From assembly GCA_965655095.1 (NCBI GenBank), contig OZ296654.1, forward strand, positions 50,902,001 to 50,966,000: a DNA stretch of 64,000 nucleotides, in the 5' to 3' direction. The number at the start of each line of letters is the position of its first letter. Positions within the stretch are counted from its first letter, which is position 1. A program made the position numbers and the translations under genes. The notes below the pieces were generated by a model. It made no database searches, had not been told where the DNA came from, and was given only the letters and a program-made list of their open reading frames with translations. Positions 1 to 64,000 of the stretch are shown here, in pieces. This stretch comes from Haplodiscus bocki. Lineage: Eukaryota.

Positions 1-563
1 TTTGATGAATTGAAAAAAAACTTTTGCAAGTTTCAACTACCGATTCGCTCATCGGCACTGATAGTTGCCTTGAATTTTTTCACATGACTTTTCTGCTCCC
101 CAAGACTAGTATATCAAATGTTTAGTTGTACGTCTAGAACAAGCCTTCTAACAGGAGTTTACAAACCACGGCTTTTTCAGACAGACTTTCAGTTTTCCCG
201 TTTTTTAATAAGCGTTTAATTGCCACCAATTGGCTTTTGGGTTTCCCAAGCCAACACAATACAGTTTGATAGAGCTCAGATTTTAATCGTTTTCCAGTTT
301 TTGGACTCGCCCACAATTAAATAAAATTCGGATTGGAAAAGCAACGTTTTGATGTGAGTTTATGGAAGAGCGACTTTTTCAAAGGCGTTGTGACACTAGA
401 GTTTAATTGTTTTTCGATTATGCTTTTCGACTCAGCCAGACTTATTCTTGAAGCGGTTAGTTTGGTTGGGTTATTTTTTTTCAGGTTGGATTTTTCAGAA
501 TTTTTGGGTTTTGAACTTTGTCACTGTGCCATTTACTTGTTTTGCAGTATCGCTTTGGAATCG

Positions 564-1618
564 CGCACAGTTTTGCATCAAAATGTTAAACTGAGTTCGG
601 ATATCCAGAATTATTTATATGATGTGAGTTTGCTAAACCATGGTTTTTCAGAATGTCTCTTGCTTTTAGGCATTGTAAGATTACCATTCAAAAGTTGCCC
701 ATCGCGGTTTTTGGAATCGTTGTCTTTTATTTTTCCGGCCCATTTATAAATATGGAAAGAAAATCATCCGCTCAAGTCTGAAATTCAACGTTTTTTTTTG
801 CGTTTTGCCAATAGATATATATCCATTTTGACGTTAGTGTCCGGTTTCTAGTTTGAGAACTTTGCATCCGTAGAGTTCGACTGAGATAATCAGATGTCTC
901 AAAGTACAAAATTCTTGTTTTTCAAAAAACGATAGTTTTTCTCTAAAACTTCTTTGATTGCAGTGAATGTAGAAGCGTTTTTCAATGAATGGTTGGCTAG
1001 CAAACAGGTATCAAAATTATTTAAGGTTACGTTTGCGGAACTGTCTAACCTTTGTAGAAAATTTGCAATATAAACGAATTTTGACGTTGGGTTCACTTAC
1101 TGTGTACTTAGTCAACAAAATTCAGTTTTGGTTGACTTGTTAACTTGAACTCTTTGACTTAGAATTGCAACAATTGCAAATGAGTCAAAATAGCATTAAA
1201 CCCCCCCCCCCCCGCTTATACTACTACTGGTTTGATCTTTATACGTTGTTACAGATAACTATCATTGGAATTTTTGCAGAAGGTTGCGAAATTGCCAATG
1301 TAGGGCACTATTAAACAACAGTACGTGTACAACGTAATGACGGAAACCTGTTTTTATCTATTTCTAGCTAAACAGAATGAGCATTTATCTCTGGAATTGG
1401 AATCAATTTGAATCATTTATCAAAGGTTAGTGTAGATTTGAACTTAAGTCCATACAAAATGCCAAAACTTTCCCTGTCCAGAAATTTATTTTTCCAAATC
1501 TCACTGTAATTATGCCTACTTTGAATGAAAAGCAAGGTTACAGCTCTCCCAATAACGATAGAACCCTCCACAAATGACGGCAAACACGAAACAAGGAAAA
1601 TAGATGTCATTTTGGGTG
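564..1618. repeat. Copy 1 of a ~1.05-kb local duplication (dispersed repeat ending TGTAGGGCACTATT plus ~300 bp of flank)
   Basis: Near-identical to 3694-4739 from CGCACAGTTTTGCATC to CATTTTGGGTG. Confidence 0.9.
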
Positions 1619-2093
1619 TCCGGTTTCTAGTTTGAGAACTTTGCATCCGTAGAGTTCGACTGAATTAATCAGATTTCTCAAAGTACAAAATTTTTGTTTT
1701 TCGTAAAACGATGGTTTTCCTCTCAAAACTTCTATGATTGCAGTGAATGTAGAAGCGTTTTTCAATGAATGGTTGGCTAGCAAACAGGTATCAAAATTAT
1801 TTAAGGTTACGTTTGCGGAACTGTCTAATCTTTGTAGAAAATTTGCAATATAAACGAATTTTGACGTTGGGTTCACTTACTGTGTACTTAGTCAACAAAA
1901 TTCAGTTTTGGTTGACTTTTTAACTTGAACTCTTTGACTTAGAATTGCAACAATTGCAAGGGAGTCAAAACAGCATTAACCCCCCCCCCCCCCGGCTTAT
2001 AGTACTACTTGTGTGTTCCGTATACGTTGTTACAGAGAACTACCACTGGAATTTTTGCGGAAGTTTGCGAATTTGCCAATGTAGGGCACTATT
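1616..2093. repeat. Partial third copy of the same repeat
   Basis: Matches 838-1313 (GTGTCCGGTTTCTAG ... poly-C ... TGTAGGGCACTATT); the ORF track shows the duplicated spurious ORF MNPTSKF. Confidence 0.9.
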
Positions 2094-3693
2094 TTTCGCA
2101 AAACCCAAGTTCAGCGGGAAAACGTCGAGACCTATTTCGACTGCACAGTAACTTGAAAAAGAGCTGCTTGTTCCAGTTCTTCCGATCAAGCATTTCTCCG
2201 ATCGGCGATACAATGTTGACTCAGAAACGAAAGATGATCGGTAACAACTTCCAGCCATCAAAACATGAAACCAGCACAATCTAGAAACGAAAATACGCAA
2301 TGCTGATTGCGAGAAAAATTGGGTTAGCGACTTTTGATAAAATTGAAGAAAGAAGGTTTCGATTTGATGAAATTTCGATCGGAGCTTCTGAAGAAGGAAT
2401 TCTGCAGTTTTTCAATTGCCATAACATTGTAATGTTTTCAGACAGACATCGATTGAATGAATCTTCATTCCAATAGTTTGATTCAATCGAAATTGCGTCT
2501 GTCGAGCGCTTGAAGAACTTTGCTCCCGCGTTTTCTCTAAATTCAAAGCTAGAGCCTCCACCTGATTTCGTAAAAGTCTTTCCTTGAATTTTAAACTGGA
2601 GCTTTGTGCAGACGCTTTTATGTTGGCTGAGCAATGTTGAGAAACAAACATGGCACAGTCCCAATCCTCCATCTAACCCATCTTGTGGGTTAACTTAGAA
2701 AAAATATGGCAGATGTTGCTTATATTAAAACTTGTATAGAGCAATCACAGTTTGCAATTTTGGTTCTTTGCTAAATTTTTTCAACGAATGAAGGCCGTGA
2801 ATATGAGAAGATGGCGTTGAAACGCAAGTAACTTTAACGTGCCTCGATCATTTTGACTGGAAGGCACTTTTTGTAGGCTCAAGCTTTTATGCTCAACTGT
2901 CCACTTAATTTGAGGCAACGGGATCATCTTGGACTAATAGCAAGAGAGTGGTTCAATCTCAGGAAAGCCTTTTAGATAGCTGGCATGAGATGATCCCTAA
3001 TGGCCAGAGATTTGGTTCTGTGGAGAAGTATATGCTCATATTGCTACTGCCTAGTTGTAAAACGGTCAGACATGATTCGAAAGTTACTGAAAAAGACAAG
3101 CAGTGTCTGCAATGAAAAACTCCAACTGTTCAGGCTTTATTTTACGCACTAATTTCAAACTGAACATTGGTTGATTTTCAAAAGGATGAATCAATGATGA
3201 GCAATGTGAAAAGGTATTAGAAGTTTTTTTGGGATTATATTGCGGGAGATGAAAAAATGGCCAGCTGCGTCACAGCGAATGCTAACCTTGCTTAGAACAC
3301 ATCTACCACAAACGAGTTTGTAGAGCAGAATTAGTCTGTGGAGGTTTCCATCTGGAAGACTGCCCTTTCTTCCCGTCAAGTTACTATGGTTGAGAGGTTG
3401 GCAAAGAGCGTTGCAAACTAAGCGTTGCGGGATCCTCTCGCTTCCTCGCCGAGAGTATGTATCGCCCTTTGTTGCCCTCTGGAGTCCACCCTTTTTTGAA
3501 AAGTTGAAGATCTTTTCAGTTTAGGTGCCTTTGCAGGTTTAATCACTGAACAAAATCAAGATGCCCTCTTCCCTAAGTATTGGAAGGCAGAAAACGGACG
3601 GGAAGTGTAGAGTGTTTTTTATATCAAGTGCGGCTTGAAATTTTGGCGGTTGAATTATACAAACAGAATTTTTACGCAAATCATCAATGTGTA

Positions 3694-4739
3694 CGCACAG
3701 TTTTGCATCAAAATGTTAAACCGAGTTCAGATATCCAGAATTATGTGAGTTTGCTAAACCATGATTTTTCAGAATGTTTTTTGGTTTTAGGCATTGTAAG
3801 ATTTCATTTCAAGTGTTGGCCATCTCGGTTTTTGGACTCGATGACTTGTTCTTTTTCCGGCCCATATATATATATGGAAAGAAAATCATCCGCTCAAGTC
3901 TGAAATTCAACGTTTTTTTTTTTGCGTTTTGCCCATAGATATATAGCCATTTTGACGTTAGTGTCCAGTTTCGAGTGTGAGAACTTTTCATCCGTAGAGT
4001 TCGACTGAATTAATCAGGTTTCTCAAAATACAAAATTTTTGTTTTTCGAGAAACGATGGTTTTTCTCTCAAAACTTCTATGATTGCAGTGAATGTAGAAG
4101 CGTTTTTCAATGAATGGATGGCTAGCAAACAGATATCAAAATTGTTTAAGGTTACGTTTGCGGAACTGTCCAATCTTTGTAGAAAATTTGCAATATCAAC
4201 GAATTTTGACGTTTGGTTTACTTATTGTGTACTTAGTCAACAAATTTCAGTTTTGTTTGAGTTTGTGGCTTGAACTCTTTGAATTAGAAGGGCAACATTT
4301 GCAAATGAGTCAAAAGAGCATTAACCCCCCCCCCGCTTATACTACTACTGGTGTGATCTGTATACGTTGTTACAGATAACTATCATTGGAATTTTTGCAG
4401 AAGGTTGCGAAATTGCCAATGTAGGGCACTATTAAACAACAGTACGTGTACAACGTAATGACGGAAACCAGTTTTTATCTATTTCTAGCTAAACAGAATG
4501 AGCATTTATCTCTGGAATTGGAATCAATTTAAATCAGTTATCAAAGCTTAGTGTAGATTTGAACTTAAGTCCATACAAAATGCCGAAACTTTCCCTGTCC
4601 AGAAATTTATTTTTCCAAATCTCACTGTAATTATGCCTACTTTGAATGAAAAGCAAGGTTGCAGCTCTCCCAATAACGATAGAACCCTCGACAAATGACG
4701 GCAAACATGAAACAAGGGAAATAGATGTCATTTTGGGTG
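3694..4739. repeat. Copy 2 of the ~1.05-kb local duplication
   Basis: Direct-orientation match to 564-1618. Confidence 0.9.
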
Positions 4740-6112
4740 CGGAATTACGTGAAGATGTAGTACTCAACGTGGAGCCCAAAGGTGGAAAAAGTTTCCGGAA
4801 AATTGAGTTGAGCGACGACTAGAGGGTGAAGCTGGAAAGTAGAGTTTTTCACGATGTTTTCATTGAAGCTGGTCATTAGGGCCACGTTCCTTGTGCATCG
4901 AAACCTGCCGATTTACCACCAAGAGGTCTTTTACTGAGTGAAATGGTTTCGTCCACTTAATGGTGAAATGGGCCTGCATGGCTGCACAAAACCTCAGGTG
5001 AATGGTCAACGATACCCGTAATTCTGGACTAGCCACCTGAAAGAGAAATTAGCAGTTGAAGACGATATGACCAGCAGCGCTGAAAGCTAATGTACAAATA
5101 TTACCGTGCATTTTACTTTAGTATTTTAGTAAAGAATCAAATCAGACCCTTAGACAGTTGTTTCGAGCTACGTCCTGTATGGACGATGTGATTCCTTCAC
5201 GAGCGCTTTATTTGGGACGAAGCAGCTCAAAGAATGAAGCATCACCTGACTAGAAGACCGTGAAAAAAAAAGATTTTATGTTTGTAGAATTTCTGAATTT
5301 ATGTCACTTATTGAGTCCATTATGAACTCAGGACCGCTTAATACGCTTTCAGCTGATCCAAATGACACGCAAACTCGCACGTCTGCCTGCTTTCTTATAG
5401 GTCAGCCTTTTAAGCCCCTACTCTTGCATACTGTTGCATGAGAAACCTCAGCTTTTCCCAAAGGAATGGAAGTTTTGTCCTCCGCAAAGTATGACTTTAT
5501 CGTTTTGGACAAAGTCGAAACGGGATTATTTAGTTGAACTACAGGTCCGAAAACGTTGACTCAGAGGTGGCGAAGCATCAGAACCTTGCGAAATGGTGTT
5601 GGTAGTTGAGAACAAGCAAGCCCCGCCCCCTTTGTTGGAAAGTTGACATGTACTCGAAGGCTTTTTGAAGGCAATGACAATGTTGACCGTGCATTGGAGT
5701 CATGGCAGAGGTGGGAGAAATTGTCATTGTTTAAGCTGCGTAAGTTGATTCCCGAAACTGTGGATGCATCGACATTCCGAAAGTATAACATTTATCTGTA
5801 TCATTTCTCGCTTGAGTTGAAGCTTCCTCTCAAATCGAGCTGTTTACAGAGACCATAAGCACACCCCACTTTCGATTTCTTTCCAAACGCAGACTTTTAG
5901 TACTTGATGGTTGAATGATTCATAATTACGGCGTATGGAGCCTTTGCGAGCCACGGTATTGGATAGTTTGCTGCGTCATTGTTTTATTCTCCAGTTCCTG
6001 ACTTGTTCTGGGATCCGTTTCCATAATAAACACGCAACCCTAAACTTAATTTTCAGCGGATCCCAATTTTTTTTGGTTTGTTACTTACCTGAAAATTTTT
6101 TGAAAGCGCACT

Positions 6113-6369
6113 CAGTCACAAAGAAGTTGTCTCAGGAGTTTAGTAGGACAGAAAGACGCAAATTAGGCGCGTTATCACGTCTTGACGACTTTCTTATGAA
6201 CCCACTAATTCAGGGCCACTCTGGAACCGCTCCGGAGACGTCCCGGAACGCATATGGCACAAACCAGGGAATGAATGAGGTTGACTCCCAGAGTGATTTT
6301 CATCCTGAAGCAGGTATCTTCCAGAGCCAGACGACACGAAACTCAGGCCCAGAAGATGGCCACGACAGC
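6113..6369 (+). pseudogene. Probable fragment of an LTR-retrotransposon gag-region ORF
   Basis: Short GC-richer island (VTKKLSQEFSRTERRKLGALSRLDDFLMNPLIQG...) recalled as resembling N-terminal gag regions of Ty3/gypsy-like elements; no diagnostic motif; not verified. Confidence 0.35.
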
Positions 6370-6991
6370 CTCTAAATCGTCTTCGTTTGCGAGATGTGAC
6401 CCTTTAAGGATTGCCAGTTTTTGGAATGTTTTTTTTTGGTTTTAGTTCCCGTTAAAAATGTAATGAAACATTTCTAAAAGATGGGACCGCATCAGCGCCA
6501 CTTTGTTGTGGTGCAGTTGAGCCACAGACCCAATGAAATGGGGGCCGATTTTTTGAAGGGTCCAAGTTAGTTCGAACGTAGTTTTCCAAGCTATCGCAGT
6601 CTTACTTTTTGAAACTTTGAAACTTTCAAGAATGAAAGGGTCGATTTGTAGTAGTATGATGAATGATAACAGACCAACTTAATGTCACAGGCTGCATGTC
6701 CGCATGCGTGTACGCTTTTTTACGTTGTTAAGCGTAGTTTTGCAAATCAAAATGGTTATAAAAATGATTGTCAAGCTTTGCTAAATGAATTTATATGCAG
6801 AAAATTGCTCACTGGTAAACATTCATTCAGTTGAGCCTGTCGGGACTGGTGTTTGCAGATTAGACGGTTCTGTTTCCTGTCTTCTCCAAAGAACTAAATT
6901 CTATTTAATATCTATTATGCGTATATTTTATTTCATTACTTGTCAAATTTATCTACTTTTCGTCAATTTGCTTCGAAGAATAAACCTTTTT

Positions 6992-7047
6992 TTTCTTCTT
7001 CTTCTTCTTCTTCTTCTTCTTCTTCTCTTCATCATCTTCTTCTTCCT
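6992..7047. repeat. (CTT)n microsatellite
   Basis: Directly visible trinucleotide run with a degenerate tail. Confidence 0.95.
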
Positions 7048-7577
7048 TTTCCAATTTTTCTTGTCAAGTAGTCTCTGGATTTCTTGGGTGGAATTTTGAG
7101 CTGACGGAGCAGCTAAAACCATCCTAATCTGTCTAATATTATAATATTGATTTCTCACGCAAACGATCAAAAATCCTGACAAATTCCTCTGATGGCAGGC
7201 ATGTATCTTGTAGGTTTCTTCATGTTCTACTTTGACTAGATGAAATCACCAATTTTCAAAATTATAAATGCTAAAGTGATCCTCCTATTACTGGACCTTT
7301 TGAAAACGTGTCAAAAAGTGTAATCAAATTGACTTCGGCTTTGTTTCATTCCTATTATCCAAAAGTTTACTGAAAAACTATCCGAATTTCTATTCAAGTT
7401 ATCCGCACTCTTGAAATTTTCCGAGCGTGCAAAAAGTACGGATAATCAATAATCTATTGTATTTTTTGTATATGAAACTAAGGGCTTCGGATTAGATACC
7501 AATGATGCGAGCGAAAGTTCAGTATTAAGCATATTTTCATGATTGTCTTTTGATCAATTTGTTTTTTTTTTGTTCAG

Positions 7578-9311
7578 ATTCATTTCACGGCTTTGTCGAT
7601 TGCTCTTCAACAGCAAGCATTGACAGCGGGAAGCGGCTCAGACAGTTTCCTAAATCATTCTTCAGTTTCCTCTATCAACAAAAACTCTGGCACACCCAGA
7701 ATGCCCCAGGATTCCTTTAGAGGAGGATTGGCAACTTCAGCGACAGGTACATGGGGTAGTAATGCTGCTGCTGGTAGTGGTAGTTACGGATACAATTGTT
7801 CTTCGGGGACAACAGGAAATCGCTTGCGTGCTTTTCACAACATGAGTTCCAAACACAGAAAGAGAAACAACGGGAACCAACATCAAGAGAAGGAGTCACC
7901 ATGCCTGCATTTTCATACCATTTCACGAGGGGGAATTCTGAGTGGCAGAAATGCGTGGGGTAAATGTTGCACCGATGTTGATAAGAAAAAGCCACTTGAA
8001 CAAGAAGTGTGTGCTGATGAAAAGAGGAAAGAGAGGAAATGGACGGCAGAGAATCTTATGGGTGATTCCATGTTTGGAAATCTGTTTTGGGAAGAAAATG
8101 GAAAAGAGTTGGCTGACACCAAAGAAAACACTGGGGGTGAAGATTGTTTCGTAGTGAAGGAAGAGGGTGAGAAAACAAAATCGAATGATTTGAAGGGGGT
8201 TGAATTGAGTCACTTGAATGTGCAAAAATTTCCTGAAAAAGATGGAAGTATTGTAAAGGAAGCAAAAGTAAAGCTTTCGCAGTTAAATGATCTTATGGTT
8301 GTGCCCGCTACGTCATCTGAGAGGGTTTTTGTGGCTGGAAATGGGTATTTTGATCAACATTGTTCTTTGAACTCGACTGCTGTGTCTCCCCTCATTGGTA
8401 CAATATCCCCTCTGGAATACCCGCTGAGCAATGTTTCTATTCCCCCGGCGGCCGCTGCATTGGGAGGAGTAGAAACAGGAAGTCAGATTTATTCTTTAAC
8501 TTCTGCTCACTTTTCAGCCGAGCAATTATTCCCTGTATCCGCCGCCGCCGATACTTCTTCTGAAGTAATATCCCCTCATTTTATGCCTCCCTCGGCAGCA
8601 AGTGCACTTGTTACACCATCACTTTCCCAGGAGTGTAACTGTACTATCGCGGTGTCCAATGTGTTTACTACCTCAGTCACCCCTACCTCTCCCATTGCTG
8701 ATCCACAGTTGTCCCCGTCACCAGTTTCTCCTTTCACCTACCCCTACAACTCTTATTGGCCCCCATCAACATATTTTGCCAACGACACAAAACTTCTGGC
8801 TGCGGCAACTGCACTTGATAACAACAACACATCTGGATATTTTGCCAATACCACCGACCTAATGGGAGTAGGAGGATCCACACTGCCTTTCTCTATTGCT
8901 TCTGCCTCGACGGCTGCTGCACAATCTACTCTGCTACCCCATGTACCGCTAGGAGGCGCTGCGCCTCTTTTACAAAGTGGGGCAAACAGTGACTTCTATG
9001 TTCTGATAAGAAACGTGCCTCTTTCGGCGCCCGACTCTTTACTCGCATCTTTACTCTCAACTCAAACAAATAACTTGAAAAGTTTTAATCGCAACAACAC
9101 TCAATGCAAACTCTTGTTCGCAACGGTTCAAGACGCTCTTCTCAGTGTACAACTTCTGCATGGCAAAAAGTTTTGTGGAAATTTTCTGGAAGCTACCATC
9201 GCATCAAGACCTTGCATGGCTGCTCTTACTAACACCACTCAAAACCCATTCGCAACAACTGCAAGTTATCCCGTTTTTGGTACGTACGGAGGAATCCCTT
9301 TCGTCGTCTGA
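7578..9311 (+). CDS. Long, probably terminal coding exon of a host gene: Ser/Pro/Ala-rich low-complexity protein with a C-terminal RRM-like domain
   Basis: Uninterrupted 577-codon frame in DNA otherwise full of stops. An in-frame polypyrimidine + CAG acceptor ends at 7577. The C-terminus FYVLIRNVP...CKLLFATVQDALLSVQLLHGKKFCGNFLEATIA has RRM spacing. No ATG at the ORF-track start (TTG). Confidence 0.8.
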   Translation: MHFTALSIALQQQALTAGSGSDSFLNHSSVSSINKNSGTPRMPQDSFRGGLATSATGTWGSNAAAGSGSYGYNCSSGTTGNRLRAFHNMSSKHRKRNNGNQHQEKESPCLHFHTISRGGILSGRNAWGKCCTDVDKKKPLEQEVCADEKRKERKWTAENLMGDSMFGNLFWEENGKELADTKENTGGEDCFVVKEEGEKTKSNDLKGVELSHLNVQKFPEKDGSIVKEAKVKLSQLNDLMVVPATSSERVFVAGNGYFDQHCSLNSTAVSPLIGTISPLEYPLSNVSIPPAAAALGGVETGSQIYSLTSAHFSAEQLFPVSAAADTSSEVISPHFMPPSAASALVTPSLSQECNCTIAVSNVFTTSVTPTSPIADPQLSPSPVSPFTYPYNSYWPPSTYFANDTKLLAAATALDNNNTSGYFANTTDLMGVGGSTLPFSIASASTAAAQSTLLPHVPLGGAAPLLQSGANSDFYVLIRNVPLSAPDSLLASLLSTQTNNLKSFNRNNTQCKLLFATVQDALLSVQLLHGKKFCGNFLEATIASRPCMAALTNTTQNPFATTASYPVFGTYGGIPFVV

Positions 9312-9908
9312 CGCGCAAAATATTGACTGAAAGTTACGCACAAGCAACCCCCATGAACAATCTTCAAGGTCATTTTTCATAAACGTCAACGAAAATTAAT
9401 GTTGAAATTTTCTAGATTAAAAATCATGATTTTTGTTTTCTGTTGTTGGTCATGTTGAACATGATTTTTGTTATTTTTCAACAATTCAAGTTTTGAATCC
9501 ATTCAGAATGCTTAAATATATTCCTTGCAGAGAATGAATGTGAGGACGCAGCGTTCCCATTATAAATAGTGAGTACTCGGTCATCCATCTTTTCGAAGAC
9601 TTGTTGGGATAATCGAATCAGAAAAAGACACTAAAATGAATTCTGAGTCTACGAACGTCTCTATTTACATCGTTCCGTACCGAAACTTGCTTTAACGTAA
9701 ATATTCTACTTGCGATTTCACAAAATCACGCAATTTTGAACTGAAATTTGACGTAGAAACGCTTGCGGTTTATTTTCTGTCGACAATTTTTTTTTCGAAA
9801 GGAAAATATTCAATTCAGTAGTCGGCGTTTTTTCCTTTTCCTGAAATTGCCCATGACGCACAGACCTTCTAGCAGAGACGTTAGTACCTTGACTAAAACA
9901 AATGTTTG

Positions 9909-9964
9909 GGCGTCACCGCGGTTTTGAAGCCAAAGGTAACGGGTTCAAATCCCGCTATCCGCCA
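9909..9964 (+). other. tRNA-like 3-prime half / possible tRNA-derived SINE head remnant
   Basis: B-box/T-arm CGGG-TTCAAAT-CCCG followed by TATCCGCCA; no 5-prime acceptor strand or D-arm found. Confidence 0.35.
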
Positions 9965-9975
9965 TATTTTTTACT

Positions 9976-10025
9976 TTGAATGGGTTTGAGTATCCAAAAA
10001 TTTTTGGATACTCAAACCCATTCAA
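9976..10025. repeat. Perfect 50-bp palindrome
   Basis: TTGAATGGGTTTGAGTATCCAAAAA|TTTTTGGATACTCAAACCCATTCAA. Confidence 0.97.
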
Positions 10026-10179
10026 TTTTTAATACCAAAAAACAGGGTTTTTCCGACAAAATTTAGGATTTCTTGATAAGTGGAGTGACAAAAATTTTGC
10101 TTTTCCAAAGAGGCCGATAAAAGTTACAAGTTTATAAATCGGTCAAAAAATTTATTCGAAAATGTAAAAGTTTGAACTT

Positions 10180-12550
10180 TTTTCCCCAGTTTTCGGGTAT
10201 AAGTTTTTCTCTCTACCCTAGGTTCTCCGGGGTGAGCAATTGCGATGTTACTTCAAAAAACTTCTATTGGAATGTGTCGCTCTGTGACCCCCAGATTGAG
10301 GGAATACCGAGAAGCGCAATTAGTGTTGAATTTCCTCTAGATTGCAACTCAGTTTTCTCCAAAAATGCAAGACTCAGTTCTTTCATTTAGGTATCAATCA
10401 GAAATATTCTACCTGTAAAAGAAATTTACTTTGAGAAATCGGTGGTTTGTGTCTTGCGTCACAATCCCATAGTGCGAAATTTCTGAAAAAAGCCATCATT
10501 ACACATATAAGTTGTTATTCAAACTGAAATTTCTCAGCAACTACACGTTTGAGTTCAACAATCAAAACTTCAAACGAAAGACCTAACGCCTGTGGAGGAG
10601 GAGATTCGATTGAAAAACCATTGTCATTAATTCTTGAATCAAATTCTTGACAGTCCAAAATTTCCAGCCAGTTGTAACGAAAAAGCATTCATCTCGTGTA
10701 TCGAAATGGTGTTTCTCCGTCCTTACAGTTTTGATTTCCTCCATGAGGGTCACAATTAGCAATGTTACACTTAGTGCGAAAAATTGGATTCAAATTTCAG
10801 TCATCTGGTTTTTGCATCAAAATCCGGACACTCCCAAAAATCGAAATTTTTCTAATAACCTTTGTTGATATTCAATCTCATAGTTCTCTGTAACTACAAG
10901 CCTCATTTCTTCCGCGAATTGCCAATTGAAAGCGCTACTCCTGTAGATGAGAGTTTCACAAAAAAAGTTTTGATAGTGATCCTTGCATAAAAAAATGGAT
11001 GGTCCAAAATTTCCTGAAAGTTGTTACGAAAAAGCATTCATCTCGATAATCGAATTACTGTTTCTCCGCACTTACAGTTTTGAATTCCTTCATGAGGGCC
11101 ATAGTCAGCAACGTTACATTCAGAGGAAAAAATTTGATTCAAATCTCAGTCATCTGGTTTTTTGAATCAAAATCTGGACACTCCCAAGAGTTTGTTCTGT
11201 TAACTTTTGTTGATAATAAATCTCAGCTCTCTGTAACTACAGGCCTAATTTTTCCGCTAAGGTCTCAATCGAACAGATAATCCTTTTGGAGGAGAATTAG
11301 TTGAAGAAGTTGTTTTTTTTTGATGTGTGAAATTAAAAGTGTGACAGTCCGGATTTTCCAAATTGGGCTATCAATTTTGATTCATCAGGAGATACAGATA
11401 CATTTTTTCTCCGTAACTACTAGTCTATTTTCTTCCATGCAATTTTAAATCGGCAGACTTTTAGCTGCAAAAACAATTTGGCTGTTAAAAGCAAACATTT
11501 GTTCTTTGTATTCGAATATTGTAGGTTAAGGAATGCAAGACAACTGTTAAGGATTTCGACATTTTCTTTGTTAACTCCAACTACTAGTTCTCCATAACCA
11601 CTGGTTTGACTTCTAGCTGCAAAATCTCAGTCTTTGTTGTTTTTTGGTAGACTACTCGATTTGATCATTATTGATTTCGTACTTTTTATCGCAATCCTGA
11701 TAGTCCGAGTGTGCCAAGAATATTCCCAATATTGAAAAATCTCGTTTATACTCATGTATCTCCATAACTACAGGCTTGATTCATTCCAACAAAGGTAGCA
11801 ATCAGAAAATCTCTAATTTGGGAGGAAACACAGGTTAAAAGACTATCAACCTTGATCTTGCGTTGAAATCTTGGAATTCAAAACGCCAGAAGTTCTTATA
11901 ATCCGATTGTCTTGACTCGACTCGATTTTCGAACTCGTTTTTCTTTGAAAATACTGCCCTGAGCTCTTCCTTCAATGTCTCAATCTTTACTTTTCTAGTT
12001 TTGCTGGATCCTTCCATCAAAAAATGTTATTTCTCATCTGTTCAACTGAATTCGGAGTGACTAGATTCGAGAGAAATTGGTGTTGGTCTTGACATGCTTC
12101 GAAAATCAACCTCATATTTCTTTGGCTCTACCTCCTTCAATTTTCCTTCATCGGGTTATTCGATATTTTTGTACTTGAAGCAGACTGTTCTTTCCTAGGA
12201 ATTGTGAAATTGGTCTTTTACGTCGGACTTGAATTTCTGGTTGACCAAATGTGGCAAAAATTTCATTAGTGTTGAAATATTTTGAAATTCCACCTCTACT
12301 TTCGCGAAAACAACTTTTTTGAATTCGTCTATCAGGGTCTGAATTGACGGTGACATCTTTTTGAATGTTTCTTAGATAAAATAATTTCTGACTGTGTCCC
12401 TTAGATTGGAATGCTGATAAACTGAACATGCAAAAATGCTCAATTAATATTGAATGTCGATATTCAAACTGATTATTCTCTAGAGCTATCGGCTTCAGTT
12501 CCTTCGACAAGATTTCCCTCGAGATGCTTTTGGTCAGGTTTAACCTATGT
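10180..12550. repeat. Degenerate ~175-bp tandem satellite
   Basis: A CTCYRTAACTAC-like anchor recurs at 10357, 10533, 10715, 10886, 11064, 11229, 11409, 11590 and 11760 (spacing 165-182), with weaker copies to about 12480. Confidence 0.75.
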
Positions 12551-26400: not shown

Positions 26401-27093
26401 AAGACGTCAACCATTACCCCGGGACAGTCTTGTAATGGAAAATCCAGGAAAGGCCTCCGTAAGACAAATTTCCGGATTTGGAGGTTTTTGGGCGGAGTGA
26501 AACATTCAAAAATACAGTGATACGATTTAAATTTCATATCGAAGTTCTCTGAAACGTTCTTTTAACAGAAAGATAACAACGTCATGCTTGTTCATCCTAG
26601 AGCTGCTTTTCTTGTATCCCTCTTTTGATTTCTTTCCAAGAATAAATTAGTGTATCCGTCTAGATGTGGAAATCGAAGAAAATGAAATTTGGATTGTTAA
26701 TTCAATTATTTAGTTTTCTCTAAGTAGAGCTTTACTCCGTGAGAAAGAGTTTTTTCGGGAGTGCAACAGACCTTTTCTTTGGCATTTCAACAAGAGTGAG
26801 CATGAAATTCTCCTTAGCTGTTTGCAAGCTCATCACAACGATTTTTCAATACTTTTGTCAATCTGGTCGTTTTACTGGAACTCTCAACTATGTTCCTGCG
26901 TTTCTGCTGGTTGGCTAGTTCCCCCTTATTGATCGCTTCGTCTTTTTTTCATGATGTTGTGTTCGACTATCCATACAGAAACCTTCAATTTATTCAATTG
27001 TATTTTGTTTCAAGAGAACTTTTTCTTCTTCCTATCGTTCTCCAATGCTCCTTGCAGCTTTTTATCCTGCCGTCCTAATTCATTTTGAAAGAG

Positions 27094-27683
27094 AGTAGTG
27101 TACAAAAAGCATATGACACCAGCCGCGCCTGCCGCACATTTTAACAAAAAATAAAAAAAATAATAAATCCATAGCAGAGTCCCTACACAGGGGTATAATT
27201 ATAAAACAAAACATAAAAAATAAAATCTAACTACTTATCAACGGGGTAGCACAAGTTATAAAAAAATTAGGTGAAATTATAAAGTTTTGTTGAATTATAA
27301 ACTCCTGATAAATTAAAAAATTAGGTGAAATTATAACTTATACTTTATCAATTATGTGTATGAATAATAAAAAGAATAATATGAAATATACAAATACCCT
27401 GTGTAGGATAATTCTGCTATGGATTTAATATTTTTTTTTTGTTTTTTGTTAATTTGTGCGATCCCTTGCGACTGATGCCATATACTTTTTTAAACACTAC
27501 TTAGTGGTGAAATTATAAGATTCCTTTTTATTAGATAGAATTCTATCATAACATCTTACATTTCTTTCTCCTCGTAAAATATATTTTTTAGAATTTTCAT
27601 TATTTTTGACATGTCTAGTCTTTTCAATTTTTTCTTTTACTTTTACTACCATTTAATAAAAATAATTCCATGGTATACTTTCA
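27094..27683 (+). repeat. Left TIR of element 1
   Basis: Reverse complement of 41305-41890, with many substitutions. Confidence 0.92.
27497..27652 (-). CDS. 51-aa basic micro-ORF inside the TIR (hypothetical)
   Basis: MVVKVKEKIEKTRHVK...YNFTTK; the ATG directly follows the pPolB stop (TAA-ATG); same-length copy at 41336-41491. Confidence 0.4.
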   Translation of the reverse strand: MVVKVKEKIEKTRHVKNNENSKKYILRGERNVRCYDRILSNKKESYNFTTK

Positions 27684-30600
27684 GTTTCATTTATATAACA
27701 TCGTTTTTCATCGAAAATAGATAATGAAGATTTTTTACTTTTGGAAGATACATCTCATGGTTAACAGATCTTAAAATATAATTTTCACATTCTTCTTGAT
27801 AAGTTTCACCTTCTAGACATTTTTTATAATCTTCCAATTTGAAATTTTTCCGTTGACTTTTAGAAAAACTTTTTAATATTATTTTTACTATGATTACCAC
27901 ATTTAAATGCATACACCTTACTTCTTAGACAAATAAGTTCGTCAATCCAAATGTCTGCCGGACTTTTGATTTTGAATTTGCCGATCTTTTGTTTATCTTT
28001 ATTACCAAATATTTTAAGATTTTCATATGAATTACTGAAATCATTTCTATCTCTCAATTTTTTTAAATCTTTGATAATATCTTTTGTATTTACACTTAAC
28101 ATGAAGCTATCAGTATCCATATAGTACAAGTTTAATTTTTTCTGACCAAAATATGGTTGTAGTTTATCATAATATGATTAATCCATTAATAATTTACTCA
28201 ATTCTAACACTAAAACCTAGATAAATCGGTTTATCCGTAAGAATTTCGTTTTTTTTTGAAAGTATAGCCGTCACAATTCTCATATGATTTATGAAAAAGG
28301 GTGAACGTTAACTTAGATTGTTGTTTTATATTTTTATCAGTTTCACCTTTTTATAATGAAATCTGCTTTTAACCGATTACCAACATTTTTCATAGTTTTT
28401 CCATAGAATGCGGTATTTAGTAATTTATAGAAGTCTTCCTCCCTTTCAATTTTAGCTTTATTACCTTATTCAGTACTAAAACATATATATTTTTCCAACC
28501 ACTTATTCTGTCTATATGAAACTATTTCATGAACTTTATCAACCACCATTCCATGTCTAACATAAAATTTTAACAACCTATTATGAAATAATTATTTTTT
28601 TATCAGACCAATCACATGTCAATTTCTTAGTTTGATTATAAGTATCAGGTTTAATTTGTTTCATACAATCACTAAATTATAAGGATTGATTTTTTTTATT
28701 TTCAGGAGCAAATGGAAACTTTTTGATTTTTTCTTTTATATTATCAGGATATTTTAAATCAACTTCAATGAAATAGGCGATATCACTATCATTGGGAATA
28801 CTTGAAACTTCTTCTGATTTAACATTTTTATCAAATTTAACTTCATTGAAGGTAAAGGTTGACTCATAGAATGATCGTATAAATCATTAGCATCTAAAGA
28901 TTTTGTCTTTTTATTTTCATCTGATATAACATATCTATTACCTTTACAGAGCTTATACCACCCCTAATATTATTCTCCAATAACAATATAATTTCTTTAC
29001 TTTGATATGTTTGTAGGTTTATTCCGGTGTGTTTCAAACCACATTGCCAAGTATACCCAGGTGAGCTAACAGAATACAATGGATTAATACCAAATTCATT
29101 CACTGATACTTCTATACCTTTCTCAAAAACACATGAGAGTTATAAAACCTCACTTTTTAAAAGTAGTTGTGTTAGTACTTCTCCATTTTTAATATTAATT
29201 TTTTTGATAATCTCTTTTGTTCTTTTTTTTCTTTGTCACTGGGATAATCACTTTTGAGTTTACTGAAGAAATCTTCTTCCATTAAATTGTGGACAGCTTT
29301 TTGATAATCATCAAGACTATTGAAGCTTTGTTATGGATAAGCAAACTTTTTAGTTAAATACTTCCATTTTTCAGAAAATTCTGTGTCCGAAATTAAATTT
29401 TAAGACCATTTTCTCCCATATAAATAAGTAAAGATTCTTCTTCTTTTATAGTTTGATGTCGAAAATTTTTTTTAGATCTTTAATAGAATCATTACTATAC
29501 CTATCTTTTTTGAATAATATTTTTATTTCATTAACAATACTTAAGAGTTCATCAATATCAACATTTTCTTCTTTCAATTTTTTAAGTGTTTTATGACAAT
29601 CATGAACTAATGTTGTAACTAAAGAACCTAAGCTACTGGATGAAACTTGATAACTATCTGTAAATCTACTAAAACCTTATATAACAAAAGAATATTCTTC
29701 ATTTGTTTTAAGTATATTTTTAAGTTTTACTTTTTTATTTTTTTTATCAACTAACTTTTTGAAAAAATGATGACAATCATAATTTTAAAATTTTGAAAAA
29801 AAATAGTATCAAATGACTTTTGTCTTGAGTAACATTAATATTACAATTACTATGACCTGGAGCTCTATATTTACCTGTTAAGTGACAATGATCTCTAACT
29901 TTATCGGATAATATTTCTTTTTCACAAAATCGATGAATAATATTAGTTTTAACACTTTCTTCATCTTCTTCTGTCATTATGATATATTTCTTAGTGTTTT
30001 TAAAATAGAAAGCCGTTCTATTTTCTATTTTTTTAACCTCATTAAGAAACCAATCTACATTACCATATCGTAAAGGAGATTTATAATAACCACTTTTCAA
30101 AACATCTTCCAATTCAGATATAATAACCATTCAGTCTCGGTTTTTTTTCATCAATATTAGTTGTTTTATTACCTATACTACAATCATCTTTCTCATTATC
30201 AGCTTCAAAATCTGAATATATTGTAAACTATACCAGATTCTTCCGAAAATGTTTTTCCAATGTAGATGAGAATAAGGTGAAGTTCTGATAGTAGGAATAA
30301 TAACTTTTTCACATTTTAGTTCATGTATCTTTAACATATTTTCACTTGTATACAAATTCAAACATTTCTACATATAAGTTTCTTGTTATGATCTTTTAAA
30401 AATACATTTGATTTTTTAATCAGAGCCTAGTCAATTTTGTAAATTAATAAGTCAACAACTCCATCTGATTCGTTTTTACTAACTTCAATAGGAATTAATT
30501 TATGTTTCCATTTATTCTGATCTTGATAAAAGGTTAATTCAAATATAAAAATAGATAAATTATTTATTTCATTAAATTTGTGAACATCACTACATTGGAA

Positions 30601-31484
30601 TCCATTAACGAAATCGAAACCTTGATTGTTCAATTCATTAAAGTATTGTTTATAATTCGAAACTCTATTCGGATGATTGTTTTTACAAGAATGTAAACAA
30701 GCTAAAATTGACAATAAAAAACAATTTCTATCATCATTTCGAATATTCTAGATAGCAGAACTTCTCAAAAAAATTTTACATAACCTAATCCATTCATTTG
30801 AACAATTTTATAAAAGTACACTGTCATGGAATTTATTTTATCAACTCGCCAACCACTATCTTTCATCTCTTGTTGTTGTATTTGTTTTTCTAATGGAGAT
30901 CTAACGTCAATTTTATCAAAATCACTTTCGTTAAATTATGATTGTTATTTAAATTAATGAATAACTCAGTTTCATCTAGTACTTGACTATCTCCATCTTG
31001 TTCATCAAATCTTGTTGAAAAAATTGTTTGATATTTCAATTTATATTGATTTATTAATCCAACACAAATGATAGATAATTCTTTTATGATTTGATTATTA
31101 TAACGATTTTCTATAGCAAATTCAGGATAGTTTGGTTCAATAATTAATTTAGAATTGGCATGATTAATATTATGACTTTCCAGAGTGATTTTAAACCGAC
31201 TTTTAATTTTCTATCGGTAAAGTAATATGGATTAATCATCTTTTTAGCTAATTCTTTGTTTAATTGCTTACCATCTAATTTAATGTTATCTCTTGCTTTT
31301 TGTTTCAATGGTTTAGGATTATACAATTTTTTATATTTCATTTTCAATAGATTCTTGAAACAACCATTCTGGTATTGTCTTATCATTTTTTTTCATTTTC
31401 TAAGTGTTTGTTATTCCTCAATTGTTTTACATAAGAAGCTCTATGAACATCAACATTACAAAATTCACATTTGCGGCTAATCAT
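27653..31484 (-). pseudogene. Protein-primed family B DNA polymerase (pPolB)
   Basis: DANDLY (motif A-like), KLLNTAFYGK (motif B), YMDTDS (motif C), NNIRGGISS, RDHCHLTGKYR; many stops and frameshifts. Confidence 0.95.
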
Positions 31485-31489
31485 TTGAA

Positions 31490-32890
31490 CGTCTCTGTTT
31501 TAATAGTAAGAAATATTTGAAATGATTTATCTGAGATCTTTAAATTGTCTACCTTTACATTACATCATTATTGTTTCGTCCAAGATTTTGATTAGGAGTT
31601 ATAAAATCATTAAAGTTAATATATTCATTTTCATATTCATCACAATTTCTTCATCATCTCCATTTTTAATAACAGTGTAATATAAATCGTAACAATAATT
31701 AATCATATTCTTAACACTAGGCTTACACTGTAAAAATTTCATAAACACTAAAACCTCATGATAAATTTTTCCAATACTTTGAATAATTTTACTAAATGAA
31801 TCTTCTTCAAATTGAAAAGTACCACTTTGTCTTCTATAATTCATTTCGTCATGATATTCACTTATGTTTTAAAAAGTTTTAATTTTATTTTTCCTTTTAA
31901 CTGTTGTAATTTATTAATCATATCTCCTAATGAATTATAAGTAGTTTTAACCATAGAAGAATATATCTCTTTAATCTTTTTGGTAGCATATGGCAATCTA
32001 GTTGATAATGAATGATCTCGCCTAAGAGTTTTTTATCTATCTGATGTTTTTCTTTATGATTATTATATTCACAATTTTTACAATAGTAGCCTTTAACAAA
32101 TTCCAACCAATTATTTCGGTTACAACTAGAACAATAAGGTGGTTTAAATTTAGGTTGTTGAATAATCGATTGTTTATTTTTAGGATAATTTTAAATTTCT
32201 AATTTATCACTGCTATTTTTGTTTACGTTTTGATTTTTCCTAATTTGAGTCTCATTTCGAACTTGATATTGTGTTCTAAGAGGTTGTGGTGGATCTCGTT
32301 TCCGTAAAATAATATTTTCAGTCGGATGATTTTTATATCGATGATCCTTCACATCAACATATTTTTCACCATTAAGAAATTTCATTTAAATGTTTTAAAA
32401 CAGATCCCATCAAATCATAATAATTTATATTCTCATGATGAGATCCATCGTAACAACATATCCATTTCAATAATCTAATACTATCCAGTCCAAATTCATA
32501 GATACCTCTTGCTGACCTTGACCAATATTCTTGTTCAGAATTAGAGTTTTTCTAAGATATCTTTGAATTTATCGACTAAGATTTTGTTTATTTTTAATTT
32601 TTTGTTTTCTAAGGTTGATAAAACTTCGTATGTTTTAATTTAATCATCACTATCATAAATTTTATATACTTCTATACAAATACAAAGAACTTTATATTCT
32701 GCGTATTTTGATCGATTGATAAAATTAATTTGTTTTCTTTGTATTTTAGAGAGTTCATGTCTTCGTTTTATTACATTATATCCACATGAAATGCAAGTAA
32801 AGTCGTGTTTGTTTGGTAGTGACGTATTTCGAGTACAATGCCCACATTGTTTAGCTTATTTTTTATTAATTTCATCTTCTGTTAGTTCAA
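31490..32890 (-). pseudogene. Several decayed accessory ORFs, including a small Zn-ribbon protein
   Basis: ORF fragments 31599-31844 and 32191-32385; CGHC...CISC at about 32640-32890. Confidence 0.5.
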
Positions 32891-32899
32891 TTTGTTTTT

Positions 32900-33771
32900 T
32901 ATTATTTTTTAAAAATAGATTTAGTTCTTTCATAACTTTGTTATTTTCATCAAAAAATAGTTTAGTAGGAAAAAATGAACTTTCATTATATCTCCTGGGT
33001 AGATAGTTGATTCGACATAAAGGAATATTATCGTGAATGACTTCAGTTTTTGTATAGAGCTTATAGCTATAGTTTTTGCTATCACCTTTTGAGAATACCT
33101 TTTTAATATCAGCTGAACGAATTATTTGTTCTAATTTATATTTTGGTTTTTGTTTTACTCTATCATCTCTGTGATTGTCAAACACTAACTTTTCTCTTGT
33201 TTTCTTAGAAGCTTGAATGAGTGTCATTTTTTTGAGCGGTGAATGTTATTATTTCACTTATTTCATTTCTTGGTAACAGATGGTAGTTCAGATGTCCAAT
33301 TAGCGTTACCTTTTAGAACGACTGGTTTTTTTAATAAACTACGTACAGTTCTTCTGACTCGTTCTGCTATGCTAGGACTTTTACCTGTGAATCGAAAGTA
33401 ATGGTGTATGTTTTTACTCTTTAGGAAGTTTTGAAAAATAGAATTATACCGGTCAGATCCTCGATCGCTTTCCAATTTGAATGGTGATCGTTTTGATATT
33501 GATAGAACATTTGAAATTCCTTGGGTTTTTGTTTGACTATTTTTATTTTTCAGTGGTATACACCATAAGTGTTTACTGAAATTATCTGTTATAACAAACA
33601 TATATCTATATCATTTTTTCTTTGAATTTTGTAATCTGAAAAATCTGCTAAATCAATACTCCAGATTTCATTATTATGTTTGGACACTATTCGTTTGGCT
33701 GGATAATTTCTCCTAGGTGGAGTACTGTATATTTCATCAATGAACATTTTGATATTATCCTTCTACGACAT
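32900..33771 (-). pseudogene. Retroviral-like (rve) DDE integrase
   Basis: WSIDLAD / ESDRGS / IAERVRRT catalytic triad positions; C-terminal FSKG..NYS motif; frameshifted. Confidence 0.93.
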
Positions 33772-34424
33772 TTAATTTGATAATTTGATATGCCTTAATG
33801 AGTTGTAATTGATAATCTAAGAAATTAAATTTAATCCCTTTTCGTTGATGATCCTGTTTGAGAAGTGATTGTTTTTTTCCAATTGAAAGCTTCTTTTAAC
33901 TCTTCGTCTTTAGACACATCAAATAAACAAACAGCCCTTTTGTGGTCAATCTCAATATTTGTCCAATTCATCTCTGGAGTCATCTTCCACTCAATCCATT
34001 TTCGATAGGTTTCTGTATCAATACCTAAAATATCTAATGTAGAAGATGATTTTGATTTACCATTCAATGCATGATGGATTCTTCGTCTTCTGTTACGAAT
34101 CAATCGAAAGTTACCATCTGTTTTTCTTCTATTTCTTTCATAAATAATTTGGTTTTCGATTATCAAATCACGATTCTCATCAAAATATTTTTTCTGTTGT
34201 TTGCGTATTTTTTCTCTATTATCTTCATTATATTGTTTCTTATGATTTTAATTTTATTCACTTTTTTTGTCTCTCCATTTTTTCTGTTCAGTGCTACAAC
34301 ACTATACACATTCACTCCTATATTGTCCATTGGTGTTTCTAAAATGAAAATTTGTTTTCATTTTTACACTTCCACATTCAGAACAGAGTTTTTTAATCTG
34401 ACTTTCTACAATTTGGTTATTCAT
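33755..34424 (-). pseudogene. Zn-finger + HNH-type endonuclease
   Basis: N-terminal CSEC...(C)xxC; C-terminal LG...MTPEMNWTNIEIDH...FD...AFNW and, after a frameshift, QSLLKQDHQRKG; resembles viral HNH/endonuclease-VII-like proteins. Confidence 0.7.
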
Positions 34425-34458
34425 TTACTTAGTATATTATCTTTGAAATAAATTATAT

Positions 34459-34882
34459 CACATCATTCTCAATCTAAATCCATTACCATGAAGATCTGGT
34501 AAATTTGAATTTTTCCACCTGTTATTGATTTTGAAATATTATTCGCTCTATGAGCTAACTGCGGATTCTTTTTTCTTAAAGCTACAGCGGACGATATCAA
34601 TGGTGTTGCCATTTTTGAACCTCGTTCAAAAAATTTAACCCAAGCTTTTTTTGCTCCTCTGAAAAATGCTTCGAATTTACTTTTCATTGATCCACTCTCG
34701 AGCATATATTGGCGTGGTGTGAAGATAAATGTCTTCTGACAATTACATTTAGGATTAGGACATTTAATAAGTAGTTTTAATATATCACTTTTTTTAAAGT
34801 CACACCACGCTGAGTTTGACATAGATGAACAACGATTATTCTTGCAATTTCCTTTTTTGAAATTATCTTCGCTTTTAGTCAT
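34459..34882 (-). pseudogene. Cys-rich/basic putative virion protein with an amphipathic helix and adenain-type cleavage sites
   Basis: SMKSKFEAFFRGAKKAWVKFF helix; ITGG; frameshifted C-terminus LHGNGFRLRMM. Confidence 0.5.
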
Positions 34883-35097
34883 TTACTTTGTAAAATTTTG
34901 TGAATTTGTTTCCTCCACAAATACTACAAGTACATTTTATGATTTTAGCAAGTTTTTTAGTCTTAGTGTTTTACTTTTTTTTATACAAATTGACTTATTG
35001 TCTGGCTATAATGGCAACCTCCCAAACAAGAGCTTCGATTTGATATCAATTTTTTAACAAAATTTATTCGTATAAAAGAGGAGCACTCAGAGACTAA

Positions 35098-35761
35098 TCA
35101 ATATTTTTCTCTTTTTAGGTATAAAAAGTTAAAATTATTTTTTATGTTTATGTTCACATTATTTCCGCTAAAATTATTTATTTCAGTTATTTGTTCTTTA
35201 CTGAAAATATCTTTATTCATAACATCACCGAAAACATCTTCAACTTTCAATCCAGTGTCTTTCATAATTTCTTTTCTTTTATCAAGGTAGTGAACAAAAA
35301 TCATTTTTAGTTCTTCAGCTTCTTTTTCATCAATTCTTTTATCTATCATCGATTGTTCTGAAGTTTTCTCGTATAACAATGTAATGACATTAAGCCAATC
35401 TTGTCGCTTTGTATATCGTATTCTCATTTTACTATTATTTTCGTTGGCTTTTAATATAGCAATACTAAATAGTAAAGCAGTACTACTCGATTTAATATTA
35501 CCAGCACCAGGATTAATCAAACCCATACTTAAAGTTCCAACTGTCGAAGCACTACCATCAAGAATTTCAGTGATAACTAACAATACTTTGTTTTTTTAAA
35601 ACTATTATACTTCTTATAATCTTCATTATCACTTTTAGGTGATTTTAAAATTTTTTCATGATCGTGTTTATCCATTTGACATTTTAAGTTTTTAATTTCG
35701 TAATTCTTGTTTTTATCCTCGATAAATCTGGTTCATTATTCAAATTGGATAGTGTACTCAT
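35098..35761 (-). pseudogene. Polinton-type membrane protein (hydrophobic hairpin followed by D..I...E motif)
   Basis: Hydrophobic segment LVITEILDGS...ALLFSIAIL followed by SMIDKRIDEKEAEEL. Confidence 0.5.
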
Positions 35762-36169
35762 TTTTAATTAAAAAACTGTTTTTCTAACAGATCCATTGCA
35801 ACATACTCCTTAAGATTCCGCTGAAGAAATGTTTTTTTTTCAAGAGCAGTATCTTTTATTATACTCACTTCGTTATCAGTAAATCTAAATTATTTCAATA
35901 TATCAAGTTCTGCTAGGCTCAGTTTTAAAGTAGGAGCTTTTTCGTATCTGACATTTTCAAAGAGATTGGAAACGAAATCTTTCATTTACTTCTTCAAAAT
36001 CTTTTCAAAAATACCTTCTTCTTGATTTTTAACTTAAGATAAGTTTTTTTTCATGTTGTTCAAAAAATGTATTTTTAGACTCTAAAGATATTTGTTCAGT
36101 AGCAATTTTACTGAATCCTATTTCCTATAAAATTTTTTCAGCATCTTTAATTAAAAATATTATTGAAAC

Positions 36170-36585
36170 AATCTTTCTATAATCCTTAATTGATTCGTAC
36201 ATATGGTAATATAGTAATAATTTATTCTTTCAATTAAAAAGAAAAAATATAAACAATATGAACCACATGATTTAGAATTTGTATCTTGTGTTTTATAATT
36301 ATGATATATTTTCTGTTTAGGTAATTGAGTTAGTAAAAATTTATCAGGAGCTCCACCAAAACTATCACATTATTAGGATTTGTTATCTTTTATTTTAAAA
36401 CAAGTCCAATGAGTTCCACCATGACTACCATTATCTATAATTACGAATCCTTTGTCTGAAAAAATTGTTGAATCTCTGGAATGTATAGGATAATCATAAA
36501 CTCTTTGTAAATTATTTCCTTCATAATATTTTTTTTAAAGTATATTTTTTTTCGTAAAATCTTCAAAATTTAATAGTTTCGTTTT
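36170..36585 (-). pseudogene. Adenain-like (C5) cysteine protease
   Basis: Hand translation GGTHWTCF...DSFGG...QDTNSKSCGSYCLYFF gives His, Asp, Gln and Cys; in-frame stops. Confidence 0.92.
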
Positions 36586-36590
36586 AATAT

Positions 36591-37873
36591 TTATTTACCT
36601 TCTATTATCTTATTTGCATCTGAAATCATTTCAATTTGTCTATGTCTGATTAATATAACAAATAACATCGCATTAACATTAGCAGGATCAGTATTAAATT
36701 CTTCAAACAGTTGAATTTTTTGGGAGTTATTTGATCTACTTGATTTCTAAGATCTTTTACTTGAACAGGATATTTGTTTTGCATGTCATTATAACTTATA
36801 AAAGGATTCATCAATTCTTCTCTAACGTATTCTTTATATAAAAATTTTAGGTCTCTTTATTGATCTAGATAATCTTTTCCGGGAAAATTTGAGAGAACAG
36901 CGTCCTTTGGATATCTATAACCATCTCTTTCAATAAAAAGATTTTTTTCCATTGACATTATCGAAAATTGGTATATTGGTATTTTTTTATCAGGTGCAGC
37001 TATTCTATCAGCTGCTTGAAAACTAGCGACCAAACTTTTGGGACTATTAACATGTTGGGCAGCACCAAAATCGACTTGAAGTTCATTACCATCTGTTGAT
37101 AGTTTACGTTCTGTATACCATGAATCACATGTGCTTATATAACTATTTTTATTAGATTCATTAAACATAACTTGTGTTTCAGTATTTGGAATCAATATAG
37201 GGACAAACAAATATAAACTATTAACTGTCACAGTAATATCATCACCTACTGTTGTGAATATAAAATCTTGTAAGTCATTTGTTCTAAACGTTAAATGAAA
37301 ACCAAGGTTTTTAGTAACCTTTTTAAAAGTTTAACAAAAACCATATATATGTTCTAAAGGAAGTTGACTTTTAATTTTTCCTCGATTGCCTTCTCTGTGA
37401 TTGTTATTAAGCGTTTGTTTTAACGAGGTGTTGTTGCTCCCATTTTGTGTTCCATCAATATTATCGAAATGTGATAACAATTTGCCATCTTTACTAGTTA
37501 AAGCTCTCAAAATGGTGGATAATTGTCCCAAAAAATTGACTTACTCAATCTCCGTGCCTCCGGTAATCGATATTTTTCCTTCCTTAAAACAATATGCGTA
37601 TGCGTTGTTCACCAATCTCAATACTTTGTTTGTAGCAGGATCGCTGGTAAAGTTGAAATTGTTACCAATCGCTTTACGTGATGTTATATCAAAACCAAGA
37701 TGAGAATTACCAATTTGATGATGAATATTTTTTTTACCGAATATGAATTCAACATTTTGATCAGGGTCGTTCAATAAAGCAGCTTGTTGATGATATATTT
37801 TCAAAAAATCTCGTTTTACAATAGAATTATCAATTGGTTTGTTATCTATTAATTGATAATCTTCTAAGTTCTT
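36591..37873 (-). pseudogene. Major capsid protein (double jelly-roll type)
   Basis: About 425 codons across ORF fragments 37541, 37331 and 36857; LVNNAYAYCFKE, LPLEHIYGFC, DGYRYP; position beside the protease. Confidence 0.8.
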
Positions 37874-38024
37874 TATATACTGAAAAACCGGATCCTGATA
37901 ATAGTTTCTGTTTAAATGCTTGTAGATGTGGAAGTAATGATTGTTTAGTAATATTCACTTCTTGTTTAATTTTAGGTTTATTTTTATTAGTATATAATTT
38001 CGATTTTCTTAGTGTTTCAAGCAT
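37842..38024 (-). CDS. Small basic protein with a C-terminal LSGSG adenain-type site
   Basis: ORF track, 60 aa, between the minor and major capsid genes. Confidence 0.45.
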   Translation of the reverse strand: MLETLRKSKLYTNKNKPKIKQEVNITKQSLLPHLQAFKQKLLSGSGFSVYKELRRLSINR

Positions 38025-38039
38025 TTATTATGTTAAAAT

Positions 38040-38826
38040 TCAAATTTCCTTGATTGATAATCTAAAAGAGATACTTTAACCGTTGAATGATACCAATTCG
38101 TTCTTTTCATTTAAAAATTTGAAAGCAATGTTTGAAATAACATCTTTCGTTTCTGCCATATACCAAGTAATGCCTCCCGAAAATTTTTCTACATATTTAA
38201 AATCAGGATCAACTGTTAATGTCCAATTATGTATGATACCACTTCTCCTACCTTTGAAAATCATTCCTCTAGCAATATCACATTCAAGAAAAATTTTATC
38301 AAATGATAAGGTATCAACAGGATTGGGTGATAGATTATATTCTTTGTATAAATTAGTCTCATGAAAACCTAGAAGATTTATAATACTAATATCAAACCCA
38401 AAACTGACTATGGGTCCTTGAGGTGATGTTTCTATAACACTACCTAATGTACTAAAATTTGGATTTATCGTGAACGGATATTCATCTTCAGTATAATGAC
38501 CTTAATCAAAAACAATCATTTTAATTTCTAAACTCAGGCTTTCTATTTCGTAAGCACCTAGAGGTATAGTAATTTGAAAAAAAAACTTCTTCGTTAGTAA
38601 TTGTTTTCTTGAAATAGAACTTAATATTTGAATTTTTTACATTGAAAATGCCGTTATATCCAGTTAGAAAGTTCACAGCTATTTTAAATTGTTTATCATT
38701 AGTTTGTAATGCTTGAGATAAATGCTCTTCGTGTGTACTTTTGTGCATAACTATTAACTTAAGCTCTTCGATTTTAGGTCTTGTATTAAATGCTGTTTGT
38801 TCTAGTAACTTACTGGGAAGTTCTAT
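38040..38826 (-). pseudogene. Minor capsid protein (penton-like)
   Basis: IPLGAYEIESL, DKIFLECDIARG, LNEKNELVSFNG pattern typical of Polinton minor capsid proteins; about 260 codons. Confidence 0.75.
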
Positions 38827-38829
38827 TTT

Positions 38830-39683
38830 TTATGTTCGAAATTTTTTAAGAGCATTTAGATTTTGCTGTTTGTTTTGTATTTCACCTCTTCTATATATTT
38901 CATCTAATAAATTGCTTGCTTCTGTGAGAGTAACGGTTTGGCCCAATAATTTTCATCCCAGTAAGTTTTCGAATCTAGTGTAGATAGCAATTATGTTTGA
39001 AGGTAAGACAGTTTTTACTCCATGTCCTTCCAAATCAGATGTTTTCACACGTTTTTTAAAATTGGTTTTCGATTGTTCATTTCCACTTGACTTAGATTCA
39101 GCAGGTATTGCTTTATAGTTCTCAAAATCGAAACTTTGTAAAATATTGATAAATATTTCATTGTCTTTATCATTTGTTTTTTTCAGAGGTATGTTAGATG
39201 TATCGGTTATTACTTTTTGAATACCTCGAGTTATATTACTTTTTTTAACGTTGATTTCTACTTCTGTTCCACCTGATATTTTAACAGGATAGCCATTCCA
39301 CATCCATCCGTGTTCTCGGTCTCCAAATGTTCGAAAGAAACCAGTTTTCTTTTTTATATTCTTTAATGTATTTTCTAATTCTGCATCATTTGTCACACCT
39401 TCAATTTTTTTGACTGGTTGATGAGGTTGTGTGTGTTCAATAGCTGGTTGAGGTTTATTATTTTCACGTTGTGATTTTTCATTTACTTCTCCTAATTTTT
39501 GATTGGTTTCTTTTACTTCATATTTTTTTTAGTGTCAGATGATAAGCTTTCTGCTAATTTCACATCATGAGTTTGTCTTAAAATTCTTTTTTTAATTTTA
39601 GGAGCTCGTTGATTTTTCGGTTGTTCTCCTAAGTTTCTTAAATTATTTAAATCCTGTTCAGTTGCAATAGAATAAATATTCAT
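38830..39683 (-). pseudogene. Conserved Polinton (PZ/core-like) protein
   Basis: C-terminal LEGHG...LPSNIIAIYTRFENLLG...EASNLLDEIYRRGEI motif. Confidence 0.55.
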
Positions 39684-39692
39684 TTAGTTACT

Positions 39693-39851
39693 TTAAAACG
39701 TTGAGCTATCTGGTACGAATTTTGAATTTAATCCTAATCTATAACGTCCAGTATATTTATCTTTAGTCATATCAATAGTGAGTGGTCGATATTTTTCATT
39801 CCAACAAGTGCTAGTCAGGTAGTTGAACTCGTTGAGATTCATATCCATGGA
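39693..39851 (-). pseudogene. C-terminal fragment of the A32-like packaging ATPase
   Basis: MDMNLNEFNYLTSTCWNEKYRPLTIDMTKDKYTGRYRLG; Walker motifs absent. Confidence 0.7.
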
Positions 39852-41326
39852 AGATTATTTATCACATAACTTAAATGAAATTATTCATTCATTCATTCTA
39901 TTTGAAAACCAATTAATAAATGGATGATTTTTATGAATGTAATTAAAAGAGATCCAAAAGTACAAACAAAAATAAAAGATATGTTACAAAAAATTAATAG
40001 AGAACCTTTTAATTATCAATCAAAAATAGGATATGACACTTTGATTCAGACTGTTTTTCGCGAAAAAATGATAAAATCAATGGCTACTACAATAGTAGAT
40101 ATAGACGAAGAATTGAAAGTGAAAACTAGTAGAATAGATTATTTGGAAAGTAAAACAAAACATCATTGAAAATTTTATATTATAAATGGAAGAATGTATA
40201 ATCTGCCTAACTAAAATAAAAAGCTAAACAAAATTAAACATGAACAATCAGAAAAACATAGATCTTTCTCAAATCTGATTATAAAAAAATGCATTGTAAG
40301 AAAACCCGAAATTGATAAATTGAAAAATATCATTCAACCATGCAATAATAATCATGAAAAGAAGTTTGATAACTTTACTGTTTATGTTATGTGGAAGAAA
40401 AATGATGTACTTATAAATAATGTTTTTGTTCCGAGCACAATTACAATAGAGAAACCACATTTGTCTAAGTCAAGCATTATCGGATTGCCAATAGTAGTAA
40501 GAGTGTTGCCTTTGGATTTTCTAGATACTTTTGATAGGAATATAAGCAACGAAGTTGATGAAATAAAAACAATATCCATATCCGATCTTACAGATATTAC
40601 ATTTTTTCATTATATGGATCAACCGAAATCAATGCTTTGTAGAAAACTAGTAAAGAATTTTATTGAAAAAGACTTTGGGGATTTTGATTATAAGTGGTTT
40701 CCAAAAGGCTTTAGACACATAAATACTTAAGGTAAACTAATTTTTTAATGAGCTATCGAATGATATATCAAACGCTAAGCTGGCGTAAAATTTTATAGTC
40801 TCTACATGTTTAAGCAAAAAGGAGTTGAGTGCAAAAATATCACTGACGAAGTTTGATGTCTACTTAGACATTGAAAATTACGTAATTTTATACGAAATGA
40901 AAACAAAAAACATAGGCATGTGCATATAGACATACCTATGGTAAACTAGAAACCCATCGGGAATCCGTTGCCCTAGTAATTTCCACAGCAGGGATCAGAC
41001 TTTTCAAGAACTGTGCATTTGGTGATTATCCTCCTATGGCATGTGAGATATAACAAAGACGGTGAGACGTTGGCTACTCGTGAACCACAAACACGACGAC
41101 TATGCAATCAAGCACAGCCCTAACTTTAGTCAATGCTTTTACCACTAAGCCATAGGAGGCAAAATAGAAAGAGAGAAACTAGAATAAATATACATACTTT
41201 AAACATGTAGACATTACAAAAGTTTCAGATAAACCTACATTTGATAAACCTCTTGACTTAGAGATCACGGAATTTGAATATCACTATGATCAGACACACA
41301 CAGGTGAAATTATACCATGGAGTTAA
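39847..41326 (+). pseudogene. Three decayed plus-strand accessory ORFs
   Basis: ORF fragments 39924-40169 and 40320-40730, plus a disrupted frame ending GEIIPWS* at 41326. Confidence 0.55.
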
Positions 41327-41890
41327 TATTAAAAAATGGTTGTAAGAGTAAAAGAAAAATTTGAAAAGACTAGACATGTTAAAAACAAGGATAAATCTAA
41401 AAAATATAATTTACCAGGAGAAAGAGATGTGAGATATCATGATAGAATTCTATGTAATAAAAAGGAATCTTAAAATTTCACCACTAAGTAGTGTACAAAA
41501 AAGCATATGACTTCAGTTGCAAGGGATCGCACAATTTAACAAAAAATGAAGAAATAATTGATCCATAGCAGATTTATCCTACACAGGGTATTTGTTTATT
41601 TTAAATTATTTTTTATGTTATTCATACACATGATTGATATAGTATTATTTATAAATACACATAATTTTTTAATTTACCATGAGTTTATAATTTAACATAT
41701 TTTTATAAGTTCACTTAATTTTTATTATAACTTGTGGTACCACGTTGATAAGTAGTTATATTTTATTTTATGTTTTGTTTCGTAATTATACCCCTGTGTA
41801 GGGACTCTTCCATGGATTTTTTGTTTTTCTATTTTTTGTTAAATTGTGCGGCGTGCGCGGCTGGTGTCATATGCTTTTTTGTACACTACT
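41305..41890 (-). repeat. Right TIR of element 1
   Basis: Ends GTCATATGCTTTTTTGTACACTACT, the reverse complement of the left end. Confidence 0.92.
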
Positions 41891-44800
41891 AACGAGTTTC
41901 ATCAGAATTTTTTCTGATTCTCATTTGAACGGTCTCTCTTGCAGCTTCTTCATTGTTCTCTTTCTAAGTCGTTTTGTTCTGCTCTTAAGTAATCAATTGT
42001 TCTCCTCTCTCACTTTTCTCCCATTTCTGCAATTAATCTCGTCTGGACCCGAAAACTTGCTGCATAGGTGCATATTTAGTGATATTTTTCCTTCGTTTCT
42101 ACAAAAAGACATCCTTTTTAGGTAAGAATCCGTCAATAGACACCTTTGTTTGTTATCCACTCCTGTAACAGCAGACGTTTGTTTTAAATCTGTTGCTTTG
42201 GCACAACGGTTCGATCTAAGTTGCCGTCGAACATGAGTCAAACATCAAAAAGTGGTTATGTTGAAACGTCTTTTTGAATAGTTAGCTATAAACACCAAAC
42301 ATATTGTTCTCTTGTCCTGTAACAGTAAAACACTGCAAGCAAAATGGGTCATTTATTGTGAGTGGTCTCGGAGGTCAATTTTTTGAAAAATGGTGATCTT
42401 TCTCGCAGAACTTTTTTTTCGCTTGTTGTTGATCCTAACCTCAAAAAATCCCGACAAGTGTTCACTCTCAAATCTGATTGAGCTCTGTTTTCCGTCTTCA
42501 GTGGATCATTTTTCTTCATTTTCTTTTTTATAGTTTGTATGGGATTGAAATCTGTCCCATGTTTTAGTTGGACCTTTCGCTTCCGTTTATATTTGGTGGC
42601 ATGTTTTCCTAAACCATTGGTTTTTTTCCTTACCCTTCTTGTTGAAATTTTAAGAAAAAAACCACTTCTTTCTAATTCCTTTCAGCTTGATTTTTCATTA
42701 GAAGTGAACGAAGTTGAAAGAGAACATGATCACTTTTCAATTGTTTTTGGCCTTCAAATAACAAATATTCGTAGACATCAAAGAGGGACGTGTTCAAGAA
42801 GAACACGCTTGCTTGTTAATGATATTTTCAACACCACAAGACTTTTTTCCAAAACATAACTCCACATAATTGATTGTTTTCCACTAGCTCGTTAACATCA
42901 TGGCAGTTGTTTTTTTTTATTTTGGAAATCACACATACTATGTTAATGAAAATGAAAGTTTTGATCGAGTGATTTTTAGTCTGACAATGTTTCTCACTTT
43001 TCCCACATTAGTGCTGACGCCGATACTACGAAGAACATACCACCTCAATTCATTTAGCCCAAGAGGTCACAAGTTCAGTTTTTATCAACAAAAACATTTC
43101 CAGATCACACTGAAGTTTTTGCCGAAAATGAAGTGGCTCTCCATATAACGCAAACACAACCATTAGTTAGTCTCATAGAAACATTACTACTTTTTTTAAC
43201 TAAGAACACAATACCCTTCATTTCCCCTCTACTTACGAATTACAAGATCCTTGTTTGAATACTCCGGGAATGAAAACAAAAACTCCATTTGTTTCAGCAA
43301 CGTTGAAACAAACCTGACAGCTTAATTTAACCCACATTAGATCCATTGTTTCTACACCCGCATCTGCAGTTTCAGCCCAGTCTATAGCACAGCATTCACA
43401 TCGAAAATATGAAGTCTTTCCTTCCTTCTAAATACTCTTATAACATCTCCTCGGCAAAATGAAACTTCATACATACAACAACCTGCTCATTACATTCAGT
43501 CTAAAACCAATTCTTCCGCCAAACATTACCAACCAATTTTTACAGTCGACGCCTATTAAATCACATCCCACAAGTACAACTTTTTTTTGATTGTCCGTAA
43601 ATCTTTCGAACAGGTACTAATCTTCCATCATTCAAAAAAGACTCTTTCCTATCAATCTACCCTCCATGAACTAAAGCGACAACTCTAACTTCCGTCTCCA
43701 GATAACTACACAGAGAATCTTCATTTTTCGGTTCATCGAATTGAATATTTTGGGTTAAATCAAGGTCATCCTAACCTAAATCTGCAACCGTAAATTTTCT
43801 TGAATGAATTGAAAACTTTCCCACAGGTTTCACTTTCCTCTGGAAGTATTCAATTTATCAAAGAATTTGAAGATCAGTTTTTTCGATTCATCTGACGAAG
43901 ACTGTTTGAGACTATGAGTTGCCCCTGACCTCAAACGGTTGCTGTTGGCAAGTCTTCAAAAATTCAGAATTGGTTTTAAGAAGATTGCTTCATCAAAATG
44001 GGTCTTCACACGGTGAACCCCTTCAAAAGGATCCACTTTTTTATATTCGCGCAGTATTTTGACGAAAAGATATGCAGTTGAAGTTGATTTGGATCCTAAT
44101 ATTTTCAAATCAAATAATTGATCGATTATTTGAATCGTGACCCCTTGACCCATCAAACCTTCAGTCTCAGATGTAGCATGTGCAAATAAAATTTACAAAT
44201 CAGTGATATAATTAATGTAGGCTTGTGCACATGTTCTTTTCAGTGGAGAGACAACTGCTTTTATTGGATTTTCTGCTGGTGATGAGTTTTTTTCGTTTGT
44301 GTTTAATATGGTCCAATTTGACTTCCAATTTTTTTCACAGATGAATTGCCCTAGTTCTTTAACTTTTTAAAGGATGCAGGTTCAAAGTCACTAAATATTG
44401 GCAGAAACAGAAACTAAAAGAAAAAGTGATGATAAGTTAAACAACTATAAAATGTCATGCTTACTCAGGAAGGCTCAAAATTTTCAAAAAGTCCCGTTCC
44501 CAAACCTTTGGCAAAACTCTTACATGACGAGTAACTACTCTGCCAGAAAAAAATTCAAACTAAATTAAGGAAAATAAAGGCAACCCAACTAAAAGTTGGT
44601 AAAAGCGACTCGAGAAATCAAGATTTAAAAAGACGCAAAAACGCCTCCTGACCTTTGTCGTGACTCAAAATTTCCTTCAAACCCAGTAGAATGTGGTACT
44701 ACATAAATTTCATATACATATTCTCTGAAGTTTTCTAATAACACAAATATATCCATGTCATACTTACTTGCTCTAGACGTATCCTTCCTTCATCTTTCTT

Positions 44801-45315
44801 GCCTGCATTCACCAAATTCACCTTCCATAAACGTTATTTTGTGTAGTCTGAAGGAAACAGAACTATTACATTATTTGGTTGATTTAGTTTGGAAAAAGAC
44901 TAATTCTTTCAGATACTGCTGCACCAAGAAATTGGGTTATTCAAAGTAGAACTTTAATATTAAGACAAAATGAGTGTATTCCAACAAGCACATATTCTGT
45001 TTAGCATTTCATTACCATTCCCACTGCTTTGCGATGAGCTGGGCAGGCAAAGAAAACATTGTGGATTCATAAAGGCTGGAAAGCTAAGCCCGCGGCTCTT
45101 TTCTGCGATACCAGACAGAGAGGAAGACTAAAGACATTGACAACGTTTAATTCGTGAAAAATTCGAACTTTATCTTGAAACTTTATCATAATGAGCTTGG
45201 TGTTAGTAATTAAGATTTCTGGGAAACGTTTCTGCCAGTGAGCGAATTTCCACGCGCCAACAGGACCGTGCCGGAGCTTCTTTCAGCTGTTGACTTCAAG
45301 GGTTTAGAACTTACA

Positions 45316-47161
45316 GGTCGCGCGGGGGTTGCAGATTACTTTGCTTCAAATTTATATTGACAAATACTTGTCAACTTTCTTAGTGTGCGGCCATTACTGA
45401 TTAAACAAGCTTGAGTCTCAAAGTTGCCTTGCCGGCCCGCGAGAACAAAATAGAGCGTGAATTCGCTGGCAAGGACTTAGTGAACAGCTATGGAGTGGTT
45501 GAAAGATTTGTTAAGAATTTATTCAGAGCAAGCAGTTCTATTATATAAACCAAGAAAGTTATGGCTTCAATTTTAATACTCGTTATGTCAAGCTTGGTTA
45601 ACATAGGGGACGGTACTGGTTTAGGCACATAAAATTTGGTTCAAATTTCACTCTATTCCAACATTATTCAAAGTAAGGAATTTAGCAGTTTTACCACTTT
45701 AGAGCTATTTGAACTAGATTATAAACACCTAACAATTTTATTTCAGAATGAAACTTCTAGTTTTTTTCAACTATATTTTAAGGAAGATAGAAAACATTGT
45801 TGCACGCGCTTTTAATTGTCGCGAAAGTAAAATACTAAATTAACGGTAGCTCCAGTAACCAAAAGTAATAACTTTTCTAACCTTGTAGGAGATGAGTTGC
45901 CATTGAGCACCATCGATTTGCATTAAGTCTGTTCTAGAACGGGGAGTAAATTCACCCGTCTTTTCTAGTAGTTTTTTTAAAAGTGTTCCTCTAAATCAGT
46001 TTGAGCTAAGACTAGGTAATTCGCGTAACGAATCAACCTAGCAATTTCTCTTAGGCCAGTACTTCGTTGTCAACCCGTAGAGTAAAATTTAGGGATTTTG
46101 TGACCGCTGGCTCAGTTCCGATCGGAAGTTTGGGTTAGTAACTAAGACACGGTAACTCGCTTTATGGCGTAGCAACCGTGCGATTCCTCCTAGGTTCAGG
46201 CAATTACCATCGGATAAAACCAAATGGACCTGAGTCTGATCGAAACAGGGTTAGTAAGTAATTTTAGCTAAGACTCAGCATTTTTTCACTTTAATGGAAG
46301 CAGCCAATAAAGGCACAATCCCAAATGGAAGGACCACTGAGCGATTTCTCTTAGGTATCGGGAAAATTTAATAATTGAGCTCTTGTTCAGAGCAATCTTC
46401 GTAGCAACACTTATTCAGAGTATCTGCTTACGGTACCCGATATTAATTAACTAAGTTTTCTGGCGAGATGTAATCTACCAGGGTTAGTTATTTTCGATAC
46501 TAACAGTTTGTTCAATAACTTCAGTATATATTGGTGCACTGTTTGCATTTCTTTCCTTTTGGTCTTTGAATAGTAGTTTCCGCCTTTGAATAGTAGGGAT
46601 ATTCCAAAGTCGAAGAGCTTTTTGGTCAAAATTGAAGAAATTTGGAATTTGGTCCGAATTTCTCAATTTTCTGAAGTTTCGAAGATTTTAAAGAAAGAGT
46701 TAGAATTTTAAGTTTTTTTCTGTTTTGGAGGTGGTGGTTGACGGTAGGCGATCAGGAAAATTATGATCTTTCGTGTTGGCCGCCGGCGCTCAATCTTTCC
46801 GAGCTCTCGTACTTTTCAAGGTTATGAGCAAGTACGGTAAGCCTTCCGCCAAGGAGCACCAATTATGGTGATCCGTGAAAAAGCGTCAAAAAATGAAGGA
46901 AGGAGTGCCGTGCGTGAAGCTATAAAATCAAACTCCGAGAACAGTGGGGTAACAATTAGAAAAGCTTCGTTGATATCCGTCTGAGGCATGGCAACGAAAT
47001 TTTGAAGTTTCAAAATGTGCAATTCCAACTTTGTTACCGCTCTCCAACAACTGTCGCTCCAAACGTTAGGTTGCTATTATTACTTCTATTATGTCATTTC
47101 TAAATTTAGAACTAGCACTGTTCAGCCTTATGGCCTGTTTAGCGTTATGGCTAACTCGACA
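45316..47161. mobile_element. Probable solo LTR (LTR-2), 1.85 kb
   Basis: Interrupts a dispersed repeat; imperfect terminal IR GGTCGCG / CTCGACA; the minus strand starts TG and has AATAAA near its 3-prime end; TSD ambiguous (CAGG/GAGG). Confidence 0.55.
46004..46488. ncRNA. Three tandem candidate structured-RNA modules (CTAAGA / CRATTYC / TCYTAG ... GGGTTAGT)
   Basis: Fixed motifs with different but complementary inner stems in each copy. Confidence 0.65.
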
Positions 47162-48699
47162 GAGGTTACCCCTAAGGATTACGTCATGTTATTGGTCCAC
47201 TTGATCGCGTCCCCTTCCTCTCTGGAACCTGACACGAGTAGTCGAACACCACAGTTGCAAACGGTCCGGGCAACTGACATTTTTCCGTGGTCCAGAACTG
47301 GATTGTCTGTCAACTGCAGTCATGTTAACAGATATTGTAGCAGGTTCCTATCACAAAGCCTTCCTCCAATATTCAGCTTTTGCTTGGCTCATTACGCTTG
47401 TACATGTAACACTCCACTACATCTACTCTGACTATGATCCAAATTTTGCTGGCCAAATCAAGCTTTTTGTTACTCATGCGAGCCGAATTGATACGAATGG
47501 TCTTTTTTGGAAAATGTCCCCCCCCCCATTAAAAAAGGATATTTTGTTGCTTCACTGAACAAAAAGTCAGCTTAATATCTCATTTAAGAATTTTCGCATT
47601 TTCCTTTCATTTCAGTGCCTAATATAGACTACGAAAATACAAAAGCATATGTTTGATAAGTGCTTGAGACTTGAAAATTTTGTTTAAATTTGTTATTTTT
47701 TGGTTCTCAAAAGTGAGCGAAAGCATTGCACTTTTTCTTTATATTTTGGATTCCCGCATTTTTGTTTCGAAACTTTCGAGCTACTAATCCAGACCAAATT
47801 AATACAAGAATGAAGTTTTCGTTTTTTTAATGTTTTTTGACAGTGTTGTTAATACAAAGATGAACAGCCAGATTGTGCAATAAATCAAGCTCATTAGAAC
47901 AAAAGGCGAAACACATCAACCACTTTACGGGAGCGTACAGAATGTAAAAACTTCAGAAACACCATAAATTTTCAGAAGACGAAAAGCTCCCCCTAGGAGT
48001 AAATTATGCTTTAGGGCGACACCAATTTGGGCTTTCATTAAGTTTGAGGGTTTCCAAGTTACTTTTTTGGGCTACACATTTACAAAATTTAGGCATATTT
48101 CAATGCAAAAAGTTTCACATTATCCCAGAACTGAGTTTTTTTTCGATTCTAATTTGCAATTTTTTCAGGCGAGGAACTTGAAAAATGCCTTCGAGTTTTT
48201 TAACCACGTATCTAGCTATTAAATTCATATTATCTAATTTTCTTTGCTTCAGGCTCGAGAATATATTGTAGGAATAAAAATGGTACCGCATGGTGCTTGT
48301 ATCCCACGTGATTAATATTTTTTCGCCAATCGCAGCACAGTTTTGTTACAAAAAGGATTCTGAACTGCCTCTTGCATATACCACTCTGAAATTGCACAGC
48401 ATAGCAAAATGAGCTTTTTTTTTACAAAAATTGCCGTAAAAATTTCCGGGTAGCTCAGTCCTAATCAAGGTAATTGCTTCTTGTCTACCATCTCTCGAAA
48501 ATGCAACAATTGTCAAAGTAAGTTTACAGTGTCAAAGTCGAGGCAATTAAAGTACAAAAATACCCAAAGATAGCTAAAAATACAAACTGATTAATCATTT
48601 GAATTATTGATGGAGAAAAGCTGTGACTCAATTAATTGCAAGTTGGGGGGGGGGGGCTGCGCGTAATTCGCTAGGGGTAGATACTGGAAACCAACCGCT

Positions 48700-49150
48700 G
48701 TTCCAGAGGAGAAGACGAATGGATCACGTGGATTGGAAATATGACGTGATTCTTTTGCCCAACCCATAGTTCCTAGAGTCCTAGAGACCTGAAGTCACCA
48801 TGTAAAAGTGAATTCGGCAATAAATTCGTGCACAAGCTGAAAATGTAATTTCTCAAAAAAAAATCAATTAATGATATTAAATCCCTAAATGAAAAAATTT
48901 TCTGGGTTGAGTCTAAGTCATCCCTTGTCTGTTCTGGTGAACCGCTCTCTGTTTTTAAGCTTTTCTGTCGATGGTGTCGGGGAAAAGGGGCGCATGTAAT
49001 GAATTTCCCGCCTTCATGATGTCGTTTTGCTCATTTGCTTGTCGCCCAACATGTCGCCAATGTTCGACTTTGACTACTACGAATTTCCTAACTAATATGA
49101 AACTCATAAACTTTTCAACTCATATTGCAAAGGCTTAGCCTAAGGTCTCC
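48700..49150 (+). repeat. Dispersed repeat, GGTTCCAGAG family
   Basis: Shares GTTCCAGAG, ATGACGTGA, GATGGTRTCG...AAGGGGCGC and AGGTCTCC with 56428-56880. Confidence 0.7.
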
Positions 49151-52100
49151 AATACAGGTCATACTTTGATCCAGTTCATAATTTGCATCGAATCTTAATT
49201 GGAATCACACTGGATTATGGTTTTTTTAAGACTTTAATGTAATAGTAGTCTAATATAAAACATTGCATAGATCGCCATGAATGACTTAGTATAAATTCCA
49301 TGTTTTTGTATCCTGGTCAGCCTGGGGAACCATAGTATTCGTTTCTCCCAATTAAAAAAATGAGTGTGCTCAAAAAAGTCCTAAATTGATGTTAGCTTTT
49401 CTCAATACAAACGAAAAGCACTTTTTTCAGTATGGAATGAGTATGAGACTGTAGCTGAGAACCAAGTGCAATCCGGTGTTCATAACTGCTAGATTGGGAA
49501 AACGCGAAACAAGAGGCTAAACAAGAAAAGCAACTTTGATCAATCTGACAAATTTGCAACAGTTTTCGTGAATTTTTAACTTGCAGTAATTGTCTGCTTG
49601 TGGCGTCATAAATTCTAAAGAAGAAATATTAGTAGTAAAGAATGAGGGAGGGGGGGGGGGGGTTATCGCACAGTTTCACCCTCCCTACTAAAAAATTATC
49701 AAACTATCGAAATTCAGCTGGTTTATTCTACATTTTTAATACACTGCGATTGCTCAGTTTTGCTTCATGACAACTTTGACAACTTGTCAAACACTGATGC
49801 CAAAAGTTCGCTCCCACCTCAACTATCGGATGTAATTGGCAACTTTCATGAAAATTTTATCTTATTCTCAAAATAAATCAACCTCTCATTGAGCTACATG
49901 CCATGCTAGAATGCATTCGACCCACAGAAATTGATTGAATATGTCACTTTTATAAAATTGTTCTATATTTTTTTCCAAAAAACGCTGCTCCACATCAAAA
50001 CACTGCACTTCAAGGAAACCTGCGAAACAAGAGAAACCATAACGCCTTCCTCCTCATCTTTAAAGTACTAGGTTTTTGAGGGGTTGTCGGGTTGTTCTGT
50101 TTCTCACAACCATCAAAACTGACAATTCTACTTTTCCGACCATCAAATTCAGCAAAACTTTGAGATGATCGATTGAGTACCATCATTTACAATGTTTCGT
50201 CAAGCAAAAAAGAAATAAAGTACCGAAAATTCTTTATATCCATTTTCAAATATCAAAAGATTCCGTATGTAGATTGAGAACCGGTAAAATGTAGGTTGTT
50301 GAAAAAACGTACATCAATTTTGGTGGTCTGCAAAGGTATACAATTAGTATTCAATTTGAAAATGTTGAAAGGTTCTTTGACCAAGTAATGCACCAAGTGC
50401 AATCGGAAAAGACCGCGAAATTCAACCGAAAGTTTTTAACGATTAGGCCGTAGTTTGCTACTGCAGGAAACAGAAACTTGTAATTTGAGTTGTCAATAAT
50501 CTGGGCGAGTCATTGAACATCGAACCCTACAGACACGGATACCTTAACTACGTTGGTACTTTCCATTTACCATGGCAATATGCTGCACTCTTTTTCGTAG
50601 TAATTTTTGCAACCTCAAACTCTCTGTGAAAGATGAAAGCCCAGTACTCTAGAGCTAACAGAGAGCGAAGCAAGCGTTTGGCAGTGCCTTAAGTGGATCA
50701 TCTAACATTCACTACGGGACGGTTTTTGCCATATTCTGAGCTACAGCGCATCAAACTTGAGAGCAACCCTATTATCCCTAGGCCACACCGAGTTTCACGC
50801 GGTTCTGCTTTTGGAGTTTATTGTAATTTTTTACATTGGTAATTTTTGTACAAAGAAGCAGATCCCATTTTTAGTTCCACGGATGTGGAGCCAATTTCGG
50901 GCTTAGATGTTAACAAAGTCATTCGTGAATTGGAAGAAATTGAGAAACTTTCAGAAAGCATTCTGATTTTGTTAAGCATCAAAGGGCGATTCAAATTTTT
51001 AGGCGAGGCAGCGAATGGATCCTATGACGATTAGTTTGCGACGCCATTTGCCAGCCTCTGAACTGGAGTGTCTCCACTTAAAGAACAATCCATTGTACTA
51101 GGCAACATCAAATTTCACGAAATTATACGTTTGCAGATCGGATTGGAGCTTTATTCTATGCACGGGGAACAGTTTGAGAGAAAAAACAAAAATCATTAAG
51201 TCTTGGTGCTTCAAGTGAGCGAGTGGGCACTCACAAAAATGTAACTCGTTTTAATACAGCATGACATCTTCGTCTCCGATTCTTGTCAGTTTTATAAGGT
51301 TACAGCAGCATTTCTGCGATTTTGCATAGATGCTCTGTGAGTGGTGACTCTGAAACTTTACGAAAATAATGTGCGTTCCATTGACGAAGTATTTTTCCCA
51401 GAAGCGTTGTATCAGTGGCTGCATAAACTGCAAGTAACTTTGCCTGCTTATGGTTGTGGGTGGAAAATTGAATATGTGTCTTGAAACTAAGTATGCAGCG
51501 TGGCGCAAACGTTTGAGCCTGCAACAACTTCCTCGTAGTCCTTTTCGTTGTAACCGAGGCTCCTTGCAGCCACCTGGATTTCAGTATCATTTGTATTTCC
51601 AACTCTTTTGAGAATTTCAGCTATTTCTTATTCTAAGGTTCACTAAAACGGGACTACACTACCATCAAAAGCAGTCAAATTCAGTAGTCATCCTTTGGGT
51701 TTACATCAAGAATCTCAATTTTAGTTACTCTAATGCATCAATCAAAAGTCGTTAAAGTGGAAACAACGATTGATGATTGATGACAAGTTTTACAGTCAAG
51801 CACACTCGGCAGATGCTGGTAGATAACTGTGACATGGAGATCCAGAATCAGGATTGGGACTGAGCCAATTTTGCTTTTCATCAAGGCTCGGAAACAGCAT
51901 TGCATTTAAAAAACGACTCAATGATTCTAACAGTAATGTATGGAATGTCACGACAGATCGCAGTAGGGCGATCGATATAATTAGCAAAAGTGTCTCAACG
52001 GGTTTTTTGTACCGCCTAAATGACTCGTTTTTTTTCAATTCATCAAACCTCCGGAGATTGATCCAGAAAGTTTCTTTCAGTTTGAAACAAAACATGGAAT

Positions 52101-55100
52101 GTCAAGAAGCATGTGGTACCACGATGGATATAGTAAAAATTTGCAGAAAAATTTAGTCTATTGTATTATTGCCTTGTCTCCTAATTGCACCCTTCCAATA
52201 GAGATGGAGTTTGTGCAATGAAAAAATCACATAGGATGAAATGACTCTAAAGACAATTCAAAGTTTGCTGTTACTTTCGCTAGCGCCTGTTGGAATATTC
52301 AAGGCCTCACTAAAAACTAAAGTTCCCAAGATGAGCCCATGATACACACAAGAATGTTACCACGTTTCAATTGCATTAACCGTTATTCAAACAAGGTAGT
52401 GGACTTACTAGGCCTGGTCATGAAAAAAGGAAAACACAGCCCAGCCACCAACAACAATTAATGGGGCCGTCGAAACTCTGAAAACCAAACTGTTGAAAAA
52501 ATCAAATAATCCGAAGCCGCAGAACATGAGACTATGGACTAACGACCATAACTAACAACCCATGGACCACAAAGAAGCAGCCTTGCGTATCGTGGGCATA
52601 AATGTGGCAGCTTCGCAAATTTCTTCCCTTCGAACGAAAAACCAGAAGATGCCCAATTTATGGACAGCACCCCTAAGCCAAAATGATAGTATAAAAAACA
52701 GACCCCAGAGGCAACCAGGTGAAGGCTATCACGTCCTAGGGGACAAACACTGGGAGATAAGAATCAAGGTGTTCGCAGCATGACATACCTGCACTCGACG
52801 CTATCAACTCGGAGTTTCGGAAAATCATTCAGTAACCAAAAATTTGCCAAAACAGCAGAGGGCGGAAGGCAAACTTAATCCTATAATATGACTGGAGGAA
52901 CACGGGGCTTAACCCCGAACCTCGTTTAACCCTTGTTCTGAAGCACTACAACGTTGAGACTATTTGAGTAATTGGAGAACCGTAATAAATGAATAAAAGA
53001 ACTCAACTTGACATTGAAGGACCTGATAAGAGCCGGAAACTGGACGCAATTGCGACAGAAAGCCATTTGCTTCGACAGAACATCACCAGGCAGATGATAC
53101 ACAAGTTTCGGAAGCAATCACTGGACGCCTCCGAAAATTCTGCGGAAGAGCGATATGAAAGTGAAATATACAGACTTCACAGGTATCCGAAATGTATGTG
53201 TTAAGCAATGGATCATGATATCACACATAAGATTGAGGCTCTCTAGCCGTCCAAGGAAGACCCGAATAATAATCTACTTAGAAGCTGAATTTGAGAGGTT
53301 TCTCAACTTGAGTAAAGTTTTATCAGAAAACAGGACATTCGAACATGTTCTACAACTTTGGAGTGCATCAACAACAAATTTATATGGGCGTCAGCCAAGC
53401 CCAAACAGAAAACCATTTCACTTCGGTTGCTCCTTGACATTTTTCTTGATGACGTCAATGTTTCCTTCCTTTTTGGAGATTGAATTGAAACGCAATTTAT
53501 CAGGCACTAAGTTTTTTCATGTTTTCGACCTGTCAAGGTACTGAGCTTTTCGAATACATTCGGATCACAAAAACATTAGATACTAGCGAAAAGTGTATGA
53601 CGTGAGAAACTATTTGGTTGAACAGTACCGAACGAAAGGCTGTGTCAAAGGACCCTGCGGTTGTTACACTGGTGGTGCGGTAAGTTGGCTGTTCCTGAAC
53701 GTTTTACTGTCGGCTGTCAGTAATTTTTCAGCTGATAGATTGTTAGTCATTTCTTCCTTTTCTTTCTCTTCTTTTTCTTCCAATGAATCAGCGCCAGTTT
53801 CTGGAACTTTGATACTGTAGTTTTGAAAAATTCCTGTTTAATCGGAATGATGCGCCAGGTTTTGGTATAATCGTAGAAGTTAGTTTTAATCTCGTTCGAA
53901 ATCTACGGTTGCAAAGAGACGTTCGTCGTTTCTATGCGCAATCCTTGTTTCAATCGATACTTCAGGCACAACGACACTGCTCCAACGAATGCGTCATCCT
54001 TCCAGGTGGTTGTGTTGAACACGAAATCCCACCATGAATGCTTTCCCCTACAATGGTTTTAGCCGAACTCTCTTCTTCATGTATTGGTAGTTTCTGAAGT
54101 GGGTTAAGTTGGGATGGTACGGCTACTACGATACTATGTGGAACTTTAAAGCTTTAAAGATGCCCCTGTACTTCTCACCAAACGAATGACTAGTGGTATA
54201 GTTGTTTCTTTGCTGTTTGCGAATTAACAATTTCCGGTCGATGTTGGGAATATGAAAGAAATTGTTGGCATTTTGACGTCCCATGACGTGTTACGTTCGT
54301 GCCAAAATGTTCTCGCTTATAGGTGGTTGCTCTGTAGTTGGTTTGTTAATCGTGTCTATGTGATCCAGATTTCAGTCAATTGAGGTTCCAAACTTTTATT
54401 CCGAAATCCTCACTTCGCCAAACGATACCAAAATTTTGATTGCGATAACAGGAGGTGAACCAATGTTCACCAGTAGTAAAATTGAAAACGTCCTCCGGCG
54501 AACTCGATGAAATTTTGAGCCATGACTGCTTTGAAGGAATCTTGGTCACTATGACCTCCAAAAATTTGAGCAAACTCTAATGTTGGTTTTAATCCTCGTT
54601 GGTGGCTGCTGTAAGCATGATGCAGAAGTCCATATCCTCTTGCACAGCTTCTCCTATGGCTCCTGCGATTTCATACTTGTCTATCAATTTTTTCGACTAG
54701 ATAATATGGCACAAGCAATATTCAATTCCGGATACGAATCAGGCTGGAAATTGTTGATTGCTGTTTTGAATGAAACCAAGATCTCTAAAACATAATCGAA
54801 ACCAAACCCGTTTTGGCGACCTTCCCTGATTTCTGAGCAGGCCTCTTCGGGGGTCTTGGTCCTTCACTAACCTTGTAATTCTGGTTTAAATGAGTTATTG
54901 GGTTGTTGTTTCTCACTTTGATAGGTTAGCTGAAAATCGAAGTGACTTCACAAATTTTTGATCCTCTGCGTTTTGGCGATTATGCAGTGACTCTCACTTG
55001 CGGGTCGGCTGCTGCTATACCTGCTTTGGTTGAAGGAGTACACCTCTTACAGCAAATGTTTCTGGAGTTCTCTGCAACTGGTTACAATGGAGTTTTGATG

Positions 55101-56427
55101 CATTAATTTCACGGACGCATTGGAAATGTTTGTTTGCAAACGTGCAACCAGGACAATTTTTTTCTGTGCAGCGCATTGCTTAACCGTGATTGATGCTGGA
55201 TTTCCTCGGTAAATGGAACGATAACGGATGCATACGACGATTGGCAGTGAATTCTAGTTCTTGTATGCGTTGCATTTGCACATTCTCTTACACTCTCCAA
55301 TTTCAGAAGAATTAGAATCTGATGCCTCGGTCCTTGATGTCACCACGGCTAATACGAAGTATCTCGCTGAGAAAGGGAGCATTCAATTGATGGGTTGAAG
55401 AAGCTTGTTGATTTGAATTTTGTCGGCGGTAGCTACTCAAAAGAGTTTTGTACTTTTTTTTCACGTTGAGTTTTCTTGAATATTAGATCTGACGCTTCTG
55501 AACGGTTTTTGGTGGAGATAGAAAACTTGTTGCTGGCATATTTTGTCTAAGCTGAGTGATGTTCCGGCGGACTAACTTAGGAACTTATTGTTGTTATTGC
55601 AAAAAGATCTACAACATACTCCAGATCAAAATCGACGTCTCCTGTAGCAAACTCGACATTTACGTAAGCTGACGGGAGCAATTTTTCTTGTGGTGTCATG
55701 AGCACGTATGGCAAGAATTCAGCCGAGTTGTGCTTGGCAATTTGCGTGATTCAGATGAACTGATTGCACTTTATTGTCTATTTCTGGTGAAGAGCTTTGA
55801 ATCAACTTTTTTCAAAAATTTCTTTTCATTTCTAGGAAAACGACAGGCAACAGCTATCGTAGGAAGTTGAAGAACAAAAACCCAAAGTTATATAGGTTCA
55901 AACATTGCTGCTTCGAGAAAAAGTTTTTGGTGCGTTCGATGATATTTTTCTTTTATATGTTCGGAAAACTTTGTGCAGAAGCGTTTTCTAATAAATATAA
56001 CGTTTCTCAGCACTACTGCCTTCAAAATATTGAGTAAAATTTTATCATATTTTGATTTTACTAAGTAGCGGCTGCAATGTACTCACTAAAAAGCCAGTCA
56101 GAAGCTTATGCATTACTCGAATGATGGAAATATTTTACCCTTCTTTCATAATTAGACTGCCAAACATTTTTCCTGAATTGGTGGCTCTGAAAGTTCAAGC
56201 GTTTCCACTTTTAAACTAGTATTAGAACAAGTGTGAACCAGCAAGTAGTGTTGCATGAATTATGCGTACAATTTTATGAGTTACCAAACATTGTTTCAAT
56301 GATTTAATGTAGAAGAAACCTGCTACCAGTCCTCGTAGCATAACCGCGGGTGACAGCCGATCCATTTCGAACAACAGAAAATCCTCAGCTCCCCCGATCG
56401 TTCACTAGGGTGCGACTATCCTTGGTA

Positions 56428-56965
56428 GGTTCCAGAGAGGAGCGGGAATCAATCACGCGGATTATTAACATGACGTGACTCTTAGGTTTAGTCTCTACGT
56501 TCTTAAAAACAGAATTCACCACGTGAAATTGAGTTTTGCTTCATCCTGGTGGTGAGTGTAGATTCACTCACTAGTGGAAAACGTTATTTCCTAGGGAATG
56601 TGAAATATTAGTTTTAAGACCATTAGTACAAAATCTATCATCGTAAATTTAGGTGTTCATTGGTCCATTCGCTAATTGATTCTCAATTTATGTTAGTTTA
56701 TGTTGATGGTATCGCGGAAGAAAGGGGCGCGCATAATGATTTTAAGGTTCCACATTGCTTATTTGCCTGCTCAGCATGCTGAAAATTTTGGGATTTTGTT
56801 TTTTTTCGAATTTTTCAAACCATGTAAAGTTCATCAATGCTGTAAAATTTGTATTGTCAAGGCCCAACCTTAGGTCTCCCTAGCAGTAAATGATTAATAC
56901 AAAGTTTTACATGAATAACTTTTGTCTGTTCATCAGATGATCCTCCAGCTATATCTTGCCAGGAT
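56428..56965 (+). repeat. Dispersed repeat, GGTTCCAGAG family, abutting Polinton 2
   Basis: Same motifs as 48700-49150. Confidence 0.65.
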
Positions 56966-57559
56966 AGTAGTTTAAAATAAGGCATTTGACGCCAAAAGAC
57001 GCGGACGCACCCGTCAACAAAAACTAAAAATTCAAAAATACATAGCAGAGTCCCTACACAGGGGTATAAATATAGAATAAAATAAAATAAAAAATAACCA
57101 CTTATCAATGGGGTAGCACAGGCTATAATAAAATTTAGGTGAAATTGTATATTTAAGTGAAATTATAAAATTATGTTAATTTATAAAGTAATGATAAATT
57201 AAAAAATTTTGTTGAACTATAAAATTAAAATTTAAAAATTAGGTGAAATTGTGAAAGTAGGTGAAATTATAAAATTATGGTAAATCATAGAATTATGTTA
57301 AGTTATAAACTTATGTTAAATTATCCTATATCAAGGATGTGTAAGAATAATCTAAAAAATAATATAAAATATACAAATACCCTGTGTAGGGACTCTGCTA
57401 TGTATTTTTTAATATTTAATTTTTGTTGAAGGGTCCGCTCCTTGTCTTCTGACTTCAAATGCCTTCCTGTACACTGTTATTTGTGAAATTATAAAATTAT
57501 ATTGAGTTAGAACTAAAATTGAATTTATTGAATTTGTAAAGTTAAGTGAAATTAAAAAA

Positions 57560-58056
57560 TCACATACAATTTTTAGTTTTTAAGATTGAACCATTTCCGA
57601 GATGCAAATTGAAAAGGATTTTCCACATCATTGCCTGAATTTTCTACATACTCTCAATTTTTTTAAGGTTCCTCTAAAAAACTGTGTATGACACATCGTT
57701 GTTTGGAACTTTGGAAAATAACCTATGTTTATCTATTGTAAATGCGAATAAAATTTTACTGTTAGTTTGTTTATTTGATAAAAACTAAAACCATTTTGTC
57801 TAGCAACTTTTAATGTTTTATTTAAGTCTAACAAATTCATGCTTTTATCAGAAAGTGTTAAAATGAATATTTCATTAGTAGTGACATTTTTAAGTTTAAT
57901 GTCGTAAATAAATTCATATATAAAATTATGAAAACATTTATTGTGACAATCTCTATAACAACTATTAAACATAGAATCTGTTTTAGTAATGAGTGGGTTA
58001 TCAAATTTATATTCTTTATAACCTATATTTCGTTTTCGATCATTTACTAGTAACAA
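57560..58056 (-). pseudogene. Accessory ORF, weakly similar to 40320-40730 of element 1
   Basis: INKLTVKFYSHL...Y..FQTTMCH compared with DEIKTISISDL...YMDQPKSMLC. Confidence 0.4.
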
Positions 58057-58212
58057 AATATTTGAAATTAAAAAATCTTTTCAATAAAATCATCTCAAAA
58101 GGACTACAATTGGAAAAAAACTCATAATCCTAATGATAATCAACACCAACTCAAAGATACACATGTCCAACATATTTACATTTCAAAATACATACACAGA
58201 GCCATATTTTTT

Positions 58213-61200
58213 TTATTTCCAGGGTAAACTTTTAATAATAATTTCATAACATCATTTATCATCGAATATAGATAATGTTGATTTGTTTAATTTTTGAAAA
58301 TACGTTTCATGGTTAAATGAACGAAGAATGTAAGTATCACATTCTTTTTGATATTTCTCTCCATCTAAACGTTTTCTATTTTCTTGAAATTAATTATGTT
58401 TTGATTGAGATTTAGAAATACTTTTTAATTTGTTTTTAATATCATCTCCACATTTAAACGAATACGTCTCACTTCTTAGACAACAAATTCATCTATCCAA
58501 TTATTCTGACGTGTTTCGTTTTTGGATTTTCCTTTTACTTTTTTGTTTTTATTACTAAACAATTCATGACTCTCATCTAGGTTACTGAACTCTAACATAT
58601 CTTCCAATTTTTGAAGTCTTTGATAATATCTTCTGTATTCACACTGAATACAGTTGCATCGATATCTATATAGTGTAATTGAAAGTTTTCCTGTCCAAAA
58701 TACGGTTGTAATTTATCATAATATGTCTCATACATGTGTAACTTACTTAATTCTAGTACAGCAAACCCCAAATAAATTGGTTTATCCAGCTTAACATAAT
58801 TTTGTCTAAATTAATAACTGTCACAATTTTCATATGATTTAGGAATTCCAGCGAAAGTCAATTTAGACTGTTGCCTTATAATTTTTTTAAATTCATAGTT
58901 TTTAATAAACTCTAGTCTCAAACGATTAAGTACATTTTCGATCGTTTTACCGTAAAATGGGTAATTAAGTAATTTATAGAAGTCTTTTTCAATATCATTT
59001 TCAGCCTATTTTCTTTTTTGTGTATCAAAACTTATAAATGTTTCTAACCACTTATTCTGTTTAAACGAAATTATCTCATGAATTTTATAAACTACCATAC
59101 CATGTCTAACATAAATTTTCAACATCTTCTAAAGAACCAAATAATTCTTTCTATCTGTCCAATCACATATTAGTTTTTTAGCCTTTGCACAGTTGTTAAG
59201 CTGTACATTTTCGTATAATCAATTTACTGAGCGCTAGGAACAGTATTATTTTCAAAACAAAATGGAAAATTCTTTGTGTTTTGTTTCATATTTTCAGGAT
59301 AACTTAAATCAACTTCAATAAATTAATCAATACCATTATCATAGAGAGTATTTAAAATTGCTTCTAATTTATGCATATAAAGATCTGGATGACCATGCCA
59401 CATCTCAATTTCATCATAAGTTAAAGTTTGAATCATAGAATGTCCATATATATTAGTAGCATCCATATAATTTATCTTTTTATTTTACTCTGATTTTACA
59501 TAACGATCTCCCATTAGAGAGCTTATGCCACCACGTATATTATTTTCTAATGTTAAATTTAAATCTTTATCCACAAGCGTTTGTAAGTTTCTTCCTGTAT
59601 ATCTTAGACCACATTGTTTTGTATAACCTGGTAGAGAAACACGATACGAAGGGCTGATACCAAATTCGTTAATTGATACCTTTTTAAACTTCTCAAACAC
59701 ACATGCAATTAATAAAACATCACTTTTCAATTATAGATGTGTTATATCTTCTCCATTTTTAATTTTAAACAATTTGATAACTTCTTCTGTTCTTCTCAAT
59801 TCTTCATCACAAGGTTGATCGTTTTTTAATTTACTGAAGAAGACTTTTTTCTTTAAATTGTCAACAGCTTTTTGATAATCATCAAGAGTATTGAAAATTT
59901 CATATGTTTATGCTATTTTTTAACAAAATAAGTCCACTTAAAATCAGGAAGTTCTGTTTTTAACATTTTAGGATCATTTTTTCCCGTATATTTAAGTAAA
60001 GGTTTTTCTAATATTATAGTTCCTTCTGTAAATTTTTTTATATCTTTAACAGACTCATTATTATACCTATCTTCTTTAATTAATATTTTTATTTCATTAA
60101 CAATATTTAATAGTTCATCATTATCAACAATTTTTTCTTTCAAATTTTTCAGTGTTTTTTGACTATTATTAACTAATGTTTTAACTAATGAATCTAAGAT
60201 TTTTGACAGAAATCGATAACTATCTTTAAATCCAATACAAGCATATGTAACGGAATTACATTCTTCATTTGTTTTAGGTATAACTTTAAATTTTACTTTA
60301 TCTTTTTTTTATCAACTAACTTTTTGAAAAGTAGATGAAAGTCATAAATACTAAAATTGTGAAACATAAAAGGTATGAAAGTACTTTTATCTTGAGTAAC
60401 ATTATTATTACATTTACTATGAGCTAGACCTCTGTTTTTACCAGTCAAGTGACAACGATCTCTAACTTTACCAGATTCATTAATTGTCTCACAAAAACGG
60501 CAAACATTGTTTTTTCTTTATTCTTCTCCATCTTTCTGTGTCATAATGATATCTTTCTGAGTTTTTTTAAAGCAGAAAACCTCTTTATTCTCTAATTTTA
60601 TATTCTCCTTAACAAACCAATCTACATGATCACATCCTCAAGGAGATTTATAATTACCACTTCTTAAAACATCTTTTCGTTCTGATTCTATATGATTACC
60701 ATTAAGTACCGGATTTTGCTTATAAATATCAGTTGCTTTATCACCTGTTTCAGAATTATGAATTGCATTTTCAGCTTCAAAATCTGCATAGATCCTAAAA
60801 TATAATGGATTCTTATGAAAATGATCTTCCGAATGAAGATGTGCTTCAAGTGATTTTCTAATAGTGGTTATATCATTATTTTCACATTTTGGTTTAAGTA
60901 TCATTAACACATTTTCACTTGTATATGAATTCAAACATCGTCTACATAAAAATTTTTGTGATGATCTCCTAAAGATACATTTAATATTTAAATGAGAGCA
61001 TAATGAATTCTATAGATTGTTAGGCCAATAACTCTATTTTAGTCGGTTTTTTTGATTTCTATAGGAATTAAATTATGTTTCCATCTGTTTTGATCTTGAT
61101 AAAAGTTTAATTCAAAACTGTTAATGGATACTTTAATTCATTTTTCAATTATTTGACCATCACTACACTTAAATCCATTTGTAAAAGCAAAAACTTCAAT

Positions 61201-62096
61201 GTTTAATTCATCAAAATATTGAAATATTTGTATATAATTTCTTACTCTTGATGGATGACTGTTTTCTCAAGGATGTAAATAAGCTAAAATTGACCATAAG
61301 AAACAATAAATAGCCTTATTTTCTAAATTCAAAATAGCGTTTGATCCTAAAGGATTTTTAACATAACTCGATCCGTTTAATTCTCATGTTTTATAAAATC
61401 TGATTTTCATTGAACTAAATTCATGAAATATCCAACCTGATGCCTTTTTTTCTTGAATTTGAAATGGATGTTCTAAATGAGATTTAACATCAATATTATT
61501 AATATCAGACTCTGTTAAACTATATTTAATATTCAAATTATTAAATAATTCAGTTTCATCAATGTTCTGATCTTCTTCAATAATCTTATAAAAGCTAGCT
61601 GAAAGTAATATATGTTATTTGAATTTATATTGATCCATTAATCTAGAGTAAAAAGTTGCCATCTCTTTTACGATTTTATTAATACATCTTGTTTCAATAC
61701 CGAAAACTGGATAAATTGGTGTAATGGTTAAGATAGAATTTGCATGATTAATTTTATGACTTTCTAGAATAATTTTGAAACCTAGTTTTAAATTTTTATT
61801 AATAAATTGTTATGGATTTATCATCTTTTCAGTTAATGCTTTTTCTAATTTTCTATGATTTATTTTGATATTTTCTTTAGCTATCGGTTTTAAAGTTTTA
61901 GCGTTGTGTATCTTTTTTTTGTTGATAGGTTCTTGCTCTTCTTTATATAACCATTCTGGTATAATTTCATCAGTTTGTCTCTTATTCTCCAAATGGTTTT
62001 TTAATTCTCAAGTTTTTTTGCATAGATGCTCTTTGATCATGAACAATACACATTTCACAGTTGCAATATTTCACAACAATTGCAGCTGTTTTTCAT
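58213..62096 (-). pseudogene. Protein-primed family B DNA polymerase (pPolB), element 2
   Basis: DATNIYGHSM, KLLNYPFYGK, YIDIDA (degenerate DTDS), KSDVLL..VFEKF, NNIRGGISS; colinear with element 1 pPolB. Confidence 0.93.
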
Positions 62097-62169
62097 TTTT
62101 GCAGTTCTATTTATGTAGTATTATTTATTTTGAATTAAAAAACACTTCAAATAAAAATATGATAAAGAA

Positions 62170-62469
62170 ATGGAAAGAAAAATTTGCACTCATTGTTATG
62201 TGGAAAATATGTTTGCAGGTTTTAGCAACAAACATACAGAATGTAAAATTTGTAATAGTAATAGAGTTTTGAAATGTTATCATGAAAACAAAGGTAAAAT
62301 ATCAAATCAACGAAAACTATATTATGAAAAAAAAGGTATAAACTATTACAAAAACAAAAAATTAGATATATAAATTATAAACAATTACGTAGGTCCTATG
62401 TTGAATTACAAAAGAAACTAAAAGCAATGGAAGAAAAATTCACACTAAACAAGTCAGAAATCAAATAAA
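62170..62469 (+). pseudogene. Small Zn-finger protein (CxxC...CxxC + basic helix)
   Basis: CTHC...CKIC...YHENKGKISNQRKLYY. Confidence 0.6.
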
Positions 62470-63298
62470 CTTTTTGTAAACGAAATTTATAGCAAACCGG
62501 CCAGAAAGCATTATCCCTCACACAAAACTGATGTAGTCATATCGATGCCATTTGGTCTTTGTATTTTTTAGACCTCAAAGATTATGGTCCTGGAAATAAT
62601 AGAGGATATAGATATGTTTTAGTTATCAAAAACAATTTCTCAAAATTTGTTTGGACAGTCCCTCTCGAAAATCAAAATGCTCAAACAATAAAAGACTCTT
62701 TCGGAAATATTCTCAAAAGTTCAAAAAGAAACCAAAGTTAATCGCAACAGATCGAGGTAAGGAATTTTATAACAGTTTTATTGAAAATATCCTAATTAAC
62801 AATAACATTAAGCATTATTCTGGAAACACATCCTTAGGAGCTGTTTTTGCGGAAAGATTCAATTGTACTATAAGAGATCTTCCTAAAAAACCTGTTTTTG
62901 AGAAAGTTAATTGGAATTAGGTTGATGTTTTATCAATAACACACAAACAATAGAATAATAGAATTCATTTTTCTACTAAACTAACTCCTATCGAATCTTC
63001 TTTAAGAAAGAACGAAAGATATGTTTATCTTAATTTATTAGACAAACGGAAGAAAAAAAAACCAAAATTTCAAGTAAACAACCTCGTTTGAGTTGGTGAT
63101 CTAGGAAAAACGTTCTCAAAACGTGATACAACTAATTGGTCTTATTAAGTGTATAAAATTACAGGAATTATTAATGATACAATACCGAGTAATCGCATTG
63201 ATAAGTTACCAGAGCGTTATATCGAAGCCTTGTTGAAAAAGACTGAATTAGCAATGAAGGAAATTAAAGATGTTATGAAAGAATTAAATATCACTTAG
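62450..63298 (+). pseudogene. Retroviral-like (rve) integrase, element 2
   Basis: FSKFVWTVPL, IATDRGKEF, FAERFN; frameshifted. Confidence 0.92.
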
Positions 63299-64000
63299 AT
63301 CAAATCAAAATGTCTTTCTCCATCACTACTCACAGATAGTAATTTATTCTTTAATAGAAGAGCATATCCAACTAAATTTGTCGCTATCAGAACGGGAGGT
63401 CCGAAGTTAAACCTTACTTTGATAGGTGGGGCTGAACTATAATCTTGATGATGACGAATATCAAAAACATATAAAATGTAACCCGGATTACCATCTCTAT
63501 AAAAATTAGGAGTTAGAAAATACTTTTGTGTAATATATGGTTGTAAATTATTATCTTTAGCTAAATGTCTAAAACGGGAAACAATTTCACCATACGCCTG
63601 TGAATAATCATCAATAGCATATTTACAATTTATTCCTGCATCAGGGAATTTTTCACTGCCGATAATGAATTGAGCATTTACTACACTTCGTCTGTAATAG
63701 GTATCATTATTCTGATGTTGTTGATTGAATTGATCTCTTTGCATAAACCCCACTATTACACAAATGGGTATATCAACACCAACGCCTACACCCAGCTCGA
63801 AAGTCCAGTTAATTTCAGTGGTTACATCTTTCATATAAGATGATCTTTTAATATATGACACTCCCGTTGGAGCTTTAGATACAATATGTCCTAACATTAA
63901 TTTTTGCTTCCTTATACTTGTAGTTTAGTGTGAAACATACCTACTTATAACGTCTATAATAACTCCTCTTGCCAAAGCAAGATTTGCTGCATCCTTAGCT
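63295..64000 (-). pseudogene. Major capsid protein, C-terminal half (partial)
   Basis: P..VIVGFMQ, IGSEKFP, YSQAY, YILYVFDIRHH pattern of a Polinton MCP second jelly roll. Confidence 0.8.

Follow-up and report, generated by a model that had tools for sequence, protein, structure and literature searches.

Two decayed Polintons in the window

The window, the whole 64-kb stretch of Haplodiscus bocki DNA that was analyzed, contains two Polinton/Maverick elements. Element 1 (27094..41890) is a decayed full-length copy of 14.8 kb, recognized by its pair of terminal inverted repeats (TIRs), its gene remnants, and its flanks. It is bordered by a 6-bp target duplication, AAAGAG on the left (27088..27093, plus strand) and AACGAG on the right (41891..41896, plus strand), whose copies match at five of six positions. 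The left TIR (27094..27683, plus strand; ~590 bp) overlaps the final PolB codons at its inner end, and the right TIR occupies 41305..41890 on the minus strand; over 590 bp they are 87% identical (13% apart), and both have AGTAGT tips. Element 2 (56966..64000) represents a diverged second subfamily and is truncated by the window end.

The gene remnants of element 1 all lie on the minus strand. A protein-primed PolB gene (27668..31484) is broken by numerous stops and frameshifts and contains a weak Endonuclease VII-like insert near 29780-30130. Next comes an rve integrase gene (33027..33750), for which PF00665 gives an E-value of 2e-8, the other E-value of this profile in the window being 9e-4. 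A probable adenovirus-type protease gene (36124..36492) was found by tblastn to an open reading frame (ORF) of L057 whose own match to PF00770 is weak (E 0.043). The double jelly-roll major capsid gene (36728..37636) and the C-terminal part of a packaging ATPase gene (39711..39977) are likewise tied to L057 ORFs, which match PF21738 (E 7e-56) and PF04665 (E 3e-8), respectively. Between them lies a conserved Polinton gene (38043..38588), possibly the minor capsid gene, a name taken from its size and place; a Pfam search with the matching ORF gave no match. For the ORF at 38956-39528, a search yielded no relatives of greater length.

Element 2 retains remnants of PolB (58216..62001, minus strand), the integrase (62532..63274, plus strand, opposite to that of element 1), and the major capsid (63313..63996, minus strand). 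Over PolB, the DNA of the two elements is 73% identical. Past PolB, from 62064 to 64000, element 2 is out of synteny with element 1, and its flipped integrase directly adjoins the capsid gene. Searches found 779 PolB relatives, some with PF03175; the best 120 of the 779 are 64-74% identical.

A protein-primed PolB, a retroviral-type integrase, TIRs, a 6-bp target duplication, a capsid, and a packaging ATPase identify both elements as decayed members of a true Polinton family, with the target duplication, the TIR pair, and the ATPase resting on element 1; the other end of element 2 lies outside the window. Polinton/Maverick TIRs measure 100-1500 bp and carry a short terminal tandem repeat. In extracts of two papers on animal Polintons/Mavericks (polintoviruses, adintoviruses), the likeness extends to the remnants of PolB, rve integrase, capsid, ATPase, and a probable protease and the length of ~15 kb, and also to the TIR, the 6-bp target duplication, and the short terminal tandem repeat (PMC4196379, PMC8097293).

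The family is abundant in the host genome. Summed contig depth, which is not a copy number, runs from thousands to more than 100,000 within the element, compared with 7.5-44 in the flanks. Per run, 273-299 contigs exit the sequence at 41890 into dissimilar flanks (agreement 0.35-0.36). The near-match target duplication and the contigs diverging at this position together mark the outer tip as a real end. These contigs come from four sequencing runs on at most two samples of one study; none of the runs listed as carrying the sequence is an RNA run.

The surrounding host DNA includes a 572-aa ORF (7593-9311) with no Pfam match, for which Atlas leads scoring below 0.9 point, as leads only, to TNRC6/GW182-like RRM proteins of animals. 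It also holds a direct duplication of ~1 kb at 92% identity (564-2093, 3694-4739) and an inverted pair at 71% (47171-47349 with 56314-56486). A host foldback or MITE-like element of ~440 bp with long imperfect arms (16162-16598) is unrelated to the Polinton arms and was set aside by eye.

A nested inverted copy at each end

Each of the three ends in the window consists of an outer arm of ~100 bp, a loop of 197-309 nt, and an inverted inner arm, together termed the cassette. At the left end of element 1, the outer arm with the true terminus AGTAGT (27094..27196, plus strand) is followed by a loop in which conserved blocks flank an 18-bp tandem array (27197..27393, plus strand; array 27261-27333) and by an inner arm flush on the terminal base (27394..27501, minus strand). 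The right end comprises the inner arm (41487..41591, plus strand), the loop (41592..41787, minus strand; array 41643-41725), and the outer arm with the true terminus (41788..41890, minus strand). In element 2, the outer arm (56966..57067, plus strand) leads into a loop that is longer because the 18-bp array has expanded (57068..57376, plus strand; array 57128-57324) and then into an inner arm (57377..57478, minus strand) with a degenerate tip and a loop-side half near-identical to the outer arm. The inner tips sit 408, 404, and ~512 nt from the ends of element 1 left, element 1 right, and element 2, respectively. The loop measures 197 nt in element 1 versus 309 nt in element 2, and the stem is retained. 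In element 1 the TIR extends 180 bp further inward than the cassette.

An earlier note had claimed the three arm pairs, and all were recovered at the positions it gave, with alignment scores (131, 131, and 146) far above shuffled maxima of 47, 52, and 48 (200 shuffles each). Outer and inner arms are identical in 77-83% of aligned columns, namely 85/109 at the left end of element 1, 82/106 at the right, and 85/103 in element 2. The claim that each end can fold alone is borne out in silico at all three ends: single-stranded DNA folds reach -68.4, -69.2, and -80.9 kcal/mol (z -8.5, -10.7, and -10.1), values equaled by 0 of 100 shuffles. The loop is not itself palindromic. That the inner copies include the terminal AGTAGT is true of both ends of element 1, where the inner arm is flush with it, but not of element 2, whose inner arm is in register and differs at 6 of the first 13 positions. 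At the right end of element 1, the first 25 nt are the same in both arms. The inner copies do carry variants of their own, as the note had stated; the block GCAAGGGATCGCAC is common to both inner arms of element 1, and element 2 carries the related ACAAGGAGCGGAC. All six arms carry the 11-nt block CCTACACAGGG without change; it is directed toward the array on either side.

The terminal hairpins of parvoviruses and AAV also fold end by end, in single-stranded genomes with short loops and flip-flop isomers. The self-folding end is shared with the present elements, whereas here no flip is seen: loop orientation is the same at 3/3 ends, too few to exclude flip/flop isomers, and the flipped cassettes suggested earlier do not appear among these window ends. 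Parvovirus-like self-priming, in which the 3' tip would pair flush with the inner arm and be extended inward until a nick at the inner tip restored the end, is decidedly improbable. The flush pairing of the element 1 tip, with its 25 shared nucleotides on the right, suits such priming, and the candidate nuclease would be the Endonuclease VII-like PolB insert, whose Endonuclease_7 matches are weak (E 0.003 for the window PolB and 0.0003 for an intact relative, both below the Pfam cut-off). Resolution should, however, invert the loop and exchange the inner and outer types, contrary to the single orientation observed, and the tip of element 2 is unpaired. Moreover, extracts of one source assign Polinton PolBs a terminal-protein domain and read endonuclease inserts as intein-like invaders (bioRxiv 10.1101/2024.03.18.585575).

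Two other roles proposed for the inner copy fare poorly. As a working second terminus for priming or integrase, it is disfavored by the inner tip of element 2, degenerate at 6/13 positions. A cassette that is, or leaves as, a non-autonomous Polinton of ~400 bp, usable at both ends (a composite or mini-element), is highly implausible. The cassette of element 1, with its two AGTAGT tips, does resemble a miniature element. Yet its flanks are AAAGAG outside and TAGTGG inside at both ends, so its own target duplication is absent, and what lies beyond the inner tip is the same interior sequence on either side; the TIR continues 180 bp beyond it, and no free cassette was seen within the 64-kb window. 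The degenerate inner tip of element 2 weighs against excision as well. No loose contig ends fall at the inner tips among the 24 rows listed (38,784 more exist), but contigs show presence, not absence, so this listing weighs neither way. Contig joints from 41891 to 27508 and from 41888 to 27537, observed in the sequencing runs, are taken to fit other copies in which the inner tip is followed by interior sequence. Annotation is affected too, as programs that search for inverted repeats can mistake such cassettes for MITEs or set element ends at the inner tip.

Several smaller features surround the inner tips. The junction (27494-27507, 41481-41494) reads CACTA-CT-TAGTG, which makes a very small hairpin, possibly a scar left by snap-back during arm copying. 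Its ACCACTA motif is repeated just inside the right TIR (41141-41230), and additional sequence at this place in other copies is suggested by loose contig ends at 41155 and 41195-41199. AATAAA-type signals, hexamers common in this AT-rich DNA, lie 25-46 nt inside each inner tip and, if used, would terminate mRNAs short of the hairpin.

Concerted change of the arms and occurrence elsewhere

The six arms align over 109 columns, of which 55 are invariant. The outer and inner arms of element 2 agree against all four arms of element 1 at 13 columns, and 3 columns strictly separate outer from inner arms; 10 outer/inner differences are fixed in both TIRs of element 1. The arm tree groups by element, placing the arms of element 2 together (support 100/99), and a single inner-arm clade, a hypothesis set before the tree, is rejected (p-AU 0.0067). 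Within this set of six arms from two decayed elements, each with its post-insertion decay, sequence comparison has shown that outer and inner arms evolve in concert. This is the main signal at the locus and goes beyond what the earlier note had claimed.

The homogenization is patchy. The inner tip of element 2 differs from the outer arm at 6/13 positions, compared with 13/90 in the remainder of the arm (p 0.014 in a post hoc Fisher test, with one of the differences perhaps being a 1-nt gap), a pattern indicating that the inner tip is dispensable. Loop and junction blocks remain alignable between the elements, which argues that the cassette arose once and that the arms were later homogenized in patches, at the tip in element 1 and in the loop-side half in element 2. 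The presence of the cassette in both TIRs of element 1 and in a subfamily 73% identical over PolB, with these alignable blocks, upholds the proposal that the design is older than insertion.

Conservation between the two elements is 78-81% in the outer arm, 81-85% in the loop flanks, and 70-73% in the inner arm, falling to 62% over the next 180 nt past the inner tip, a value that may partly reflect a different gene end in element 2. Between the two ends of element 1 itself, the loop flanks are 83-88% identical. Because arm-to-arm conversion cannot maintain the loop flanks, their conservation suggests selection on the cassette. That the loop flanks are the best-conserved part would also fit a cassette acting as duplex, either as inverted protein-binding arms around the AT-rich array (for melting, packaging, or integrase synapsis) or as an excision-marking cruciform, and the 11-nt block facing the array from either side points the same way. 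This duplex reading is very improbable, however, since binding sites would need neither 100-bp symmetry to base 1 nor arm-wide shared subfamily changes. A cruciform whose loop spans 200-300 nt is improbable in double-stranded DNA.

Occurrence outside the window was assessed at loci from a PolB motif scan (28 viral, at least 120 metagenome with flanks for 80, and 28 genome loci); 160/178 had a PolB match. The nested design is not general among the Polinton termini compared: an inner arm is present at one of nine outside termini (8 records). It is missing at both ends of L040, which are verified by its TIR; at the termini of L071, L082, L097, and L065, placed where copies cease aligning at AGTAG; and at L039 and L035, whose termini are contig starts. 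The contig of L040 in IMG/VR (L233/L234) is a complete linear genome of Polinton-like type, 21.6 kb long. Its tip, AGTAGTGTACAAA, is identical to the first 13 nt of element 1 despite a PolB only 34% identical, and the genome has no inner arm.

The exception is L067, an unrelated element that has PolB, an integrase, and intact ORFs; its putative terminus comes from one copy with no target duplication seen. Its inner arm scores 79 against a shuffled maximum of 31. A 57-bp inverted copy (L067:100-231, metagenome contig Ga0049083_10008917) is flush at nt 132, the whole design being contained within 132 nt, and the end folds at -40.7 kcal/mol (z -11.2). Grouping of L067 with the window family on PolB is rejected in a quick tree (p-AU 1.5e-13), so the design arose twice if the L067 terminus is right. 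No inner arm was seen at the putative end of its relative L046, a contig without a second end. Five matches to the L067 tip, none with a PolB, were dismissed as chance. The nested-arm design is thus neither general nor unique.

Other searches added no cases. The terminal pattern had 34 matches in viral contigs, 0/34 similar to the TIR; a 23-nt arm motif had 0 matches in metagenome contigs and 0 in genome contigs; an alignment query against viral contigs found nothing, a phage search gave no match, and no Rfam family came near threshold. Among 36 contig ends screened, most of them not true termini, none scored above 36. The nested-end candidates L100, L140, L091, and L076 were judged by eye, from their position or unlike tips, to be host or inserted foldback elements. 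Twenty stretches of G001, in which element termini are not placeable, were excluded from the terminus count. This 12-Mb genome, filed as 'bacterium', has 99 Polinton-type PolB matches, many in spaced pieces and some as head-to-head copies (L186, L190, L195, L196, L199, L202, L210-L212), and seems to be eukaryotic DNA placed in a bacterial bin.

Eight of nine outside termini without an inner arm mean that Polintons do not need one. This scarcity favors a neutral relic, in which the copies from a single template-switch duplication would have stayed alike because quasi-palindrome correction acted by accident on long-lived single strands, to no advantage of the element. The separate origin in L067, if the terminus there is right, shows that repeated emergence is possible, and conversion is patchy, affecting different arm parts in elements 1 and 2; nearby inverted repeats can homogenize without function. 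Such a relic is nevertheless unlikely, as the cassette persists in two subfamilies and its unpaired loop flanks are as similar between elements as between the two ends of element 1, and more so than PolB DNA.

A proposed fold-back end in protein-primed replication

Extracts of the Polinton literature describe a replication model with one racket-like fold, a single strand closed between the two TIRs (PMC4196379). Panhandles have been invoked for initiation and for homology repair on displaced strands, and direct evidence is described as lacking, also for adenovirus and PRD1, in the consulted part of PMC11886824. The preferred reading of the cassette, with chances about evenly balanced, is a local fold-back that would rebuild, protect, and repair the origin on displaced single strands. 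It may have arisen when a strand-displacing polymerase, at ~300 nt from the end, changed template to the displaced strand, followed it back to the tip, and then rejoined; copying back to the tip would explain why the inner copy halts exactly at base 1.

During protein-primed replication, each end of the displaced strand would fold, as computed, into a stem of ~100 bp closed by a loop of 200-300 nt. At the 3' end, the stem would restore a double-stranded subterminal origin locally and early, before the ends of the 15-kb strand meet. It may also shield the free end and provide a template for re-copying the outer arm. Repeated pairing and re-copying could be what keeps the arms alike. The inner arm would then serve as a pairing partner rather than a working end, and its tip may drift; the few inner-only differences that persist could block initiation or integration at the inner tip. 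Computed duplex energies are -438 kcal/mol for TIR with TIR, -101 for outer arm with outer arm, and -65 to -76 for the local stems. The end-to-end TIR duplex is therefore far more stable, which would make the local stem a kinetic and transient form, an early or alternative state. A further proposal, that the folded 3' end itself primes or initiates the second strand in place of the panhandle, with the PolB nuclease insert resolving the product in a repeatedly evolved hybrid of protein-primed and rolling-hairpin replication, is quite unlikely.

Partial parallels to a fold-back end exist in several systems, as described in extracts of the papers cited. In adenovirus and PRD1, displaced-strand fold-back is proposed both for initiation and as a way to restore end homology (PMC11886824); there the two genome ends pair, whereas here the partner of each end lies 200-300 nt away. 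The 'Rabbit Ears' of Streptomyces telomeres likewise belong to a protein-primed linear replicon in which the 3' tip can pair internally and truncated ends are repaired on a fold-back (PMC5449611). They differ in a 13-bp duplex among short palindromes, an internal origin, and end patching, and the study located repair on the small hairpin of Palindrome I rather than on the Rabbit Ears fold (PMC5449611). In Chlamydomonas reinhardtii mitochondrial DNA, an 86-bp internal repeat copies the outermost sequence and end pairing is proposed, but it forms one arm only, outside a symmetric TIR design, with single-stranded overhangs, and the molecule is not a Polinton (PMC3711419). MULEs with tandem TIRs also duplicate terminal sequence at both ends, with a conserved inner copy diverged at its tip; their copies are tandem, group by position, and move by cut-and-paste, whereas those described here are inverted and group by element (PMC3310237).

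Unlike in described Polintons, each TIR here contains its own first 100 bp a second time, as an inverted copy. Such a copy is not described in the excerpts of the literature examined, which also included PMC8097293, bioRxiv 10.1101/2023.08.22.554363, PMC8363768, PMC12220804, PMC8502044, and bioRxiv 10.1101/2022.07.12.499685; founding papers, Repbase, Dfam, and TIR supplements could hold it. The concerted change of the two arms hints at an end structure so far undescribed in Polintons.

Polinton second-strand copying and the recognition of integrated ends currently rest on models. The co-evolving arms provide a sequence record of ends pairing with, or being re-copied from, each other, and a high-copy family with a self-contained end of 400 nt makes the question testable through counts of end types and short natural templates.

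Follow-up and report, generated by a model that had tools for sequence, protein, structure and literature searches.

A 64,000-nucleotide stretch of Haplodiscus bocki DNA (hereafter, the window) contains an LTR-like insertion in which three head-to-tail units share a set of short motifs, while their paired segments differ from unit to unit and stay complementary. The locus raises the question of whether this three-unit module is a selected RNA structure and, if so, on which strand it lies, how far it extends beyond a single copy, and what it may do for the element that carries it. A preliminary description of the window gave coordinates for the module, its motifs, six named stems and a related bulged hairpin, all of which are found in the sequence. 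The bulge together with its closing motif, CRATTYCTCYTAG, occurs exactly three times, each time within the module, and has one one-mismatch match elsewhere in the window; 0.8 were expected, and none of 100 shuffles reached 4.

The LTR and its element family

Comparison of the flanks of genomic copies confirmed the limits first proposed for the insertion, which is a solo LTR of the family that we call A (Table 1). The LTRs end in TG...CA, as judged from the same flanks, and a 4-bp target-site duplication is present in 17 of 21 solo-type family A copies; the copy in the window has none, and its first base is altered. Element sense corresponds to the minus strand of the window, according to the PBS, the PPT and all element ORFs in copies with internal sequence. 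The 1.5-Gb assembly holds 1410 candidate copies of the module, and the 39 others that were scored are 89-91% identical.

Related copies reveal the plan of the element: a small ORF, gag with a CCHC knuckle, protease, a Macro-like segment and RT-RH-IN, followed by small ORFs, a class III env (PF24664), an ORF that we call ORF-X and a TRAF-like MATH ORF. TG...CA LTRs, PBS, PPT, gag, the PR-RT-RH-IN order and env are those of an env-bearing Ty3/gypsy element, and Ty3 is the nearest RT among solved structures. By its sequence features the family belongs to the errantivirus-type elements with a gB-like env, a group described as widespread in animals (PMC13524379). The Macro-like segment, between protease and RT, is a weak Pfam match. 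The TRAF-like ORF has a MATH domain and overlaps the end of ORF-X (L086:5193-6710, L088:4263-5651); it was likely captured from the host and is possibly a modulator of immune signalling. Adjoining the LTR, two 55-nt inverted arms (47174-47228 and 48700-48754) lie 1.5 kb apart and are 71% complementary, possibly the remains of an old DNA transposon.

Table 1. Positions of the LTR, the parts of the module, the candidate signals and the related features in other loci. Double-dotted coordinates refer to the window.
Feature	Location	Strand	Basis
Solo LTR, family A, env-bearing Ty3/gypsy (~1845 bp)	45316..47161	minus	Flank comparison; full elements L031-L034
Unit 1 leading hairpin, starts with ACUAAC, family A only	46450..46488	minus	Copy alignment
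Unit 1 domain I, closing stem AUCGGG/CCCGAU, long insertion	46357..46441	minus	Copy alignment
Unit 1 domain II, CUAAG/CUUAG helix, purine-rich 5' loop, G·U/C-G step, long stem-loop	46268..46354	minus	Copy alignment; covariance model
Unit 2 ACUAAC and short GAUC hairpin, family A only	46235..46256	minus	Copy alignment
Unit 2 domain I, UCAGG/CCUGA, 3' bulge	46196..46233	minus	Copy alignment
Unit 2 domain II	46142..46193	minus	Copy alignment; covariance model
Unit 3 ACUAAC and GAUC hairpin, family A only	46112..46139	minus	Copy alignment
Unit 3 domain I, GCCAG/CUGGC, A-rich 3' bulge	46055..46111	minus	Copy alignment
Unit 3 domain II	46006..46054	minus	Copy alignment; covariance model
Terminal bulged hairpin, miniature domain II, CUAG closing helix, A-rich 5' bulge	45934..45968	minus	Counterpart in families A-E
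TATA-like TATATAAT, 24 nt upstream of AATAAA; promoter or poly(A) upstream element	45540..45547	minus	
Poly(A)-signal-like AATAAA	45518..45523	minus	Common place relative to U5-side block, five families
ORF-X	L086:4687-5307, L088:3706-4329, L089:4203-4829		
CUUCGG-loop segment in C/E LTRs	L057:2976-3207, L065:1355-1460		78-86% identical to family F

Anatomy of the units

Numbered in sense order (minus strand), each unit consists of two abutting bulged stem-loops, domain I and domain II, with a link of 0-3 nt between them. This anatomy was drawn from 8 of 16 units, and bulge-to-loop pairing was followed in 13 of the 16. Domain I is made of a short G+C stem, an A-rich 3' bulge and a stem-loop; its closing stems differ wholesale between units yet pair (CCC/GGG, CCUC/GAGG, GCCAG/CUGGC, UCAGG/CCUGA, AUCGGG/CCCGAU). 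Domain II keeps UA(A/G)G in its 5' arm and UAG in its 3' arm, together with an R·U pair followed by a C-G pair; this step lies above a mostly purine-rich loop of 6-10 nt whose sequence varies freely. Among the 13 unit types, bulge-to-loop pairing revealed no consistent loop-loop pairing or pseudoknot. Two of the motifs first described as fixed, the 7-nt bulge and GGTTAGT (ACUAAC on the minus strand), are indeed fixed within family A but not beyond it: the bulge varies in sister families, and ACUAAY is found in 3 of 16 unit windows, all from family A, to which ACUAAC and its small hairpin are confined.

Known RNA classes did not account for the units. On the sense strand the hammerhead core CUGANGA was present in 1 of 16 unit windows, on the antisense strand in 3 of 16; twister and pistol motifs were in none of the 16, and AAGACA, the gamma-CTE motif (PMC7551171), in 1 of 16 on the sense strand. 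The Rfam scan proposed at the outset, run over 44500-48000, returned nothing with an E of 5 or less, and six sister loci gave only 2 sub-threshold matches, both outside the arrays. The original judgement that no hammerhead, HDV, twister or pistol core is present thus stands, for HDV by way of Rfam only. A pattern for the module with other stems retrieved 1 rearranged copy from the assembly.

Near-invariant letters in helices that flank a variable loop point to a protein site and are unlike a catalytic core. Constant pairs around a variable loop, in variable copy number, would be the pattern of a protein-binding site, and we consider it probable that the module is a protein-binding array. Of the roles suggested at first, export and packaging survive, but a ribozyme, a nuclease block and an ssDNA structure are disfavoured because the loop varies, no consistent pseudoknot is seen and the wobble pairs follow the sense RNA.

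Selection and strand within family A

We aligned 31 family A copies and dropped 2 that were second LTRs of the same elements, leaving 29. Rare changes were equally dense in paired and unpaired columns of these 29 copies (0.0235 and 0.0234, respectively). Variants shared by at least 3 copies, however, numbered 9 in 208 paired columns versus 47 in 347 unpaired columns (p = 0.0004), and inherited variants were 2-5-fold rarer in stems than in loops. The rare changes are mostly post-insertion, and the variants in at least 3 copies arose in active lineages. Since the helices had been drawn after the copies were seen, the test was repeated with blind definitions. The stems of the preliminary description gave 4 variants in 104 columns versus 35 in 379 (p = 0.10), mechanical pairing on the minus strand 7 in 184 versus 32 in 299 (p = 0.006), and mechanical pairing on the plus strand 10 in 218 versus 29 in 265 (p = 0.012). 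The direction of the stem depletion holds, and its strength varies with the helix definition.

The commonest forms of 104 pairs comprised 94 Watson-Crick pairs, 9 that are G·U on the minus strand, none that is G·U on the plus strand and 1 mismatch, a strand bias (9 vs. 0, p = 0.004) opposite to the plus-strand preference claimed initially. Over 75 distinct units, G·U outnumbered A·C on the sense strand by 55 to 19. The folding z-score of the module was -3.26 on the minus strand and -1.53 on the plus strand. Folding energy gave no strand call among individual unit windows, the sense strand being preferred in 9 of 17, with domain I mis-delimited in several of them. A structured, sense-strand cis RNA is supported by sequence comparison, and on this evidence the module is very probably a selected sense-strand RNA structure. 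The preliminary view, that structure is under selection and the module is not a tandem repeat in decay, is supported, the stems being poor in shared variants, with one-off mutations equal in stems and loops, and the covariation score described below being above that of shuffles.

The array in sister families

Homologues of env fell into five groups, A (that of the window) to E, which are ~60-87% identical and all in the same assembly; families at 66-75% RT identity were left out of the comparison. In 7 of 18 loci the sister LTRs can be aligned with the LTR of the window, but for no more than ~68 nt, and synonymous sites of ORF-X are saturated or nearly so between families. A homologous array nevertheless lies at the corresponding place in the LTR of each of families A-E, usually with 2-6 units, and ends in a hairpin equivalent to the terminal one of the window. 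With 18 units as input, a covariance model of domain II gave 98 matches from 42 sources; 3 are in the window, all of them in the module. Paired cells and covariation score exceeded 500 of 500 shuffles, with 89.1% of cells paired versus 85.5% and, in a second alignment, 86.4% versus 83.3%. In the latter alignment a one-column slide scored 0.149 versus 0.165, and the relatedness of the units inflates both the shuffle and the slide controls. Covariation is present as a score, but the count of double-change pairs does not rise above shuffles (111 and 219 of 500 shuffles reach it in the two alignments).

Families B-E also have 1-13 simple tandem hairpins with variable spacers, whose CUAAG...CUUAG arms are those of domain II. 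In its 528-bp LTR the distant family F, whose env is ~38% identical, has exactly one simple hairpin and lacks complex units. Two family D copies (L053, L056) are without all or most of the array.

A structured segment, which has a CUUCGG loop, is found after the PBS in family F (L228:5570-5890) but within the LTR in families C and E; its different places suggest that modules move between leader and LTR. The family F leader also has, before gag, ~12 tandem repeats of ~40 nt with a GGAG/CUCC hairpin (L228:5915-6380), a second kind of hairpin array. A promoter block of CCAAT, E-box and TATA is present 2-3 times in family D LTRs and once in B (LTRs of L049 and L050; L074:1050-1130).

Position in the transcript

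A poly(A)-like signal is found ~200 nt before the LTR end, at a common place relative to a conserved U5-side block, in all five families. It is AATAAA in 27 of 34 family A LTRs and AATAAT or ATTAAT in 28 of 29 LTRs of families B-E. Because the array is upstream of this likely poly(A) site, we infer that every element RNA would carry it in the 3' UTR, and would have it at the 5' end as well in the case of an upstream promoter. A canonical TATA is present upstream of the array in 18 of 22 LTRs (6/8 in B, 6/6 in D and 6/8 in E), which, if it is the promoter, would place the array in a very long R. Families A and C have a TATA-like box downstream of the array, ~25 nt before AATAA(A/T); TATAWAW is present at this site in 15 of 34 family A LTRs, and no canonical TATA was seen upstream of the array in that family. 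If this box were the promoter, R would be short, as in RSV and MMTV (lengths in PMC3601003), and the array would be in U3. A candidate TATA/Inr at 46531/46500 was dropped, as by eye the stretch corresponds to sequence of sister LTRs that is not promoter.

A donor-like AAG|GTTAG (45877-45885, minus strand) lies ~50 nt past the terminal hairpin; it is CAG|GTGAG in L078 and is weakly kept in other families.

ORF-X, a candidate partner protein

ORF-X is an orphan ORF of ~206 aa behind the env stop in all five families, with a conserved C-terminal domain of ~70 aa. A pyrimidine tract and TAG directly precede its frame at 21 of 25 loci, and the intact B, C and D copies have no Met in ORF-X. Since frames were cut at stops, the start after TAG arises partly by construction, and it is the tract and the constant phase that serve as evidence. 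A phase-0 GT follows env codon 14-15 at 21 of 25 loci, is absent from all 3 B copies and is weak in C and E; coding for Glu-Val could by itself keep this GT. The in-frame acceptor and the env donor GT suggest that ORF-X is probably spliced. No GT..AG joint was present among the 15 of 359 joints listed (four DNA-looking runs of unrecorded type, on L086), which has no bearing on expression.

Over 35 codons of the C-terminal domain, dN was 0.01-0.45 and dS ranged from 0.3 to saturated, a pattern that indicates purifying selection. The predicted fold is a basic helix followed by a small SH3/Tudor-like beta barrel (pLDDT 76). The helix has 20-30% R+K over 50 aa, and its Arg-rich character fades in remote homologues. 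ORF-X had no Pfam or Atlas match and no significant fold match; the barrel found weak fold matches only (E 0.02 or worse, Z 4.2 or less), to SH3/Tudor/KOW/chromo-type domains, chromatin readers and the integrase SH3, so that it could also read chromatin or DNA. There are 106 unnamed homologues, in some of which coiled coils follow. An NES-like spacing, judged by eye, was noted in family A only. The post-env ORF of family F resembles ORF-X weakly (hhalign E 0.043, probability 1%).

Discussion

In the Rex and Rec systems, the accessory ORF lies between env and the 3' LTR and is spliced from the env start; ORF-X has a like position and would be spliced in a like way. By analogy with these systems, our best explanation, which we hold tentatively, is that the array may be a response element for ORF-X that licenses nuclear export of unspliced RNA. 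ORF-X would be made early, from spliced RNA, and would load on the repeated sites of the array, whereupon unspliced RNA would reach the cytoplasm and be expressed. Each domain II would be one site, formed by the UARG/UAG helix, the purine-rich asymmetric loop and the R·U/C-G step, with domain I stacked beside it, and avidity would be tuned through the number of copies. With its several small ORFs and its acceptors the element is complex, and so needs a means of exporting intron-containing RNA. The conservation of the array across families whose LTRs cannot be aligned and whose ORF-X synonymous sites are saturated also argues for this reading. The array and ORF-X are co-inherited, however, so that their co-occurrence proves no link, and the fading Arg-rich character, the two array-poor family D copies and the lack of a strand preference in folding energy speak against it. 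So do the weak fold matches of the barrel, the absent or weak env donor GT in families B, C and E, the p = 0.10 of the stems first described and the double-change counts that do not exceed shuffles. It is possible, but doubtful, that the lineage independently evolved a complete Rev/RRE-type switch of a spliced reader and an expandable array of recognition helices. As part of that same doubtful proposal, the reader would belong to a new family with a basic helix and a predicted Tudor/KOW-like barrel, and the number of copies, from a single hairpin in the distant family to ~20 simple and complex copies per LTR, would set the threshold between spliced and genomic RNA.

Other roles for the array have to be weighed against that of a response element for ORF-X. 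If it were a packaging and dimerisation signal recognized by Gag/nucleocapsid, the array would be part of R, where genomic RNA begins, and would nucleate particle assembly. The canonical TATA upstream of the array in families B, D and E is in keeping with such a role, as are the CCHC knuckle of Gag and the match between the C/E LTR segment and the family F leader behind the PBS, a leader with tandem hairpin repeats of its own. The loop of the unit 1 leading hairpin has a GUAC palindrome in 25 of 29 copies of family A, and the two GAUC hairpins are likewise kept in 25 of 29; in this reading they would serve as kissing loops. However, the palindromic hairpins are limited to family A, the TATA-like box of A and C is downstream of the array, and an array in the LTR would also be on spliced RNAs, a poor fit to packaging selectivity; we regard the packaging role as unlikely, and the kissing loops equally so. 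We think it likewise unlikely that a host factor reads the array, as NXF1 would for CTE-like export or a STAR/SF1 protein would through ACUAAC, with export, stability or localisation as the outcome. Such a partner would explain the stasis of the motifs, and the 3' UTR position, which holds under either LTR model, and the repeated purine-rich internal loops would suit it; exact ACUAAC is present three times in 18 and twice in 10 of the 29 copies. Against it are the rarity of AAGACA and ACUAAY among the sense unit windows and the absence of an Rfam match.

ORF-X bound to the array might also stimulate transcription as in a TAR-like nascent-RNA element, its barrel contacting chromatin or the elongation machinery. 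We consider this quite improbable: the array is downstream of TATA in B, D and E, its stems are bulged, the weak fold matches are Tudor/KOW/chromo-like and the short family F LTR has a single hairpin, but the complex units are at least 300 nt from TATA, family A has no canonical upstream TATA, and in D and E simple hairpins occur on either side of TATA boxes. Self-cleaving ribozymes and exonuclease-resistant RNAs usually come in tandem copies, and a multi-helix unit with a conserved GU(C)-N-UAG near its 3' end would befit a new class of either. That reading is highly improbable, since loop letters vary freely between units, consistent loop-loop pairing is lacking among the 13 unit types, known cores do not recur, and an autonomous element would suffer from being cut in both LTR ends. 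Finally, the repeats might have a DNA-level or neutral origin, slippage having multiplied either inverted CTAAG/CTTAG sites for a factor or palindromes left by template switching. CTAAG/CTTAG is indeed one motif inverted, copy numbers vary, some copies have lost the array and folding energy has no strand bias. Yet the spacers remain self-complementary from ~11 to 77 nt, G·U pairs are biased to one strand and inherited variants are depleted in stems, which makes such an origin very unlikely.

Among known systems, HTLV-1 Rex/RxRE and HERV-K Rec/RcRE come close, with a structured element in the LTR. RxRE is in the 3' LTR of all HTLV-1 transcripts (PMC7551171), where Rex acts on it for export of unspliced RNA (PMC7551171; PMC10746203), and Rev-like partners have an arginine-rich domain (PMC10746203). 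The present element differs in being an invertebrate-type Ty3/gypsy element rather than a retrovirus, in having a modular head-to-tail array of variable number rather than one branched fold, and in a candidate partner with a predicted SH3-like barrel; it has no sequence or Rfam match, and its function is putative. C. elegans Cer1 is a Ty3/gypsy element with a spliced accessory protein, CERV, needed for export of its genomic RNA (PMC10309623). However, CERV, which is 517 aa long, forms rings and has a Cys loop, and that report, as far as consulted, names no RNA target for it (PMC10309623), whereas here the RNA is defined and the role of the protein putative. MPMV CTE, gamma-CTE and SPRE, too, are cis RNAs that promote retroviral expression and in which loops or motifs are repeated (PMC7551171; PMC8579622), but in the present array AAGACA is not conserved, the hairpins are side by side rather than in one long rod, and the whole is inside the LTR. 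Described errantivirus-type elements with a gB-like (class III) env share the gag-pol-env order, TG...CA LTRs, tRNA PBS and Ty3-like RT; the Macro-like segment, ORF-X, the TRAF-like ORF and LTRs of 1.8-3 kb with RNA arrays set the present ones apart, and the main text of PMC13524379 makes no mention of MATH, accessory or splicing. Retrozymes and Penelope hammerheads also have repeated structured RNA in retroelement terminal repeats, according to the descriptions consulted, but the array has no recurrent hammerhead core and its element is autonomous.

We found no description of the motif in the literature searched, which covered few subscription papers; the consulted parts of PMC12440569 and PMC8579622 describe other things. 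Viral contigs gave 1 pattern match and no env relative, and metagenomes at least 119 pattern matches, of which 80 were scored together with the viral one using model R1; the best reached 20 bits and was partial, and nothing among the viral and metagenome contigs scored was convincing outside this assembly. Judged by its sequence, the array is real, selected, undescribed as far as searched and in no RNA family tested. Were the partner Gag or a protein of the host, the motif would still be a new RNA family. Retroviruses are well known for structured cis RNAs, which in LTR retrotransposons of invertebrates have hardly been described. Here an RNA motif is defined, has natural variants and occurs in thousands of genomic copies beside a defined orphan protein, which makes the export question testable; a protein-RNA pair that is orthogonal and has a repeatable site would also be of use as a tool.

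Other features of the window

Two low-GC blocks (28-42 kb and 58-64 kb) contain candidate jelly-roll fragments. The one at 63295-63924 (minus strand) is a weak double-jelly-roll match (E 4e-4, below the cut-off), and that at 36857-37330 (minus strand) looks similar to it; both are possibly decayed Polinton-like elements. At 7554-9311 (plus strand) is an open frame of 585 aa with no Pfam match, low in complexity and with an end that looks like an RRM by eye, which is probably a host exon.
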